A program made the translations under genes and the position numbers. DNA of 64,000 nt from Fontivita pretiosa (GTDB lineage Bacteria; Planctomycetota; Phycisphaerae; Tepidisphaerales; Tepidisphaeraceae). The stretch is taken from assembly GCF_050410795.1 (NCBI RefSeq), contig NZ_CP191258.1:1443118-1507117 (forward strand), read 5' to 3'. The notes beneath the pieces were generated by a model. It worked only from the letters and a program-made list of their open reading frames with translations. It was not told the DNA's origin and did not search any database. Of the stretch, positions 1 to 64,000 are shown one piece after another. The stretch's first letter is position 1. The number at the start of each line of letters is the position of its first letter.

Positions 1-5
1 GGTCC

Positions 6-764
6 ATGTCGCTGGAGTGGAGTCACATCGAGCTGGCGGTGCCACATCTTTCGCCGGCGCTCCAGGCGGTGCGGATCGTTCATCTAAGCGACCTTCACCT
101 GAAGCGGCGCTGGCCGGCGTCGCTGGAGCGAGTGCTGGAGCGGTTGCATGAGAATCCGCCGCATCTGCTGCTGATCACCGGGGACTTCGTGGAGGATCTT
201 CTGGATCACCGCCCGGCGTTGCCACTGGTTCGGCGGTTTGCCGAGGGTCTGCGGGCAAGATGGGGCGTGTTCGCGATCGCGGGCAACCATGACGGCGATC
301 TGCTGGGTCCGCGGCTGCCGGGTTGGGGGATCGAGTACATCGATCGTCGCTATGTTTGTCTGGGCGGGCGCGACGGGCAGGCGGCGATCGAGCTGATCGG
401 TTTGCCCGGGGTTCGCCGCAGCGATCTGGATGCTGAATTTCTGGAGGGCATTCCGCCGCGGCTGCCGGGAGTGCCGCGAATCGTGCTGGGGCATTTTCCC
501 GATCAGGTGCGTGTGGTGAGTCGGCTGGAGGCGGACCTGATGCTGGCCGGGCATACGCACGGCGGTCAGATCTGCCTGCCGGGCGGACGGGCGCTGATGT
601 CGCACGACTCGCTGCCCAAGCACATGGCGCGAGGACAGCACCGCTTCGGGCGGACGCTGCTGGTGGTCAGTCGGGGTCTGGGCACGACGCGTTTTCCCAT
701 CCGCGCCTTCTGCCCGCCACAGGTCGTGGAGATAACCCTCACGCGCGCCAGGGCAGAGCAATGA
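6..764 (+). CDS. Calcineurin-like metallophosphoesterase
   Basis: GDxHL, GNHD and GHTHGGQ metal-binding motifs in the 252-aa ORF; may start upstream of the window. Confidence 0.8.
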   Translation: MSLEWSHIELAVPHLSPALQAVRIVHLSDLHLKRRWPASLERVLERLHENPPHLLLITGDFVEDLLDHRPALPLVRRFAEGLRARWGVFAIAGNHDGDLLGPRLPGWGIEYIDRRYVCLGGRDGQAAIELIGLPGVRRSDLDAEFLEGIPPRLPGVPRIVLGHFPDQVRVVSRLEADLMLAGHTHGGQICLPGGRALMSHDSLPKHMARGQHRFGRTLLVVSRGLGTTRFPIRAFCPPQVVEITLTRARAEQ

Positions 765-822
765 GGCGCAGCAGTGTCCGGGGCAAGAATGCTCAGACCC
801 GCGATGGCCAGGCCGGCTGCGT

Positions 823-1281
823 TTACATATGCCTGCCGAAATGGGCGATCTCGGCGTCGCTGATGCGGCGGTAATCGGCCAGCGGCATCGTCACGGCGTC
901 CTCGTGGGTGCCGGCCTGAAACGTGACCGTATCATCGGCGACGAGCGACTCATCCATGAGCGTGGGCATGCCGAACAGCTTGCCGATCGGGGGTTCGGCG
1001 CCCAGCTCGCAGCCGGGGAACAGCCGCTCCAGGGTCTGCTCGTCGGCCAGTTGCACATCGCTGGCGCGAAGCTGTTCGCGCAGCTCATGCAGATCGACGC
1101 GATACGAGGCCGGCAAAGCGCACATGATCCACTGCCCATCGGCGCGCACCACCACCGGCTTGATCACTTTGCGCCCGGGAACGTGCTGAACGGCGGCCAG
1201 ATCCTGCGAGGTGTATGTCGGTGGATGTTTGGACAGACGGTATTTAACGCCCTGTTCATCCAAGTACTGTTGAAGGTTCAT
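823..1281 (-). CDS. YbaK/ProX-type aminoacyl-tRNA deacylase (tRNA_edit) domain protein
   Basis: ~150 aa with a GAEPPIG-type motif and family-typical hydrophobic pattern; start placed at the internal ATG (MNLQQYL) preceded by a GGAGG RBS rather than the ORF-track start. Confidence 0.65.
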   Translation of the reverse strand: MNLQQYLDEQGVKYRLSKHPPTYTSQDLAAVQHVPGRKVIKPVVVRADGQWIMCALPASYRVDLHELREQLRASDVQLADEQTLERLFPGCELGAEPPIGKLFGMPTLMDESLVADDTVTFQAGTHEDAVTMPLADYRRISDAEIAHFGRHM

Positions 1282-1442
1282 GGCGTACCTCCTGTATCTT
1301 GGCGCCTTGGTGGACGATCGATTCATTATGCCGCGCCGCGCGCGATCCTGGCCACAGAAAATACGCCCGATTCATGGTCCAGCAGCGACGCAGCGGCCGG
1401 GATGGTCGATTGAAAATCGAGCTTCAGGCGGCTATCGTCGCG

Positions 1443-2598
1443 ATGATGATTCACGAAAACCTCGCCCAGAGCATCGAAAACCTCAGCGCCCGGATGATCG
1501 CCATCCGGGACTCTCTTTGACTTGCCGGCCAAACAGGTCCGCAGAAAGCAGTTGGAAGAGCGGATGGGCCAGCCGGGGTTTTGGGATGACCCGCAGGCCG
1601 CCCGCCAGATCGTCCAGGAACTGAAGATTCTCAAGGCGCAGATCGATCCGGTGATGTCGGTATTGCGCGAGTTGGAGGACGTGCGCGCGCTGTATGAGCT
1701 TGGTCTGGAGGCCGGGGATCAGCAGGCGATCCGGGAGGCCGACGAGCAGCTTGCCCGGCTGGAGAAAAAGGCCGAGCGGGTCGAGCTTCAGGCACTGCTG
1801 GACGGCCCCAACGATCCGTTGAACTGCTTTGTGACCATCCAGGCCGGCGCCGGTGGCACCGAGGCGCAGGACTGGGCCGAGATGCTCGCGCGGATGTACC
1901 TGTATTACTGGCAAAAGCGGGGATGGGACGTCTCGGAAGTCGACCGGCAGTACGGAGAGCAGGCCGGGATCAAAAGCGCCACTTTCCACGTGAAGGGAGA
2001 CTACGCCTTCGGGTACATGCGTTGTGAGGCCGGGGTTCATCGACTGGTACGCCCAAGCCCGTTCAATGCCCAGCACAAGCGACAGACCAGCTTCGCCGCG
2101 GTGGACGTGGTGCCCGAGTTCGAGGAGGTGGCCGGGCAGGAGGAAATCCCCGAGCAAGACCTGGAGATCACGGCTTTCGTGCGTGCCAGCGGCCCGGGCG
2201 GGCAGAACGTGAACAAGGTGGCGTCGGCGGTGCGGATCGTGCACAAGCCTACGGGGATCACCGTCACCTGCTCGGTGGAACGCAGCCAGCAGCAGAACAA
2301 GCGCCTGGCGCTGTCGATCATCAAGGGCAAGCTGGAGCTTCTTGAGCAGGCCAAGCGGGACGAAGAGCTGCGGAAGATCGTTGGGGAGAAGGGGGCGATT
2401 GCGTGGGGCAACCAGATTCGCTCTTATATCCTTGATGACAAAAGAGTTAAGGATGTAAGAACCGGGGTGGAAACGAGGGATGTGGAAAGCGTGCTGGATC
2501 GGGGCGAGCTGGACATGTTTATTGACGCGGAGTTGCGTCGTCGCAAGGCCGCCGCCGCCAAGAAGCAAACCGCGGCGGTGCCGTCGGGGAGTAGTTAA
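1443..2598 (+). CDS. prfB: Peptide chain release factor 2, with programmed +1 ribosomal frameshift
   Basis: Frame 0 ([25 protein letters not shown]) ends at CTT-TGA-C (1515-1521) after 25 codons, as in E. coli RF2. The +1 frame continues DLPAKQ...; GGQ motif ([10 protein letters not shown]) and SPF-type motif present. Confidence 0.9.
1512..1521 (+). promoter_or_regulatory. RF2 autoregulatory +1 frameshift site (CUU UGA C) with weak upstream SD-like GGGA
   Basis: Sequence tctCTTTGAC at codon 25/26 of prfB, directly visible. Confidence 0.85.
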
Positions 2599-2791
2599 TA
2601 TAACATCTTGATTCAAGCTGTCTTACAGCACATCCAACTGGGCCCTCAAGCTTTGTGCCTGTACGTCCGATAAAGCCTGGTACATGGATCGTCCGCCGGT
2701 TCGGCCGGGAAACAGCCGTCCTGCAGACTGCTGAGCAAACCTCCATGGCTTTGACGGGCGCGGGCATGATGCTTTAGACTACCGGGTCACG

Positions 2792-3673
2792 ATGATCGTT
2801 GATTGTCATACCCATATCTGGCAGTCCCCGGATCAGCTCGGACAAATGGATCTGGGCGACCTGCCGCGCACGACCCGGTCGCGCACGTCGCGGCTGACGC
2901 CCGGCGGGCGAACCATCTGGCGGACCATTCCCGCCGCCGACCCGGAACACCACTGGGCTCAGTCCGGCATGGTGGACAAGTCGATCGTGCTGGCGTTCAA
3001 GAGCCGGTATCTAAAGGCGGAGATCCCCAACCGCTTCGTCGCCGAGTACGTCAGCCGAAACCCCGATAAGCTCATCGGCTTTGCCGGCATCGATCCGACC
3101 GAACGCGGCGCGGTGGATGAGCTGCACGTGGCACATGATGAGCTTCGGCTGCGCGGGATCACCATGTCGCCGGCCAACCAGGACTTCCACCCCGCCGATT
3201 CCCGGGCCATGAAGGTCTACGCCGAAGCTGAAAGGCTCGGCATGCCGATCCTGTTTCACCCCGCCGGGCAGTTCACCGAAGCCAGCAAGCTGGAGTACGC
3301 CCGCCCCTACCTGCTCGACGAGATCGCCCGGGCGTTTCCCCGGCTGCGGATGATCATCGCCCAGATGGGCCAGCCCTGGATCGACGAGACCATTGTTCTG
3401 CTGGGCAAGCATTCAAACGTTTACGCGGACGTCTCGGGGCTTCTGTCGCGTCCGTGGCAGGCGTACAACGCGCTGGTCAGCGCCAACCAGTATGGCGTGA
3501 TCGACAAGCTGCTGTTCGGCTCCGACTTCCCCTACACCAGCGCCACCGAGTGCATCGAAACCCTCTACAGCCTCAATCAGATGGCCCAGGGGACCAACCT
3601 GCCGGTCGTCCCGCGCGAAAGCCTCCGCGGCATCGTCGAACGCGACGCCATCAGCCTGCTCGGAATCGAATGA
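2792..3673 (+). CDS. Amidohydrolase-family (TIM-barrel metal-dependent hydrolase) protein
   Basis: N-terminal DCHTHIW metal-binding motif; ~290 aa with an internal His motif and C-terminal Asp. Confidence 0.75.
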   Translation: MIVDCHTHIWQSPDQLGQMDLGDLPRTTRSRTSRLTPGGRTIWRTIPAADPEHHWAQSGMVDKSIVLAFKSRYLKAEIPNRFVAEYVSRNPDKLIGFAGIDPTERGAVDELHVAHDELRLRGITMSPANQDFHPADSRAMKVYAEAERLGMPILFHPAGQFTEASKLEYARPYLLDEIARAFPRLRMIIAQMGQPWIDETIVLLGKHSNVYADVSGLLSRPWQAYNALVSANQYGVIDKLLFGSDFPYTSATECIETLYSLNQMAQGTNLPVVPRESLRGIVERDAISLLGIE

Positions 3674-4407
3674 ATCCCGACCACGGAATAAGCCAACGGG
3701 CAAAAGTCGCCCGGCTCGCCCAGCACCTCGCAAGATCGGCGGCCTTGCTTTTGCCTTTTGCTCTTTTTCTGCTGTTGCCCCTGGCCTGCTCCTCGGGGCC
3801 GGCCTGGCTGACTTTCCAATCCACGGAGTCTGACCGTCAATATTCCCAGAAGTTTTCCCGCGCTTATTTTGCGCGTGAGCCCGGCGGGGAATATCAGGCG
3901 GTACTGATCGAAGACGGTCTGGCGCCGGCCCCGGAAGACAAGAAGCCTGCCGGCCCGCTGCACGCCGCCTCCACCGCGCCCCTCAGCCAGGTCGTATACC
4001 TGCGGGTCCTGTGGCAACCGTTGCGAGGGGTCAAGCCGGACACGCCCTCGGCCACCAACGCCGTGATCGACTGGTACGTCCGCTCCAACGATGCCGCCAG
4101 CCGTGACGATCAGCTTCACTATCGCGGCGCGGGATTTGTCCGCATCGACGATTCCGGACAGGAGGCGCGATTCGTTATCCGCAATGCCCGAGTGCAACTG
4201 GCCGAAAGCTCGGGCAGGCTTCAGGATCCTCTTGGGCAGTCGCTGCTGACCGGTTCGTTCACCGCGACGAGAAACGATGCCCTGGTCGCCGCGACGCTGG
4301 AGGCGCTGCGCCCGCAGTCGTCCCCGCAACACGCCGACCAATCCGTTGTTCCTGCCGACTCGGCCGCCCACCAGGGTCCGCCCCCGCGCGGCCCAACCGG
4401 GCCATGA
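3670..4407 (+). CDS. Hypothetical lipoprotein
   Basis: ATGA start/stop overlap with the upstream gene. The N-terminus has a hydrophobic signal and lipobox-like LPLACSSG; the upstream part of the tool ORF overlaps the amidohydrolase in another frame. Confidence 0.55.
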   Translation: MNPDHGISQRAKVARLAQHLARSAALLLPFALFLLLPLACSSGPAWLTFQSTESDRQYSQKFSRAYFAREPGGEYQAVLIEDGLAPAPEDKKPAGPLHAASTAPLSQVVYLRVLWQPLRGVKPDTPSATNAVIDWYVRSNDAASRDDQLHYRGAGFVRIDDSGQEARFVIRNARVQLAESSGRLQDPLGQSLLTGSFTATRNDALVAATLEALRPQSSPQHADQSVVPADSAAHQGPPPRGPTGP

Positions 4408-4509
4408 CGCAAACGATTTGTCCCATCCATCGAGCCGGCGGCGGCTTTGGTTCCGACATTGCCCGGCTTTTATATCCCCGCTGAAGCTGGGCACGGATAA
4501 GATGATGGG

Positions 4510-6156
4510 GTGATGTCCGCGACGGAATTGAAGGACAACGAGCTGGCGCGCCGCCAGGGCGATGCGGTGATCTGCCGACCCCAGCCGCTGCGGCTGCGAT
4601 GGGTCTTCGATCAGCTTGCCACCGCCGACGCCCACACGCTGGAGGCCCGCTTCGCCGCCAGCGTTCGCATTGCCGACACCGACGCCGACCGGAAGATGTT
4701 CTCTGAGCTGCTGCTGTGCGATCGGCAGTCGGTCACCGCCCAGATGCTCATCGAGCATTTTGCTCCCCCGTTGCGTGCAGCATTGACGGGGCTGGCCATG
4801 CGCTGCCGGGCCGCCGATGTTGTCGGCAACCCGGATCAGCAACACACCTGGATCGCCGAGCTGCTCCAGGCCGCCAGGCCCGCCGCCTTTGCCGCCGGGC
4901 TGGAGCTTTTGCCCCCTTACCAGCTCGATCTTCAAAGCCCCACGCTCCAGCGGCAGCGAATCCAGGAATTGGCCCGCGCTCAGGCCGAGCAGCACGCCGC
5001 CGGACAGCTTCAGCACCTTCAACGCGCCGCCGAACTGCTCCAGCAGTTCCAGCAGATGCGACAGGCGGCGCCGCAGCTTTCGGCCGGCGCGCTGCTCGAA
5101 CGGCTCAATCCGGCCGACCGCGGGCCGACCCTCCAGGCGCTGCTGCTGGCCTCGGGAAGTGAAACGCGACTGCACCGGCAGACGCTGTGGTGCGTGGCCG
5201 GCGGCACGCTGGTGCGCATCGATCCGGGCAACTCGCCGCAGCCCGAGCTGATCCAGCTTCCCGCCACGCTGGGGCCGCTGCGCAGTGTTCAGCCCGCTGT
5301 CGTGAACGAGCAACGCGTCCTGCTGATCGGCGCGCAAGGCGGGGTGATGGTCGTATCACGGGAAGATCCCGAGCGCATCATCGAGTCCTTCGCCTGCCCG
5401 TCGCTCCAATCGCAGCACGGGTTCAACCGAGTGGTGGTGATCGACGACACGATCTGCGCATCACACGCCGAAGCGGGGATCGTGCGATGGAGTCGCGATC
5501 GCCACGATGCGCCGACGGCGTGCTACGCCGAGCGCGATCCGGACAGCCAACTCGTGGCGCAAGGCACCACCATCACCCAGGGCGCATCCTCGGGCATGGG
5601 CATGACCTCAATCCAGGCTCGCCTTACCGGCCCGCGGCATCTTCAGGCGCTGGATCAGACGCACCTGATTTATGCCGTTGGAAGTCGCATCATCCTGCGG
5701 CACGACGATCGGGCTGTGGTTTTGCCGTCGCACTCCGACGCCGAGATCATTGCGATCCTGCCCACCTCGGCCCAGCACATGCTGGCGATTCATCAGGATG
5801 GGACGATTGTGAGCATCGACCGGACGACGCGACAGGTCAGCGTCAGCATGCGTCGCCCCGGGCGATTCACCGCCGCCGCCACCATGCCGTGGCTGGGTGA
5901 CGTGCGTGTGTTGCTGGCTACAGACGACGGCCCGATCGACTGCATCGGCCTGGACGACCCACTGCTCAGCGAATACCTCAGCCCCTATCGGGGCCTGAAG
6001 ATTCTGGCCGCCACCGCAAGCCTTATCGCCGCCGTCACGCCTGATCGCCAACGTGTGGTGCTGTGGCAGGCGTGGGAGACGCAGCGTCCGCTGTGCGAGG
6101 TGCACGTGACCGGACGTGCCAGGCACCGCATTGCGGATATCGATTTTGACGCCTAG
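4510..6156 (+). CDS. Hypothetical protein (548 aa)
   Basis: Long ORF with balanced composition; the opposing 586-aa minus ORF is R/G-rich and looks like an antisense artefact. Confidence 0.5.
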   Translation: MMSATELKDNELARRQGDAVICRPQPLRLRWVFDQLATADAHTLEARFAASVRIADTDADRKMFSELLLCDRQSVTAQMLIEHFAPPLRAALTGLAMRCRAADVVGNPDQQHTWIAELLQAARPAAFAAGLELLPPYQLDLQSPTLQRQRIQELARAQAEQHAAGQLQHLQRAAELLQQFQQMRQAAPQLSAGALLERLNPADRGPTLQALLLASGSETRLHRQTLWCVAGGTLVRIDPGNSPQPELIQLPATLGPLRSVQPAVVNEQRVLLIGAQGGVMVVSREDPERIIESFACPSLQSQHGFNRVVVIDDTICASHAEAGIVRWSRDRHDAPTACYAERDPDSQLVAQGTTITQGASSGMGMTSIQARLTGPRHLQALDQTHLIYAVGSRIILRHDDRAVVLPSHSDAEIIAILPTSAQHMLAIHQDGTIVSIDRTTRQVSVSMRRPGRFTAAATMPWLGDVRVLLATDDGPIDCIGLDDPLLSEYLSPYRGLKILAATASLIAAVTPDRQRVVLWQAWETQRPLCEVHVTGRARHRIADIDFDA

Positions 6157-6375
6157 CCGCTGCTGCACCGCGCGCACTCGCGCACCACAAGGCAAGGATT
6201 CACGGAAGAACTCGGAGATGCGAGGTCCAATGGCCATGTCAGGCGCGTCCGGCTCGTGGGCTGACCGCCTGCACGGGCTGCTCGCCTGCGCGGACGGAAC
6301 GCCCGCGACACGAAAATAAACAGCCGGCGTTTCGTGCACTGTTCGCGGCTCTGCGCCCTGCTGCGGGGAATCAGA

Positions 6376-7644
6376 TCAAGCGAAGCTGTACGTGCCGCTG
6401 AGCGTTCGCCACTCCTCGATGCTGGTGATCCCCTGTTCGACCTTCAGCCATCCGTCGTGCGCCAGGCTGCGCAGGCCGCGCGACGTGGCGCCGGCGCGCA
6501 GTGCACGCTCATCGGCGTGATGCAGAATCGCGTCATAGTCGGCATCCACCAGTCGCCAGACCTCAAAGACCCCGATGCGACCGTCATAACCGAGATATCG
6601 GCAATCGACGCATCCGGTGGCGGTCCAGGTCTGCTGCGCCGTGGCCGGCAGCCCAAGCGACTGAAGCAACTGCCGCTCGCTTTCCTCCAGGCTGCGCTGC
6701 TTTCTGCACCGGCGACACAGACGTTTGACCAGCCGCTGGGCCACCACCATCCGCAGTGAGCTGGCGATCTGGTGGTCGGCCAGACCGAAGTTTCGCAGCG
6801 CCGTGATCGCGCTGATCGCATCGGGCGCATGAATTGTGCTCATCAGCACGCGTCCGCTGCCGGATGCTTCCATGGCGGCATCGGCGGCTTCGGCGTCGCG
6901 GATCTCGCCCAGCAGCAGGTAATCCGGATCGGCGCGCAGCATGCCCCGCAGTCCCTGCGCGAATGACAGATCATGCCGCCGGTCCACCTGCGTCTGCACG
7001 ATCCCCTCGATGCTGTATTCCACAGGATCCTCGATCGTCACCACGCATCGATCCCGAAGCCGCAGCTCATGCAGGATCGCGTACAGCGTCGTGGTCTTGC
7101 CGCTGCCCGTCGGACCGGCCACCAGAAACATCCCGCAGATGTTCTTCAGCCACTGCTCGATCTTGTCCCGCTGCTCGTCGGTGAAACCCAGCTCGTCCAG
7201 ATGCTGGAGCACGCGCGAGCGATCCAGCAGGCGGATGGACAGCTTCTCCCCGGCGACCGAGGGCAGCGCCGCGATCCGCAGATCGATCTCGCGGCCATCG
7301 ACGATCTGCGTCAGCCGCGAATCCGCCGGGCGGAATCGATCCGCCGAATCCAGCCCCGAGATCGCCTTGAAGTGCCGCAGCAGCCGGCCTCCCTGTGCCC
7401 GCGAGAGAATCGCCACATCCAGCAGATCGCCATCGATGCGAAAGCGGATTCGGCTGCTCTGGCCCTGTGGATCCAGATGAATATCGCTGGCGTGATGTCG
7501 CAGCGCGTCGGCCAGCAGACGGCTGGCCAGCAGGTTGGTCGATTCCGCCGTTTCCGCCAGCGCCTCGGCCTCCTGTCGCAGCAGTTCCTGGCGGAACGAA
7601 GTGCTCAACTCATTGCGCACCGGTCTGATGAATTCGTTGGGCAT
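6376..7644 (-). CDS. GspE/PilB-family secretion ATPase, short form lacking the N1 domain
   Basis: Walker A AGPTGSGKTT; Asp/His boxes; C-terminal tetracysteine CRRC...CVDC zinc motif typical of GspE/PilB. Confidence 0.85.
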   Translation of the reverse strand: MPNEFIRPVRNELSTSFRQELLRQEAEALAETAESTNLLASRLLADALRHHASDIHLDPQGQSSRIRFRIDGDLLDVAILSRAQGGRLLRHFKAISGLDSADRFRPADSRLTQIVDGREIDLRIAALPSVAGEKLSIRLLDRSRVLQHLDELGFTDEQRDKIEQWLKNICGMFLVAGPTGSGKTTTLYAILHELRLRDRCVVTIEDPVEYSIEGIVQTQVDRRHDLSFAQGLRGMLRADPDYLLLGEIRDAEAADAAMEASGSGRVLMSTIHAPDAISAITALRNFGLADHQIASSLRMVVAQRLVKRLCRRCRKQRSLEESERQLLQSLGLPATAQQTWTATGCVDCRYLGYDGRIGVFEVWRLVDADYDAILHHADERALRAGATSRGLRSLAHDGWLKVEQGITSIEEWRTLSGTYSFA

Positions 7645-7716
7645 GCCGGTATTGTAATCGCTGCGCGCGGCGCCGCTGCATCAGCCGACCTCTTCCCGCG
7701 AGGATTGCGCCCGCCG

Positions 7717-10614
7717 CTACTCTGCCGGCGCCGTCGCCGAGGGAACCGCGAAATCCGGGATCAGCTCCCGCCGGAGCTGCTCAAAGTCCTGCTTCCACTT
7801 CCGCCCGCCCACACGCTGGCCCCAGACGATGTACTGCTGCTTGAGGTAGTTGCCCGCCTCTTCTCCGCCGCGGCCAAGCTTCTGGTTCGATCGGATCAGC
7901 TTCAGAATCGCCTCCCAGTACTGGTCGTTGTCGATGAGTCGCTTCTGCCCGTTCTCGATAGTCTCGATTAACGCCGTGCCCAGTTTGCGTCCCACCAGCA
8001 GCCTGCTGAATCCCTCCGCCGCCTGCTCGTAGTTGCCCAGCTCGTAATGAATCAGCGCGATGCCGAACACGACCTGCGGATCGTACGGCGCCTCGCCAGC
8101 GGATTTGGCGTCAAGCGTCTGGCGATACAACGCCAGATTCTCCGCCGATTCCAGCGCCTGATAGCGCTGAAGCGCCAGTTTCAGCCCCGCCTCGCGGGCC
8201 TTGGGGTCGTCGTGTTCCAGATCGGCGGCGCGGCGCTGGGCCTCGGCGTCGAAGACGCGATAGCGGTAGGTGAACCTGCGGATATTGGGATCGCTGTTGT
8301 TGGCCGCCCAGTTGACCAGAAATCCGCTGAGCTGTGCCCGGTTTCTGGCCAGGGATCTCATGGCCGGCGCATCGCCCGCCTGCTGGGCGCGGTCGAAATC
8401 GGCGTTGAGTTTCTGGAGCAGGTTGTAGACGATCTGGGCGCCTCGGGCTCCTTCGGTCCGGTTCAGCAGTTGCACAAGCTGCTCGGTGGCCTGGTTGTAC
8501 TGCTCCAACGCCATATAAGCGCGGACGCGCACATTCATGGCTTCGTTCAGCAGCTCATCGCTGTTGGGCAATCCCTGCACCGCCTGCTCGAAGTTCGCCA
8601 GCAGCGACAACGCCCGCTGCGGGTCTTTCTGCTCGCGGCGCGCCAGCTCCGCCGCCAGCAGCGACGTGCGCGCCAGCATCGACCGCGCCGCCGCCTGTTC
8701 CGCCTGGCCCGACGCCGATGACAGCGACGCCCGCGCCCTGGCATTGACGTCGTCGGCCAGCTTCTGAATCTCCGCCAGGAACTGTCCCCGCCGCGGAGAG
8801 TCCACCGGCTCGTCGGCAAGCTGCTGCTCGATCGCCAGAAGCTGTAAGAATCGCGCCTCCAGCGCCCGCTTATCGTCGGCGGGCACCAGGCGGTAGTACT
8901 CGATCGCCTCGGCCGGCTTGCCATTGAGCTGAAGCCGCCGCGCATACTCGAATGCGAACTCGGTTCGATTGAACGGCTCGGCGATCGCAATCGGAAGGAA
9001 ACGCTCGTAAGCGCGGGTGACGGCCGTATCCTCGCGCGTCTGTTCGTCGGCGCGAAGCTGCCCGATCAGCGCCTGCGCGTTGTCCAGCGCCAGCCGCGCC
9101 TTGTCGGGGTTGGATCTCTTGTGCTCGTCGGCATAGCTGATAAACGCGTCGGCGGCCTCGGGCCCGCGACCCAGCCGCTCCAGGAAAAACGGCACCAGCA
9201 GCGCCGAGGCATCGAGCATCTGCCCGTCGATCTCCGGGCTGCCACGCCTTCGCATCACTTCCCTCGCCGCGTCGATCGCACGCTCGATCGCCTGCCGGTC
9301 GATCTGATCGTCCTTCGGGCGGCGAAGCTCCTGCTCGCCACGCGCGATCAGGGCGCGGAGCATCAGGCCATCCACGCGAGTCAGGTCCGCATTCTCATCC
9401 ATCCGCGGCAACAGTTGATCGTAGATGATCCCACGCAGGTCCGGACGCCTGCTCACCAGATCCATCAGCACCTTCACCGCCTGCTGATTGGCCTGCTCCC
9501 TGGCCGACGGATCCCGCGCCAGCTCGGCCTCGAGGGTCTTGATACGATATTCGAGCATGGCGGCGGCGGCGTCGGCACCGTCGCGCGCGGCTTTGTCCTC
9601 AGCAAGATTGGCACGCTGCCAGGCCAGCAGGTCGCTCAGAGCCTGCTTGGCGGCGGTCAGGTTTTTGGCCAGAAGCTCCGTGACCGCGCTGAAGTATCTG
9701 GCCTCGTACTGCTGGGCGACCGTCGGACGCGGCTCGACCTGATCGTTCAACGTCGCCTCGAACAGCTTGCGCGCCGTGGCAAAGTCGCCTCGCGTCATCG
9801 CCAGCTTGGCCATGCGGTTGCGGACCATGGCGCGATCCGGGTTTTCCGGCACGTCGAACTGCTTGAGATACTCAAACGCCTCCGACGCCACCTGTCGGCG
9901 CTGCGGGCTGGCCGGATCGATCGACAACGCCAGGTAGTACGCCACCATGTGCCGCGTGTACTCCGCCGTCGCCGCCAGACGCTCCGCCTGCTCGTATTTG
10001 GCGATGTACGGACTGTTGGGATCCTTGATCTGGTTGGCGAACTGCTCGGCCTGCTCTTTGGCTCGCTGGGCGCACTTCTCCAGGATCCGGATGACAGTCT
10101 GGACGATCGGGCGAACCGTCGCCTGCGTGCGCGGGTTTTCGCCCCAGTATTCCAGCGTATTGATCTCCCGCTCCACCCCCTGCGTGATCAGCACAAACGC
10201 CTGACGCATCAGCAGATTCGGATCATTGATCGCGGGCAGCGCGCTCTCGATCCCGCGGACGATCTCGGCCACGAGCTGCTGCCGCTGCGCCGGGCTGAGC
10301 CGCGATGACGGATCACTCAGCCGCGACAGCGCGATCAGCGTCCGCCGGCCCTGACGTTCCGCCTGTGGAACGTTGTTCACCTCAAAGGCATATTCCAGCA
10401 GCGAATCCAGCCCCCGGGCCGCAAGCTCATTCATCAGCGCATCATCATCGATCGCGCCCAGCCCCTCCGGCTTCTGTGGCTGCTGGCTGAGTGCCACTGA
10501 GGGCAGCAGAAGCAGAGCGACGAAGACAACGTGATAAGGTGACAGAGTGACAAGGTGAAGCAGAAAACGCCCGGTGATGCTCGGCAATCTCCGCTTGTCC
10601 ACAGATCCCATCAT
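7717..10614 (-). CDS. Large secreted TPR-like helical repeat protein
   Basis: 965 aa; N-terminal hydrophobic signal (VVFVALLLLPSVALSQ); alpha-helical A/L/E/R-rich repeats throughout; tightly spaced after the ExbD genes. Confidence 0.7.
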   Translation of the reverse strand: MMGSVDKRRLPSITGRFLLHLVTLSPYHVVFVALLLLPSVALSQQPQKPEGLGAIDDDALMNELAARGLDSLLEYAFEVNNVPQAERQGRRTLIALSRLSDPSSRLSPAQRQQLVAEIVRGIESALPAINDPNLLMRQAFVLITQGVEREINTLEYWGENPRTQATVRPIVQTVIRILEKCAQRAKEQAEQFANQIKDPNSPYIAKYEQAERLAATAEYTRHMVAYYLALSIDPASPQRRQVASEAFEYLKQFDVPENPDRAMVRNRMAKLAMTRGDFATARKLFEATLNDQVEPRPTVAQQYEARYFSAVTELLAKNLTAAKQALSDLLAWQRANLAEDKAARDGADAAAAMLEYRIKTLEAELARDPSAREQANQQAVKVLMDLVSRRPDLRGIIYDQLLPRMDENADLTRVDGLMLRALIARGEQELRRPKDDQIDRQAIERAIDAAREVMRRRGSPEIDGQMLDASALLVPFFLERLGRGPEAADAFISYADEHKRSNPDKARLALDNAQALIGQLRADEQTREDTAVTRAYERFLPIAIAEPFNRTEFAFEYARRLQLNGKPAEAIEYYRLVPADDKRALEARFLQLLAIEQQLADEPVDSPRRGQFLAEIQKLADDVNARARASLSSASGQAEQAAARSMLARTSLLAAELARREQKDPQRALSLLANFEQAVQGLPNSDELLNEAMNVRVRAYMALEQYNQATEQLVQLLNRTEGARGAQIVYNLLQKLNADFDRAQQAGDAPAMRSLARNRAQLSGFLVNWAANNSDPNIRRFTYRYRVFDAEAQRRAADLEHDDPKAREAGLKLALQRYQALESAENLALYRQTLDAKSAGEAPYDPQVVFGIALIHYELGNYEQAAEGFSRLLVGRKLGTALIETIENGQKRLIDNDQYWEAILKLIRSNQKLGRGGEEAGNYLKQQYIVWGQRVGGRKWKQDFEQLRRELIPDFAVPSATAPAE

Positions 10615-10644
10615 CAGATTGTCACCTTGTCATCCAGTCGTTCA

Positions 10645-11115
10645 TCACCGCGCCGTGGCAAACCCGATCTTCTTGAACTCCGCGGTCATCGCGGCCTGGT
10701 AGACCTCCACCAGATGCTCGTACTTCACCGACCGCGAGGGGCTGATGATGATCTGAACCTTGTCCGGCCCCTTGCCGGCGCGCCCGAACTGATCGCGCAT
10801 GCGCGCCAGCCCGGCGGCCAGGGCGTCCTGACTGCCGGTCTGAATCTGTCCCACCCGCGCGATGTAACCATCGCGTGTTGCGTTCTGATCCACGCGGATC
10901 TCCAGCGGCTCATCGGTGGGAAATCCGCCCGGCGGAGGCTGCACCGCCCCGCCGCCGGTTTCGCGCAGCGGCAGATTGCTGACCAGATACCACTCGGTGC
11001 CGGCGAACGTGCCGGTCATCATCAGGAAGATCAGCAGGACCATCACGACGTCCACCAGCGGCGTCATGTTCGGCCCCGAGTCGTAGTGAACTTTTTTCGC
11101 GCCCTGAATCTTCAT
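10645..11115 (-). CDS. exbD: ExbD/TolR biopolymer transport protein
   Basis: N-terminal TPLVDVVMVLLIFLM single-TM motif; 156 aa. Confidence 0.85.
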   Translation of the reverse strand: MKIQGAKKVHYDSGPNMTPLVDVVMVLLIFLMMTGTFAGTEWYLVSNLPLRETGGGAVQPPPGGFPTDEPLEIRVDQNATRDGYIARVGQIQTGSQDALAAGLARMRDQFGRAGKGPDKVQIIISPSRSVKYEHLVEVYQAAMTAEFKKIGFATAR

Positions 11116-11189
11116 CTTTTCATGTCACCAGCCTCTGGCCCAAGCCCGGCTCGCGCACGAGTGCGACACCCGTGAAACGCAGCCGCGAA

Positions 11190-11750
11190 TCAACGCGTCT
11201 TGCGCACTGTGCTGAAGTTGACGTTGCGGACATTGGCCTCCATACACGCCCGCAGGACCGGCTCCAGGCTGCCGTAGGTCAATCCCGCGCGGCGAGGCTC
11301 GCGGTCCTCCAACCCCTTGTCGCCCCGGATGATGACGCTGAGATGCTCGTTGTCGGCGTTCTCGTCGCTGCCGCCGGGGCGACCGTCCCGTCCGAAGCGC
11401 AGTCGCCGCAGCACCTCCGTCAGCGGCCGCCGGCCCGTCAGCGGGTCCACCACCTTCAGCTCCACCGGCCTGCCTGTCCTGCTCACCGATCCATCGGCCT
11501 CCACCAGCGCCGTGACGAACGGCTGGCCGGCCACCTCGCGCACGTTCAGCACGATCGAGCTGCCCGCGCCGATGTCCTTGATCTCCTTGCCCAGTGCGCT
11601 GGCCGGCAGCTCGATGTCCTGCTCGGCGCCGGTCGTCACCCCGATCTTGGCCACCAGCATGAAGAAGATGATCAGGCACATCACGATGTCGATCAGCGGC
11701 GTGACGTTGACGTTGCCTTCCTTGATGTCGGGCATGCGACGAATTCGCAT
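11190..11750 (-). CDS. exbD: ExbD/TolR biopolymer transport protein (second copy)
   Basis: TPLIDIVMCLIIFFM motif; GGAGG RBS 8 nt upstream of the ATG. Confidence 0.85.
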   Translation of the reverse strand: MRIRRMPDIKEGNVNVTPLIDIVMCLIIFFMLVAKIGVTTGAEQDIELPASALGKEIKDIGAGSSIVLNVREVAGQPFVTALVEADGSVSRTGRPVELKVVDPLTGRRPLTEVLRRLRFGRDGRPGGSDENADNEHLSVIIRGDKGLEDREPRRAGLTYGSLEPVLRACMEANVRNVNFSTVRKTR

Positions 11751-11778
11751 CGCGCACCTCCGTCGTCAGTCGCTTCTG

Positions 11779-12711
11779 TCATGGTTGCGGAGAGATGCTG
11801 GGCTTGGCCCGGCCCATCGCCGGTGGAGGCGGAGCCACCGGCTGGGGAATCCCGATGTTCGGCTGCGGCGCGGCGCGCATCCCAGCCGGGATCGTCGGCG
11901 AAGGCACGGCGGGCCTGGCCTCGGCGGGCTTGATCATCAAAAGCAGCTCCTCGGCCACCAGCGCGCCGCGGATCGTCAGCCGGTCCACCATCGTCCGCAG
12001 AACGCCGAACGCCGCCAGACATGGCACCGCCAGAAACAACCCCAGAAACGTGTGCGCCAGCGCCTTGCTGATGCCGTGCGCAAGCTGAGCCGGATTGGCA
12101 TTGCCTCCCGCCGCGTGCATCTCGCTGAACGCGTCGATCATCCCAAGCACCGTCCCCAGCAGCCCCAGCAGCGGCCCGAGGTTCCCGATGATGTTCAGGT
12201 ACTCGATCTTGCGGAACTGCTCGGCGGTCTGCTCGCCAATGGCGGTTTCCATCGCCTCCTTCATCGCGCTGAAGGATGGGGCCCGCTTCAGGGCCGGGTT
12301 CAGGGCCTTGCTGATGAAGCTGGGGTCCTGCTCGGTGAACTCGATCAGCTCGCGAAAGCGACGCTGCGCGATCATCTCCCGGATCAGGTTGGTGGTCTGC
12401 GGGGGCATGAACACGGCGGCGCGGTTCTTGATGAAGCCCTGGATGATCAGCGTCAGACCGGTCACCGACAGAAGGATGATAATGAAGAAGACAAAGTCGA
12501 TGTTCTGGAGGATCAGTGCCGCAAGCCCGACCTTCTGTGCCGCCGGTGTTGCGCCGGGCGTCGCGGAAGGCGCCGCTGCCGAAGGCACAGCCCCGCCGGG
12601 CGCGGGCGAGTCCTGTGCGTGGCTGCCGCTGGTGCTGAGCAACACCCCCGCCGCCAGCAGCATCCCCGCCAGCAGAATCAATCTGAGCTTCGATGTCGCA
12701 TATCGCCGCAT
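11779..12711 (-). CDS. exbB: MotA/TolQ/ExbB proton-channel protein
   Basis: C-terminal GPLLGLLGTVLGMIDAF motif. Start moved to ATG (MRRYATSK) with an AAGGA RBS; the tool start is an alternative GTG. N-terminal signal plus an Ala/Pro-rich extension. Confidence 0.85.
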   Translation of the reverse strand: MRRYATSKLRLILLAGMLLAAGVLLSTSGSHAQDSPAPGGAVPSAAAPSATPGATPAAQKVGLAALILQNIDFVFFIIILLSVTGLTLIIQGFIKNRAAVFMPPQTTNLIREMIAQRRFRELIEFTEQDPSFISKALNPALKRAPSFSAMKEAMETAIGEQTAEQFRKIEYLNIIGNLGPLLGLLGTVLGMIDAFSEMHAAGGNANPAQLAHGISKALAHTFLGLFLAVPCLAAFGVLRTMVDRLTIRGALVAEELLLMIKPAEARPAVPSPTIPAGMRAAPQPNIGIPQPVAPPPPAMGRAKPSISPQP

Positions 12712-12725
12712 GTCACATCCTTCTT

Positions 12726-13832
12726 CTACAAATCCTGCCGATCGATGATCCTGCACACCCCTCCGTTCTCCGAAGCAATGGTGCGGACGACCTTTTCCAG
12801 CTCCGGGCTGTGGGTGCTGCGGATCAGGATCACGTTCACCCGCACCTTGCGGTCCGCATTCAGCCTGCGGAATTCGTTGATCACGGCGTCGAAGCTCACG
12901 ACTGCTTCGAAACCGTCGGTCAGCACGTAAATCAGCTCCGGCTGCTGTTGAAACGCCAGGCGGATCGCTGGCAGCGGATCCGTCGATCCGGCGCTGGTCA
13001 TCTTCTGCGACAGCTCGAAGGCCCGGCGTTTCTGCTCGGGATTGGCCATCACCAGCCGGTCTTTGCTCAGCGCGATCACGTCCACATCAGAGAAGAAAAT
13101 GACGTTGAAGGCCTGGATCGGCTTCAAGACTTCCACGGCCTTTCGCAGCTCGTCCTGTACGCGTGGGAACACGCCCCACATGGAGCCGGAGGCATCGCAG
13201 ATATAGACGACTTTTCGGGCGTTGCCGGAGATGCCCATGAACGGGGACTTTGGCCCCAGCCCCTGTCCGCCGCCGGGCACGCCGAACGGCGCCATCGGCC
13301 CGCCGCCTTCTCCGCCGGCGCCGCCGCTTCCCTGGGGTCCTGAGCCGGCGATGCCGCTGCGCAGCCCCAGGCCGATCACCGAATCCGCCGCGTCCGGCGC
13401 CGCCCCGGCCATCAGCGTACTGGTCAGCGATTCGCTGCGTTTCTGCGCCCAGCCGTCGGCGGCGGTGATGTGCGGGTCCACGTCCTGTGCCGCCGACAGG
13501 TTCGGATCGCCTCCCAGCCCCGGATTGGGCAATCCACCCACGTCGGCGTTCTCCACAATCGCCGCCTCGGGGATGATCACCTGCTCGCGCGTGGGGCTGA
13601 CCATCTGCGGCACTGTCTTCAGCAGCGCATAGCCAATGATCAGCAGCGACAGGTGAAACACGATCGACGTCGCCAGCGGCAGCAGATTCTGCACCGTCGG
13701 GTTGCGCAGGAAGCTGACGTGCACCAGCGGGGCAGGAGGATTTTGTCCTGCGGCCGGCGGCGGCCCGTCGGCAGCGGAGAGCTGCGCCTCGGGAAAGCGG
13801 GCCGCTTCGGACATCGGCTGCTGGATCGACAT
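12726..13832 (-). CDS. von Willebrand factor A (vWA) domain membrane protein
   Basis: vWA MIDAS-like VVYICDASGSM, with a TM helix and Gly-rich linker; start chosen at MSIQQPM with an AGGAAG RBS. Confidence 0.75.
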   Translation of the reverse strand: MSIQQPMSEAARFPEAQLSAADGPPPAAGQNPPAPLVHVSFLRNPTVQNLLPLATSIVFHLSLLIIGYALLKTVPQMVSPTREQVIIPEAAIVENADVGGLPNPGLGGDPNLSAAQDVDPHITAADGWAQKRSESLTSTLMAGAAPDAADSVIGLGLRSGIAGSGPQGSGGAGGEGGGPMAPFGVPGGGQGLGPKSPFMGISGNARKVVYICDASGSMWGVFPRVQDELRKAVEVLKPIQAFNVIFFSDVDVIALSKDRLVMANPEQKRRAFELSQKMTSAGSTDPLPAIRLAFQQQPELIYVLTDGFEAVVSFDAVINEFRRLNADRKVRVNVILIRSTHSPELEKVVRTIASENGGVCRIIDRQDL

Positions 13833-14100
13833 CGCGACGACTTCCTGGAACGTTTGCGGTTTCCGCGATTCGTGCGTGCTTTGCGTCTGCACGACCCCGC
13901 CGCAGGCTCCCACGCGCCCGAGCATTCACCAGCAGGAATGACCCGCACGGCCCGGGCGGAAACCTTGCCTGCGGTCCGGATCCATTCGACGTACCGTGCT
14001 CACCTTCCCGCCGTGCATTCTAAGCACAGCTTTGGGCAGGAAAAGCGGACTGTTCGGCTTTTTTTCGCGAATCGCGGCAACGGTATAATACTTTTGCCCG

Positions 14101-14742
14101 ATGCTGCTCAAACGTATTGCCATCGTTGTGTCGCTGGTGCTGGCCGGGGGCGTGGCGCTGCTGTGGGGCCGCAGCTACGCCGTCGGCGACCGCTACCGAT
14201 GGGTACGCATTCAGGATGCGCCCTCGGGGCGATTCGTGATGAGCAGCGGGGGCTTCGCCACCGGGATCGGCGGCATCCGGTTCGTCTACGAAGCCGTGGA
14301 CAGCACCGACCCCAATGTAATCGATCGGACCCGACGACGGCTGGACGGGATCAGCCGCTGGGCGCCGCCAGGATACCGCACCATCGACCCGCCTCGTTAC
14401 CCGATGCGCGAGGCGAGCAACGATTCGGTCCTGGCGTCGCTGGGGTTTCATTTCGATCACTGGAGCAACAGTTCGCCGACCAGCCGCCAACGACAATTGA
14501 CTGTCACGGTGCCGTTCTGGGCCATCTTCCTGGCGCTGATCGGCTACCCCCTGGGGCGATACGTGGCGGGGGTGGTGCGGCGTCAAAGGGAGGATCGCCT
14601 GGCGTTGGGACTGTGCCCACGATGCGGCGTGCCGTTGAACGATGCCTTGTCGCGATGTCCCGGATGCGATCGCCCGATTCCACGTCCCAACACGACCGAA
14701 AACGCATTGAGCTCCGCCAGCGAAGCTCGCTCGGCGGTGTGA
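14101..14742 (+). CDS. Hypothetical membrane protein with C-terminal zinc ribbon
   Basis: Two hydrophobic segments and CPRCG...CPGCD near the C-terminus. Confidence 0.5.
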   Translation: MLLKRIAIVVSLVLAGGVALLWGRSYAVGDRYRWVRIQDAPSGRFVMSSGGFATGIGGIRFVYEAVDSTDPNVIDRTRRRLDGISRWAPPGYRTIDPPRYPMREASNDSVLASLGFHFDHWSNSSPTSRQRQLTVTVPFWAIFLALIGYPLGRYVAGVVRRQREDRLALGLCPRCGVPLNDALSRCPGCDRPIPRPNTTENALSSASEARSAV

Positions 14743-14761
14743 GCCGCGTGGCTACCAGTCA

Positions 14762-15104
14762 TTGCCGACACCGGATCGAATGCTGCTGATCGTCGCGATT
14801 CTCATCGCCGCAACCGTTCCGGCCGTGTGGGCGACCGGCCGAATCCTGAGCATCGATCATGCCCCGCCGCTGCTGCGACGCCTGGCCGGCTGGTTCGTGC
14901 CCTGGGGGGCATGCGTGTGGCTGGCCTGGTCGCTGATGTGGCAGGCGAACCTTCCCCGGCTGGACTGGAACGCCTGCCGACTGGCGCCGGTTGTGGGCAT
15001 GCTGTACGGCTACAGGCTGTACAACGTCCCGGAGCAGGGTCCGATCAGCACACACATCTATGGCCCGGTGTGGGCGCTGGCAATGCTGCCGGCGGCGAAC
15101 GTTT
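14762..15104 (+). pseudogene. N-terminal fragment of a polytopic membrane protein, truncated at the left edge of the tandem array
   Basis: Hydrophobic N-terminal ~115 codons. The reading frame then runs out of frame through repeat-derived sequence (R/D/E-rich, junk-like). Confidence 0.35.
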
Positions 15105-15380
15105 CCCGATGTCGTGATCGCCGGGCAGAGCATGATCGAAATCAAGCGAGTACAATCGCTGCAACTGACCGACCAGTTCAGAGCACAGATCCAGGCGGCG
15201 AAAGAGCATGGATTGAACTATCGGATCATCGTTTCGGATACCCTGGTTGGAGATCCGCATCCAGACCTTACGGGTCTGATGACGGATCTGCTCTTGAACC
15301 GGGCCAACGGAAAGACCGCGAGCATCGAAAAGTACGACAGCATTCAGAGGAAGCTGGTGAAGATATGGCCCTTGGAATAG
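15093..15380 (+). pseudogene. 5'-truncated copy (copy 1) of the 157-aa PD-(D/E)xK-like gene
   Basis: Homology to copies 2 and 3 begins at ...gcggcgaacgtttcccgatg. It retains RRTFPDVVIAGQSMIEIK...PLE but lacks the N-terminal ~60 codons. Confidence 0.5.
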
Positions 15381-16438
15381 GCATGGCATACCTGAGTTTT
15401 GTTGCTGAAGAGATGCTATCAGACGACGCGCTCGTTCAGCTCACGCTCGACTTTGCGGCGCGATTCCCACGCCTGGCTCCCCAGGAGATCGGGTTGAAGC
15501 CGGAAGCGGTCAGATTCGATTCCGCCAGGCTCAAATCGGTGCTGACCCCGGAGCGACTGGAGTTCGGTTGGAGTTGGAGACGAAGTAGACCTGACATAGA
15601 AGGTCGCAGATCGCGCGACCCCCGTGATGGGGACGAGAATGAGTACCTCTCCATCGACTTGGATCATGTCGAGCAGCAGGAACTGCTCGAGGTGGCCGAG
15701 TGGTATGCCCAGCGGGTGCGACTGGCATACGCTCACATCCATGTCCTGTCCGAGCCGGAGGCGCAGCATGCGGCCGCGCGAGGTTTGGCCTTCCTGGGAA
15801 TATCGCCTCAGGCTCACAAAGATCCACAGGCATGGAGCTACTACCCGCGGAATCTGAATCAGCTCTGCAACGGCATTCCCGACCTGTGCTGGGTGACGGT
15901 CTTCGGGCCGATGTACGTCCGTCACTTTGGTCGCGAGCGGCTGCTGTCGGCCCCGGCGCCGGTCGTGCGCGAGATCGCGACGGATACCATCCTGCTGCAA
16001 CTGAGCCACAGCTACACTGAGGTCGCCACGGACTGGGAGAAGTTCAATGCCACGCGCGAGGCGGTCATCGACCATCTCGGCCGCGAGTGCTTCAACCGCA
16101 GTGCACGCCCAGCGATCCCCCACCCAGCGGACAGCTGCGACGCACGGCTCGTGGATGTGGATCCGCGTTTCATCCCGCGGGAGTTGATGCCCCGGCGACA
16201 GAAGTTTCTCGCCGCCGCCTCGACTCCGCCCGAAGCCCTGCCCCCGCCGCTGACTAGCCTTGAGGAAATGCTCGCGCACGTTGGCCGACTGAAGGTGATA
16301 ACGATCATGGGTTCGCGCGTCCTGATCGATAAGGAGCGAAAGGAGCTGATCGGGTTCGCCGATCCGAAACTGGCCGAGGAATGGATCGACAAGCTCATCG
16401 CCGCCGGGGTGGAGGCGCAGGGGACGAGTCAACGGTGA
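15365..16438 (+). CDS. 357-aa hypothetical protein, cassette copy 1 (candidate immunity/partner)
   Basis: Near-identical to 16915..17988. Contains a local -1/+1 compensated frameshift (FNRSARPAIPHPADSC vs FNRVRTPSDPPPSGQR) relative to copies 2 and 3. Confidence 0.6.
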   Translation: MALGIGMAYLSFVAEEMLSDDALVQLTLDFAARFPRLAPQEIGLKPEAVRFDSARLKSVLTPERLEFGWSWRRSRPDIEGRRSRDPRDGDENEYLSIDLDHVEQQELLEVAEWYAQRVRLAYAHIHVLSEPEAQHAAARGLAFLGISPQAHKDPQAWSYYPRNLNQLCNGIPDLCWVTVFGPMYVRHFGRERLLSAPAPVVREIATDTILLQLSHSYTEVATDWEKFNATREAVIDHLGRECFNRSARPAIPHPADSCDARLVDVDPRFIPRELMPRRQKFLAAASTPPEALPPPLTSLEEMLAHVGRLKVITIMGSRVLIDKERKELIGFADPKLAEEWIDKLIAAGVEAQGTSQR

Positions 16439-16456
16439 CGACGTCGCTGGACTGCC

Positions 16457-16930
16457 GTGCGAGTCCGTTGGGCGCCACCCGGCCGCCTTCTGGCTGCCAA
16501 GCGGGCGGCCCAAATGATCCAGAACGCGGCCGCGGGGATGAAGTTCCAGAATGAGATGCGACTGCTTTTGCGGGAGGTGGAGCAACTGGACGTGCCGGCG
16601 AAAAAGCGATTCTTCGACGTGGTCCTCGCTACGGGCAGGGCGCGGCGAACGTTTCCCGATGTCGTGATCGCCGGGCAGAGCATGATCGAAATCAAGCGAG
16701 TACAATCGCTGCAACTGACCGACCAGTTCAGAGCACAGATCCAGGCGGCGAAAGAGCATGGATTGAATTATCGGATCATCGTTTCGGATACCCTGGTTGG
16801 AGATCCGGATCCACGCCTTACGCGTCTGATGACGGATCTGCTCTTGAACCGGGCCAACGGAAAGACCGCGAGCATCGAAAAGTACGACAGCATTCAGAGG
16901 AAGCTGGTGAAGATATGGCCCTTGGAATAG
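16457..16930 (+). CDS. 157-aa PD-(D/E)xK nuclease-fold-like small protein, cassette copy 2 (candidate toxin)
   Basis: FFDVVL...FPDVVIAG-x5-IEIK resembles an Hjc/YraN-type PD-(D/E)xK signature; overlaps the downstream gene by 16 nt. The true start may be an internal ATG (MIQNAAAG or MKFQNE). Confidence 0.55.
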   Translation: MRVRWAPPGRLLAAKRAAQMIQNAAAGMKFQNEMRLLLREVEQLDVPAKKRFFDVVLATGRARRTFPDVVIAGQSMIEIKRVQSLQLTDQFRAQIQAAKEHGLNYRIIVSDTLVGDPDPRLTRLMTDLLLNRANGKTASIEKYDSIQRKLVKIWPLE

Positions 16931-17988
16931 GCATGGCATACCTGAGTTTTGTTGCTGAAGAGATGCTATCAGACGACGCGCTCGTTCAGCTCACGCTCGA
17001 CTTTGCGGCGCGATTCCCACGCCTGGCTCCCCAGGAGATCGGGTTGAAGCCGGAAGCGGTCAGATTCGATTCCGCCAGGCTCAAATCGGTGCTGACCCCG
17101 GAGCGACTGGAGTTCGGTTGGAGTTGGAGACGAAGTAGACCTGACATAGAAGGTCGCAGATCGCGCGACCCCCGTGATGGGGACGAGAATGAGTACCTCT
17201 CCATCGACTTGGATCATGTCGAGCAGCAGGAACTGCTCGAGGTGGCCGAGTGGTATGCCCAGCGGGTGCGACTGGCATACGCTCACATCCATGTCCTGTC
17301 CGAGCCGGAGGCGCAGCATGCGGCCGCGCGAGGTTTGGCCTTCCTGGGAATATCGCCTCAGGCTCACAAAGATCCCCAGGCATGGAGCTACTACCCGCGG
17401 AATCTGAATCAGCTCTGCAACGGCATTCCCGACCTGTGCTGGGTGACGGTCTTCGGGCCGATGTACGTCCGTCACTTTGGTCGCGAGCGGCTGCTGTCGG
17501 CCCCGGCGCCGGTCGTGCGCGAGATCGCGACGGATACCATCCTGCTGCAACTGAGCCACAGCTACACTGAGGTCGCCACGGACTGGGAGAAGTTCAATGC
17601 CACGCGCGAGGCGGTCATCGACCATCTCGGCCGCGAGTGCTTCAACCGCGTGCGCACGCCCAGCGATCCCCCACCCAGCGGACAGCGCGACGCACGGCTC
17701 GTGGATGTGGATCCGCGTTTCATCCCGCGGGAGTTGATGCCCCGGCGACAGAAGTTTCTCGCCGCCGCCTCGACTCCGCCCGAAGCCCTGCCCCCGCCGC
17801 TGACTAGCCTTGAGGAAATGCTCGCGCACGTTGGCCGACTGAAGGTGATAACGATCATGGGTTCGCGCGTCCTGATCGATAAGGAGCGAAAGGAGCTGAT
17901 CGGGTTCGCCGATCCGAAACTGGCCGAGGAATGGATCGACAAGCTCATCGCCGCCGGGGTGGAGGCGCAGGGGACGAGTCAACGGTGA
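16915..17988 (+). CDS. 357-aa hypothetical protein, cassette copy 2
   Basis: Identical domain architecture to copies 1 and 3; protein-like composition, whereas the opposing 506-aa minus ORF is R/G/P-rich low complexity. Confidence 0.6.
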   Translation: MALGIGMAYLSFVAEEMLSDDALVQLTLDFAARFPRLAPQEIGLKPEAVRFDSARLKSVLTPERLEFGWSWRRSRPDIEGRRSRDPRDGDENEYLSIDLDHVEQQELLEVAEWYAQRVRLAYAHIHVLSEPEAQHAAARGLAFLGISPQAHKDPQAWSYYPRNLNQLCNGIPDLCWVTVFGPMYVRHFGRERLLSAPAPVVREIATDTILLQLSHSYTEVATDWEKFNATREAVIDHLGRECFNRVRTPSDPPPSGQRDARLVDVDPRFIPRELMPRRQKFLAAASTPPEALPPPLTSLEEMLAHVGRLKVITIMGSRVLIDKERKELIGFADPKLAEEWIDKLIAAGVEAQGTSQR

Positions 17989-18006
17989 CGACGTCGCTGG
18001 ACTGCC

Positions 18007-18480
18007 GTGCGAGTCCGTTGGGCGCCACCCGGCCGCCTTCTGGCTGCCAAGCGGGCGGCCCAAATGATCCAGAACGCGGCCGCGGGGATGAAGTTCCAGA
18101 ATGAGATGCGACTGCTTTTGCGGGAGGTGGAGCAACTGGACGTGCCGGCGAAAAAGCGATTCTTCGACGTGGTCCTCGCTACGGGCAGGGCGCGGCGAAC
18201 GTTTCCCGATGTCGTGATCGCCGGGCAGAGCATGATCGAAATCAAGCGAGTACAATCGCTGCAACTGACCGACCAGTTCAGAGCACAGATCCAGGCGGCG
18301 AAAGAGCATGGATTGAATTATCGGATCATCGTTTCGGATACCCTGGTTGGAGATCCGCATCCAGACCTTACGGGTCTGATGAGGGACCTGCTCTTGAACC
18401 GGGCCAACGGAAAGACCGCGAGCATCGAAAAGTACGACAGCATTCAGAGGAAGCTGGTGAAGATATGGCCCTTGGAATAG
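18007..18480 (+). CDS. 157-aa PD-(D/E)xK-like small protein, cassette copy 3
   Basis: Identical to copy 2 except the C-terminal DPHPDLTGLMRD segment. Confidence 0.55.
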   Translation: MRVRWAPPGRLLAAKRAAQMIQNAAAGMKFQNEMRLLLREVEQLDVPAKKRFFDVVLATGRARRTFPDVVIAGQSMIEIKRVQSLQLTDQFRAQIQAAKEHGLNYRIIVSDTLVGDPHPDLTGLMRDLLLNRANGKTASIEKYDSIQRKLVKIWPLE

Positions 18481-19538
18481 GCATGGCATACCTGAGTTTT
18501 GTTGCTGAAGAGATGCTATCAGACGACGCGCTCGTTCAGCTCACGCTCGACTTTGCGGCGCGATTCCCACGCCTGGCTCCCCAGGAGATCGGCCTGAAGC
18601 CCAACACGGTCAAAGTTGACCCCCGGACGCTCAAAGCGGCGCTGACACCGGAGCGGCTGGATGACGGCTGGCATTGGAGGCGACGTAAGCCTGACGTACG
18701 AGGATGCAGGTCACGCTTTCGCAGTGAGGGCGACGAGCATGAGTACCTCTCCATCGACTTGGATCATGTCGAGCAGCAGGAACTGCTCGAGGTGGCCGAG
18801 TGGTATGCCCAGCGGGTGCGACTGGCATACGCTCACATCCATGTCCTGTCCGAGCCGGAGGCGCAGCATGCGGCCGCGCGAGGTTTGGCCTTCCTGGGAA
18901 TATCGCCTCAGGCTCACAAAGATCCCCAGGCATGGAGCTACTACCCGCGGAATCTGAATGAGCTCTGCAACGGCATTCCCGACCTGTGCTGGGTGACGGT
19001 CTTCGGGCCGATGTACGTTCGGCACTTCGGTCGCGATCGGCTGCTGTCGGCCCCGGCGCCGGTCGTGCGCGAGATCGCGACGGATACCATCCTGCTGCAA
19101 CTGAGCCACAGCTACACTGAGGTCGCCACGGACTGGGAGAAGTTCAATGCCACGCGCGAGGCGGTCATCGACCATCTCGGCCGCGAGTGCTTCAACCGCG
19201 TGCGCACGCCCAGCGATCCCCCACCCAGCGGACAGCGCGACGCACGGCTCGTGGATGTGGATCCGCGTTTCATCCCGCGGGAGTTGATGCCCCGGCGACA
19301 GAAGTTTCTCGCCGCCGCCTCGACTCCGCCCGAAGCCCTGCCCCCGCCGCTGACTAGCCTTGAGGAAATGCTCGCGCACGTTGGCCGACTGAAGGTGATA
19401 ACGATCATGGGTTCGCGCGTCCTGATCGATAAGGAGCGAAAGGAGATGATCGGTTTTGCCGATCCGAAACTGGCCGAGGAATGGATCGACAAGCTCATCG
19501 CCGCAGGCGTGGAGGCGCAGGGGACGAGTCAACGGTGA
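18465..19538 (+). CDS. 357-aa hypothetical protein, cassette copy 3 (mosaic variant)
   Basis: ~99% identical to copy 2, except a ~160-bp patch (codons ~45-95) that is strongly divergent at both synonymous and non-synonymous sites. Confidence 0.6.
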   Translation: MALGIGMAYLSFVAEEMLSDDALVQLTLDFAARFPRLAPQEIGLKPNTVKVDPRTLKAALTPERLDDGWHWRRRKPDVRGCRSRFRSEGDEHEYLSIDLDHVEQQELLEVAEWYAQRVRLAYAHIHVLSEPEAQHAAARGLAFLGISPQAHKDPQAWSYYPRNLNELCNGIPDLCWVTVFGPMYVRHFGRDRLLSAPAPVVREIATDTILLQLSHSYTEVATDWEKFNATREAVIDHLGRECFNRVRTPSDPPPSGQRDARLVDVDPRFIPRELMPRRQKFLAAASTPPEALPPPLTSLEEMLAHVGRLKVITIMGSRVLIDKERKEMIGFADPKLAEEWIDKLIAAGVEAQGTSQR

Positions 19539-19687
19539 CGCGGTGCAAGGGCAAAGCCGCTGCGGTGCAGGAGATGAGAGTTCCGTGCGACCGAGGCCCT
19601 CGCCGGCTGGCTCATCGTGCGACGTTGCAGCAGAACCATCTGCTGATTCTGCCCTCTGCCCTCATCCCTCTGCCCTCATCCTTGTAT

Positions 19688-20737
19688 TCACTGCGTCGGA
19701 TCCACCCGATGCGTGATGCTTCCCGGCGGCGGACAGACGAATTCCCTGATCGGCCGCGGCTCGAGCTTCGCCGGGTCGATCACCACATGCCCGATCGTCC
19801 GCCGCTTGAACGTGTAGGCGATGTGCACCAGTCCGTCGGCCGTCTGGATCACGCACGGATACGAGTATTGTCCGGGCGGCTCGTCCTGGATGATCGCGGC
19901 GGCTTGCCAGGTTCTTCCGTCGCGCGAGATCGCCACGTTCAGCGGATACCGCACCTTCTCCAGATTCGAGTGGTTGTAGACCAGCAGGTGCGTCCCGTCG
20001 CGCAGCGTCGTCGCGTCGATCCCGGAGTTGCAGTTGGGCAGGTCGGTCAGCGCCAGCGGCGACCACGTCGCCCCGCCGTCGCGCGACCAGGTCTCGCAGA
20101 TCCGCCCCACCGTCGTCCGCCCCAGCGCCTGAAGAACCGTCTGCGAATGGATCAGGATCGTCGGCTGCGTTGCCTTGGGGATGATCGAGCGGTCCTGCTC
20201 GACCCAGGGCATCGCCGACCACGTGTTGCCGTTGTCTGTGCTGCACTCAAAATACAGGCGCCAACCGGATTCCGATTCAACGCTCGTCGGGACCAGGATC
20301 ATGCTGCTCTCAAGCTGCACCGGCTTGTTCTTCGCCGGGCCGATGAGGTTTGGCCCGACGCGCCGGGCGGCGCTCCACGTGTGCCCTTCGTCGCCGGATC
20401 GTTTGAGCATGCCCCACCACTTCGACGGCGACGGCCCGACCTTGTAGAACAGCAGCATCGGGCCATTGCGGGGCTTGAACAGCACCGGGTTCCAGCAGGG
20501 ATAGCGCGAGCCATCCGGCTCGATTCCCTCGGCGGTCAGCACCGGCGCCGACCATCGCCCGTCGCGCAGGTGGCAGGTCCAGATCGACGCATCGGGCTTG
20601 CCCTCGCCGCTGCCACCAAAAAACGCCGCCACGACATGCCCGGGCGCCGGCTCGCATAGCGTCGCCGCATGACACGACGGAAACGGCGCCGTGCCGATCT
20701 CGTAGATGAACCCGCTGTGGATGATGCCTGCTTTCAT
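19688..20737 (-). CDS. BNR/Asp-box repeat sialidase-like (GH33-like) beta-propeller protein
   Basis: Four Asp-box motifs SxDxGxTW (SGDEGHTW, STDNGNTW, SRDGGATW, SRDGRTW); start at MKAGII. Confidence 0.8.
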   Translation of the reverse strand: MKAGIIHSGFIYEIGTAPFPSCHAATLCEPAPGHVVAAFFGGSGEGKPDASIWTCHLRDGRWSAPVLTAEGIEPDGSRYPCWNPVLFKPRNGPMLLFYKVGPSPSKWWGMLKRSGDEGHTWSAARRVGPNLIGPAKNKPVQLESSMILVPTSVESESGWRLYFECSTDNGNTWSAMPWVEQDRSIIPKATQPTILIHSQTVLQALGRTTVGRICETWSRDGGATWSPLALTDLPNCNSGIDATTLRDGTHLLVYNHSNLEKVRYPLNVAISRDGRTWQAAAIIQDEPPGQYSYPCVIQTADGLVHIAYTFKRRTIGHVVIDPAKLEPRPIREFVCPPPGSITHRVDPTQ

Positions 20738-20787
20738 TGCTGAACAAACTTCGCACACCCTCTGCGCAATATCGTCAAGACACGCAA

Positions 20788-22518
20788 TCAGCCCTGCTTC
20801 GCTATCGTGCTGAGCGTATCCACGTTGTTGTTCAGGTCCTTCCAGTCCACCTTCTTCGTGGGATCGATGTTATGGATGAACTTCTCGATGTTGGTGTAGC
20901 CGTCGCCGTTGAGGTCGCCGCTGGCGTCGGAGGCGTCGTTGGGGTTCAATCCGTACTTTGTCTCCCACTCATCGGGCATGCCGTCGCTGTCGCTGTCCTT
21001 GTACGGCGTGCCCTGGTATTGCGGATAACCTCCGACGTCGCGCGGATCGGTGATGATGCCCTTCTCGACCAGAGCGGCGATTCGCTGGATCACCTCATCG
21101 CGATAGCCGACCTTGCTCAGCTCCTCGGCCAGGTTCATGCTCGGCTTGGCGCTGACCCGGCCGCTGCGCACCATCTCGACGACGCGCTGATCGACCGCAT
21201 CGCGCCTGGGCAGCGTGGCGCCGGCGTTGGCGAGCACTTTTTCGAACGCTTCGGCGGCGGTGTCGATCGGCGGCGCCGGGGGCATGGGCAGCGGCTGTTT
21301 GGCGCGCGCTTTGGGCAAATTGGCCTGGGCGCGCCGGGCGGCCTCGGGGTCGCGGGCGGCGTCGTCCTCGTCCATGTGCTGCACGCCGCCGGCCCAGTTG
21401 TCCGCCGTCACCTTCTCGTTGCCTTCGACGATGTTGCCTTCAACGTAGAAGTTGGGCCTCACCTCGCGATCCGTCCGCTCCAGCCCCTCGCGCTGCACGA
21501 TGCGGTAGCCGACGGCCTGGTCCTTGGGCGTGGCCGGGCCGGGCTTGTAGTAGCAGTTGATCACGTTGACGGTGTTTCCCCCGCCAGCCCCATCCATCGT
21601 CCGGTGCCGCCAGTTGAACAACACGTTGTTGACCCAGTTGAAGTCGCCGGTCATGCCGATGCTGGGATTTCGTCCTGTATTGCAGGCATAGAGATTGTGG
21701 TGGAACAGCGTATTCCGCCCGCCCAGCGTGCTGCCGAACGCGTGATTGTAGGTGTTCAATCCCTCGCTGGAGATCGACCACTGGATGGTGAGGTTGACGG
21801 TGGGCAGCTTCTGTGCCCGCCCGCCGTCGGGCGGCTGATACATGTGCCGGTACATCGACATGTTCTCATCCAGTCCCCAGCTCGCCGACACGTGATCGAT
21901 GATCACGTTGCCGACGGGATTTCCGCCCAGCGAGTCGTTGCGATCGCCGACCCAGGTGTTTCCGCGGCGGAAGCGCATGTGGCGGATGACCACATCGTGG
22001 GTTTCGATTTCGACGGTGTCGCCGGCGATGCACACGCCGTCGCCCGGCGCCGTGTTGCCGGCGATGGTGATGTACGGCGCGCGGATGCGGATGCGGTCTT
22101 TCAATCGGATGATGCCGGCGACATTGAAGACGACGATGCGCGGCCCGCCGGCTTCCAGCGCTTCACGGAAGGTTCCGGGGCCGGAGTCTTCAAGGGATGT
22201 CACGACGTACACCTTTCCGCCGCGACCGCCAAAGCTGTACATCCCTCCGCCCCAGGCGCCGGGGAAGGCAGGGATGCTGGCCTGCGGCAGATCCTGCGGT
22301 CGCGCAGCCCAAGGAATATACGGCTTGCCTTTGGTTTCCCAGTCCTTGATGACCGGCAGCGCGCGGGCGAAGGCTTCGTCGCTGCGCTGGTCGGAGGCGG
22401 CGCGGCGCGCGTTGGCCTCGGCCTCGAGCTGTGGCGAAAGCGTCGGGTATTGTGCAAACGTTAAGCCGCCTGCAAAAAGCCATGTGGCCACAAGCGCGCA
22501 CAGGAACGATCTTGTCAT
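20788..22518 (-). CDS. Secreted pectate-lyase-fold (right-handed beta-helix) protein with C-terminal Ca-binding Asp-rich repeats
   Basis: Signal peptide; beta-helix NxxxN/WxDH-like stretches (IIDHVSASWGLDEN); C-terminal DSDGMPDEWE...DLNGDGYTN dockerin/TSP3-like Ca loops. Confidence 0.75.
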   Translation of the reverse strand: MTRSFLCALVATWLFAGGLTFAQYPTLSPQLEAEANARRAASDQRSDEAFARALPVIKDWETKGKPYIPWAARPQDLPQASIPAFPGAWGGGMYSFGGRGGKVYVVTSLEDSGPGTFREALEAGGPRIVVFNVAGIIRLKDRIRIRAPYITIAGNTAPGDGVCIAGDTVEIETHDVVIRHMRFRRGNTWVGDRNDSLGGNPVGNVIIDHVSASWGLDENMSMYRHMYQPPDGGRAQKLPTVNLTIQWSISSEGLNTYNHAFGSTLGGRNTLFHHNLYACNTGRNPSIGMTGDFNWVNNVLFNWRHRTMDGAGGGNTVNVINCYYKPGPATPKDQAVGYRIVQREGLERTDREVRPNFYVEGNIVEGNEKVTADNWAGGVQHMDEDDAARDPEAARRAQANLPKARAKQPLPMPPAPPIDTAAEAFEKVLANAGATLPRRDAVDQRVVEMVRSGRVSAKPSMNLAEELSKVGYRDEVIQRIAALVEKGIITDPRDVGGYPQYQGTPYKDSDSDGMPDEWETKYGLNPNDASDASGDLNGDGYTNIEKFIHNIDPTKKVDWKDLNNNVDTLSTIAKQG

Positions 22519-22705
22519 GCCCTCAAACTCCTGTTGCTGATGGAGCCAGTCTGCGTTCCCGACGGCTGCGCGTCAAATCTCCGCCGCGGCGGCACAGTCG
22601 CACGAGTCCTGTGCAGAAACACGCCACTCTGTGACACGGGCGTCTCGCCGGTGCGGGCGATCAGACCATGTGCGGGATGCCCGTGAAAAAAAAGGCGCGA
22701 AGTGG

Positions 22706-22749
22706 AAGAAAAACGTCGCGGGCGTCCTGGTGAGCGGGACGTCCGCGAC
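22706..22749 (-). terminator. Rho-independent terminator downstream of fusA
   Basis: 13-bp GC-rich inverted repeat GTCGCGGACGTCC/GGACGCCCGCGAC (1 mismatch), 9-nt loop, followed by GUUUUUCUUCC on the minus-strand transcript. Confidence 0.5.
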
Positions 22750-22775
22750 AGTTGCTCTGCGGTGCCGCGATCGGC

Positions 22776-24911
22776 TCATCCAACTTCCTGGAGAATGGCA
22801 TTCTTGACCTGAGCCGGAACCGGAGCGTACTTCAGCGGCTCCATGACGCTGGTGGCGCGGCCCTGGGTCATGCTGCGCAGCTCGGTGGTGTAGCCGAACA
22901 TCTCGCTCAGCGGCACTTCGGCCTCGATGATCCGCACGTTGCCACGCTTTTCGGAGTTGACGATGACCCCACGGCGGCGGTTCAGGTCGCCGGTGACATT
23001 GCCGACGAACTCTTCGGGTGTGGTGACGACGACCCTCATGATCGGCTCCAGCAGGGTCAGCCCCGCCTTCATGGCCGCCTCGCGAAGGGCAAGCTGTCCG
23101 GCCAGCTCGAAGGCGATCTGCGAGCTATCGACCGGATGGTAGCTGCCGTCCACAAGTGAGACCTTGATGTTGATCAGGGGGTAGCTGGCCAGCACGCCGG
23201 TCTTGGCGGCCATTCGCACGCCGTACTCCACGGAGGGGATGAACTCCTTGGGGATCGCCCCGCCGAAGATCTTGTTTTCGAACGCCACCCCATCGCGCCA
23301 GTTCCATTTCTTGAGGGTTTCCGGATCCACGCCGGTGCCGTCGAACGGCTCGATGTTGATCACCACGTCGCCGTACTGGCCACGTCCGCCGGTCTGCTTG
23401 ACGTGCTTGCCGCGGACGTTGGTCGCCACGCCGGTGATCGTCTCCTTGTACGCGACCTTGGGCTTGCCCACCAGCACATCCACCTTCATGTCGCGCACGA
23501 GCTTGTTGCGGAGGATTTCCAGGTGCAACTCGCCCATGCCTGCGATGATCGTCTGCCCGGTCTCCTCGTCGTAGTTGGCCTGGAAGGTCGGGTCCTCGCG
23601 CTTCAGGATCGTCAGGGCCTCGCCGAGCTTCTGCTTGTCGGCGGCGGTCTTGGGCTCGATGGACATGCTGATGACCGGCTCGGGGAAAGTGGGCCGTTCG
23701 AGGATGATCGGGTGGTCCGGGTCGCACAGCGTGTCGCCGGTGAGCGCGTCTTTGACGCCGATACACGCGACGATATCGCCGGCCTCGGCAACGTCGATGG
23801 GGATGCGATCCGCCGCGTGCATCTGGAACATTCGCGAGATATTCTCCTTCTTGCCGCGGTTGGCGTTGAGCACACGGCTGCCCTTTTCCAGCCGCCCGGA
23901 GTAGACCCGCACGTAAGTCAGATCGCCGTGCTGGTCACTGACGATTTTGAATACCAGCCCGCAGAACGGCTCATCGGGCGAAGGCTTTCGCTCGATGATC
24001 TTGTCCGGATCCTTCACGTCATGTCCCTTGACCGGGGGCAGGTCCAGGGGCGACGGCAGGTAATCGATCACGCCATCCAGCAGGCGCTGGATGCCGACGT
24101 AGCGCAGCGCCGAGCCACAGAACACGGGATGAACCTTGAAGGCGATCGTGCCCTTTCGCAGGGCCGCGCGAATCTCCTGTTCGGTGATCGTGTTCGGATC
24201 GGTCAGGTACTTGTCGGTCAGATGGTCATCCAGCTCCGCGACCTTTTCCAGCAGCAGATGCCGCCAGTGTTCGTATCGCTCGCGCTCTTCCTCGGGGATG
24301 GGTTTTTCGATCTGCGTGCGGCCCTTGTCCTTCTCGTCGGCGACGTTGTAGTAGATCGCCACGCCGCGGATCAGGTCGATGATGCCCTTGAAGGTGTTGC
24401 TCTGTCCGATGGGCAGTTGCACGGCAACGGCCGGGGCGCCCAGGCGTTCAACGATGCTGTTGAAGCTGAAGTCAAAGTCGGCGCCCAGCTTGTCCATTTT
24501 GTTGATGAAGCAGATGCGCGGCACGTTGTACTTGGTCGCCTGCCGCCAGACGGTTTCGGACTGCGCCTCGACGCCTTCTTTTCCATCGAAGACGGCGATA
24601 GCGCCGTCGAGCACGCGAAGCGACCGCTCGACTTCAACGGTGAAGTCCACGTGACCGGGAGTGTCGATCAGGTTGATGGTGTATCGCTCGCCGTTGCGGT
24701 CCCAGGGGCAGGTGGTGGCGGCGGACTGGATGGTGATGCCGCGCTTCTGCTCTTCTTCCAGGAAGTCCATGACGGCGGTGCCTTCGTGGACCTCGCCCAT
24801 CTTGTGGATCTTCCCGGTGTAATAAAGGATGCGCTCCGAGACGGTGGTTTTGCCCGCGTCGATGTGGGCGCAAATGCCAATGTTGCGAATTTTGGTCAGA
24901 TCGCGTGCCAT
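22776..24911 (-). CDS. fusA: Elongation factor G
   Basis: [10 protein letters not shown]1, DTPGHVDF G3 and NKMD G4 motifs; full EF-G domains II-V. ATG (MARDLTK) chosen over the alternative GTG start; not adjacent to rpsL/rpsG/tuf. Confidence 0.95.
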
Positions 24912-24923
24912 ATGCACTCCGAA

Positions 24924-24988
24924 GTTGCCAGTCTACCAGTTGCCAGCCGCCGCTGTTGCCATTGAACTGGCAACTGGCAACTGACAAC
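24924..24988 (-). promoter_or_regulatory. Cluster of six GTTGCCA/TGGCAAC heptamers in the fusA 5' leader, including the hairpin GTTGCCAttgaaCTGGCAAC
   Basis: Three direct heptamers followed by three in inverted orientation within 65 bp, 13-80 nt upstream of the fusA ATG. Confidence 0.3.
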
Positions 24989-25812
24989 TCCTCAAAACAC
25001 GAAACCCGCCGAGGCCTCTCCGCGGCAATCGTCGATTCCGTTGGCGACTACCGCCCCGACCGATGCGGTCGGGAGCGCGGCCTCTGCGGGTTGGTGCTCA
25101 GCTTCCGGATGTCGCGCTTCCACGAAGCTCGCTGCACGGTCGGCACTCGCCGCTAACGGTTGCTCATGCCGACCACTTCACGGCGCTTCGGTCAGCATGA
25201 GCCATCAGTCAGGCTCAATCTTCACACCTGCTCCTTTGCCTTATGCCTGTGTGCTGGTGCGTTGACACACCCGCCGTTATCAAAGGCAACCGCTGCGGCG
25301 CAGTCAACGCGCGGGGCGTAATTTAGCGTTCAACGCAAGTCCGTCAAGCCGAAACTTCGACACTTCGACGTCTTGGCGCGCTGCCGCCAGCTTCTGGCCT
25401 GATCGGATTCAGTGCACCTTGCGATTAGAACCAGGCGGAATTGACCCTGCGCGCTACTCGCAGCGAGCGATCCAACAGCATCACCCTCCCCAACCGTTTT
25501 TTAGCTAAAAACCTGCTACGACAAAAAGTCGTAAAGGTTCGTGAAAGTGATCACAAATTCTTTTCATATAGTAACTTAGGCAATTTGACCCTCCCGGTAT
25601 TTTGGCTAATCATTTGATAGATGACGACCGATATCTATCCCGTAATCGGTCGATCCCGAGCCGGCTGGCGACGAGTCGGTCGCACCCTCCTTCATCGGGC
25701 TCGCGGGCTGGGGATGGGCCAACTCCTGCTCGGCGCAGGCCAGATGCTGAGCAACGCCGTCCGCGGCCTGACGCGCCTTTCCAAGGTCCGGGCCGCCAGT
25801 TGGAAGGGCATC

Positions 25813-28029
25813 ATGGACCGTCTCGCGTTCGCCGTCATCTTCCTCTTGGCCATCGGATTGTGGGTTCAACCGTATCTTACTGGTCGGGGAAACTCTCAGC
25901 CGGCCGTGGCGCGATACGTCGATAACCCCCTGCCACAGGTGGAACCAACCGCCGAGATCCCCGCCTCGCAGAACAACGAGGAGCCTGCACCGCTCGCCAA
26001 GGCAGTCGAGCCGCAGCCCAGGCAGGTGAATCTGGATCCGTCTTCCCTGACGGTGCTGCGTGGCAAGCAAGGCTTCTGGCGACTGGGGCAGACTGCCTCG
26101 GGTGTCTGGTGGTTTGTCTCTCCGGACAATCGCCTGGAGTTCCTCAATACCGTCACGACGGTTCAACCCTATCAATGGGGGCGGGACAAAACCGGCATTC
26201 ACTACGTCTCGCGCGACTTTGATGGTCCAGTCGGCGGGCCGGGTGATCTGCACGCCTGGGCAACCAAAACCGCCCAACGCGTGCTGAACATGGGCTTCAA
26301 GGGCCTGGGCGCCTGGTGCCATCCCGAGTTCCACAAGCTCGACATCCCGATGACCCGAGACCTGAATCTGTGGACCTGGATCCCGCACGAGAGCAAACGC
26401 CTGTACTCACCGGGCTGGATTCCCGCCGCTGAGCACGCCATCAAGACCCAGGTTGAGCCGCTGGCGAACAACGTCAATCTCATCGGGTATTTCATCGACA
26501 ACGAGCTGGACTGGGGCGACAGCGGCGCCGGACCCAGCCAGTACTTCGATAACCTTCCCGCCGACGATCCCAACCGCCAGCAGGTCGTCAAGGTCATCCG
26601 CTCCGTCTGGGCAAGCCTGGAAGATTTCAACCGCGACTGGGGCGTGGAGCTGACGGACTGGAAAGATCTGGATACATGGCAGAAGCTGCCGCATGAGCAG
26701 CCGCAGGCGTACAGCCGGCTGTTCAGCGCCTGGCTGTCGCAACTGGCAGCCGACTACTTCCGCATCACCTGCGGGCTGATCCGCAAGTACGATCCGAACC
26801 ACCTGATCCTTGGCGTGCGCTTCCGCGGCTACGCGCCGCGCGAGGTTGTCCGCGCCAGCCGCGACCTCACCGATGCCCAGTCGATCAACTACTACGTCTC
26901 CGACGCGCGCCTCGACGCCGAGATGTTCAACATGATGTACGAGCAATCCGGCCAGCCGCTGCTGATCACCGAGTACTCCTTCCATGCGCTGGACGGCCGC
27001 AGCGGCAACCGCAACACCGTCGGCTTCGCGGCGCAGGTGCTGGATCAACAGGCCCGCGCTGATGCCTATCGCCTGTTCACCACCCGCGCGGCTCGCGTGC
27101 CTTACATCGTCGGCGTCGATTGGTTCCAGTGGAGCGATGAACCGCCAAGCGGACGCTCCAGCGACGGCGAGGACGTGAACTTCGGCGTCGTCGATGTGGA
27201 CGACGTGCCCTATGAGCTGCTGGCCGAGAGCATTCGCAAGACCGGCCCGATGCTCAACCCGCTGCATGCTAACGCCAACGCCGACGCCACCGCACAGGCC
27301 GACGTCTGGCGCGAGAGCTTCGCCAACAAACCCGTCATGCACGTGCCATACCTGGCCAAGCCGATCAACCTCAACGGCGAGCTGAGCGACTGGTCGATGG
27401 CGTCAAAGCTCATGGGCGTGCGGCACTCGCAGACCGTCGGCCTGGAACGATCCAAGCTCCCGCTGCCCAACGTGTTCCTGGGGTGGAACGACAACGGGCT
27501 GTACCTGGCGATGGAAGTCTTCGACAATGACATCCACGGCGCGCCGGCGCACGGCTGGTGGTGGACTCGAGACTTCGCCGAGTTCTGGATCTCCACCCGA
27601 CCGGTCGCTTCCGACCAGAACAGCTACGATGTCTACTCCCACCAGTTCTTCTTCGTGCCCAACGCCTGGCCCGGCGAGGACGGGCGGCTGGGCATCGCCG
27701 GCCAGTGGCATCGCCCCGGCGACGCGTTGAAGGATCATCTCATTCCGCACCCGGATATCCGCACCGCCGTGCGTGTCCTGCCCGATCGCTATGTCGTCGA
27801 GATGCTCATTCCCGCCAGCGCGTTGAACGGCTTTGATCCGCGCAACCAGCCGGCGATGGCGTTCAACATCCACGTGCGCAACTTCCAGCACGCCACCGAC
27901 TACTTCTGGTCGGCCCCCAAGGAAGTGATGACCCAGCTCCGCCCCAACACCTGGGGGCTGATGTACCTGAGCACCGATCAGCCCGCCAACATCGCCCAAT
28001 CAGCGCCGCTGAAGCCCGACGCCCAGTAA
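25813..28029 (+). CDS. Secreted glycoside-hydrolase-like TIM-barrel protein with C-terminal CBM9-like carbohydrate-binding domain
   Basis: Signal peptide MDRLAFAVIFLLAIGLWV with a GGAAGGG RBS; central GH-like region (ITEYSFHALD...VDWFQWSDEP); C-terminal ~200 aa aromatic-rich CBM9/DOMON-like. An alternative in-frame ATG lies at 25621. Confidence 0.65.
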   Translation: MDRLAFAVIFLLAIGLWVQPYLTGRGNSQPAVARYVDNPLPQVEPTAEIPASQNNEEPAPLAKAVEPQPRQVNLDPSSLTVLRGKQGFWRLGQTASGVWWFVSPDNRLEFLNTVTTVQPYQWGRDKTGIHYVSRDFDGPVGGPGDLHAWATKTAQRVLNMGFKGLGAWCHPEFHKLDIPMTRDLNLWTWIPHESKRLYSPGWIPAAEHAIKTQVEPLANNVNLIGYFIDNELDWGDSGAGPSQYFDNLPADDPNRQQVVKVIRSVWASLEDFNRDWGVELTDWKDLDTWQKLPHEQPQAYSRLFSAWLSQLAADYFRITCGLIRKYDPNHLILGVRFRGYAPREVVRASRDLTDAQSINYYVSDARLDAEMFNMMYEQSGQPLLITEYSFHALDGRSGNRNTVGFAAQVLDQQARADAYRLFTTRAARVPYIVGVDWFQWSDEPPSGRSSDGEDVNFGVVDVDDVPYELLAESIRKTGPMLNPLHANANADATAQADVWRESFANKPVMHVPYLAKPINLNGELSDWSMASKLMGVRHSQTVGLERSKLPLPNVFLGWNDNGLYLAMEVFDNDIHGAPAHGWWWTRDFAEFWISTRPVASDQNSYDVYSHQFFFVPNAWPGEDGRLGIAGQWHRPGDALKDHLIPHPDIRTAVRVLPDRYVVEMLIPASALNGFDPRNQPAMAFNIHVRNFQHATDYFWSAPKEVMTQLRPNTWGLMYLSTDQPANIAQSAPLKPDAQ

Positions 28030-28057
28030 CTCCTGCTCATCTTTCATCGTTCTGGCT

Positions 28058-28651
28058 TCATCCTTCATTCCTTTCCTTCCCGCAACCTTCCGGCACGTAG
28101 TTCCCGGTCGATAACAGCAGTTTGAATGCCTCCTCGGACGTGAGCGCGGTCATCCGCGCCTTGTTCCGCGCCGCGAAATACAGCTTGCCCTGAATCGGAT
28201 TCGGCGCGTTGGGCACGAAGACACAGATCGTGTCGGGGTCTCCTGGAATACCTTGCCCGCTGGTGAAGCCCAGCGTGCGCATCTGCCCGGTCTCATCGGG
28301 CACGAGCACGACCCTGGCGAACATGCCTTCCCCGCCGCCGGGTGTCAGCGATATTTGCTTCCACGCCCGGTAGATCGGCTTGATGACCGGCAGGCGTTCC
28401 AGCAGCGCGTCGATCTTCGCCAGGGCCCATTTGCCGATCGAGAGCGTGACGAGGACGCCGACGACATAGACCGCGACGATCGCGATCAGCGCTCCGAGGA
28501 ACGGGATCGGCTTGCCAAACAGGTAATTCGAGATCCCGCGCGTCCACGCATCGACCTGCACGATCAGGAAGATCGTGATCGCCACAGGCAGAGCCGCGAA
28601 GATTCCCGCCAAAAACGTGTTGCGAAGATGCGTCTGAAATCGCCTTTGCAT
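28058..28651 (-). CDS. DUF502-family membrane protein
   Basis: Two N-terminal TM helices and a conserved PLVK/PIYRxW-type motif (LPVIKPIYRAWKQ); internal ATG start chosen because the tool start is an alternative TTG. Confidence 0.6.
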   Translation of the reverse strand: MQRRFQTHLRNTFLAGIFAALPVAITIFLIVQVDAWTRGISNYLFGKPIPFLGALIAIVAVYVVGVLVTLSIGKWALAKIDALLERLPVIKPIYRAWKQISLTPGGGEGMFARVVLVPDETGQMRTLGFTSGQGIPGDPDTICVFVPNAPNPIQGKLYFAARNKARMTALTSEEAFKLLLSTGNYVPEGCGKERNEG

Positions 28652-28764
28652 GGTGGGGATTGTTCTGGCCCGAAGCCGGATCTGCAACGCGCGATGCTCC
28701 GCGCCTGGCGTAAACGATGGACCGACTCGTGGCGAATCCCGGCGTGTTTTCTATACTGTCCGCC

Positions 28765-29988
28765 ATGTCCAACTCCGATTCGAACCCGAAGAAAATCGTC
28801 CTCGCCTACAGCGGCGGGCTGGATACTTCCGTCATTCTTCCCTGGCTCAAGGAGCGTTACCCGGGCGTGAAGCTGGTCGCATTCGCGGCCGAGCTCGGGC
28901 AGGGCGACGAGCTGAAGGGGATCGAAGACAAGGCCTACAAAAGCGGCGCCGATGAGGTTGTCGTGATGGACCTGCGGCAGGAGTTCGCCGAGAAGTACTG
29001 CTTCCCCATGCTGCGGGCGCACGCGATCTACGAACAGGACTATCTGCTGGGCACGAGCATCGCACGGCCACTGATCGCGGCCAAGCAGGTCGAGGTGGCG
29101 CATCAGACCGGTGCCGACGCGGTGGCCCACGGCGCCACCGGCAAGGGCAACGATCAGGTGCGTTTCGAGCTGACGTACATGGCCCTGGACCCGAAGCTCA
29201 AGATCATCGCGCCATGGAAGGACACGCGCTTCGAGCTGCGCGATCGCGAGAGCGCTGTCGAATATGCGCAGAAAAAGGGAATCCCCATCACCGTCAGCAA
29301 GACCAAAATCTACAGCCAGGATCGCAACCTCTGGCACATCTCCCACGAAGGCGCCGAGATCGAGCACCCGGATGCCGAGCCGAACTGGCAGGCCTGCCTG
29401 ACGATGGTCACCCCACCGGAAAAAGCGCCGAATGAGCCGGAAATCGTCGAGGTCGAGTTCGAGCGGGGCAACCCGGTCGCGGTGAACGGCAGGCGCCTGC
29501 CGCCGCACGAGATCGTCATCGAGCTGAACAGAATAGGCGGCACGCACGGCGTGGGCGTGACCGTGCTGGCGGAAAATCGTCTGGTCGGAATGAAATCCCG
29601 CGGCGTCTACGAGACGCCCGGCGGAACGATCCTCTACGAGGCTCACAAGGCCCTGGAACAGATCTGCCTGGAGCGTGACACGCTGCACTACAAGCTGCTG
29701 GTCGCGCAGCGCTACGCCGAGCTGGTCTATTACGGGCAATGGTTCCACCCGCTGCGCGAAGCGCTTCAGGCCTTCGTCGATCACACCAACGCCACCGTCA
29801 CCGGCATCGCCAGGGTGCGGCTCTACAAGGGCCGGGCCATGCACGTCGGCGCGAAAAGCCCCTATTCGCTGTACGATCCGCAACTGGCCAGTTTCAGCAT
29901 GGAAGGTTACGACGTAACGGCCGCACGCGGGTTCATCGACCTGTTCGGCCTGCCGATGAAAGTCGCCAGCCAGGCGAAACGATGGTAG
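28765..29988 (+). CDS. argG: Argininosuccinate synthase
   Basis: AYSGGLDTS PP-loop and a full-length ArgG match; start at MSNSDSNPKKIVLAYSGG. Confidence 0.95.
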   Translation: MSNSDSNPKKIVLAYSGGLDTSVILPWLKERYPGVKLVAFAAELGQGDELKGIEDKAYKSGADEVVVMDLRQEFAEKYCFPMLRAHAIYEQDYLLGTSIARPLIAAKQVEVAHQTGADAVAHGATGKGNDQVRFELTYMALDPKLKIIAPWKDTRFELRDRESAVEYAQKKGIPITVSKTKIYSQDRNLWHISHEGAEIEHPDAEPNWQACLTMVTPPEKAPNEPEIVEVEFERGNPVAVNGRRLPPHEIVIELNRIGGTHGVGVTVLAENRLVGMKSRGVYETPGGTILYEAHKALEQICLERDTLHYKLLVAQRYAELVYYGQWFHPLREALQAFVDHTNATVTGIARVRLYKGRAMHVGAKSPYSLYDPQLASFSMEGYDVTAARGFIDLFGLPMKVASQAKRW

Positions 29989-29994
29989 CACAAT

Positions 29995-30025
29995 CAGCCC
30001 CGGGTATGCCCCCGGGGCTGTTTTG
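29995..30025 (+). terminator. Rho-independent terminator of argG
   Basis: Perfect 10-bp stem CAGCCCCGGG/CCCGGGGCTG, 6-nt loop, then TTTTG, 7 nt after the stop. Confidence 0.7.
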
Positions 30026-30157
30026 CGCAAGTCGCGTTATAGCCTTCAGGCCGGTTTCTACTCTGGTTTTCCTTGCACAAGGTCTATGTTTCGACGACCA
30101 TGAATGCGCGTCGGGCAGGCGATTCTCGCACTGCGGTCCCAGCGCGGAGGCGGGGCC

Positions 30158-30949
30158 ATGAACGCTCAATGGCTGCTCGGTTGGTGGAACCTGGTCTTTC
30201 TGGTGCCATTTGCACTGGCACTGCTGTATCTGGGGGTCTATACCCTCAGCGGCTGGACCTTCGGCGACGCCGACGCAGACATGGACTCGGACGTTGACTC
30301 CGACCTCGACGCCGATGCCGATATGGACGCCGACGCCGACGTCGATGCCCACGCAGACGTCGATGCCGAAGCCGATCACGATCTGCCCCACGCCGAGCAT
30401 GATGTTGAGACTGACGGCTCGGCACTGGGTTCGGCGCTGTGGGCGGGCCTGAGTTTTCTTGGCGTGGGACAGGTCCCGCTCAGCATCGTCATGATGATCC
30501 TGCTGCTGACCTGGGGCGGAATCGGATTCGCCACCAATCAGCTCGCCCGCGAGCATGTCGGCCAGTCCTGGCACGTCGCCATGTATTCACTGCCGCTGGC
30601 GGCGATCGCGAGCCTGCTGATCACCAGCGGCACCAGCCGCGCCATCAACCGCTTCATGCCGCTGAACCTCAGCACCGCCAAGCGACGTCACGAACTGCTC
30701 GGAAGCGGCGGGGAAGTGATTTTGCCGGTCGATTCGAAATTCGGCCTGGTCAGCGTCCGCGATGAATCCGGCGACCTGTACCAGGTCCCCTGTCGGTTGG
30801 AATGCGGCGACGACGAGCATCGCGTGATCCCCAAAGGCGCGCGGGTCAAACTCGTCGCCTACAGCGCAAAGGAATCGCTGTTTTACGTGCTGCCGGTATC
30901 AAAGTCCGTCTACGCCAGCAGCGAGTCGAAGACAAAACAGAAAAGCTGA
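30158..30949 (+). CDS. NfeD-like membrane protein (YqiJ-type) with an acidic D-x repeat loop
   Basis: N-terminal TM helix, ~40-aa alternating-Asp tract, more TM helices, C-terminal OB-fold-like region; GGAGG RBS. Immediately upstream of the flotillin gene, the classic nfeD-SPFH pairing. Confidence 0.7.
30264..30382 (+). repeat. Imperfect hexanucleotide (GAC-NNN)n repeat, ~20 units, coding for [39 protein letters not shown]
   Basis: Direct 6-nt periodicity visible in the sequence. Confidence 0.8.
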
Positions 30950-31054
30950 CCGCGCACAGACTCCGCGGGCCGCGCCCAGGCGCAGGCCACGCCGCGGCAA
31001 CCCGGCGACTGTGTGACACGATCGGTCGGCGTCTTTCCGAAACGGGGTGTTGTC

Positions 31055-32947
31055 ATGGTGTTATTCATCTTCTTCCTTGCCGGTGCGGCGGCGGCGGTGG
31101 CGTCGTTCATGGTCCCGGGACTGAACAACACCCAGCGGGTGCTGATGCTGGCCGGCGGACTCGTGCTGCTCGGCCTGGTCGCCATCGTCGCGGTGGTCAC
31201 TCGACTGTATCGCAAGGCGTCGGCGAATATGGCGTTCGTGCGCACCGGCGGCGCGGGGGTCAAGGTGGTGCAGGACGGCGGCGCGATCGTCGTGCCCGTG
31301 CTCCACAACGTCATCCCCGTCTCCCTGGAAACCATGCGACTCAACGTCGAACGCCGCGGGCCGCATGCACTGATCACCAAAGACAACCTGCGAGTGGACC
31401 TCTCGGCCGAGTTCTACATCAAGGTCCAGGCCAACCGCGACGACATCCTCCAGGCCGCCCGCTCGCTGGGCAACCGCAGCGTTCATCCCGAAGCCGTCAG
31501 CGAGCTGGTGCAGGAAAAACTGGTCAGCGCGCTGCGGACGGTGGCGGCCACCAAGGACCTGGTCGAGCTTCACTCCAAACGCGACGAGTTCGCCTCTTCC
31601 GTGCAGCAGATCGTCACGCACGACTTGGCCAGCAACGGCCTGACGCTGGAGTCGGTGACGATTTCCTCGCTGGACCAGACCGATCCCACTCAGCTCCAGG
31701 AACGCAACGTCTTCGACGCCCAGGGCCTGCGCAAGATCGCCGAGATCACCATGAAGGCCAAGGTCGATCGCAATGAGATCGAGCAGGAATCACAGAAGCA
31801 AGTGGTGCAGAAGAACGTTGCGACTCGCAAGCAAGTCCTGGACATGGAGCGTGACCAGGCGGAGTTCGAGGCCGAGCAGAAGGCCAAAGTCGCCAACGTT
31901 CGCGCCGAGCGCGAGCGTCAGATCGCGGAGTTCAAGATCCAGCAGGACGAGGCGGTTTCGCGGCGCGACATCGAGAAGATGAAGAACATCGAAACCGCGG
32001 AGGTGGAGCGGACGCTTGCGGTGGAGCAGGCGAACATCGCCAAGCAGATCGCGCTGATCGCCAGGCTCAAGGAGCAGGAGACCGCCAACATCCTGAAGAA
32101 GCAGGCGATCGAAGTGGCCGAGCGGGCGCGCGAGGTGGCGGTGGCGGAAAAGGAGCGCGAGCGCGCCGCGGCGCAGGCGGAGATGCTGGCAACCGAGGCG
32201 GAGCGGGAAAAGGCGCAGCAGTCGGTCGTGACCGTGCAGGTCACTTCCGAGGCCGAGCGCGAGGCCGCCAAACGCCTCATCGCCGCTCAGAACGAGGCCC
32301 GCCAGAAGCAGGTTCGCGATCAGACCGAAGCGGACGTGCTGGCGTACATGAAGGTCAAGGAAGCCGAGGCCCAGCGCCAGGCCGCCCAGATGCAGTACGA
32401 GGCGAAGCTGCGGCTCGCCGAGGCCGACGCCCAGGCCGCCGCCAAGCACGCCGACGGCGATCGCGCCGTCAAAATGGTCGATGTCAATGTCGAACGCGAG
32501 AAGGTCAATGTCGAGCAGGCGCGCGTCGATGTCGAACGCCAGAGCCTGGCCAACAAGAGCGAATTCGAGGAGGCAGCGCTGAAGTTCGAGCTGGAGAAGC
32601 TGCGGATCCAGGCGGAGAAGGAGTTCCGCATCGCCGCCGCCACGGCGCTGGGCAACATGCTGGCCAAGGCGAACATGCAGATTTTCGGCGACCCGACGAC
32701 GATGGCGCAGATGAGCGAGAAGTTCATGCGCGCCGCGGCACTGGGCAATGGCGTGGACGGGCTGCTGCGCACGCTGCCGGACGAAGGACAGGAGCTGCTG
32801 GCCAAGATCGGCACGGCGGTGGCGAATTCGCTCAAGCCCGCCGACGGCAATGGCGCCGGCGCCGCGGCCGCCGCCCCGACGCCCACTCCGCCGGGAAATG
32901 TTCCCGTCGCCGAGTCGCGCCCCACGCCTCCCAAAGCCAGAGGCTAA
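31055..32947 (+). CDS. Flotillin-like SPFH/band-7 protein (YqiK-type)
   Basis: N-terminal TM helix; SPFH domain; long E/A/K/R-rich coiled-coil flotillin region. Confidence 0.85.
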   Translation: MVLFIFFLAGAAAAVASFMVPGLNNTQRVLMLAGGLVLLGLVAIVAVVTRLYRKASANMAFVRTGGAGVKVVQDGGAIVVPVLHNVIPVSLETMRLNVERRGPHALITKDNLRVDLSAEFYIKVQANRDDILQAARSLGNRSVHPEAVSELVQEKLVSALRTVAATKDLVELHSKRDEFASSVQQIVTHDLASNGLTLESVTISSLDQTDPTQLQERNVFDAQGLRKIAEITMKAKVDRNEIEQESQKQVVQKNVATRKQVLDMERDQAEFEAEQKAKVANVRAERERQIAEFKIQQDEAVSRRDIEKMKNIETAEVERTLAVEQANIAKQIALIARLKEQETANILKKQAIEVAERAREVAVAEKERERAAAQAEMLATEAEREKAQQSVVTVQVTSEAEREAAKRLIAAQNEARQKQVRDQTEADVLAYMKVKEAEAQRQAAQMQYEAKLRLAEADAQAAAKHADGDRAVKMVDVNVEREKVNVEQARVDVERQSLANKSEFEEAALKFELEKLRIQAEKEFRIAAATALGNMLAKANMQIFGDPTTMAQMSEKFMRAAALGNGVDGLLRTLPDEGQELLAKIGTAVANSLKPADGNGAGAAAAAPTPTPPGNVPVAESRPTPPKARG

Positions 32948-32980
32948 GCGTTCCATGACCAGGTCCGCTTGATGAGTTAA

Positions 32981-33493
32981 TTGACCAGGCTCCCCCGACT
33001 ACTTCAGTGTTGGTCATTGGGATTTGGTCTTTTTGATCTGGAGATGCTGATGGGTCTTCGAGACGAGCTTGTTGCCCTGGGCATACCCATTCCTGAAGAG
33101 CTGCCCATCGACCGACTGGCGGAGATGCTGGGCGAGCGGCCATGCCGCAACACGCTGAGCCTGGTCGGGCTGAGCACGGTACTGTTTTTCGCGGCGGAGA
33201 AACAGCATAACCCGAAGGTGCGCGACATCTACGACGCGCTGATCTACTGCGCGACGGCGATCTCGGTGGGCTACGCCGACATCTTTCCCCGCACGCCGGT
33301 CGGGAAAGTGCTGGGCGCGATCCTGATGACGCTCGGCCCGGCGCTGGCCGCCCGCACCGTCGAAGGTCCCCGCACCCAACGACATGACGGAACCCAACAA
33401 CAGATTCTCCAGACGCTGCGGCAGATTCTCCAGCAGCTCCAGACCGCGCCAGTCGCAACCCCGCCAGGCGCAGCGGACACCGCCGCCAATTGA
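32981..33493 (+). CDS. Two-TM ion-channel (K+ channel-like pore) domain protein with a GYAD filter variant
   Basis: Pore helix plus SVGYADIFP, resembling the TVGYGD selectivity filter with Gly to Ala; start uncertain. Confidence 0.55.
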   Translation: MTRLPRLLQCWSLGFGLFDLEMLMGLRDELVALGIPIPEELPIDRLAEMLGERPCRNTLSLVGLSTVLFFAAEKQHNPKVRDIYDALIYCATAISVGYADIFPRTPVGKVLGAILMTLGPALAARTVEGPRTQRHDGTQQQILQTLRQILQQLQTAPVATPPGAADTAAN

Positions 33494-33548
33494 TCGCTCT
33501 CATGGCGGACCCGTTCGCAGGCGTCATGAATAAAAGGCACAGCGGCGA

Positions 33549-35384
33549 TCAGGGCGTTGACGAACCGCCTGATACGCCCGCCACCGCCGATGGTGAGTCG
33601 TCCAGCTTCATCTGATGCCTGGCCATGCGATAGTACAGCCCGCGTCTGGCGATCAGCTCGTGGTGTGTGCCCTGCTCGACAATGCGCCCTTCGTCCATGA
33701 CGAAGATCTGATCGCAGTCCGCGACGGTGCTGAGACGGTGACTGACGAGAATGATGGTTCGCTGGCGTTTGAGGCTTCGCAGCGTCTCGGTGATCATCTG
33801 CTCGTGCTGGGGATCCAGCGCGCTGGTCGGCTCGTCCATGACGATGATCGGCGCCTCGGTCAGCAGCGCCCGGGCGATGCTGATGCGCTGTTTCTGCCCG
33901 CCGGAGAGGTTCGATCCCGACTCGCTGATTTGCGTCTCGTACTTTTGCGGCAGTTTTTCGATGAAGCTTGCCGCCCCGGCCAGTTCCGCCGCGCGGCGGA
34001 TCTGGGCATCGGTGGCATCCGGCCGACCGTAGGCAATGTTCTCCGCCACCGTCGTCGGCAGAATCACGTTATCCTGCAGCACCAGGGCGACGTGTTTGCG
34101 CAGATCGGCGATTTTGATCTTGCGTGCATCGATGTCGTCCAGCTTCATCGCCCCGCCGGTCGGGTCGTAGAAGCGCGGCAGCAGATTCAGCAGGGTCGTC
34201 TTTCCGACCCCGCTGGAACCAACGAAGCCAACCATCTGTCCCGGAGAAATGCGGAAGCTGATCCCGCGAAGCACCGGCTCGCCGGGGCGATAGTGAAACT
34301 CGACATTCTCGAAAGCCAGCACGCGTGGCTTTCGCGGCAGGTGAATCGCATCCGGCGCGTCCTTGATCACCGGATCGCGATCCAGCACCTCGAACACCCG
34401 CTGCACCTGCGCCACGCTGCCCGCCAGGCTCGCCCCGCTGCCGCTGAGCTTGTTCAGCGGATCGTAAAGCTTCTCCAGGTAGATCAGGAACATGCTGAGC
34501 ATCCCCACTTTGAACGTCTGCGGCGACGTGTAGCTGAGGTACCCCCCATACGCCAGGATCGCGCACGACGCGACGGCGAAGATCGTGCCCAGGATGAACC
34601 AGTACATCACCTCATCCCAGTGCAAGCGCATCTTCACGCGGATGCTGTTGCCCTGTGTGGCCATGAAGTTCTCGAACTCGTCCTTCTCGCGGCCGAACGC
34701 CTGCACCAGCCCGATCGCCGCCACCGACCGCTGAATCGCCGTCGTGATCTGCGAATCGACCTCGTAGGACTGGGTATAGCGATCCTTGAGCAGCCGGGTG
34801 TAGTACCGGATCGTCACGACCAGAAACGGCACGACCGAAAGCGACACCAGCGTCAGCTTCCAGTTCATGCCGAACATGACCCAGGCCATGAAGCCGAGCG
34901 TCGCAAGGTTCACCAGGATTCCGATCAGCACGTTCAGCACGGATTGAAACCCCAGGCTGTCGTAGCTGAGGCGGTAAATCGCGTCGCCCTGAGGCTGGCT
35001 CTTGTGATACGCCAGGCTGAGCTGCTGAAGCTTGCGGAACAGATCGCAGCGGACGCGCATCATGCCGTTGTAGCCGATTCGGATATTGAGCATGGTCTGC
35101 GCGGTGCGGAGCAGCTCCGCGGCCATGCGGATCGCGAACATCAAAATCGCCAGCACGATGATCTGCTGCACCTTGTCCGCAGGGGCGTATTGCTGGAACA
35201 GCTCGTAGGGCAGGTATCGGGCGGTCGCGTCCCCGAGCACCACGTCGATCAGGATCGCCATCGGCATCGGCCAGAGCACGCCGAACAGCACCGACAGCCC
35301 CACCAGCAGGATCGAGGCGATGATCTTGCCGGCATCCTCGCGAAAGTAGGAGATGGCCCGCAGGTACAGACGCATGTCAAGCAT
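33549..35384 (-). CDS. ABC exporter, fused permease-ATPase (MsbA/NdvA-like)
   Basis: Six-TM N-terminal domain, Walker A GSSGVGKTT, signature LSGGQKQRISIARAL, Walker B IIVMDEPTSALD. Confidence 0.9.
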   Translation of the reverse strand: MLDMRLYLRAISYFREDAGKIIASILLVGLSVLFGVLWPMPMAILIDVVLGDATARYLPYELFQQYAPADKVQQIIVLAILMFAIRMAAELLRTAQTMLNIRIGYNGMMRVRCDLFRKLQQLSLAYHKSQPQGDAIYRLSYDSLGFQSVLNVLIGILVNLATLGFMAWVMFGMNWKLTLVSLSVVPFLVVTIRYYTRLLKDRYTQSYEVDSQITTAIQRSVAAIGLVQAFGREKDEFENFMATQGNSIRVKMRLHWDEVMYWFILGTIFAVASCAILAYGGYLSYTSPQTFKVGMLSMFLIYLEKLYDPLNKLSGSGASLAGSVAQVQRVFEVLDRDPVIKDAPDAIHLPRKPRVLAFENVEFHYRPGEPVLRGISFRISPGQMVGFVGSSGVGKTTLLNLLPRFYDPTGGAMKLDDIDARKIKIADLRKHVALVLQDNVILPTTVAENIAYGRPDATDAQIRRAAELAGAASFIEKLPQKYETQISESGSNLSGGQKQRISIARALLTEAPIIVMDEPTSALDPQHEQMITETLRSLKRQRTIILVSHRLSTVADCDQIFVMDEGRIVEQGTHHELIARRGLYYRMARHQMKLDDSPSAVAGVSGGSSTP

Positions 35385-35475
35385 GAGAAGCCGACAGGCT
35401 CAGAAGGCCGATGCGCGCAGGCCGCGAGCGTCCTCGCTTTCTCAACCTCTCAGCCTGTAATCCGATCATGATATC

Positions 35476-38151
35476 TCAAGCGATGGACGGCGTCTGCTCT
35501 TCCAGGTCGAGCTCTTCTTCGATCTCGACAGGTCTGGGCCTGCTGGTCTGCGCGGGCTGGGCGACGGGGATCGGGTCGAAGCCGACCTTCTCGGCGGCCT
35601 CGTCGATCAGGGCCATCACCGGCGGACCCACGACCGCCTTGTTCGACAGATACATCGCCCACAGGAACATGGGGATCAGGATCGCCGGTCTGCTGAACGG
35701 CCAGGGCAGAAACGCAAACAGCAGCCCGGTCATGATGAGGCTGGCAAAACTGAGCACCGAGCAGAACGTGCTGGGCAGCAGCTCGACTCTCACGCGAGTG
35801 AGCATTCCCCGCCCGTCGTGATGTTCGGACATCGTCGTCACGCGCACCTTCACGTACCGGCTGCCGTAGATCTCCATATCCCACTCGGCCCAGCCGGAAT
35901 CCAGGCGCATTCTCCAGCCGGCGGCGGCGACCTCCTCCTTGATCTTCTGGAGCAGCACGACGCGGTCGTGGTGGGTATTCCAGTATTGCAGCGTGCGTTT
36001 GCGCTTGGGATCCAGCGGCAGCGGGCGAGATCGCCTGCCCCGCTTGGCTTCGCGCTGGAGCACCTTGGCCTTCAGCCGCACCGAATACCGCGCCCACCCG
36101 CGGGCGATCGGCTGGCGGAAATGCAGCAGGGCGATCAGAGGCCGGCTCAGCCAGTGCCGGTGACGAGGCATCGGCGCCTGGATCGCCGCCACGATCGCCA
36201 GCACCACGGGCACGGCGAACATGAGCCCGGCCACCATCAGCAGCGGGGTAAACGCCAGCCCCAGCACCGCCACGAACGCGCTGAGCAGGTGCCACTCGAC
36301 GCTCATCAGCATCGCCGCCACCATCGAAGCCTGCCGGCGGTAGATGGTCTGGAACAGTCCCGAGCCGAACACGCCGTGGTAAATCACATCGCGCCCGATG
36401 CGCACGCCGATTCCGTCGCCTCCGTAGATTCGTCCGCGCCAACTGCTGGCGCCCAGCGTGTTGAAGTGGTCCGGGTGCTTGAACTTGAGCAGCGCCTCGG
36501 CCTCGCCGTAGCCACGCTGCTGCTTCAGGTACGCCTGCACGGTGTTTCGACGATAGTGCCAGACCTGCGCCGCCGGCGCAAAGCCGATCGTGTAGCCCAG
36601 GTGCTGCAATCGCCAGATGAAATCGACGTCATCGCCGGCCTTGCGGAACTGCGGGTCGAATCCGTTGATCAGCTTCGCCGCCCACGTGTAGAACGCCATG
36701 TTGCACCCGGGCACATGCTCGGCGGTGCGGTCGTCGATCATCACGTGTGTCGGCCCGCCGGGGCTCAGCCCCACGCAATCCGCGATCCACGAGCCTTCGT
36801 CGGGAATCAGGTTCGGCCCGCCCATCCCCACGTGTTTGCTCCGCAGCATCGCCAGCGCGAGGTAGTACAGCCAGTCTTCGTCGGCCTCGCAGTCGCTGTC
36901 GGTGTAGGCGATGATCTCGCCGGTCGCGGCGTTCATCCCCACGTTCCGGGCGTAGCTCAGGCCCATGTTCTTCTGGCGGATGTTGCGTACCCAGGGGAAC
37001 TTTTTGAGGATCTGCTGGGTGTTGTCGGTGCTGCCATCGTCGACGAAGATCACCTCGTAATCCGGATACCGCAGCCGCTGCATGGACCGCAGGCACGACT
37101 CGACCGTGCTGGCGCCGTTGTACGAGCAGATGATCACGCTGATTTTCGGCAGCTTCACGTCCGCCAGTTGCGGCGCGCGGTGATACAACTCCCGAATCGC
37201 ATGGAACGCCGGCTTGGGCGTGCGATCCTCCCGAACGATCCCGAACTTCCAGTCCGTGATCTGCCAGCCATGCGTGTACCACTCGTCGGTGTAGCTGAAG
37301 ATGAACGTGCCGGCCAGGCCTTCGTCGAACACCGCCCGCACGTGGTTGGCCAGGATCTCCGCCTGCTGCTGCTCGGTCTTTTCCCGATGCGTGTCGATTC
37401 CGTATTCGCCAAGCATCAGTGGCTTTTCCCCGGCGATGTGCTGGAGCCTGGCCAGGTAGTTGCGGAAAACCTGCTCGTCATGCAGGTAAACATTGAAGCA
37501 GACGAAGTCGATCTCTCGCGGCTGAAGATACTCGGTGGTCGGGAAGTTGGCGAAGGTCACCAGGCACTGCGGCGCCTCCTGCTTGACGATCCGCACCAGA
37601 TCGTCGACGAAATCCTCGACCCGCCTGCGCCCGTAATACCGCACCAGGTCCGCCGGAATCTCGTTGACCACGCTGATCGCAAAGATCGCCTCGTGATTGC
37701 CGCACGTGCGCGCCGCGTGCCGCACCGCCTGCTGCGCCTGTCGCGTCAACTCTGGATCATCCACAAACGACAGGTTCTTCGGCCAGGCCACGTCCAGAAA
37801 GATCTTCAGCCCCTTTCGGGCGGCCAGGTCCAGAAACCACTTCGGCGGCACGTGATAGATGCGGATGCAGTTGGCCCCCAGGTCCAGGATCTGCTCGAAG
37901 TCGCTTTCAACCTGTCCGGGATTCGGCAGCGGGTCTCCGTCGCGATTGGGCGCGAACGGCCCGTAGGTAACGCCCTTCACATAAAACTTCTGCGAACCCA
38001 GCCGAAAGAACTTGCCATCCCGACGCACGCGGTTGCTCAGCGGCTCGGCACGACGCTGACGACCCGCCGCGCCAGACGTACGCCCAGGCGCAGAAATGGG
38101 TTGCGAACAACCAGATCGACGCTCAACAACGGCAATGGACATAAGGCTCAC
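35476..38151 (-). CDS. Bifunctional glycoside-hydrolase-like (TIM barrel, GH17/GH-A-like) and GT2 glycosyltransferase membrane protein (NdvB-like beta-glucan synthase candidate)
   Basis: N-terminal TIM-barrel GH-like region; central GT2 motifs (ISVIICSYNG...DYEVIFVDDGSTD...DSDC...QxxRW-like); C-terminal multi-TM region. 891 aa, similar architecture to NdvB. Confidence 0.7.
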   Translation of the reverse strand: MSLMSIAVVERRSGCSQPISAPGRTSGAAGRQRRAEPLSNRVRRDGKFFRLGSQKFYVKGVTYGPFAPNRDGDPLPNPGQVESDFEQILDLGANCIRIYHVPPKWFLDLAARKGLKIFLDVAWPKNLSFVDDPELTRQAQQAVRHAARTCGNHEAIFAISVVNEIPADLVRYYGRRRVEDFVDDLVRIVKQEAPQCLVTFANFPTTEYLQPREIDFVCFNVYLHDEQVFRNYLARLQHIAGEKPLMLGEYGIDTHREKTEQQQAEILANHVRAVFDEGLAGTFIFSYTDEWYTHGWQITDWKFGIVREDRTPKPAFHAIRELYHRAPQLADVKLPKISVIICSYNGASTVESCLRSMQRLRYPDYEVIFVDDGSTDNTQQILKKFPWVRNIRQKNMGLSYARNVGMNAATGEIIAYTDSDCEADEDWLYYLALAMLRSKHVGMGGPNLIPDEGSWIADCVGLSPGGPTHVMIDDRTAEHVPGCNMAFYTWAAKLINGFDPQFRKAGDDVDFIWRLQHLGYTIGFAPAAQVWHYRRNTVQAYLKQQRGYGEAEALLKFKHPDHFNTLGASSWRGRIYGGDGIGVRIGRDVIYHGVFGSGLFQTIYRRQASMVAAMLMSVEWHLLSAFVAVLGLAFTPLLMVAGLMFAVPVVLAIVAAIQAPMPRHRHWLSRPLIALLHFRQPIARGWARYSVRLKAKVLQREAKRGRRSRPLPLDPKRKRTLQYWNTHHDRVVLLQKIKEEVAAAGWRMRLDSGWAEWDMEIYGSRYVKVRVTTMSEHHDGRGMLTRVRVELLPSTFCSVLSFASLIMTGLLFAFLPWPFSRPAILIPMFLWAMYLSNKAVVGPPVMALIDEAAEKVGFDPIPVAQPAQTSRPRPVEIEEELDLEEQTPSIA

Positions 38152-38351
38152 TTCCCTGCGCTTCCGTGCAGGCGGTCTACGGCAGGGTATCCTACGACAA
38201 CCCGTTCATTGTACCTACAAAATTCACGTCCCGCGGACAGCCGACACAAACTTCTCCCGCCCCCACCGCTTGCCGGCCACACAGCGACTCAGACACCCCC
38301 CATGATAGGTCCGTTAGCTCATCGTTATGGGACGGCGCCAATCAAACCATG

Positions 38352-38391
38352 CCAATGAAACCATTGAGCGCGCCAGTGAAACCATTGAGCC
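38352..38391 (+). promoter_or_regulatory. Two 19-bp direct repeats (CCAaTGAAACCATTGAGCg / CCAgTGAAACCATTGAGCc) spaced 21 bp, plus a third AAACCAT half-site
   Basis: Directly visible; ~100 bp upstream of the phosphatase gene in a divergent intergenic region. Confidence 0.35.
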
Positions 38392-38489
38392 GGCTCCCCG
38401 CCGCATGTGCCCAACTCCGCCCAAACCACGCCCCCTGTTGACCCACTTCGTTTTCGTGCATAATTACTCTATCTGGCATTGCACCTACG

Positions 38490-39371
38490 ATGAGCTTCGA
38501 CGCCGACCAAGTCATCGAGACGTTCGGCGCGGCCGGCGACGAGAACAAGCTCAGCCCGCTGCGACGCGGACAAGTCATCTACCTCCCCGAACAGGGCGAG
38601 GTCTGGATGACAGGCGACATTCACGACCATCGAACCAACTTCCGTAAACTCCTTCAGGCCGCCGACCTGGCCAACAACCCCCAGCGACACCTGATCCTGC
38701 ACGAGCTGATCCACGGCGACCACTGGGACGCCTCCGGCGCAGAGGACAGTTGGCACATCCTCTACCAGGCCGCCGAAGCCAAGTGCAGCTTCCCCAATCA
38801 GATCCATTTCCTGCTGGCCAATCACGACCTGGCTCAGATCCACGGCGAAGGCATCATGAAAGGCGGGCTGAGCGTCTGCGAAGCATTCAACGCCGGCGTC
38901 AAACGCGATTTTGGCGAGCGCGGAACCCTGGTCACCGTCGCCATCACCGAGTTCCTGCTGACGCTGCCACTGGCGATTCGCTGCCCCGCCAATGGCCTGT
39001 TCTTCTGCCACAGTCTGCCCACCGACGAGCAGATCAAAACCTTTGACTTCAGCGTCTTCGACCGCGAGAACCTCCGCCCGGAAGACTACCGCCGACGGAC
39101 CGGACCGGTTTACCAGCTCATCTGGGGACGCAAAACCACCCCCGCTGGCGTCGAGGAGTTCCGGCAGAAGGTCGGCGCTGAGCTGATCGTCACTGGACAT
39201 CAGCCCCAGGAAATGGGCTACGCGATCAACGGCGAGCACCATCTGATCATCGCCTCCGACCACAACCAGGGCGTGTTCCTGCCCATCGACCTTGCCCAAC
39301 GCTACGACATGCCTCAGCTTGTGCGGCGACTGAAAAAGTTCGTGGCCATCGGAAATCATCAGTACGAGTGA
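38490..39371 (+). CDS. PPP-family Ser/Thr protein phosphatase / ApaH-like metallophosphoesterase
   Basis: GDIHDH, LANHDL and GH motifs of calcineurin-like phosphoesterases. Confidence 0.8.
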   Translation: MSFDADQVIETFGAAGDENKLSPLRRGQVIYLPEQGEVWMTGDIHDHRTNFRKLLQAADLANNPQRHLILHELIHGDHWDASGAEDSWHILYQAAEAKCSFPNQIHFLLANHDLAQIHGEGIMKGGLSVCEAFNAGVKRDFGERGTLVTVAITEFLLTLPLAIRCPANGLFFCHSLPTDEQIKTFDFSVFDRENLRPEDYRRRTGPVYQLIWGRKTTPAGVEEFRQKVGAELIVTGHQPQEMGYAINGEHHLIIASDHNQGVFLPIDLAQRYDMPQLVRRLKKFVAIGNHQYE

Positions 39372-39476
39372 ATCCCCCGCTGCTTCGGGCGCAATGACGC
39401 GGGGCATGCCCCAGGCCTGGTAGCCCGGAGCATGCCCCGTGTTTGCTCTGTTTCAGCTCGATCCGGCGACGGGCGG

Positions 39477-41642
39477 TTACGGCACGTTGCTCACCACGTC
39501 GTTGGAGTCCTTGGAGATCACATCCGTGCCCGCGCCGCCATCAACCGTATCGATCACGCCGTCGAGCACGCGGATATCGTCGTTGCCCGCCTCGCCGAAG
39601 ATCACGTCCGCCCCCGCGCCGCCGGTGATCGTGTCGTTGCCCGCCCCTCCGAGGATGCGGTTGGCCCCGGAGTTGCCGGTCAGCACGTCGTTGCCCGCCC
39701 CGCCATAGATCCACTCCAGGTCATTGGCCAAGGCGTCATTCTCCCCGGTCTGTCCGTCGTTGGCCACGCCATCGAGCGAGACGTTGACCGCGGCGGTGCG
39801 GTCGGAGTAGTCGATGGTGTCGGTGCCGGCCCCGCCGATCACCGAGTCAGTGCCGGTGCCGGGGGTAATGAAGTCGTTGCCGTCGCCACCATTGAGCGTG
39901 TCGTTCCCGACGCCGCCTTCGAGGATGTCCCCGTTGCCGCCGCCCACCAGCGAATCGTTGCCGCCGCCTCCCTTGAAGAAGTTGCGCTCATTGTTGCCGA
40001 TGAAGATGTCTCCCCCGCCGCCGCCGAACAGGTTCTCCACGTCCGGCATGACGTTGTCTCTTTCACTCTTGGACACGCCATCGTTGGCCACGCCGTCGAG
40101 CGTGACCGTCACCGCGCGGGAGGACTCATAGTAGTAGTCGGCGCGGTCGCGTCCGGCGCCGCCGTTGAACACGTCGGTGCCGCTGCCGCCCAGCAGCGCG
40201 TCGTTGCCGTCTCCACCGTTGAGCAGGTCGTTGCCGATGCCCGCATTGATCCGGTCATCTCCGGCGCCGCCGTTGAGCGTGTCGTTGCCGGCGATCCCGA
40301 GCAGGAAGTCATTGCCCGCCCCGCCGTCCATCGAGTCGTTACCGTCGTGCCCGGTGAGCCGGTCGTTTCCGGCCCCGCCCAGCAGCGTATCGTCGCCCGC
40401 CTCGCCCCAGACGGTGTCGTTGCCGTCGCCGCCGTCCAGACTGTCATTGCCGATTCCACCGAACAGCGCGTCATCCGCCGCGCCGGTGCTGATCGTGTCG
40501 GCGCCATCGCCGCCCTCGACGCGGTCGCGTCCGGTTCCGCCGGTGATCGAGTCGTTCTCCGTGCCGCCGCGGATGATGTTGTTGCCCGAGGCATCGGTGA
40601 TGACATCGGCGCCGGCGTCGCCGTCGATCGTGTCGTTATCCGCCCCGCCGTTGAGGTTGTCGGCGCCTTCGTTGCCGCGGATCACGTCATTGCCGGCTTC
40701 CCCGAGGATCGTGTCGTTGCCAAGCTGCCCGAAGAGGCTGTCGGCGCCGGCCCCGCCGGTGATCGAATCATTGCCGTCACCGCCCTGGACCGAGTCATCC
40801 CCGTCGCCGCCGGTGATCACGTCGTTTTCGCTCGAGCCCAGCAGGATATCGTTGCCGACATCGCCGTTGATCGTGTCGTTGTGGGTTCCGCCGTCGATGC
40901 TGTCGTCGCCGGAGCCGCCGTCGATGCTGTCGGGGTTGTTTCCGCCGGTGATGGTGTCGTTGCCGGCCCCGCCCTGGATGAAGTCATTGCCTTCGCCGCC
41001 GATGATCGAGTCGTTGCCGTCGCCACCGGACGCCCCGCGGAACGCCGCCAGCGCCACGCTCAGGTCGATCGTATCGTTGCCCGACCCGCCGACGATCGTC
41101 TCCACCGTCATCAGGACGTTGTCATTCTCCCCGCTCTCGCCGTCGTTGGCGACGTCGTCCATGAGGATCGTCAGATCGGCGTTGCGCGAGGCGTAGGTGA
41201 CGGTGTCGAGGTTGTCCCCGCCGTCCATGATGTCAGCACCCGCGCCGCCGTCGATCAGGTCGTTGCCGCCATTGCCCAGGATGCTGTCGTCCCCGTTGCC
41301 ACCGTTGATCGTGTCATCGTTGTCCGATCCGGAGATGGTGTCGTTGCCGTCGCCGCCGTTGAACGTGATGTTGCCGGTATCCGGCGCGGCGCTGAGGGTG
41401 TCGTTGCCGCCCAGTCCGTTGATCTCGATCGTCGCGAAGTAGTTCGGATCGGCGGTGTTGAAAATGATGTCAAAGCGCGTCTCCACGCCATCGATGACGA
41501 CCACCGCCTCTTCGGGGCTGACGGTGTGGTCGATACTCAGGCTGATGGTGTTGTCCGTTCCGTCACCATCAATGACCAGAACGTCGCGGGCATCGTCAAT
41601 TGAAGCGGCAAGAAGCCGGCGTTTTTCAAGGGACTCAAACAT
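39477..41642 (-). CDS. RTX/hemolysin-type Ca-binding repeat protein (paralog 1)
   Basis: Dozens of GGxGxDxL/I/V nonapeptide repeats. Start set at MFESLEKRRLLAAS, which has an AAGGAG RBS; the tool start is 62 codons upstream with no RBS. Ends ...DVVSNVP. Confidence 0.8.
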   Translation of the reverse strand: MFESLEKRRLLAASIDDARDVLVIDGDGTDNTISLSIDHTVSPEEAVVVIDGVETRFDIIFNTADPNYFATIEINGLGGNDTLSAAPDTGNITFNGGDGNDTISGSDNDDTINGGNGDDSILGNGGNDLIDGGAGADIMDGGDNLDTVTYASRNADLTILMDDVANDGESGENDNVLMTVETIVGGSGNDTIDLSVALAAFRGASGGDGNDSIIGGEGNDFIQGGAGNDTITGGNNPDSIDGGSGDDSIDGGTHNDTINGDVGNDILLGSSENDVITGGDGDDSVQGGDGNDSITGGAGADSLFGQLGNDTILGEAGNDVIRGNEGADNLNGGADNDTIDGDAGADVITDASGNNIIRGGTENDSITGGTGRDRVEGGDGADTISTGAADDALFGGIGNDSLDGGDGNDTVWGEAGDDTLLGGAGNDRLTGHDGNDSMDGGAGNDFLLGIAGNDTLNGGAGDDRINAGIGNDLLNGGDGNDALLGGSGTDVFNGGAGRDRADYYYESSRAVTVTLDGVANDGVSKSERDNVMPDVENLFGGGGGDIFIGNNERNFFKGGGGNDSLVGGGNGDILEGGVGNDTLNGGDGNDFITPGTGTDSVIGGAGTDTIDYSDRTAAVNVSLDGVANDGQTGENDALANDLEWIYGGAGNDVLTGNSGANRILGGAGNDTITGGAGADVIFGEAGNDDIRVLDGVIDTVDGGAGTDVISKDSNDVVSNVP

Positions 41643-41864
41643 CGTACATCGCTCCTTCTGACAAGAGGGTCCGCGCCACAGCCCTGCGGCGCGCACGCAA
41701 ACACTGTGACCAGCAGACAAACAGGTTATCGGAAAGATCGGACCGGTTTGATGAACCTGTCCGCTTGGAACACCAGGAACCTCAGGAAGCACTTTCGATG
41801 ACCCGGGCCACGCACTCGGTTCGCTCATTGTGCCCCACGAATCGGGGGCGCGACGGGAAAATCA

Positions 41865-41890
41865 ACAAAAAAACTGCCGCTTTTCGGCCC
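41865..41890 (-). terminator. Possible intrinsic terminator between the two RTX genes
   Basis: GCCG-aaaag-CGGC followed by AGUUUUUUUG on the minus transcript; the stem is only 4 bp. Confidence 0.3.
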
Positions 41891-42015
41891 ACCATCCGCC
41901 GGCATGAGCACAGCAGCACATTTATGCCGCCGGCGCCGATCATGCAAAGCTTTTATCGGACCTGCGCCGTCAACACCGCGGCCCGCCCCAGCGATTCCGC
42001 CAAGGCCGCCCTGAA

Positions 42016-45000
42016 CTACGGCACGTTGCTCACCACGTCCAGACCCGAATCCTCCAGCAGATCGTCGGTCCCCGTCCCGCCATCGATCCGGTCTGCCGTG
42101 CCGTCGTTGGCGTGGATCAGGTCATCGCCTTCACCGGCGAACAGGAAATCGCGCCCGAGCCCGCCGTTCAGATAATCATTGCCCGAGCCGGCCCGCAGCG
42201 TGTCGTTGCCCGCCCCGCCGTACAGCTTCGTGCTGCGCGTCCGGTGCCCGCGCAACGCGTCGTTGCCGCTGCCGCCGATCAGGACTTCGATGTCGTTATC
42301 GAGCTTGTCAAACTCCCCCGCGCCGCCGTCGTTGGCCAGTTCATCCAGCGACAGCGACAGGTTATCGCTGCGATCTGAATAATCCGCGGTGTCCGTGTTC
42401 TTGCCGCCGATGAACCGGTCCGGGCCACTGCCGCCGTTCAGCAGGTCGCTGCCGTTCATTCCGTTCAGCGTGTCGGAGCCGGCCCCGCCATACAGCGAGT
42501 CGTGTCCGTCCATGCCGATAAGCAGATCGTTGCCCTGACGACCGTCCAGGATGTTCGCGCGAGCGTTGCCGGTCAAAATGTCGTTGCCACGACCGCCTTC
42601 CAGATGCTCCACCGTTGCATCGATCAGGTCGGCCTCCGCGAACACGCCGTCGTTGGGCAGACCATCGAGCGAGGCGGTCACCGGCCGCGTCTCGTAGTAG
42701 TAGCTGACCCGGTCGGATCCGGCGCCGCCGATCATGGTGTCGGTGCCGCTGGCGCCGATGATCGTGTCGTCGCCCGCGCCGGCGTCGATCGAGTCGTTGT
42801 CCGGCCCGGCATGCAGCCGGTCGGCGCCGCTGCCGGAACTGATCGTATCGGCGCCCGAACCGCCGTAGACGATGTTGTCACCATCTCCGGCCGTCAGCGT
42901 GTCGCTGCCGGCCCCGCCGTCGATGTAGTCCGCCCCCGCCCCGCTGGAGACGCTGTCGTCTCCCTCTGCCGCCGTGATCGTGTCGTTGCCCGCGCCCGTG
43001 GTGATCGTGTCGTTACCGTCGCCGGCCGGGACGCTGTTGTTCCCGTCCCCGGCGCTGATCGCGTCGTCTCCGCTGCCGCCGTTGATCGTGTCGTTGCCCG
43101 CTCCGCTCGAGACCGTGTCCCGGCCGTCACCGGCATCGATGGTGTTGTTGCCCGCGGCGGCGGCAATGGTGTCGTCGCCGGCGCCCGCATCGATCACGTC
43201 GTTGCCCGAGCCGCTGGAGATCGTGTCGTTGCCCTCGGCGCCGATGATCCGGTTGTTGCCGTTGTCGCCGCTGAGCCGGTCGTCGCCGGCCCCGCCATCC
43301 AGCGTGTCATCCCCGCCGCTGCCCACCAGCGTATCGTTGCCCATCCCGCCGATGAACCGCCGAGCCTGGCTGGACGGCCCGGCCTGAATCCGGTCGTTGC
43401 CTGTCCCACCGATGACCGTCTCCACCGAGTCCTCGACGTTGTCGCCTTCTCCCGGCGAGCCGTCGTTGGACAGGTTGTCCATGATCACGGTCACGCCGCC
43501 GGTGCGATCGGAGTAATCGATCAGGTCGTTGCCGTTGCCGCCGTCGAACGTGTCGGCGCCCAGCCCGCCGTTGAGCGTATCGTCGCCGTCGCTGCCAACC
43601 ACCAGGTCGTTGCCATCGCCGCCGTCGATCGAGTCGTTGCCGGCGTTGCCGTTGAGGATGTCCTGCCCGCTGCCGCCGATCAGGGTATCTCCCGAGCTGC
43701 CGCCGGAGAGCGTATCGTGCCCGTCATTGCCCTCGATGCGCACGCGGAAGGTTGCCGCACCCAGATCGATATCGTCGTCGCCGCTGCCCCCGAACACCGT
43801 TTCGACGAACGTGACGTTGTCGTTCTCGCCGGCTTCGCCGTCGTTGGCCACGTCGTCCAGCGTGACATTGACTCCGGTCGTGCGGTCGGAGTAATCGACC
43901 ACATCTCCGCCACTTGGCCCGCCGTTGATGATGTCGGCTCCCGCGCCGCCGTCGAGCGTGTCGCTGCCCGCGTTGCCGTAAAGGGTGTCGTTGCCTCCGC
44001 CCGCGATGATCGAGTCGTTTCCGGCTCCTCCGATCAGCTCGCGCGATACGTTGTCGGTGATGTTGATCAGGGTGTCACTCCCCGAGCCGCCGATCACACG
44101 CTCGATCGTCTCGGTGACAAAGTCCATCTCCCCGGATTGACCGTCGTCATGGATGTCGTTGAAGATGACGGTGATCGCGGCGGTGCGACGGGAATAGTCG
44201 GCGGTATCGAAGCCCGCATCGCCCTGGAGTGTATCGGCCCCGTTGAGCGCGTCGCCGTCGTTAAGCCAGTCGTCTCCCCCTCCGCCGGTGACCAGGTCGT
44301 CTCCGCCATCGCCAGCCAGGCTGTCGTTGCCGACCGTGACCGCGTCGGTGAAATCCTGAAGGTCTCCGTGCAGCGTGTCGTTGCCATCGCCACCGAAGAT
44401 CGTGTCGTTGCCGGCGCCACCTTCTACACTGTCGCTACCCCCACCCGCGTTGATCCAGTCGTTCCCATTTTCGCCGACGATGCCGTCGTCACCGTTGCCG
44501 CCGAGAATCGAATCATCTCCATTGCCGGCTTCGACAGCGTCCGCTCCCCCGCCCGCGTCGATCGTGTCATCGCCTGCGCCGGCGATGATCGAATCTCCTC
44601 CTTCTCCACCCAGGATGCTGTCGTCCTGGTCGCCTGTGGTGATCGTATCGCTGCCGCCGTTGCCGATGACCGTGACGCTGTATCCCAGGGCAGCCACGTC
44701 GATGATGTCGTTACCCTCGCCTCCCTCGAACTGCTCAAACGTTGTAAGGTCCGGGTCGTCGAACTCCCGGACGAGGCGTGTGGGCTCACCATCAATGTCA
44801 ATCATCTCGGTATAACCGGTCCCCTGGAGCGCGGGTTCGTCTTCCCCCGCCCCATCGGCGCCAAACAGCGGATTGGCAGGGATGGGATAGATGATGTCTA
44901 CATTGGGAATCTGCTCGCGTTCGTCGGCATAACTCAACAGGTCGATGCCGGCACCCCCATCCATCGTGTCCTGGCCCACGCCGCCGATGATGGTGTCATC

Positions 45001-45546
45001 GCCGGCATCGCCGCTCAGCACATCGCCATTCATCAACTGCGGATTGGTGTCCGGTTGCTCGCTATTTCCACCCCCATCAAGGCGATCGTTGCCGTCGCCG
45101 CCGGAGATCGTGTCTTGCCCACCGGTCTCATCGTTCAATTCGTCACCCGCGGCCTCTGACGTGTCGTCGCCGCGCAGGTCATCGTTACCCGTTCCGCCGG
45201 TGATCGAATCGTCCCCGGGTCCGCCGTAAACGGTGGTATTGCCATTTCCCGCGGTAACCGTGTCATTCCCGCCGCCGGCAACGATCGTGGCCGGAACAGT
45301 GATGTTCGACGCGATGGTGATGCTGTCGTCGCCACCGGTGCCGTTGATCCGGATCGCGGTGATCTGGTTGGCCGGGTATTGGGCATTAAACCCTTCGGGG
45401 CTGATGGTGACGGTATAGGTGGTAGCGTCGCGGATGATATTGAAGGTGGCGGTGGAGGGTGTGCTGTTGAGCGTCAGCACTCCATTGATGACCGACGCGG
45501 TAAGCAGATACCGGCTTTCAAGCGGATCGATGAAGGACGAGGACAT
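42016..45546 (-). CDS. RTX/hemolysin-type Ca-binding repeat protein (paralog 2, 1176 aa)
   Basis: Repeated GGAGNDT/GGSGND nonapeptides throughout; N-terminal DPLESRYLLTAS and C-terminal LDVVSNVP, both shared with paralog 1. Confidence 0.85.
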   Translation of the reverse strand: MSSSFIDPLESRYLLTASVINGVLTLNSTPSTATFNIIRDATTYTVTISPEGFNAQYPANQITAIRINGTGGDDSITIASNITVPATIVAGGGNDTVTAGNGNTTVYGGPGDDSITGGTGNDDLRGDDTSEAAGDELNDETGGQDTISGGDGNDRLDGGGNSEQPDTNPQLMNGDVLSGDAGDDTIIGGVGQDTMDGGAGIDLLSYADEREQIPNVDIIYPIPANPLFGADGAGEDEPALQGTGYTEMIDIDGEPTRLVREFDDPDLTTFEQFEGGEGNDIIDVAALGYSVTVIGNGGSDTITTGDQDDSILGGEGGDSIIAGAGDDTIDAGGGADAVEAGNGDDSILGGNGDDGIVGENGNDWINAGGGSDSVEGGAGNDTIFGGDGNDTLHGDLQDFTDAVTVGNDSLAGDGGDDLVTGGGGDDWLNDGDALNGADTLQGDAGFDTADYSRRTAAITVIFNDIHDDGQSGEMDFVTETIERVIGGSGSDTLINITDNVSRELIGGAGNDSIIAGGGNDTLYGNAGSDTLDGGAGADIINGGPSGGDVVDYSDRTTGVNVTLDDVANDGEAGENDNVTFVETVFGGSGDDDIDLGAATFRVRIEGNDGHDTLSGGSSGDTLIGGSGQDILNGNAGNDSIDGGDGNDLVVGSDGDDTLNGGLGADTFDGGNGNDLIDYSDRTGGVTVIMDNLSNDGSPGEGDNVEDSVETVIGGTGNDRIQAGPSSQARRFIGGMGNDTLVGSGGDDTLDGGAGDDRLSGDNGNNRIIGAEGNDTISSGSGNDVIDAGAGDDTIAAAAGNNTIDAGDGRDTVSSGAGNDTINGGSGDDAISAGDGNNSVPAGDGNDTITTGAGNDTITAAEGDDSVSSGAGADYIDGGAGSDTLTAGDGDNIVYGGSGADTISSGSGADRLHAGPDNDSIDAGAGDDTIIGASGTDTMIGGAGSDRVSYYYETRPVTASLDGLPNDGVFAEADLIDATVEHLEGGRGNDILTGNARANILDGRQGNDLLIGMDGHDSLYGGAGSDTLNGMNGSDLLNGGSGPDRFIGGKNTDTADYSDRSDNLSLSLDELANDGGAGEFDKLDNDIEVLIGGSGNDALRGHRTRSTKLYGGAGNDTLRAGSGNDYLNGGLGRDFLFAGEGDDLIHANDGTADRIDGGTGTDDLLEDSGLDVVSNVP

Positions 45547-45873
45547 CGTTGCAGTACTCCTGGTGCAGGTGGTGGTCTTGGCCCGGTGCCGGACTGCGCC
45601 GCGGGCGCACGGCCCATCGCTCGGAGGCTGGCCAGGGCGTTGAGCGGCCGGCCGGAACTCCGCCGGTCCAGGCCGGCGCGTCGCAGGCGCGTAACTATCG
45701 GATTCTAACCGAGCCTGTCAACCAACCGCGCCTCGCCTGCCCCTCTCGCGACAAGCCCTGCGGCCAACCCGTCCAGCCGCAGGCGACAGCGCACCGCGCG
45801 CCCGAGCACCTGACCGCTTCCGGTGCTAGAGTCTCCGCCCCGACCGTTCCGATTTCGCTTTTCCGGAAGAATT

Positions 45874-45898
45874 GGGCCGGTTTTGTGCAAAATCCGGC
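45874..45898 (-). terminator. Hairpin downstream of the GNAT gene (GGCCGG-uuuugugcaaaau-CCGGCC)
   Basis: 6-bp GC stem plus internal UUUUG/CAAAA pairing, ~25 nt after the stop on the minus strand. Confidence 0.4.
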
Positions 45899-45918
45899 CA
45901 GCCCCCCAGCCCCGGCCA

Positions 45919-46878
45919 TCACCCCTTCAGGGGCTTTTTCAGCAAGGCGAACCGCCGGATCGTCCTGAAGCCGGCGGCGGTATACAGCCGCCCGGCGGTC
46001 GTGTCGTCGGACCAGAGGAACCACGCCGCCCGGAACCCCGCCAGCCGCTGCGCCTCCAGCGTCCGATACATCAGGATGTGCCCCAGCCCCCGGCCCCGCT
46101 CGCTGCCCGCCACCCCAATCGGGCCAAATCGCTCATTTTCGTAATGCGAATACCCCACAACCCGGCCAGATTGACGCTCGTAAGCGACCATCAGCCGATC
46201 GGCACGATCCCCCAGCGTAATCTGCGTCATGGTCTGTCGGCAGACTCGAACCCAGTCGCCGGCAAACTCGCGGGCGGCAAAATCCAGCAGTGGCAAGGTC
46301 AATTCCGCGCAGTAAGGCTCCACCGCCACCCCCGCCGATTGCAGCGCCGCCTCCCGCTGCCTGACCCACTGCGGAACCTGAAAGTTCCACAGGTCGATCT
46401 GCATCGCGATCGGACGATAGACCTCCTGATATCCGTGCTTGAGCAGGAACCGCAGCCCCGACTCATACGCCGCCACATCCACCCCGCAGATGAAATATCC
46501 CGGGGCATACGGCGAGACCATGACCAGCGTCCGGCCCTGCGAACGCAGGTAGTTCTCAGCCAGCTCCAGCATCGCCGAGCCGATCCCCCGGCGCTGATGC
46601 GCCGGCAGCACGCCCAGGAGCGTGATGTAGCCGCGGTCGGCATCGGGTGGCGCGTTCTCCAGCGGCACCTGCCGCGCGATCGCCAGGCAAAAGCCCACGA
46701 TTTCATCCCCGACCTGGGCCACGATCGCCCCTTCGGCCCGGAAATTCGAATCCAGCAACACCTGCCTGACGAACCGCGATTCAGAGATCGGATCCACCGG
46801 CATCGCCGCGGCCAGGACTCGAACTACACCAGACAGATCAGCCGGCTGAAACGGACGCAACTCTGCCATGACGTTCAT
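45919..46878 (-). CDS. Tandem GNAT N-acetyltransferase domain protein
   Basis: Two acetyl-CoA binding motifs (HQRRGIGSAMLE; ERGRGLGHILM); ATG start chosen because the tool start is GTG. Confidence 0.8.
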   Translation of the reverse strand: MNVMAELRPFQPADLSGVVRVLAAAMPVDPISESRFVRQVLLDSNFRAEGAIVAQVGDEIVGFCLAIARQVPLENAPPDADRGYITLLGVLPAHQRRGIGSAMLELAENYLRSQGRTLVMVSPYAPGYFICGVDVAAYESGLRFLLKHGYQEVYRPIAMQIDLWNFQVPQWVRQREAALQSAGVAVEPYCAELTLPLLDFAAREFAGDWVRVCRQTMTQITLGDRADRLMVAYERQSGRVVGYSHYENERFGPIGVAGSERGRGLGHILMYRTLEAQRLAGFRAAWFLWSDDTTAGRLYTAAGFRTIRRFALLKKPLKG

Positions 46879-47081
46879 CAACAGACACTGTAAGTCGCAC
46901 AGTGCCCCATGACCAGAAGCATGCTGCACATCCTCGCCTTTGTGGAATAGGACGACATGTCACGGGCGTCGCGACCTTACGATGAGCACTCGCGCGAGAT
47001 GCCCGCAATTCGCTACAGAACAGTGTCACCGTCCATTTCGAACATGGAACATGGCTGCCCAGGTTCGGCGCCGCGTCCTGC

Positions 47082-47996
47082 TCACAAACCACCGGCACGC
47101 GACAGAACCTGCTTCTCGGCGTGATAGGAGCTGCGTACCAGCGGGCCGGATTCGACGTGTCGCAGGCCCTTGGCCTCGCCGCGCAGCTTCCAGGCGCGAA
47201 ATTCGTCGGGATGCACCCAGCGCTCGACCGGCAGGTGTTTGGGCGTCGGCTGAAGGTATTGCCCCAGCGTGAGGATCTCGCAACCGATCGACACCAGATC
47301 GTCGATCACCGCATCGATCTCATGATCCATCTCGCCCAGACCAAGCATCATGCCCGTCTTGGTCACCAGCCCCTGATCGCGCGCGATCTGAAGAAGCCTG
47401 AGGCTGCGACGGTACTTGGCCTGCGGGCGCACGCGGGGATACAGCCGCGGCACCGTCTCGACGTTGTGGTTCAGGATTTCGGGCCGCTCATCCAGCACGA
47501 GCTGAAGCGCCGCCCAGTTCCCGCAGAAATCGGGGATCAGCACCTCGACGCTGGTGCCGGGGGACCGAAGACGAATCTGACGAATGGTCTGCGCCCAGAC
47601 CGCCGCCCCGCCGTCGGGAAGCTCGTCGCGATTGACGCTGGTGATCACCACATGCCCCAAGCCCATCAGCGCCACCGCCTCTCCCACGCGGCGTGGCTCG
47701 TCCAGATCCAGCGTCGGAGGTCGTCCGGTGGCGATGTGACAAAATCCGCACGATCGCGTACAAACGTCGCCCAGGATCATCAGCGTGGCCGTGCCGGCGC
47801 TCCAGCACTCGCCCAGGTTCGGGCACTTGGCGCTCTGGCAGACGGTGTGCAGGCGATGATCCTCTACAAGCCGCTTGAGCCGTGCGTATCCCTCGCCGCC
47901 GGGCATCTTCATCTTCAGCCATGCGGGCTTGGGCGCATACGATGATCGGCTGGCGGAAGACTCGGGCAGAATCAGGTGGCTGAGGGGAACACTCAT
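47082..47996 (-). CDS. lipA: Lipoyl synthase
   Basis: CxxxxCxxxxxC auxiliary cluster (CQSAKCPNLGEC) plus the radical-SAM CTRSCGFC motif. Confidence 0.95.
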   Translation of the reverse strand: MSVPLSHLILPESSASRSSYAPKPAWLKMKMPGGEGYARLKRLVEDHRLHTVCQSAKCPNLGECWSAGTATLMILGDVCTRSCGFCHIATGRPPTLDLDEPRRVGEAVALMGLGHVVITSVNRDELPDGGAAVWAQTIRQIRLRSPGTSVEVLIPDFCGNWAALQLVLDERPEILNHNVETVPRLYPRVRPQAKYRRSLRLLQIARDQGLVTKTGMMLGLGEMDHEIDAVIDDLVSIGCEILTLGQYLQPTPKHLPVERWVHPDEFRAWKLRGEAKGLRHVESGPLVRSSYHAEKQVLSRAGGL

Positions 47997-48029
47997 ACGG
48001 GTAGCTGAGGCATTCTAGGATTCACGACC

Positions 48030-49034
48030 ATGGCGAGCAAACCCACCGTGCTGCTGCTGCTGCCGGAACAGATCGCCCGGCAGATGTTCCGACCTGAACA
48101 GTTGAAACGATTATCCGAAATCGCCGAGGTTGTCGGACCCTGCATGCCCGATCAGGGCACGCCGGTGCTCCAGGCCATGAGCAGGGCCGAAGTGATCATC
48201 ACCGGCTGGCGCACGCCGATGTTCACGCCCGAGCGGCTTACCCTGGCGCCGCGACTGAAGCTGATCGCGCACAGCGCCGGCTCGGTCAAGCCGATCGTCT
48301 GTGATGCCGTGTTCGATCGCGGCATTCGCGTGACCACCGCCGCCGCCGGCAACGCCCATCCCGTCGCCCAGGTCACCATCGCCTGGATGATCTCGCTTTT
48401 GAAACAGATGCCATGGATCGCCCAGGCCTATGCCCGCGACGACCGCGAGGAATACCTTCGCCGAAAGGCGCTGTGCCGCGAGCTGATGGACATCAGCGTC
48501 GGAATCGTCGGCGCCTCGCGCGTCGGGCGGGAGGTGCTGCGGCTGCTGCGGCAGTTTCCACGCCTGACCATCCGTCTGTATGACCCGTACCTCACACCCG
48601 AGCAGGCACGGGCGCTGGGCGCCGAGTTGTGTTCGCTGGAGCAGGTTTGTCGCTGCCAGGTCGTCTCGATCCACGCGCCGAATCTGCCCTCGACCCGGCA
48701 CATGTTCAACGCGCAGACCCTTGCGCTGCTGCCGGATCATGCCGTGCTGATCAACACCGCGCGCGGCGCGCTGATCGACGAGGCGGCGCTGGTCGCCGAG
48801 CTGCATCGCCGCCCGCTTTACGTCGCCCTGGACGTGACCGACCCCGAGCCGCCGCTGCCCGACTCGCCGCTGCGCAGCGCCCCGAACCTGGTCCTGACCC
48901 CCCACATCGCAGGCGCCCTCTCTCAGGGGCGATTTGAAATGGGCCAGATCGCCATTGATGAAACCATGCGCTTTCTGCGCGGCCAGCCACTGGAGCATGA
49001 GGTCACGCGCGCGATGTTGCCCACGCAGGCATAG
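48030..49034 (+). CDS. D-isomer-specific 2-hydroxyacid dehydrogenase family, NAD-binding
   Basis: GxGxxG-like Rossmann motif (VGIVGASRVGREV); catalytic Arg/Glu/His pattern (TARGALID...HIAGA). Confidence 0.85.
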   Translation: MASKPTVLLLLPEQIARQMFRPEQLKRLSEIAEVVGPCMPDQGTPVLQAMSRAEVIITGWRTPMFTPERLTLAPRLKLIAHSAGSVKPIVCDAVFDRGIRVTTAAAGNAHPVAQVTIAWMISLLKQMPWIAQAYARDDREEYLRRKALCRELMDISVGIVGASRVGREVLRLLRQFPRLTIRLYDPYLTPEQARALGAELCSLEQVCRCQVVSIHAPNLPSTRHMFNAQTLALLPDHAVLINTARGALIDEAALVAELHRRPLYVALDVTDPEPPLPDSPLRSAPNLVLTPHIAGALSQGRFEMGQIAIDETMRFLRGQPLEHEVTRAMLPTQA

Positions 49035-49069
49035 TGGCAGCAGACCAATGAGCTGTCAGTGCGCATCTT

Positions 49070-49089
49070 CGAGGCAAACAATTGCCTCG
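49070..49089 (+). terminator. Perfect 8-bp hairpin CGAGGCAA-acaa-TTGCCTCG after the dehydrogenase gene (no U-tract)
   Basis: Directly visible, 36 nt after the stop. Confidence 0.4.
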
Positions 49090-49152
49090 GCGGCAAGGTG
49101 ATCCCCTCCCCCATCTCCCCTTCCGGCCCTTTCCCGGTTACTCTACCGGCCA

Positions 49153-50001
49153 ATGCCAGTGCGCATCCTCGCCCTTGGTGATATTGTCGGCCGGCCCGGA
49201 CGGCAGGTGGTGCAGCAGAAGCTGCCCCTGCTGGTGCGACAGCGACAGGTGGACCTGGTCGTGGCTAACGCGGAGAACATCGCCGGCGGAAGCGGCATCA
49301 CGCCGAATCTGTTCAACAAGCTCCGCAGCTACGGCGTGGACGTGGTCACGCTCGGAGACCACATCTACAAACGCATGGACATCGTGCCTACGCTCCAGAA
49401 CTCCGAGCGGATCGTCCGCCCGGCCAACCTCTCCTCCAGCGCCGTCGGACGTCCGTTCACGGTGGTCACGACCAACAACGGCGTGCCGGTGGGAATCTTC
49501 TGCGTGCTGGGACGAATCTACATGAACCTGCCCTGCGACGATCCGTTCGCCGCCGCCAACCGCGTCCTCGAACAGATCCCCCTGGGCGTGCGCGTGTGCG
49601 TGTGCGATGTGCACGCCGAGGCCTCCAGCGAAAAAGTCGCCATGGGACACTGGCTGGATGGACGCGTCAGCTTCATCTTCGGAACCCATACCCACATCCC
49701 CACCGCCGACGCCAAAATCCTGCCCGGCGGCAGCGCGTTCCAGGCGGATCTGGGCATGTGCGGGCCTTACGATTCAGTGCTGGGCCGACGCAAGGACCGC
49801 GTCCTGAAGTACATGACCACCAACATGCCTCACCCCTTCGAGGTGGCCACCGGCGACGTGCGAATGTGCGGCGCGCTGGCGGAGATCGACCCGGAGACCG
49901 GCCGCGCTATCTCCATCGAACGCATCGAAGTCAGGGGTGACAACGCCGATCAGGCCTACGACGCCGACGACGCACGGCATCCTCCTGCGGCAGGCGACTG
50001 A
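49153..50001 (+). CDS. YmdB-family (TIGR00282) metallophosphoesterase
   Basis: MPVRILALGDIVGRPGR...VVANAENIAGGSGIT are hallmark YmdB motifs. Confidence 0.85.
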   Translation: MPVRILALGDIVGRPGRQVVQQKLPLLVRQRQVDLVVANAENIAGGSGITPNLFNKLRSYGVDVVTLGDHIYKRMDIVPTLQNSERIVRPANLSSSAVGRPFTVVTTNNGVPVGIFCVLGRIYMNLPCDDPFAAANRVLEQIPLGVRVCVCDVHAEASSEKVAMGHWLDGRVSFIFGTHTHIPTADAKILPGGSAFQADLGMCGPYDSVLGRRKDRVLKYMTTNMPHPFEVATGDVRMCGALAEIDPETGRAISIERIEVRGDNADQAYDADDARHPPAAGD

Positions 50002-50843
50002 AGCGACAACGCCCTCGACGACTTGACGGCACGCATGAACTGTCGCACACGGTCGGCGTCCACCGGGTTGCTCGCGATCCCTTCACGCTTGAACCATGTG
50101 CCCACAATGAAACCGTCGCAGTGCTCCCACAGATCCGACACGTTGTTGAGGCTCACGCCGCTGCCCACCAGCACCGGCGTGGCCTTCGCCGCCGCCTTCA
50201 CCCGCGCCGCCTGCGAGGGATCCGTCGGCTTGCCCGTGCCGGCGCCGCTGACGATCAGCGCATCGGCCAGACCCCGCTCGATCGTATCCTGCACTTCATC
50301 CTCGATCGCCCGCGGCGCCAGCGGGGCCGAATGCTTCACGTCCACGTCGGCCAGGATCCTGATGCTGGATGCACCGAGCATCGCGCGGTCCCGCAGCAGT
50401 TGATGAGCTATCCCCTGGATGATGCCCTGATCGGTGACCCGCGCGCCACACAGGACGTTGACGCGGATGAAGTCGGCGGCGATCGCGTGCGCGACCGCCA
50501 GCGCGCTTCGCCCGTCGTTTCGCAGCACGTTGATCCCCAGCGGCACGCGATCAAAACGCTTGCGCAGCTCGCAGGCAAGCGCCGTCATCTGTGCCACGAC
50601 GTGCGCCGGCACGCGGTCGGGGTAGAACGGCACGTCCCCGAAGTTCTCGATCATCAAACCGTCCACACCGCCCGATACCAGCGCTTCGGCGTCGCGCATC
50701 AGCCGGTCACGGATCGCATCCACGCCTGCCTGATACCGCGGCGAGCCCGGCAGCGGCAGCAGGTGCAGCATTCCGATCACCGGCCTGCACACCCCCGACC
50801 ACGATGGATGCAGACTCGACATCAGCTCATGCGATCCCATCAC
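49956..50843 (-). CDS. BtpA/SgcQ-family TIM-barrel protein
   Basis: IGMLHLLPLPGSP...GVDGLMIENFGDVPF conserved BtpA motifs; 46-bp convergent overlap with the upstream gene. Confidence 0.8.
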   Translation of the reverse strand: MMGSHELMSSLHPSWSGVCRPVIGMLHLLPLPGSPRYQAGVDAIRDRLMRDAEALVSGGVDGLMIENFGDVPFYPDRVPAHVVAQMTALACELRKRFDRVPLGINVLRNDGRSALAVAHAIAADFIRVNVLCGARVTDQGIIQGIAHQLLRDRAMLGASSIRILADVDVKHSAPLAPRAIEDEVQDTIERGLADALIVSGAGTGKPTDPSQAARVKAAAKATPVLVGSGVSLNNVSDLWEHCDGFIVGTWFKREGIASNPVDADRVRQFMRAVKSSRALSLQSPAAGGCRASSAS

Positions 50844-50867
50844 GCCGCGACCGCTGCCATCCCACGC

Positions 50868-51206
50868 CTACGGCAACAGCCCCGGTGGCAGACCAAGCTC
50901 CCCGGCCACTTTCGCCATTTCCTCCTTGACCATCGCGGCGGCCTTGACCTGCGCCGCGTTGATCGCGGCCACGATCAGGTCCTCCAGCATCTCCGTGTCG
51001 TTCACGTCCACCTTGCTCTTGTCGATGCGGACTTTCACGACCTCCAGCCGCCCGTTCACCACCGCCGTCACCATCCCCCCTCCCGCGTCGGCGCTGACCT
51101 GCCGCCGCGCTAGCTCCTCCTGCATCTGCTGCATCTTTTCCTGCATCTGGCGCGCCTTGGCCATGAGCTGCGGAAGGTTGGCCAGGTTCTTAAGCTGATC
51201 GAACAT
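50868..51206 (-). CDS. ybaB: Nucleoid-associated protein YbaB/EbfC
   Basis: 112 aa with the family-typical MQKMQEEL...GGGMV motif; directly downstream of dnaX. Confidence 0.9.
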   Translation of the reverse strand: MFDQLKNLANLPQLMAKARQMQEKMQQMQEELARRQVSADAGGGMVTAVVNGRLEVVKVRIDKSKVDVNDTEMLEDLIVAAINAAQVKAAAMVKEEMAKVAGELGLPPGLLP

Positions 51207-51210
51207 GTTT

Positions 51211-53121
51211 CTACTCGACTTTCACGATTTCCCCGCCGAGCATATCCATCACGGCGCGGATCAGCTCGTCGCTGCGGAGCTGCTGGCGCAGTTCTTCGGT
51301 GATCTTGACGGTCGGCTCGAGCGGCGCGGGCGGCGGCGCGGGCGTGTACCGCGCCACCTGCCGCCGCGGCATGGCCGGCGATGACGCGGCGACGGGCGGC
51401 TCATCGCGCTGCCGGGCGGGCGCGGCTTCCGCCTCGCCGCCCACCTCGAACTTCACCCCCACCTTCTGCTTCAGAAGTTCACTGAGCGCATCGCGGATCA
51501 CGTCCTTCTTGCCGTTGCGATCCAGCATCCGCACCGCCGGCTCGTGCCCCGGCGGATAGCGCACGATCGCCAGCCCGTCCTCGATCCCCGCCAGCGTCGC
51601 GTCCTTCAGCAGGGCCGTCAACCCCGGCCCCTTCGACGCCAGCAGCGCAATCAGCCGCTTCCACAGGCTCGACAGATCGGGCGGCTGTTCCGCTGACGAA
51701 ACGTCCGGTTCCGTCGCCGCATCCGGCGATTGCGCCGCCGCGTCCGCAGCCGATTGCTGTTGCCGGAGCAGTTCACTCAATGAAGGCCCGGACGGATTCC
51801 ACACCTTGCCCACCGCCGGCAGGGCATCGTCGTCTTCGTCGTCGCTGCCCGAATCCGCCGCCGCTTGCGGGGCGATCTGCTGCCGGCCGGGCGTGTGGCC
51901 TGCTGGCTGGGAAGGGATCTGGTCCTGGCTCAGGGCTGGCTCAAACTTTTTTTTTTGCCCCGCCGGCGCGGCGACGGATCCTGATCCATCCACGCGGCGG
52001 AGCAGCTCCTGCACGCTGGTGAACTGCTCGGCCAGCGCCAGCCGAACCAGTGTGGCATCGAGCAGCGCCCGCCCGGCCTGCGAGGCCCGCAGGTGTCGTC
52101 TCAGCTCCTCGAGAATCGCGATGTCCTGCGTAAGCACCTGCGGCTCGAAACGTTCGGCCTGGCGCGTCAGCTCCTCGATGGCTATCCCGGCAACTTCCAC
52201 GAGCTGTGAGCCGGGGCCACAGGTCCGCAGGATCAGCAGGTTCCGCAGGTGATCCGCCAGACTCACCACCAGCGTGTCGGGCGACAGCCCGCGGCTGATC
52301 AGCTTCTCGGCCCCCTCCAGCACCGCCTTGACATCGCCCAGACCGATGCTCTGCACCAGCTCGTAAATCGCCTGTGCTCGCGGCATGCCCAGCGACTGTT
52401 CGATCAGCTCGACGCTGATCTGCTTTTCTCCGATGCTCAAGAGGCGATCCAGCAGCGACAGCGCATCCCGCATCGATCCGGCGCCCGCCTTGGCCACCAG
52501 CAGCAGCGCGTCCTCGCTGGCCTGGATACCTTCAGCGCGACAGATCTGCTTGAGGTGCTCGGCGATTTCCCGCGTGGGGATGTTGCGGAAGTCGAACCGC
52601 TGGCAACGGCTGAGGATCGTCGGCGGCACCTTCTCCGGCTCGGTGGTCGCCAGGATGAACTTCACGTGCTCCGGCGGCTCTTCCATCGTCTTCAGCAGCG
52701 CATTGAACGAGGCCTTGGAGAGCATGTGGACCTCGTCGATGATGAAAACTTTGAACCGCGAGTGAGCCGGGCGGTATTGCACGTTCTCGATGATCACTTC
52801 GCGGGTCTTGTCCACCTGGGTGTTGGACGCGGCGTCGATCTCGATCACGTCGATATCCTCGCCGCGCGCAATCGCCTCGCACGAGCTGCATTTCCCGCAG
52901 GGTTCGGTCGTGGCCGAGGCAGACTTCTGGCAATTCAGCGCCTTGGCCAGAATCCGGGCCATCGACGTCTTGCCCACGCCCCGCGTGCCGCAGAACAGAT
53001 AGGCATGGGCGATGCGCCCCGTCTGAATCGCCCGTTTGAGCGTCTGCGCAACATGGCTCTGTCCGACGACCTCGTCGAATGTGTTCGATCGGTACTTGCG
53101 AGCCAGGACGATGTACGACAT
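51211..53121 (-). CDS. dnaX: DNA polymerase III subunit gamma/tau
   Basis: AAA+ Walker A GTRGVGKTS, zinc module CGKCSSCE, sensor motifs; 636 aa. Confidence 0.95.
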   Translation of the reverse strand: MSYIVLARKYRSNTFDEVVGQSHVAQTLKRAIQTGRIAHAYLFCGTRGVGKTSMARILAKALNCQKSASATTEPCGKCSSCEAIARGEDIDVIEIDAASNTQVDKTREVIIENVQYRPAHSRFKVFIIDEVHMLSKASFNALLKTMEEPPEHVKFILATTEPEKVPPTILSRCQRFDFRNIPTREIAEHLKQICRAEGIQASEDALLLVAKAGAGSMRDALSLLDRLLSIGEKQISVELIEQSLGMPRAQAIYELVQSIGLGDVKAVLEGAEKLISRGLSPDTLVVSLADHLRNLLILRTCGPGSQLVEVAGIAIEELTRQAERFEPQVLTQDIAILEELRRHLRASQAGRALLDATLVRLALAEQFTSVQELLRRVDGSGSVAAPAGQKKKFEPALSQDQIPSQPAGHTPGRQQIAPQAAADSGSDDEDDDALPAVGKVWNPSGPSLSELLRQQQSAADAAAQSPDAATEPDVSSAEQPPDLSSLWKRLIALLASKGPGLTALLKDATLAGIEDGLAIVRYPPGHEPAVRMLDRNGKKDVIRDALSELLKQKVGVKFEVGGEAEAAPARQRDEPPVAASSPAMPRRQVARYTPAPPPAPLEPTVKITEELRQQLRSDELIRAVMDMLGGEIVKVE

Positions 53122-53257
53122 CTCCGGGGGCCTTGGTTTGCTGATGCCGCATTCTAGAACGTGTTACGCGCTTTTCCATGCCCCCGTGCCGGCTGGCGGC
53201 AGATACCCCCGATGGCGAGCTTAAGTCCCAGAATCACCCCGCCGATGAACTTGATGA

Positions 53258-54967
53258 ATGCCTGCCCTGCGAGCTGCGATCTTCGGCGCGCTGCTCAGTC
53301 CGGTTCTGGCGGTCATGCTCTGCATCCCCGCTCGTGCCGCCGTCGATGAAAACCAGAAGATCAAGTGGCTTGACCAAACCCTTGGCGCGCTGGAGGCCAC
53401 GATCCAACTGTATCGCTCGCAGCACGACGGCGCCGATCCCGACTTTGCCAGACTCGGCTGGCGACAGTTGATCAGCCCCACAGACCCCACCGGGCGGATC
53501 GTCAAATCCGGCACGTGCGGGCCTTACCTCAACGCCCCGCCGGGCAATCCGCTCAACGGCTTCAGCGGCGTGGCGGTCATCGATCAGCCGCCGCATGCGG
53601 GCATGCACATCGCGGGCGAGCGAATGGGTTTTGCGTTCTATGCGGCGACCGGCAGCTTCGTCGGCACCGACGCCACCGGAAAACGCCTGCTCGACCCGGA
53701 CCTGAAACGCGCCTATCCCGGAGCGTTCGCCTTCAAGCCCGCGGGCAATGCTGCGGATCTGGCCGCACGCAGAAAAAACCTGCTGGCCATCGTCCAGTCG
53801 CTGCGTCAGGCGCTGGCGGCGTATCGCATCGACCACCTCGATCAACTTCCCGACTTCCGCAGATATCCCGACTGGCAACAACTGACCGCCAGGACCGACA
53901 ACGACGGAACTCTAAACCCGCGCGGCCGGTTCGGCCCGTACCTGCGGGATATCCCCATCAACCCATTGAACGGATTTCATCGCGTGGAGCTGGCAGCCTC
54001 CGCCCCGGCGCCCGGCACCATCGCCCGGGCGAGCGACATCGGATATCTGCTCGAACCCAAAGCCGGACAAATCTGGGGGCTGGATGAAAGCGGCGTGGTG
54101 ATCCTGGATGAATCAGCCCAGCCACCCAGCGATGGAAATCCCGCAGCGCCATCCAGGCCGGCGGCAAGCCCCGGCGCCCGGAAGCTTGACGCTGAACTCC
54201 AGAATTCGCGCATCCGACTGCTCTACGTCACGCTTGTCCTGCTGGATACCCAGCTTCGCGCCTACCAGATCAGTCACGACGGCGCCACGCCCGATTTCCT
54301 TCAGCACGGGGAATGGAAGCGTTTCTCAGCCACCAGTGACAAGTCGTTTGCGATCCGCAATCCGCTGAACAATTTCAGCGGCCTTCTGGTCGTGCCGCGC
54401 CCGCCGCGACCGACAGACCCCATCCGCCAGCCCGGCGTCGGATTCGTCTTCTGCGCCAGCGAGGGCCGGTTCTGGCCCACCGGCGCCGACGGCGCCAGCG
54501 TGATGGATCGCGATCTGCGGGCCACGCATCCGGACGCATTCGACACCTGCGCGCCCGGCGGCGAATCTGCCCTGGCCGCCGACAACCGCGCTCGCTCGCA
54601 ACTGCTGCTGCTGTCGGCGGTGCGCACGGCGATCAGGCTCTATCGCATGCAGCACGCCGGGCAACTGCCCGATTTCAATCGTTATCCCGACTGGCAGCAG
54701 CTCACGATGCGCACCGACGCCTCGGGCCGACCGACTTCCTCCGGCCAGTTCGGGCCCTACCTCAGCGAGCCGCCACGCAATCTGATCACCGGCGAGCATC
54801 GCGTGCTGGTCGTACGCAGTATCCGGGACGCACAGAACGCGCACGCCGACCAGCCCATCGGCTACGCGCTGGACCTGTCCGCCCAACGGATCTATTCCGC
54901 GGATCTTTCCCAGCCCCCTGGCGACATCGAAGCCAACCCCGCCGGCACCGCACAAGCCGACCCGTAA
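53258..54967 (+). CDS. Secreted protein with four tandem type II secretion pseudopilin (GspG-core)-like domains
   Basis: Sec signal peptide, then four repeats of L..YR.QH.G..PDF......W.QL...TD..GR....G.FGPYL...P.NPLNGF. This resembles the GspG LDxYrldnGxYP...GPYLkk.PkDPWGn core; there is no prepilin leader. Confidence 0.55.
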   Translation: MPALRAAIFGALLSPVLAVMLCIPARAAVDENQKIKWLDQTLGALEATIQLYRSQHDGADPDFARLGWRQLISPTDPTGRIVKSGTCGPYLNAPPGNPLNGFSGVAVIDQPPHAGMHIAGERMGFAFYAATGSFVGTDATGKRLLDPDLKRAYPGAFAFKPAGNAADLAARRKNLLAIVQSLRQALAAYRIDHLDQLPDFRRYPDWQQLTARTDNDGTLNPRGRFGPYLRDIPINPLNGFHRVELAASAPAPGTIARASDIGYLLEPKAGQIWGLDESGVVILDESAQPPSDGNPAAPSRPAASPGARKLDAELQNSRIRLLYVTLVLLDTQLRAYQISHDGATPDFLQHGEWKRFSATSDKSFAIRNPLNNFSGLLVVPRPPRPTDPIRQPGVGFVFCASEGRFWPTGADGASVMDRDLRATHPDAFDTCAPGGESALAADNRARSQLLLLSAVRTAIRLYRMQHAGQLPDFNRYPDWQQLTMRTDASGRPTSSGQFGPYLSEPPRNLITGEHRVLVVRSIRDAQNAHADQPIGYALDLSAQRIYSADLSQPPGDIEANPAGTAQADP

Positions 54968-54976
54968 CAAAAAAAT

Positions 54977-55104
54977 CACGGGCGTTTCGCCTGTGTTGAG
55001 TGGCATGAAGCGATGGATAGCCCGGAGATCGGACTTTCGAAATCGAGTGCACCCTGCATGGCCGGGACGGCCATGCCACAGTTGGCTCGGACGCATCACG
55101 GGCG
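54977..55104 (+). repeat. REP-like ~125-bp intergenic repeat element, copy A
   Basis: ~85% identical to 61131..61287; conserved palindrome GCATGGCCGGGACGGCCATGC; bounded by CACGGGCG motifs; lies between convergent 3' ends. Confidence 0.7.
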
Positions 55105-55123
55105 CCCAGAGCCTGCACCGCAG

Positions 55124-56545
55124 TTAGCCGACCTCCAGTTCGTCAGCTTCCGGAATCGCCCGCGGTCGCATCGTCACGAACAGAATGGTAATGATGACAC
55201 CGAGCACGGCGGCGATGACCAGCGGCCGCACGCCCACGCTCGGATCGTGGTATAGCGCGATGATTCGCGACCCGATCAGCGCGACATTCACGATGATCCC
55301 CACCGCCGGTACCACAATCGGCACCTCAAACGCGCCGTGCGGCTCGCCGGGTCGCAGCTTCAGCACGATCAGCGCGCCGTTGACCACGGCGAAACATCCC
55401 AGCAACAGCAGCCCCGTCGTCGTCGCCAGCTCACCCACCCCGCCCGCCAGAGACAGCACGATCACGATGCACAGCAGCGTCAGGATGGCCACGTGCGGGG
55501 TGCGACGGCTGCGGTGCACCCGTCCCAGCGCCGCCGGCAGCAGCCCGTGCCGGGACATCCCGTACAGCAGCCGCGAACCCATGATGTAGTTGATCAGCAC
55601 GGTGTTGGCCACCGCGAACATGGTGATGAACTTGTAGACCCACGCCGGCAGCCACGGCGACGCCACCGCCGTAATTTCCGCCAGCGGCGCCGCAGCCCGC
55701 GCCAGCGTCGCGTACGGCACCACCGACACCGCCGTGATCGCGATCGCCATGTACAGCCCCGCCACGATCGTCAGCGCCGTGACGATCCCCCAGGGCATCG
55801 TCCGCTGCGGGTTTTTGACTTCCTCGGCCACATTGAGCATGTCCTCGAAACCCACGAACGCGAAGAACGTCAACACCGCGCCGCTGAACAGCATCACCGG
55901 CCCAAGCGTTCGCTGCGGCGGCGTTTCCAGATAGCTCACCTGTCCCCAGTAACGCATGCCCACGATCACGATGAACAGCAATCCACCCACCTCGATCGCC
56001 GTGCACAGCAGGTTCGTCCACATCGACTCGCGAATGCCCCGGAAGTTCACCAGCGTCATGAACAGCAGAAACCCGACGATCACGATCACCACGCCCACGT
56101 CGTGATCGACCAGCTTGTACGGCCCCAGCGGGACGAGGATCCTTCCCAGCTTCCCGCTGATCCCCAGCAGCTCGGCCAGAACGTTCGAGAACGCATTGGT
56201 GCTGGTGGCCATGCTGGTCAGGCCGGATGCCGCGACGGTCAACCCGACCACGTAGGAAAGGAACGTGAAGCGATAGGCGCGCTGGGTGACGTAGGCGGCG
56301 CCGGCGGCGCGCGGATATCGCGAGGCGATTGAAGCGTAGCTCAATCCCGTCAGCATCGCCGCGATCATCGACACGAAAAACGCCAGCCAGACCGCATTGC
56401 CCATCTGCCCCGCGGCCTTGCCCACGGTGGCGTAGATCCCGCTGCCGACCATGTCCCCCACCCCGTAAATCACCAGCGCCCAGAAACCCATGTTGCGGGC
56501 CAGGCTCGGTTGCGCTGCGGCGGGTTGAGTGGCAGTGCTGGTCAT
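55124..56545 (-). CDS. APC-superfamily amino acid permease
   Basis: 12-TM pattern; N-terminal GVGDMVGSGIYATVG APC signature; start at MTSTATQ. Confidence 0.85.
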   Translation of the reverse strand: MTSTATQPAAAQPSLARNMGFWALVIYGVGDMVGSGIYATVGKAAGQMGNAVWLAFFVSMIAAMLTGLSYASIASRYPRAAGAAYVTQRAYRFTFLSYVVGLTVAASGLTSMATSTNAFSNVLAELLGISGKLGRILVPLGPYKLVDHDVGVVIVIVGFLLFMTLVNFRGIRESMWTNLLCTAIEVGGLLFIVIVGMRYWGQVSYLETPPQRTLGPVMLFSGAVLTFFAFVGFEDMLNVAEEVKNPQRTMPWGIVTALTIVAGLYMAIAITAVSVVPYATLARAAAPLAEITAVASPWLPAWVYKFITMFAVANTVLINYIMGSRLLYGMSRHGLLPAALGRVHRSRRTPHVAILTLLCIVIVLSLAGGVGELATTTGLLLLGCFAVVNGALIVLKLRPGEPHGAFEVPIVVPAVGIIVNVALIGSRIIALYHDPSVGVRPLVIAAVLGVIITILFVTMRPRAIPEADELEVG

Positions 56546-56692
56546 ACGGCGGATTGAACCGCAGATTCGTACTCCCGGCAACGAAAAACTCCGCCGTGGC
56601 AGCGCCCTGTCCGGCGCGTCGGCAATGAACTTCTCATTCTCCGCCCCTGTCGCTATCCTTTGAAAGAAGAACACGCCATCTGACTACACGCC

Positions 56693-57394
56693 ATGAACAC
56701 CAACCTGCGACTGTCTGCGCTGTTTGTGACGTTGGCCGCGGCCGCGGCGCTGCTCATCGCTTCGCCGGCGCCGGCTCCGCCCGCCACCACGCCCGCGTCC
56801 GAGCCTGCGCAACTGGAGATCATCCAGCTTGCCCCGCCGCTGCTGGACAAGGGCGCGCCGCTCATGCAGGCGCTGAAGCAGCGACGCTCGATTCGCAACC
56901 TCGACGATCGACCGCTGTCGCATCAGCAGCTCTCGGAGATCCTCTGGGCTGCCAACGGCATCAACCGCGACGATGGCAAGCGCACGGTCCCTTCGGCCTT
57001 GGCGCGATATCCCATCGATGTCTATGCCGTGCTTGAGCGCGGCGTGTATCTGTACGAGCCGGCCGGGCACCGGCTTCTGCCCGTCGCCGCCGGGGATTTC
57101 CGCCAGCACACCGGCAGCCAGGCGTATGTGCACACCGCGCCGCTGAATCTGGTGTACGTGGTGGATCTGGAGCGTCTGAACGGCCCCGGCGCCGATCCGA
57201 TGGACCAAAGCCGCCTGCGGATCGCCGGCATCGAGGTCGGCTGCATGGCCCAGAACGTGTACCTGTACTGTGCATCGGAGGGTCTTGGGACGACGCTGCG
57301 CACCTCGATTCAGGACGAGCGTTTTGGCCCGGTGATCCGCGCCCGCCCCACCCAGCGGATCATCGCCGCCCAGGCCATCGGCCACCCCCGCTGA
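56693..57394 (+). CDS. Nitroreductase-family (SagB-type) protein with signal peptide
   Basis: RRSIRN motif and nitroreductase fold hallmarks; N-terminal Ala-rich signal. Confidence 0.7.
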   Translation: MNTNLRLSALFVTLAAAAALLIASPAPAPPATTPASEPAQLEIIQLAPPLLDKGAPLMQALKQRRSIRNLDDRPLSHQQLSEILWAANGINRDDGKRTVPSALARYPIDVYAVLERGVYLYEPAGHRLLPVAAGDFRQHTGSQAYVHTAPLNLVYVVDLERLNGPGADPMDQSRLRIAGIEVGCMAQNVYLYCASEGLGTTLRTSIQDERFGPVIRARPTQRIIAAQAIGHPR

Positions 57395-57525
57395 CCGGGG
57401 GAGGTAGTGCCTGCTCTGGCGATCCCTGGCGACGCTGACCAGCAGGCGTTGGCGCGCGGTCGTCTCATCGCAGCGGATCGGGGCGTGATTGTCTGTTGGC
57501 CTGGGGGATCTTAGGATGCGGCGTC

Positions 57526-59082
57526 ATGCCCAGTCGGACACTGCGTGAATTCGTGGAGCTGCTGGATCGCAGCGGAGAACTGGCGCGAGTCAAGGCGCGC
57601 GTCAGCCCGATCCTGGAAATCTCGGAAATCGCCGACCGCGTGTGCAAAAGCCCCGCCCCGCATGGACACAACGAGCGCGATCGCTCGCCAGCGTCGAAGC
57701 TCGGAGGAAAGGCGCTGCTTTTTGAAAACGTCGAAGGCTCGTCGATTCCGGTGGCGATGAACCTGTTCGGCAGCTACTGGCGGATCAACCAGGCGCTGGG
57801 AACCGAAAGCCTGGAAGCCCTGGCCGAGCGCGTGCAGCAGCTCATCAAGCCTGAAATGCCCACCACCCTGCTGGAGAAGATGAAGAAGCTGCCGGAGCTG
57901 CTGAAGGTGGCCAGCTTCCCTCCCCGAACCGTTCGCAGTGGAATCTGTCAGGAGGTGGTTTGCCAGGCCGAGCGCGCCGACCTGGGCATGCTGCCGGTGA
58001 TCCAGTGCTGGCCGCTGGATGGGAACCTGGACAGCGGCGAGGTGTTTGACGCTGAAGCGGCCAGCCGCGCCCCGCGCGGCAGCGGGCGATACTTCACGCT
58101 TGGCGGGGTGTACACGCGCGATCCGGAAACCGGCGAGCGAAACGTCGGCATGTACCGCGTGCAGATCTTCGGCCCGCGGCTGTGCGCCATGCACTGGCAC
58201 ATGCACCACGACGGCGCACGACATTTCCGAAAGTACCAGAAGCGCGGCGAAAAGATGCCCGTGGCGATCGTGCTCGGCGGCGAATCGGTCCTGCCCTACG
58301 CCGCCACCGCGCCGCTGCCGCCCGGGGTTGACGAGCTGCTGTTTGCAGGCTTCCTCAATGGTGGCGGGATCGAACTGGTCAAGTGCCGCACGCATGACCT
58401 GGAAGTCCCCGCCAACGCCGAAATCGTTGTCGAAGGCTTCGTCGATCCGGTCGAAAAGCTCTACGAAGGCCCGTTCGGAGATCACACCGGCTACTACTCG
58501 CTGGCCGACTGGTATCCGGCGCTGCACATCACCGCGATCACGCACCGGCGGGACCCGATCTTCCCTGCGACCATCGTCGGCAAGCCGCCGATGGAAGACT
58601 ATTTTCTGGGCAAGGCGACCGAGCGAATCTTCCTGCCCCTGTTGCGGATGATCGTGCCGGACATCATCGACTATTCGCTGCCGATCAGCGGCGCGTTCCA
58701 CAATTGTGCCTACGTGAAGATCCGCAAGGAGTATCCGATGCAGGCCAGGCGCGTCATGCACGCGATCTGGGGCGCCGGGCAGATGAGTTTCACCAAATTC
58801 ATCATCGTGGTGGATGAGGATGTGGACGTGCATGACGAGCAGAGCGTGCTGTTTCATCTGTTCGCCAACTGCGATCCCGAGCGCGACAGCGAGATCGTCC
58901 ACGGCCCGGTGGACATCCTGGACCACGCCAGCCCCGAGCATGGCCTGGGCAGCAAGATCGGTTTTGATGCCACCCGCAAGTGGCCCGGCGAAGGGCGCGT
59001 CCGCCGCTGGCCAACGGAACTGGCAATGGACCCGGCGACGAAGGAGCTGGTCAGCCGGCGATGGAAAGAGTACGGGCTGTGA
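57526..59082 (+). CDS. UbiD-family prenyl-FMN-dependent decarboxylase
   Basis: Full-length UbiD-family architecture; ATG with AGGA upstream chosen over the alternative TTG. Confidence 0.9.
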   Translation: MPSRTLREFVELLDRSGELARVKARVSPILEISEIADRVCKSPAPHGHNERDRSPASKLGGKALLFENVEGSSIPVAMNLFGSYWRINQALGTESLEALAERVQQLIKPEMPTTLLEKMKKLPELLKVASFPPRTVRSGICQEVVCQAERADLGMLPVIQCWPLDGNLDSGEVFDAEAASRAPRGSGRYFTLGGVYTRDPETGERNVGMYRVQIFGPRLCAMHWHMHHDGARHFRKYQKRGEKMPVAIVLGGESVLPYAATAPLPPGVDELLFAGFLNGGGIELVKCRTHDLEVPANAEIVVEGFVDPVEKLYEGPFGDHTGYYSLADWYPALHITAITHRRDPIFPATIVGKPPMEDYFLGKATERIFLPLLRMIVPDIIDYSLPISGAFHNCAYVKIRKEYPMQARRVMHAIWGAGQMSFTKFIIVVDEDVDVHDEQSVLFHLFANCDPERDSEIVHGPVDILDHASPEHGLGSKIGFDATRKWPGEGRVRRWPTELAMDPATKELVSRRWKEYGL

Positions 59083-59176
59083 GTGCCCGACGAAGTGATC
59101 GGGGGAGTATCCCGCGTTGCTTTTTCCACGGATTGACGGTGGGCATCGGGCAAGACAGCCGGGTATAATTTCTGCC

Positions 59177-59374
59177 ATGATCCGCATCCGCGAAATCGTC
59201 GATCCGGAGTTGAGGCGCAAGATCGTCGAGAAGCTGGCCGAGAACCGCGGCACCAGCGTCGCGGCCATTCCAGACTGGTTCGAGCTGGATGACGCGGATT
59301 ACGTGGATTTGCTCAATGAGCTGAAGGAGCAGGATCCCGATTACGATCCCCGCGACCACGACCCGCGAATGTGA
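59177..59374 (+). CDS. Small hypothetical acidic protein (66 aa)
   Basis: ORF only; no recognisable motif. Confidence 0.3.
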   Translation: MIRIREIVDPELRRKIVEKLAENRGTSVAAIPDWFELDDADYVDLLNELKEQDPDYDPRDHDPRM

Positions 59375-59413
59375 CTTGCTGTCCGCGCAAGCCCACGGCG
59401 TTGAAGCGTGCGA

Positions 59414-60265
59414 TTAGCCTGTTGCGCGCCGCACGCGGCTTCGGTACTCTTCGTGCAACCGCGCGGTGACTTTTCCGCACGCCCCGTCCCCGATCGTCAC
59501 GTCGTCCCACCGTGATACCCACACAAGCTCGCGCGTGGAGCTGGTCACGAATACCTCGGCGGCGCGCTTCGCTTCCTCGAGCGTCATCGCCCGCTCCTGC
59601 ACCGGTATCCCCAGCTCCTGCGCACAGCCGAGCACGAGCTGTCGCGTGACCCCCGGCAGAATCCGCCCGTCCAGCGGATGCGTCACCACCGCGCCGTCGA
59701 TCACGGCGTAGACGTTGCTCGAGGAGCCTTCCAGAACGACGCCCTGATCCACGAAGACGGCTTCATCGGCGCCCGCCTCGGCGGCGGCGTTGCGCGCCAG
59801 CACGTTGGGCAGCAGCCCGATCGCCTTGATCCAGCATCGCTTCCATCGCTCATCCGGCACGCTCAGCAGCGCGTAAGGTCGGCCTTGTCCCACCGGCGGC
59901 AACGGCGCCAGCGTCCGCACGTAAAACAGCACCGTCGGATGCGGATCTTTCGGAAACAAGTGCTCCCGTTTCGACGGGCCGCGCGTGACCTGAAGATAGA
60001 TCAACCCTTCGCGATGCTGGGCATGGGCGATCAATTTCAGGATTTCCGAAGTCAGTGTCGGCTTGTCGATCGGCAGCTTCAGCCGAATGCCGTCGCAGGA
60101 TCGTTCCAGCCGATCCAGATGCGCCGCCAGCTCGAACGGCCGGCCGTTGTAGACCCGAAGCGCCTCGTACACGCCATCGGCGAACTGAAAACCGCGATCC
60201 TCGACGCTGACCCTCGCCTCGGACAAGGGCATGATCTGCCCGTTCAACCAGCACCATTCGATCAT
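59414..60265 (-). CDS. Class IV (fold type IV) PLP aminotransferase (BCAT/D-AAT/ADC-lyase family)
   Basis: GFQFADGVYEALRVYNGRPF...catalytic Lys region...EVFVTSSTREL...VSRWDDV family motifs. Confidence 0.85.
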   Translation of the reverse strand: MIEWCWLNGQIMPLSEARVSVEDRGFQFADGVYEALRVYNGRPFELAAHLDRLERSCDGIRLKLPIDKPTLTSEILKLIAHAQHREGLIYLQVTRGPSKREHLFPKDPHPTVLFYVRTLAPLPPVGQGRPYALLSVPDERWKRCWIKAIGLLPNVLARNAAAEAGADEAVFVDQGVVLEGSSSNVYAVIDGAVVTHPLDGRILPGVTRQLVLGCAQELGIPVQERAMTLEEAKRAAEVFVTSSTRELVWVSRWDDVTIGDGACGKVTARLHEEYRSRVRRATG

Positions 60266-60306
60266 TTCGACTCCCGTGTGGCCTGATCATATCATGCGCA
60301 GCGGCG

Positions 60307-61050
60307 ATGACGAGCTGGGACGACAAGCTGCTGAGCAATCCACACGCGGTGGCCGACAAGCGATCGCGCGTGCAGCGGATGTTCGCCGCCATCGCGCCCA
60401 GCTATGACCTCAACAACCGCCTGCACAGCCTCTGGCAGGACCAGCGCTGGCGGCGGAAGGCGGTGAAGCTGGCGCAGGTCAGGCGCGACGAGTTCGTGGT
60501 CGATGTCGCCTGTGGCACGGGAGACCTGACGCTGGCGTTTGCTGCCGCCGAACCCCGGGCGGCAATCGGGATCGACTTCACGTACCCCATGCTGCCGATC
60601 GCCCGCGCCAAGTCGCAAACCTCCAAATGCGGCTCCCGCATCCGCTTCATCGCCGCCGACGCCCAGACCCTGCCCCTGCCCGACCAATCCGCCGACGTCG
60701 TCTCCATCGCCTTTGGCATCCGCAATGTTCAGCAGCCGCTGGTTGCGCTGAAGGAGTTTTATCGCATCCTCCGCCCCGGCGGGCGGGTGATCATCCTCGA
60801 GTTCTCGCTGCCGACCAGCAGAATCCTGGGCACGTTGTACAACTTCTACTTCCGCCGGATCCTGCCGGTCACCGCCACCCTCATCAGCGGCGACAAGACC
60901 GGGGCGTACAGGTATCTGCCCCAGAGCGTCAACACCTTCCTCGGCCGCGAACAGATGATGCAGATGATACGCGACGCCGGCTTCGTGGACGTGCAGCAGT
61001 TCCCCATGACCTTCGGTGTATGCGTGTGCTACCGCGGGCTGAAGCGATGA
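60307..61050 (+). CDS. ubiE: Demethylmenaquinone/ubiquinone C-methyltransferase
   Basis: SAM motif VVDVACGTGDL; UbiE/MenG-typical N-terminus (FAAIAPSYDLNNRLHS) and C-terminus. Confidence 0.9.
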   Translation: MTSWDDKLLSNPHAVADKRSRVQRMFAAIAPSYDLNNRLHSLWQDQRWRRKAVKLAQVRRDEFVVDVACGTGDLTLAFAAAEPRAAIGIDFTYPMLPIARAKSQTSKCGSRIRFIAADAQTLPLPDQSADVVSIAFGIRNVQQPLVALKEFYRILRPGGRVIILEFSLPTSRILGTLYNFYFRRILPVTATLISGDKTGAYRYLPQSVNTFLGREQMMQMIRDAGFVDVQQFPMTFGVCVCYRGLKR

Positions 61051-61130
61051 CAGAATGCCCAGGGCCGGCGCGATGTGCTCGAGCCTGTCCGGGAGCTTTG
61101 TGTAGCGATCGTTCGTGCCATGTGCGTCCC

Positions 61131-61287
61131 GCCCGTGCTGGCGCCGGGCCTGTGTTGAGCGGCATGCAGTGATGAACAGCCCGGAGATCAGGCTTTCGAA
61201 CTCGATCGCGCCGCGCATGGCCGGGACGGCCATGCCACAGGCGACTCGGACGTGTCACGGGCGTCTCGCGGTGGGACGCCCGTCATT
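61131..61287 (+). repeat. REP-like intergenic repeat element, copy B
   Basis: Same element as 54977..55104, with an extra 8-bp hairpin CGGGCGTC/GACGCCCG at its 3' side; lies between convergent genes. Confidence 0.7.
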
Positions 61288-61314
61288 CGCCCGCCAGTCG
61301 GGCGCCTCGGGGTG

Positions 61315-61806
61315 TCACATCCTCTCCCAGTGCAGCACGCTTTCGAGCTTGCGTTTTTCCTTGACCGGCCTTTCAGTCGCGTGGCCAAGGGTGACGAGAC
61401 TGAAAAAGCGCATTCCGGGCTTGGCGCCCAGCAGTTCGCGCACGCGCTCGGCGTAGGGCTGCTTGTCGCCGCTGATCCAGCAGCTTCCCAAACCGTGCGC
61501 CTTGGCGGCCAGCAGGATGTTCTGCGTCGCCGCCGAGCAGTCCTCGACATAGAAGGGAGTGACGCGCGACAGCACGGCGATGCACGCGGGCGCCTCGGCG
61601 ATGAATGGGGCATGGGTGATCAGCGCGGCCAGATCGCGCCGGGTCTGCGGATCGGTGATGACGACGAACTCCCAGGGCTGCTCGTTCATCGCCGTCGGCG
61701 CAAGTCGGGCGCAATCGACGATATCGATCAGCACTTCCCGCGAGATCGGTTTGTGGTCGTACGCACGCACGCTGCGGCGGGTCTTGATCACTTCCAGTGC
61801 GGTCAT
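61315..61806 (-). CDS. Nitroreductase-family protein
   Basis: KTRRSVRAY motif and nitroreductase fold; start at MTALEVIK. Confidence 0.8.
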   Translation of the reverse strand: MTALEVIKTRRSVRAYDHKPISREVLIDIVDCARLAPTAMNEQPWEFVVITDPQTRRDLAALITHAPFIAEAPACIAVLSRVTPFYVEDCSAATQNILLAAKAHGLGSCWISGDKQPYAERVRELLGAKPGMRFFSLVTLGHATERPVKEKRKLESVLHWERM

Positions 61807-61982
61807 CGGCACACCTCCCTGGCCAGTGGATGCGCCCATCATAACAGGTATCGGGCGATGCGCAGCGCACCACTGCGCCCGGTTGTGGGCATCCTGGCCC
61901 GCTGCCAGCGGAACAGGATCGCGCTTTCAAAACCTGGCAAAAGCCGTTCCATCGCGGTCGGGCGATCATACAATGGCGACAG

Positions 61983-62582
61983 ATGGACATCGTCACTGCC
62001 ATCACCGGCGCCAGCGGGGCGTTGTACGCGCAGCGGTTCATTCACGGCCTGGTGGCCGCGGGGGTCAACGTGCACCTGATCGTCTCGCCGCTGGGGCGCC
62101 GGCTGCTGCATGACGAGCTGGGCATGGAGCTGGTGGATCTGGAAGCGCTGGCGGGCACATCGCACCACTCGATCACCCTTTACAACTACAACGACGTGGG
62201 CGCCAAACTGGCCAGCGGATCGTTCCTTCACGACGGCATGGTGATCGTGCCGTGTTCGAGCAACACGCTGGCGGAGGTGGCGCACGGATTGGGCGGCAAC
62301 CTGATCTCGCGCGCCGCGGCGGTCACGCTCAAGGAGCGCCGCAAGCTCATCCTCGTGCATCGCGAGATGCCCCTTTCTCCGATCGATGTGAACAACTACA
62401 AAATCCTCTCCGACGCCGGCGCGATCATCGCCAGCGCCAATCCGGGCTTTTACCTGAACCCCACGACCGTGGGCGAGCTTGTTGACTTCGTCGCCGGAAA
62501 GTTGCTGGATCTGCTCGGCGTGAAACATGAGCTGGCGACGCGCTGGGATCCGGTGCATCGAAAGTCCAAGGCCGAAGGATGA
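61983..62582 (+). CDS. ubiX: UbiX-family flavin prenyltransferase
   Basis: Family-typical N-terminal ITGASGA and SxNTLA motifs (MDIVTAITGASGALYAQRF...CSSNTLAEVAHG). Confidence 0.9.
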   Translation: MDIVTAITGASGALYAQRFIHGLVAAGVNVHLIVSPLGRRLLHDELGMELVDLEALAGTSHHSITLYNYNDVGAKLASGSFLHDGMVIVPCSSNTLAEVAHGLGGNLISRAAAVTLKERRKLILVHREMPLSPIDVNNYKILSDAGAIIASANPGFYLNPTTVGELVDFVAGKLLDLLGVKHELATRWDPVHRKSKAEG

Positions 62583-63538
62583 ACGATCAGGTCATCAGCT
62601 ACGGCTCGCAGGGTCCGGGGCAGAGCGAGGCACGCGTTGCTTCCGCCGTTTGTCCCGGTCCGGCGGCCCTTCATTGTTCGTTTGTTGTTTTCGCGCGCGA
62701 CATCAAGGTCAGCCACACGGTCTTTGCCATGCCCTGGGCGTTGCTGGCGACATTCCTGGCCGCCGGCGGCGCGCCGCGGCTGGGTCAGCTCCTGTTGATC
62801 GTGCTGTGCATGGTGACGGCGCGGACGGTTGCGATGTCATCCAACCGTCTGCTCGACGCGGAGCTGGATGCGCGTAATCCACGGACCGCCGGCCGCGCCA
62901 TACCCAGCGGGCGGCTCTCGCGCATGTTCTACATCGCCGCCCTGGGCGTCTGCGGGCTGGCGTTTGTGGTTTTGACGTCGCTGTTCTGGCTGGTGTACGG
63001 CAACGTCCTGCCGCTGGCGCTGTCGCTGCCGGTGCTGCTGTTCGTGGGCGCGTATCCTCTGCTCAAGCGGTTCACGAAGCTGTGCCACTACTATCTGGGG
63101 GCCGCGCTGGCGCTGGCGCCGGTGTGCGCGTGGGTTGCCATCGCGCCGAAAATGGACCTGACCCCTTTTTTGATGGCGGCGGCGGTGCTGCTCTGGACCG
63201 CCGGGTTCGACATCATCTATGCCTGCCAGGATTACCACAGCGATCTTCAGACCGGCGTGGTCTCCGTGCCCGCCAGAATCGGCATTGGCCCGGCGCTTTG
63301 GGTGGCGCGGCTTACCCACGCGGGCAGCTTCGTGGCCATGCTGCTGCTGGGGCTGCACGAACCGCAGCTTGGATTGCTCTACCTGATCGGCGTCGGATGT
63401 GCCGGAGGGCTGCTGATCCTCGAACACGCAATCGTCAGCCCCGATGATCTGTCCAGAGTCGGTCTGGCGTTTTTCACCTTCAATGGGATCATCAGTCTGC
63501 TTGTGGGCGCACTGGGAGTCATCGACGTGTTCGTTTGA
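62579..63538 (+). CDS. UbiA-family aromatic prenyltransferase
   Basis: Family-typical start ARDIKVSHTVFAMPWALL, Asp-rich NRLLDAELDARN motif, 8-9 TM helices; ATGA overlap with ubiX. Confidence 0.85.
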   Translation: MNDQVISYGSQGPGQSEARVASAVCPGPAALHCSFVVFARDIKVSHTVFAMPWALLATFLAAGGAPRLGQLLLIVLCMVTARTVAMSSNRLLDAELDARNPRTAGRAIPSGRLSRMFYIAALGVCGLAFVVLTSLFWLVYGNVLPLALSLPVLLFVGAYPLLKRFTKLCHYYLGAALALAPVCAWVAIAPKMDLTPFLMAAAVLLWTAGFDIIYACQDYHSDLQTGVVSVPARIGIGPALWVARLTHAGSFVAMLLLGLHEPQLGLLYLIGVGCAGGLLILEHAIVSPDDLSRVGLAFFTFNGIISLLVGALGVIDVFV

Positions 63539-63593
63539 AACAGAGACGCAGACCCAACGGGTAAAGCCGATTACGGCGCAGCGTGTGGCCTGT

Positions 63594-64000
63594 TCAGCGT
63601 GTCGCCGGAGCGGTTGCAGGCGAGGACTGTTGCTGCTTCCACGCCGCCAGCAGACGCTTCTCCTTCTCAGGATCCAGGCCCGCGCCCCATTTGTGGTTTT
63701 CCGGAAGAGTGCGTGCCCAGTTGAGGGTATCACGCGCGGTGTCGGCAAAAGGCCGGCAGTACAGGCCGATCGAAACCGCCCTGGCGTTGCTCACCCTGGA
63801 GAAACCCGCATGCTCGGGGTCGTCCGGAACCCACAGCGGAATCTCCGTCCAGGGCGACACGCCGTTGGCCAGCAGAAACTCCTGACTGACCCAGGTGAAA
63901 AAGGCGTCGGAGGTGCTGACGGCCTTGCAGCCATACAGCATGGCGATCATCGGGAACGGATGCAGCGGCCCCAGGGCGTTGTAGATTCCCACATGTCCGT
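63594..64000 (-). CDS. Hypothetical protein, C-terminal part (gene continues beyond the window)
   Basis: Open frame to the window edge; the stop lies at 63594. Confidence 0.35.
   Translation of the reverse strand, partial: GHVGIYNALGPLHPFPMIAMLYGCKAVSTSDAFFTWVSQEFLLANGVSPWTEIPLWVPDDPEHAGFSRVSNARAVSIGLYCRPFADTARDTLNWARTLPENHKWGAGLDPEKEKRLLAAWKQQQSSPATAPATR

What the first reader, a model, noticed from the sequence alone, without database searches (positions are those of the whole stretch)
54977..55104. REP-like ~125-bp intergenic element present twice, each time between convergent gene 3' ends
Regions 54977-55104 and 61131-61287 align over ~115 nt with ~85% identity. Both contain the perfect palindrome GCATGGCC-GGGAC-GGCCATGC, both are flanked by CACGGGCG/CGCCCGTG motifs, and copy B has an extra CGGGCGTC/GACGCCCG hairpin. 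Both sit between convergently transcribed genes (53258..54967+ / 55124..56545-, and ubiE+ / nitroreductase-). The ORF track finds conserved 'peptides' in both strands of the element, but the changes between copies are overwhelmingly non-synonymous, so a non-coding element is more likely. Candidates are a bidirectional terminator/REP family, a small ncRNA, or a MITE.
Basis: seen in the sequence. Interest (0 to 1): 0.5.

Follow-up and report, generated by a model that had tools for sequence, protein, structure and literature searches.

The report
Decayed REP/REPIN repeat cluster, two copies
The repeat is real, but it is an ordinary kind of bacterial "junk" repeat: a cluster built around a REP hairpin, the short palindromes copied around genomes by a domesticated RAYT transposase, here seen in a Planctomycete-like genome.

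Summary
Window 54989-55104 and 61148-61263 align without gaps over 116 nt at 84.5% identity. Both carry the perfect palindrome GCATGGCCGGGACGGCCATGC and both lie between convergent genes.

The unit is non-coding. It matches no Rfam family. Beyond the palindrome it shows no statistically supported RNA structure.

The palindrome is a canonical REP: a 9-bp stem and 3-nt loop abutted by a GTGG tag on the minus strand. The exact 21-mer occurs in at least 111 different metagenomic contexts, and 94-97% of those with complete flanks carry the GT[AG]G tag. In 44% it is paired with an inverted partner, GTGG-CACGGGCG-TCC-CGCCCGTG, which differs from it by two compensatory stem pairs. On three independent contigs such doublets flank both sides of a RayT (Y1 HUH transposase) gene.

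The closest relatives lack the element at both orthologous sites, so it was inserted in this lineage.

Verdict: a new member of a known kind (REP/REPIN-BIME). The copy number in the source genome and any terminator or mRNA-stabilising role remain untested.

The parts
54989..55104 (.). Repeat unit, copy A (116 nt shared with copy B)
   Evidence: blastn gives 84.5% identity over 116 nt, E=4e-20. See also D14 and alignment A1.
55056..55079 (-). REP1, intact. On the minus strand it reads GTGG-CATGGCCG-TCC-CGGCCATG-C: a GTGG tag, then a stem and 3-nt loop (9 bp counting the terminal G-C pair).
   Evidence: Perfect palindrome. Detected as a tagged hairpin. The same 21-mer plus [C/T]AC occurs in 94-97 of 100 unique metagenome contexts.
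54977..54995 (+). REP2-like hairpin CACGGGCG-TTT-CGCCTGTG. It has no GTGG tag and one G.T pair. On the minus strand it is followed by U7 (54969-54975), which is terminator-like for the permease mRNA.
   Evidence: 1 mismatch to CACGGGCGNNNCGCCCGTG. Sequence read. Not picked up by the terminator scan, because the minus-strand stem is interrupted by an A.C mismatch.
54996..55055 (.). 60-nt spacer between the REP2-like hairpin and REP1 in copy A. It includes a small hairpin AGCCCG-GAGAT-CGGACT (55022-55038).
   Evidence: The spacer has no detectable relative in 122 metagenome contexts of REP1.
55097..55104 (+). CACGGGCG half-site at the right edge of copy A (5' half of a REP2-like stem; the 3' half is not recognisable)
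61148..61263 (.). Repeat unit, copy B
61215..61238 (-). REP1, intact and identical to copy A, including the GTGG tag
61115..61137 (+). Decayed tagged REP2: GTGC-CATGTGCG-TCC-CGCCCGTG, with 3 mismatches to the canonical GTGG-CACGGGCG-TCC-CGCCCGTG
   Evidence: 2 matches in the window against 0.01 expected by chance.
61257..61283 (+). REP2-like expanded hairpin ACGGGCGTC-TCGCGGTGG-GACGCCCGT, 17-18 nt downstream of REP1
   Evidence: Inverted repeat I8. This stretch aligns at ~82% to metagenomic REP1-9 nt-REP2 doublets.
61288..61304 (+). Further small GC hairpin CGCCCG-CCAGT-CGGGCG in the copy-B intergenic region
   Evidence: Read from the sequence
22631..22653 (+). Third decayed REP2-like hairpin in the window: GTGA-CACGGGCG-TCT-CGCCGGTG. 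It lies in the intergenic region downstream of EF-G and has no REP1 partner.

Best explanation
Each locus is a small REP cluster (REPIN/BIME-like) belonging to a REP-RAYT system.

**The core.** The core is an intact REP that I call REP1: a GTGG tag, a 9-bp stem and a 3-nt loop. To its left, in the canonical inverted orientation, lies a decayed partner that I call REP2-like (stem CACGGGCG). It sits 60 nt (copy A) or 77 nt (copy B) away, instead of the 8-9 nt seen in doublets next to RayT genes. To the right of REP1 there is a further REP2-like remnant.

**How it spread (inferred).** Elements of this class are non-autonomous. A single-copy RAYT (HUH Y1 transposase) recognises the single-stranded hairpin together with its GT[AG]G tag and cleaves and joins there, which disperses the units. 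I infer that the 116-nt unit was copied as a block, either by RAYT action or by recombination between REPs. It landed in two gene-poor spots between convergent genes, where insertions are tolerated. This happened after the lineage split from its nearest sampled relatives. Since then the unit has drifted by 15%, while the REP1 hairpin stayed perfect.

**Present-day effect (inferred, not shown).** Any effect is most likely incidental: a stable GC hairpin in the 3' UTRs of both convergent genes. It could block 3' exonucleases or act as a pause or terminator. In copy A, the REP2-like hairpin followed by U7 could terminate the permease transcript.
For: **Tag.** REP1 is followed by CAC in both window copies. 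In 100 unique metagenome contexts the next bases are C/T (96), A (97) and C (94), which is GT[AG]G on the opposite strand. The 5' side shows no conservation.

**Dispersed family.** No protein family recurs beside them.

**Partner.** 49 of 111 contexts have an inverted GT[AG]G-tagged partner upstream, most often with stem CACGGGCG. Spacers range from 0 to 120 nt, and several are 56-74 nt.

**Covariation.** REP1 and REP2 differ only at two stem pairs, and both changes are compensatory: C-G to T-A and G-C to C-G. This is read directly from the sequences.

**RAYT link.** ORFs in L124, L132 and L133 hit PF01797 Y1_Tnp (28.4 bits against a cutoff of 23). Close homologues of the L124 ORF, including the L132 and L133 proteins, are named 'REP element-mobilizing transposase RayT' by JGI. 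All three are flanked on both sides by REP2-8/9 nt-REP1 doublets. L132 carries 6 doublets in 7.2 kb.

**Window anatomy.** Decayed REP2-like hairpins lie at 54977, 61115 and 22631, against 0.01 expected by chance.

**Empty sites.** Relatives with a 92%-identical permease have a 39-bp spacer and no element. Relatives with 81-82%-identical UbiE have 119-bp or 38-bp spacers and no element.

**Age.** The two copies differ by 15.5%. Third-codon divergence from those relatives is 25-27%. This is consistent with insertion after the split.

**Literature.** GTAG-tagged REPs, a GTGG variant, and dimers with 20-100 bp spacers are described in Planctomycetes and Verrucomicrobia (PMC3733652).
Against: - Only two full copies are known, both in this window. 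The 5.54-Mb source genome could not be searched, so neither high copy number nor a cognate RAYT is shown for this organism.
- No RAYT gene lies in the window.
- The 60-77-nt spacer has no relative among the metagenome contexts, and the partner REPs are decayed and poorly tagged. The unit may therefore no longer be a RAYT substrate. The duplication could instead be recombinational.
- No target-site signature marks the insertion boundaries.
- The taxa of the metagenome contigs that carry REP1 were not determined.
Confidence: 0.8

Rival explanations
1. The unit is a structured cis-acting RNA or a small RNA (for example 3'-UTR-derived) read from the minus strand. In this view the palindrome is just one of its helices, and the unit is kept by selection for RNA function.
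For: - RNAalifold on the minus strand finds a three-way junction in which all 7 changed pairs stay paired: 2 compensatory changes and 5 G.U-compatible changes.
- The inner hairpin AGYCYG-AUCUC-CGGGCU tolerates its two changes only as G.U pairs on the minus strand.
- Both copies lie 45-77 nt downstream of minus-strand stop codons.
- In copy A a hairpin followed by U7 closes the unit on the minus strand.
Against: - There is no Rfam match, even at E<=10.
- Structures predicted from either copy alone are broken by the other copy's substitutions as often as by randomly placed ones (P about 0.5 on both strands).
- Column shuffling with the REP hairpin held fixed gives z=-0.63 (minus strand) and +0.96 (plus strand).
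- No promoter-like site lies nearby.
- The unit is absent at the orthologous sites of the closest relatives, so it is not a conserved regulatory feature of these genes.
Confidence: 0.08
2. The hairpins are kept mainly as bidirectional transcription terminators or mRNA 3'-end protectors between convergent genes. Their REP-like sequence is secondary.
For: - Both copies sit between convergent 3' ends.
- The 9-bp GC-rich palindrome folds identically on both strands.
- Copy A has A7 upstream of a hairpin, which gives hairpin plus U7 on the minus strand.
- From my own knowledge of the E. coli literature, REPs are reported to stabilise upstream mRNA and to attenuate transcription.
Against: - REP1 has no U-tract on either strand, and the terminator scan reports nothing at either copy.
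- Close relatives manage the same convergent junctions with 38-119-bp spacers and no such hairpin.
- The same hairpin occurs in more than 100 unrelated contexts, including inside called genes on L132. That fits dispersal by a transposase, not selection for termination.
- This reading is compatible with the main one only as a secondary effect.
Confidence: 0.1
3. The unit is a classical MITE moved by a DDE transposase through its terminal inverted repeats (GCCTGTG...CACGGGC), and it merely happens to carry a REP.
For: The edges of the 116-nt unit are 7-8-nt inverted repeats. The unit is MITE-sized and shows presence/absence polymorphism.
Against: - The 'inverted repeats' are halves of REP2-like hairpins that continue outside the unit.
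- No direct target-site duplication flanks either copy.
- No third copy occurs in 64 kb, and none was found in 7.3 Gb of plasmids.
Confidence: 0.02

Closest known systems
GTAG-tagged REP superfamily (Di Nocera et al. 2013, PMC3733652), including families in the PVC superphylum (Rhodopirellula baltica; Opitutus terrae GTAG-20, whose tag is mostly GTGG)
   Same: - A short GC-rich stem-loop of 6-9 bp with a 2-3-nt loop.
- An unpaired GT[AG]G tag at one end.
- Extragenic position.
- Frequent dimers in inverted orientation with 1-100-bp spacers.
- Subfamilies that differ by compensatory stem changes.
- Links to RAYT genes.
   Different: The consensus sequences in that paper's Figure 1 are not held in the library. 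I therefore could not check whether CATGGCCG-TCC-CGGCCATG or CACGGGCG-TCC-CGCCCGTG matches one of its 24 families. A full-text search for these sequences found nothing.
REPIN-RAYT systems (Bertels & Rainey 2011, PMC3116915)
   Same: Two inverted REPs form a doublet. Doublets flank a single RayT gene on both sides (L124, L132, L133). The units are dispersed and non-autonomous.
   Different: - In the window the partner REP is decayed and poorly tagged, and the spacer is 60-77 nt rather than short. The window copies are therefore at best degenerate REPINs.
- The two arms of the canonical doublet are non-identical variants, with 4 differences in 23 nt.
E. coli BIMEs (mosaics of Y and Z REPs with linker motifs). 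This comparison rests on my own knowledge.
   Same: Alternating-orientation REPs of two sequence variants are separated by linkers. They lie at 3' ends of genes and between convergent genes. The whole cluster, linkers included, is repeated.
   Different: The sequences and the phylum differ. No evidence was gathered here for IHF, gyrase or Pol I binding. Only two copies of this particular mosaic are known.

Membership tests
REP (GT[AG]G-tagged repetitive extragenic palindrome) | Short (20-40 nt) palindromic stem-loop | tested here: met
   GCATGGCCG-GGA-CGGCCATGC: a 9-bp perfect stem and 3-nt loop in both copies
REP (GT[AG]G-tagged repetitive extragenic palindrome) | Conserved GT[AG]G tetranucleotide abutting one end of the stem only | tested here: met
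   GTGG is present in both window copies. In 100 unique metagenome contexts the three tag positions are 96, 97 and 94% conserved, while the other side is unconserved.
REP (GT[AG]G-tagged repetitive extragenic palindrome) | Extragenic location | tested here: met
   Both window copies lie between convergent stop codons. On L132 some doublets fall inside called genes; the literature also reports this for O. terrae.
REP (GT[AG]G-tagged repetitive extragenic palindrome) | Many copies per genome | not testable with these tools
   There are only 2 REP1 and 3 REP2-like hairpins in 64 kb. A related contig, L132, has 12 REPs in 7.2 kb.
REP (GT[AG]G-tagged repetitive extragenic palindrome) | Cognate RAYT (Y1 HUH transposase) gene flanked by the same REPs | tested here: met
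   Met on three metagenomic contigs, L124, L132 and L133. Not tested for the window's own genome. No RAYT lies in the window.
REPIN | Two REPs in inverted orientation, with a short spacer, acting as one unit | tested here: inconclusive
   The canonical REP2-8/9 nt-REP1 doublets exist elsewhere. In the window the orientation is right, but the partner has lost or damaged its tag and stem, and the spacer is 60-77 nt. Spacers of 56-74 nt do occur in 9 metagenome contexts.
Intrinsic (Rho-independent) terminator | GC-rich hairpin immediately followed by a U-tract | tested here: not met
   REP1 has no U-tract on either strand, and the scan finds nothing at either copy. Only the imperfect REP2-like hairpin of copy A is followed by U7, on the minus strand.
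MITE | Terminal inverted repeats plus a target-site duplication | tested here: not met
   The 7-8-nt inverted ends are halves of REP2-like hairpins. No direct repeat flanks either copy.
Known RNA family (Rfam 15) | Covariance-model match at or above the gathering score | tested here: not met
   There are 0 matches at gathering thresholds over the whole window. Only chance-level hits (E>=1.2) appear at either copy.
Small protein gene | Open frame under purifying selection | tested here: not met
   Two frames are open in both copies, but only 2/13 and 3/13 changed codons are synonymous. Substitutions fall 7/5/6 across the three codon positions.

The most novel reading that the evidence does not exclude
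The 116-nt unit may be more than a decaying REP cluster. It could be a lineage-specific, still active long-spacer REPIN, or a REP-derived small RNA or 3'-UTR element whose 60-nt conserved spacer has acquired a function.

A related possibility concerns the REP1 21-mer. Its exact identity across more than 100 contexts from many metagenomes might reflect horizontal spread of one REPIN-RAYT system across distant lineages. REPIN-RAYT systems are described in the literature as mostly vertically inherited (abstracts listed).
Probability: 0.1. Interest if true: 0.45.

Novelty: new member of a known kind. Interest (0 to 1): 0.2.

Why it matters
The practical value is mostly in annotation. These intergenic repeats should be labelled as REP/REPIN remnants, not as candidate sRNAs, small ORFs or MITEs.

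The work also yields a concrete, testable REP-RAYT pairing. GTGG-CAYGGSCG-TCC-CGSCCRTG doublets flank RayT genes in an under-studied group of environmental bacteria, where REP systems have been described only briefly.

The two compensatory stem pairs that separate the two REP variants give clean covariation support for the hairpin itself.

Tried and rejected
- **Rfam:** at gathering thresholds over the whole window, and at E<=10 on each copy. Nothing meaningful was found.
- **blastn against 72,556 plasmids:** copy A gave no match.
- **Genome-contig scan:** I used the spacer motif GCCCGGAGATCNNNCTTTCGAA. It returned only 3 chance hits inside unrelated genes.
- **Exact look-ups of window proteins:** intended to reach the source genome. 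They returned only a 1.5-kb JGI contig or nothing. The cluster record shows the genome exists at NCBI: 5,538,121 bp, protein WP_428940019.1.
- **RNA-structure tests:** single-sequence structure with substitution placement, and alifold column shuffling. Neither was significant. The apparently perfect alifold covariation is therefore not evidence on its own.
- **Search for relatives of the 60-nt spacer:** scores in the REP1 metagenome contexts were at or near shuffled-control level.
- **Recurrent neighbouring protein family in the 120 loci:** none was found.
- **Literature search for the literal REP sequences:** no paper holds them.
- **First fold call:** it failed on a length limit.

Full report
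**1. The observation**

The two regions are a genuine repeat. blastn aligns window 54989-55104 with 61148-61263 over 116 nt, without gaps, at 84.5% identity (E=4e-20). It finds no third full copy in the 64-kb window.

Both copies hold GCATGGCCGGGACGGCCATGC (55056-55076 and 61215-61235). Even with three mismatches allowed, only 0.02 matches are expected by chance.

The flanking genes are convergent. Copy A lies between a 569-aa ORF without Pfam domains (+) and an amino-acid permease (-). Copy B lies between a UbiE-type methyltransferase (+) and a nitroreductase (-).

**2. What it is not**

- **Not coding.** Only two of six frames are open in both copies. In those, 2 of 13 and 3 of 13 changed codons are synonymous. 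The 18 substitutions fall 7/5/6 over the three codon positions.
- **Not a described RNA family.** Rfam gives no match at gathering score in the whole window, and only chance-level hits (E>=1.2) when each copy is searched permissively.
- **No supported RNA structure outside the palindrome.** RNAalifold on the minus strand does draw a three-way junction in which every changed pair stays paired, but the method is built to find exactly that. I ran two controls.
  - I predicted the structure from one copy and asked whether the other copy's substitutions spare its pairs more than randomly placed ones. They do not (P about 0.5 on either strand).
  - I shuffled alignment columns while holding the palindrome fixed. 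This gives z=-0.63 (minus strand) and +0.96 (plus strand).

**3. The palindrome elsewhere**

These give 111 distinct sequence contexts. The flanks are unrelated to one another and to the window's unit, and no protein family recurs next to the hairpin. So it is a dispersed repeat, not a gene-linked signal.

The flanks are asymmetric. Upstream positions are unconserved. The three bases downstream are C/T (96 of 100 unique contexts), A (97) and C (94). Read on the other strand, this is a GT[AG]G tetranucleotide abutting the stem. That tag is the defining mark of the GTAG-tagged REP superfamily (PMC3733652). Both window copies carry GTGG.

In 49 of the 111 contexts an oppositely oriented GT[AG]G-tagged hairpin lies upstream. 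Its commonest stem is CACGGGCG. Spacers range from 0 to 120 nt.

This partner, GTGG-CACGGGCG-TCC-CGCCCGTG (REP2), has the same architecture as the window's palindrome read on its tagged strand, GTGG-CATGGCCG-TCC-CGGCCATG (REP1). The two differ at exactly two stem pairs, and both changes are compensatory: C-G to T-A and G-C to C-G (sequences). That is clean covariation support for the hairpin itself.

**4. Link to a transposase**

One REP1-bearing contig, L124, encodes an ORF with HUH and Y...NP motifs. It passes Pfam's threshold for PF01797 Y1_Tnp (28.4 bits against a cutoff of 23). It belongs to a large family, many of whose members JGI names 'REP element-mobilizing transposase RayT'.

In L124 this gene is flanked on both sides by REP2-8 nt-REP1 doublets. 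I fetched the contigs of its 85%- and 75%-identical relatives.
- L132 has six such doublets in 7.2 kb, two of them bracketing the RayT gene.
- L133 shows the same bracketing, with a GTCTC loop variant.

**5. Anatomy of the two window loci in these terms**

*Copy A*
- 54977-54995: CACGGGCG-TTT-CGCCTGTG, REP2-like, with one G.T pair and no tag.
- 54996-55055: a 60-nt spacer.
- 55056-55079: intact REP1.
- After a further 17 nt: a CACGGGCG half-site at 55097-55104.

*Copy B*
- 61115-61137: GTGC-CATGTGCG-TCC-CGCCCGTG, three mismatches from canonical tagged REP2.
- 61138-61214: a 77-nt spacer.
- 61215-61238: intact REP1.
- After a further 17-18 nt: an expanded REP2-like hairpin at 61257-61283.
- 61288-61304: a small CGCCCG/CGGGCG hairpin.

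A third decayed REP2-like hairpin sits alone at 22631-22653. Matches this close to tagged REP2 are expected 0.01 times by chance.

The orientation (REP2 forward, REP1 reverse, tags outward) is the canonical one. The spacer, however, is 60-77 nt instead of 8-9 nt, and the partners are eroded. The 116-nt similarity starts inside the left REP2-like stem and ends inside the right one. This explains the 7-8-nt 'terminal inverted repeats'.

The 26-nt block around REP1 is identical in the two copies, although the rest of the unit differs by about 20%.

**6. Insertion, not ancestry**

The permease's closest relatives (92% amino-acid identity; L125 and L126) are syntenic, but only 39 bp separate their convergent stop codons, and nothing there resembles the element.

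For copy B there are two relatives.
- A syntenic relative with 82%-identical UbiE (L131) has a 119-bp spacer and no element.
- Another relative (L129, 81%) has a different downstream gene, 38 bp away.

A 99%-identical strain contig (L001) ends at window position 61100, just before copy B. A repeat would be expected to break a short-read assembly there, but this is only suggestive.

The two copies differ by 15.5%. Third-codon positions differ by 25-27% between the window and those relatives. A duplication younger than the split fits the empty sites.

**7. How it most likely works**

*Shown:* the hairpin, its tag, its dispersed family, its doublet partner, and the RayT genes bracketed by such doublets.

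*Established elsewhere (from my own knowledge of the REP/RAYT literature, together with PMC3733652 and PMC3116915):* RAYTs are HUH Y1 enzymes that recognise the single-stranded REP hairpin with its GT[AG]G tag, and they are held responsible for REP/REPIN dispersal.

*Inferred for this window:*
- The 116-nt block (REP1, its spacers and the inner halves of the neighbouring REP2-like stems) was copied as a unit into two junctions between convergent genes, where insertions do least harm.
- The block is now a decaying cluster in which only REP1 remains intact.
- It may incidentally provide a stable 3'-UTR hairpin for all four flanking genes.
- In copy A, the REP2-like hairpin followed by U7 on the minus strand looks like a terminator for the permease, although its stem has an A.C mismatch and the scan did not call it.

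**8. Comparison with known systems**

The closest described systems are the following.
- The GTAG-tagged REP families of Di Nocera et al. These include Planctomycete (R. baltica) and Verrucomicrobial (O. terrae, GTGG-tagged) families, as well as dimers with 20-100-bp spacers.
- REPIN-RAYT systems.
- E. coli BIMEs, which are architecturally similar: two REP variants in alternating orientation with linkers.

The REP membership features that could be tested are met: palindrome, tag, extragenic position, and RAYT association of the family. Copy number and a cognate RAYT in this particular genome could not be tested. REPIN membership of the window copies is inconclusive. Terminator, MITE, Rfam-family and coding definitions are not met.

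The organism is Planctomycete-like. Its best named permease homologues are Tepidisphaeraceae at 67-68% identity, and an RTX protein gives a sub-threshold 'Planctomycete extracellular' hit.

**9. Limits**

- The source genome (5,538,121 bp, protein WP_428940019.1) could not be reached.
- The taxa of the REP1-bearing contigs are unknown, so I cannot say whether the identical 21-mer reflects one widespread clade or horizontal spread.
- No expression data exist.

**10. Verdict**

The repeat is real, correctly suspected to be REP-like, and ordinary in kind: a degenerate REP/REPIN (BIME-like) cluster of a REP-RAYT system, inserted twice in this lineage. It is a new member of a known class. Interest is low, apart from the well-defined REP-RAYT pairing it exposes in Planctomycete-like environmental bacteria.

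Noticed in passing
window 15092-19536: Three tandem copies of a 1550-bp unit at 98-100% identity (families D9-D11). They contain repeated 506-aa minus-strand ORFs (15419-16939 and 16969-18489) with no Pfam domain. This looks like a very recent tandem gene triplication. Tandem Repeats Finder reported nothing, because its longest period is 500.
   Followed up: partly
window 39477-41828 and 42016-45546 (minus strand): Two large RTX proteins (783 and 1176 aa) with 16-19 matched stretches of the HemolysinCabind nonapeptide-repeat domain. They account for the many 27-nt-period direct-repeat families. The first also has a sub-threshold 'Planctomycete extracellular' motif.
   Followed up: partly
window 30266-30385: A short run of GAC/GAT-rich 6- to 18-nt-period repeats (family D13). 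If translated it would give an Asp-rich low-complexity stretch.
   Followed up: no
window 22631-22690: A solitary decayed REP2-like hairpin, GTGA-CACGGGCG-TCT-CGCCGGTG, lies downstream of the EF-G gene. It is followed by GCCCGTG and an A9 run. There is no REP1 partner.
   Followed up: partly
L001 (JGI 3300044960, 99% identical to window 59629-61100): The contig of a near-identical strain ends about 15 nt before the copy-B REP cluster (REP2-like hairpin at 61115). A multi-copy repeat would be expected to break a short-read assembly at that point.
   Followed up: no
L132 218-272, 1095-1149, 6711-6764: REP2-REP1 doublets fall inside called genes, including a type I restriction-modification methylase ORF. 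The annotated RayT ORFs of L124 and L132 run through the flanking doublets, which translate as ...GTGVPPVA...HGRDGHAT... These are either in-frame REP insertions, as reported for O. terrae, or over-extended gene calls.
   Followed up: no
L017, L047, L084, L091, L097, L109-L112, L114 and others: A recurrent longer composite appears in several metagenome contigs...GGTGGACACAAAGTTCACA[A/G]ATCGGTCAAGTTT-REP1-9 nt-REP2-...GGCGGTATGAGG. This suggests another conserved mosaic or mobile unit built on the same REP pair.
   Followed up: no
L096, around the REP1 match: REP1 lies immediately upstream of, or within, the 5' end of a prepilin-type (GFTMIELIVALG) ORF. This is another example of a REP at a gene boundary.
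   Followed up: no
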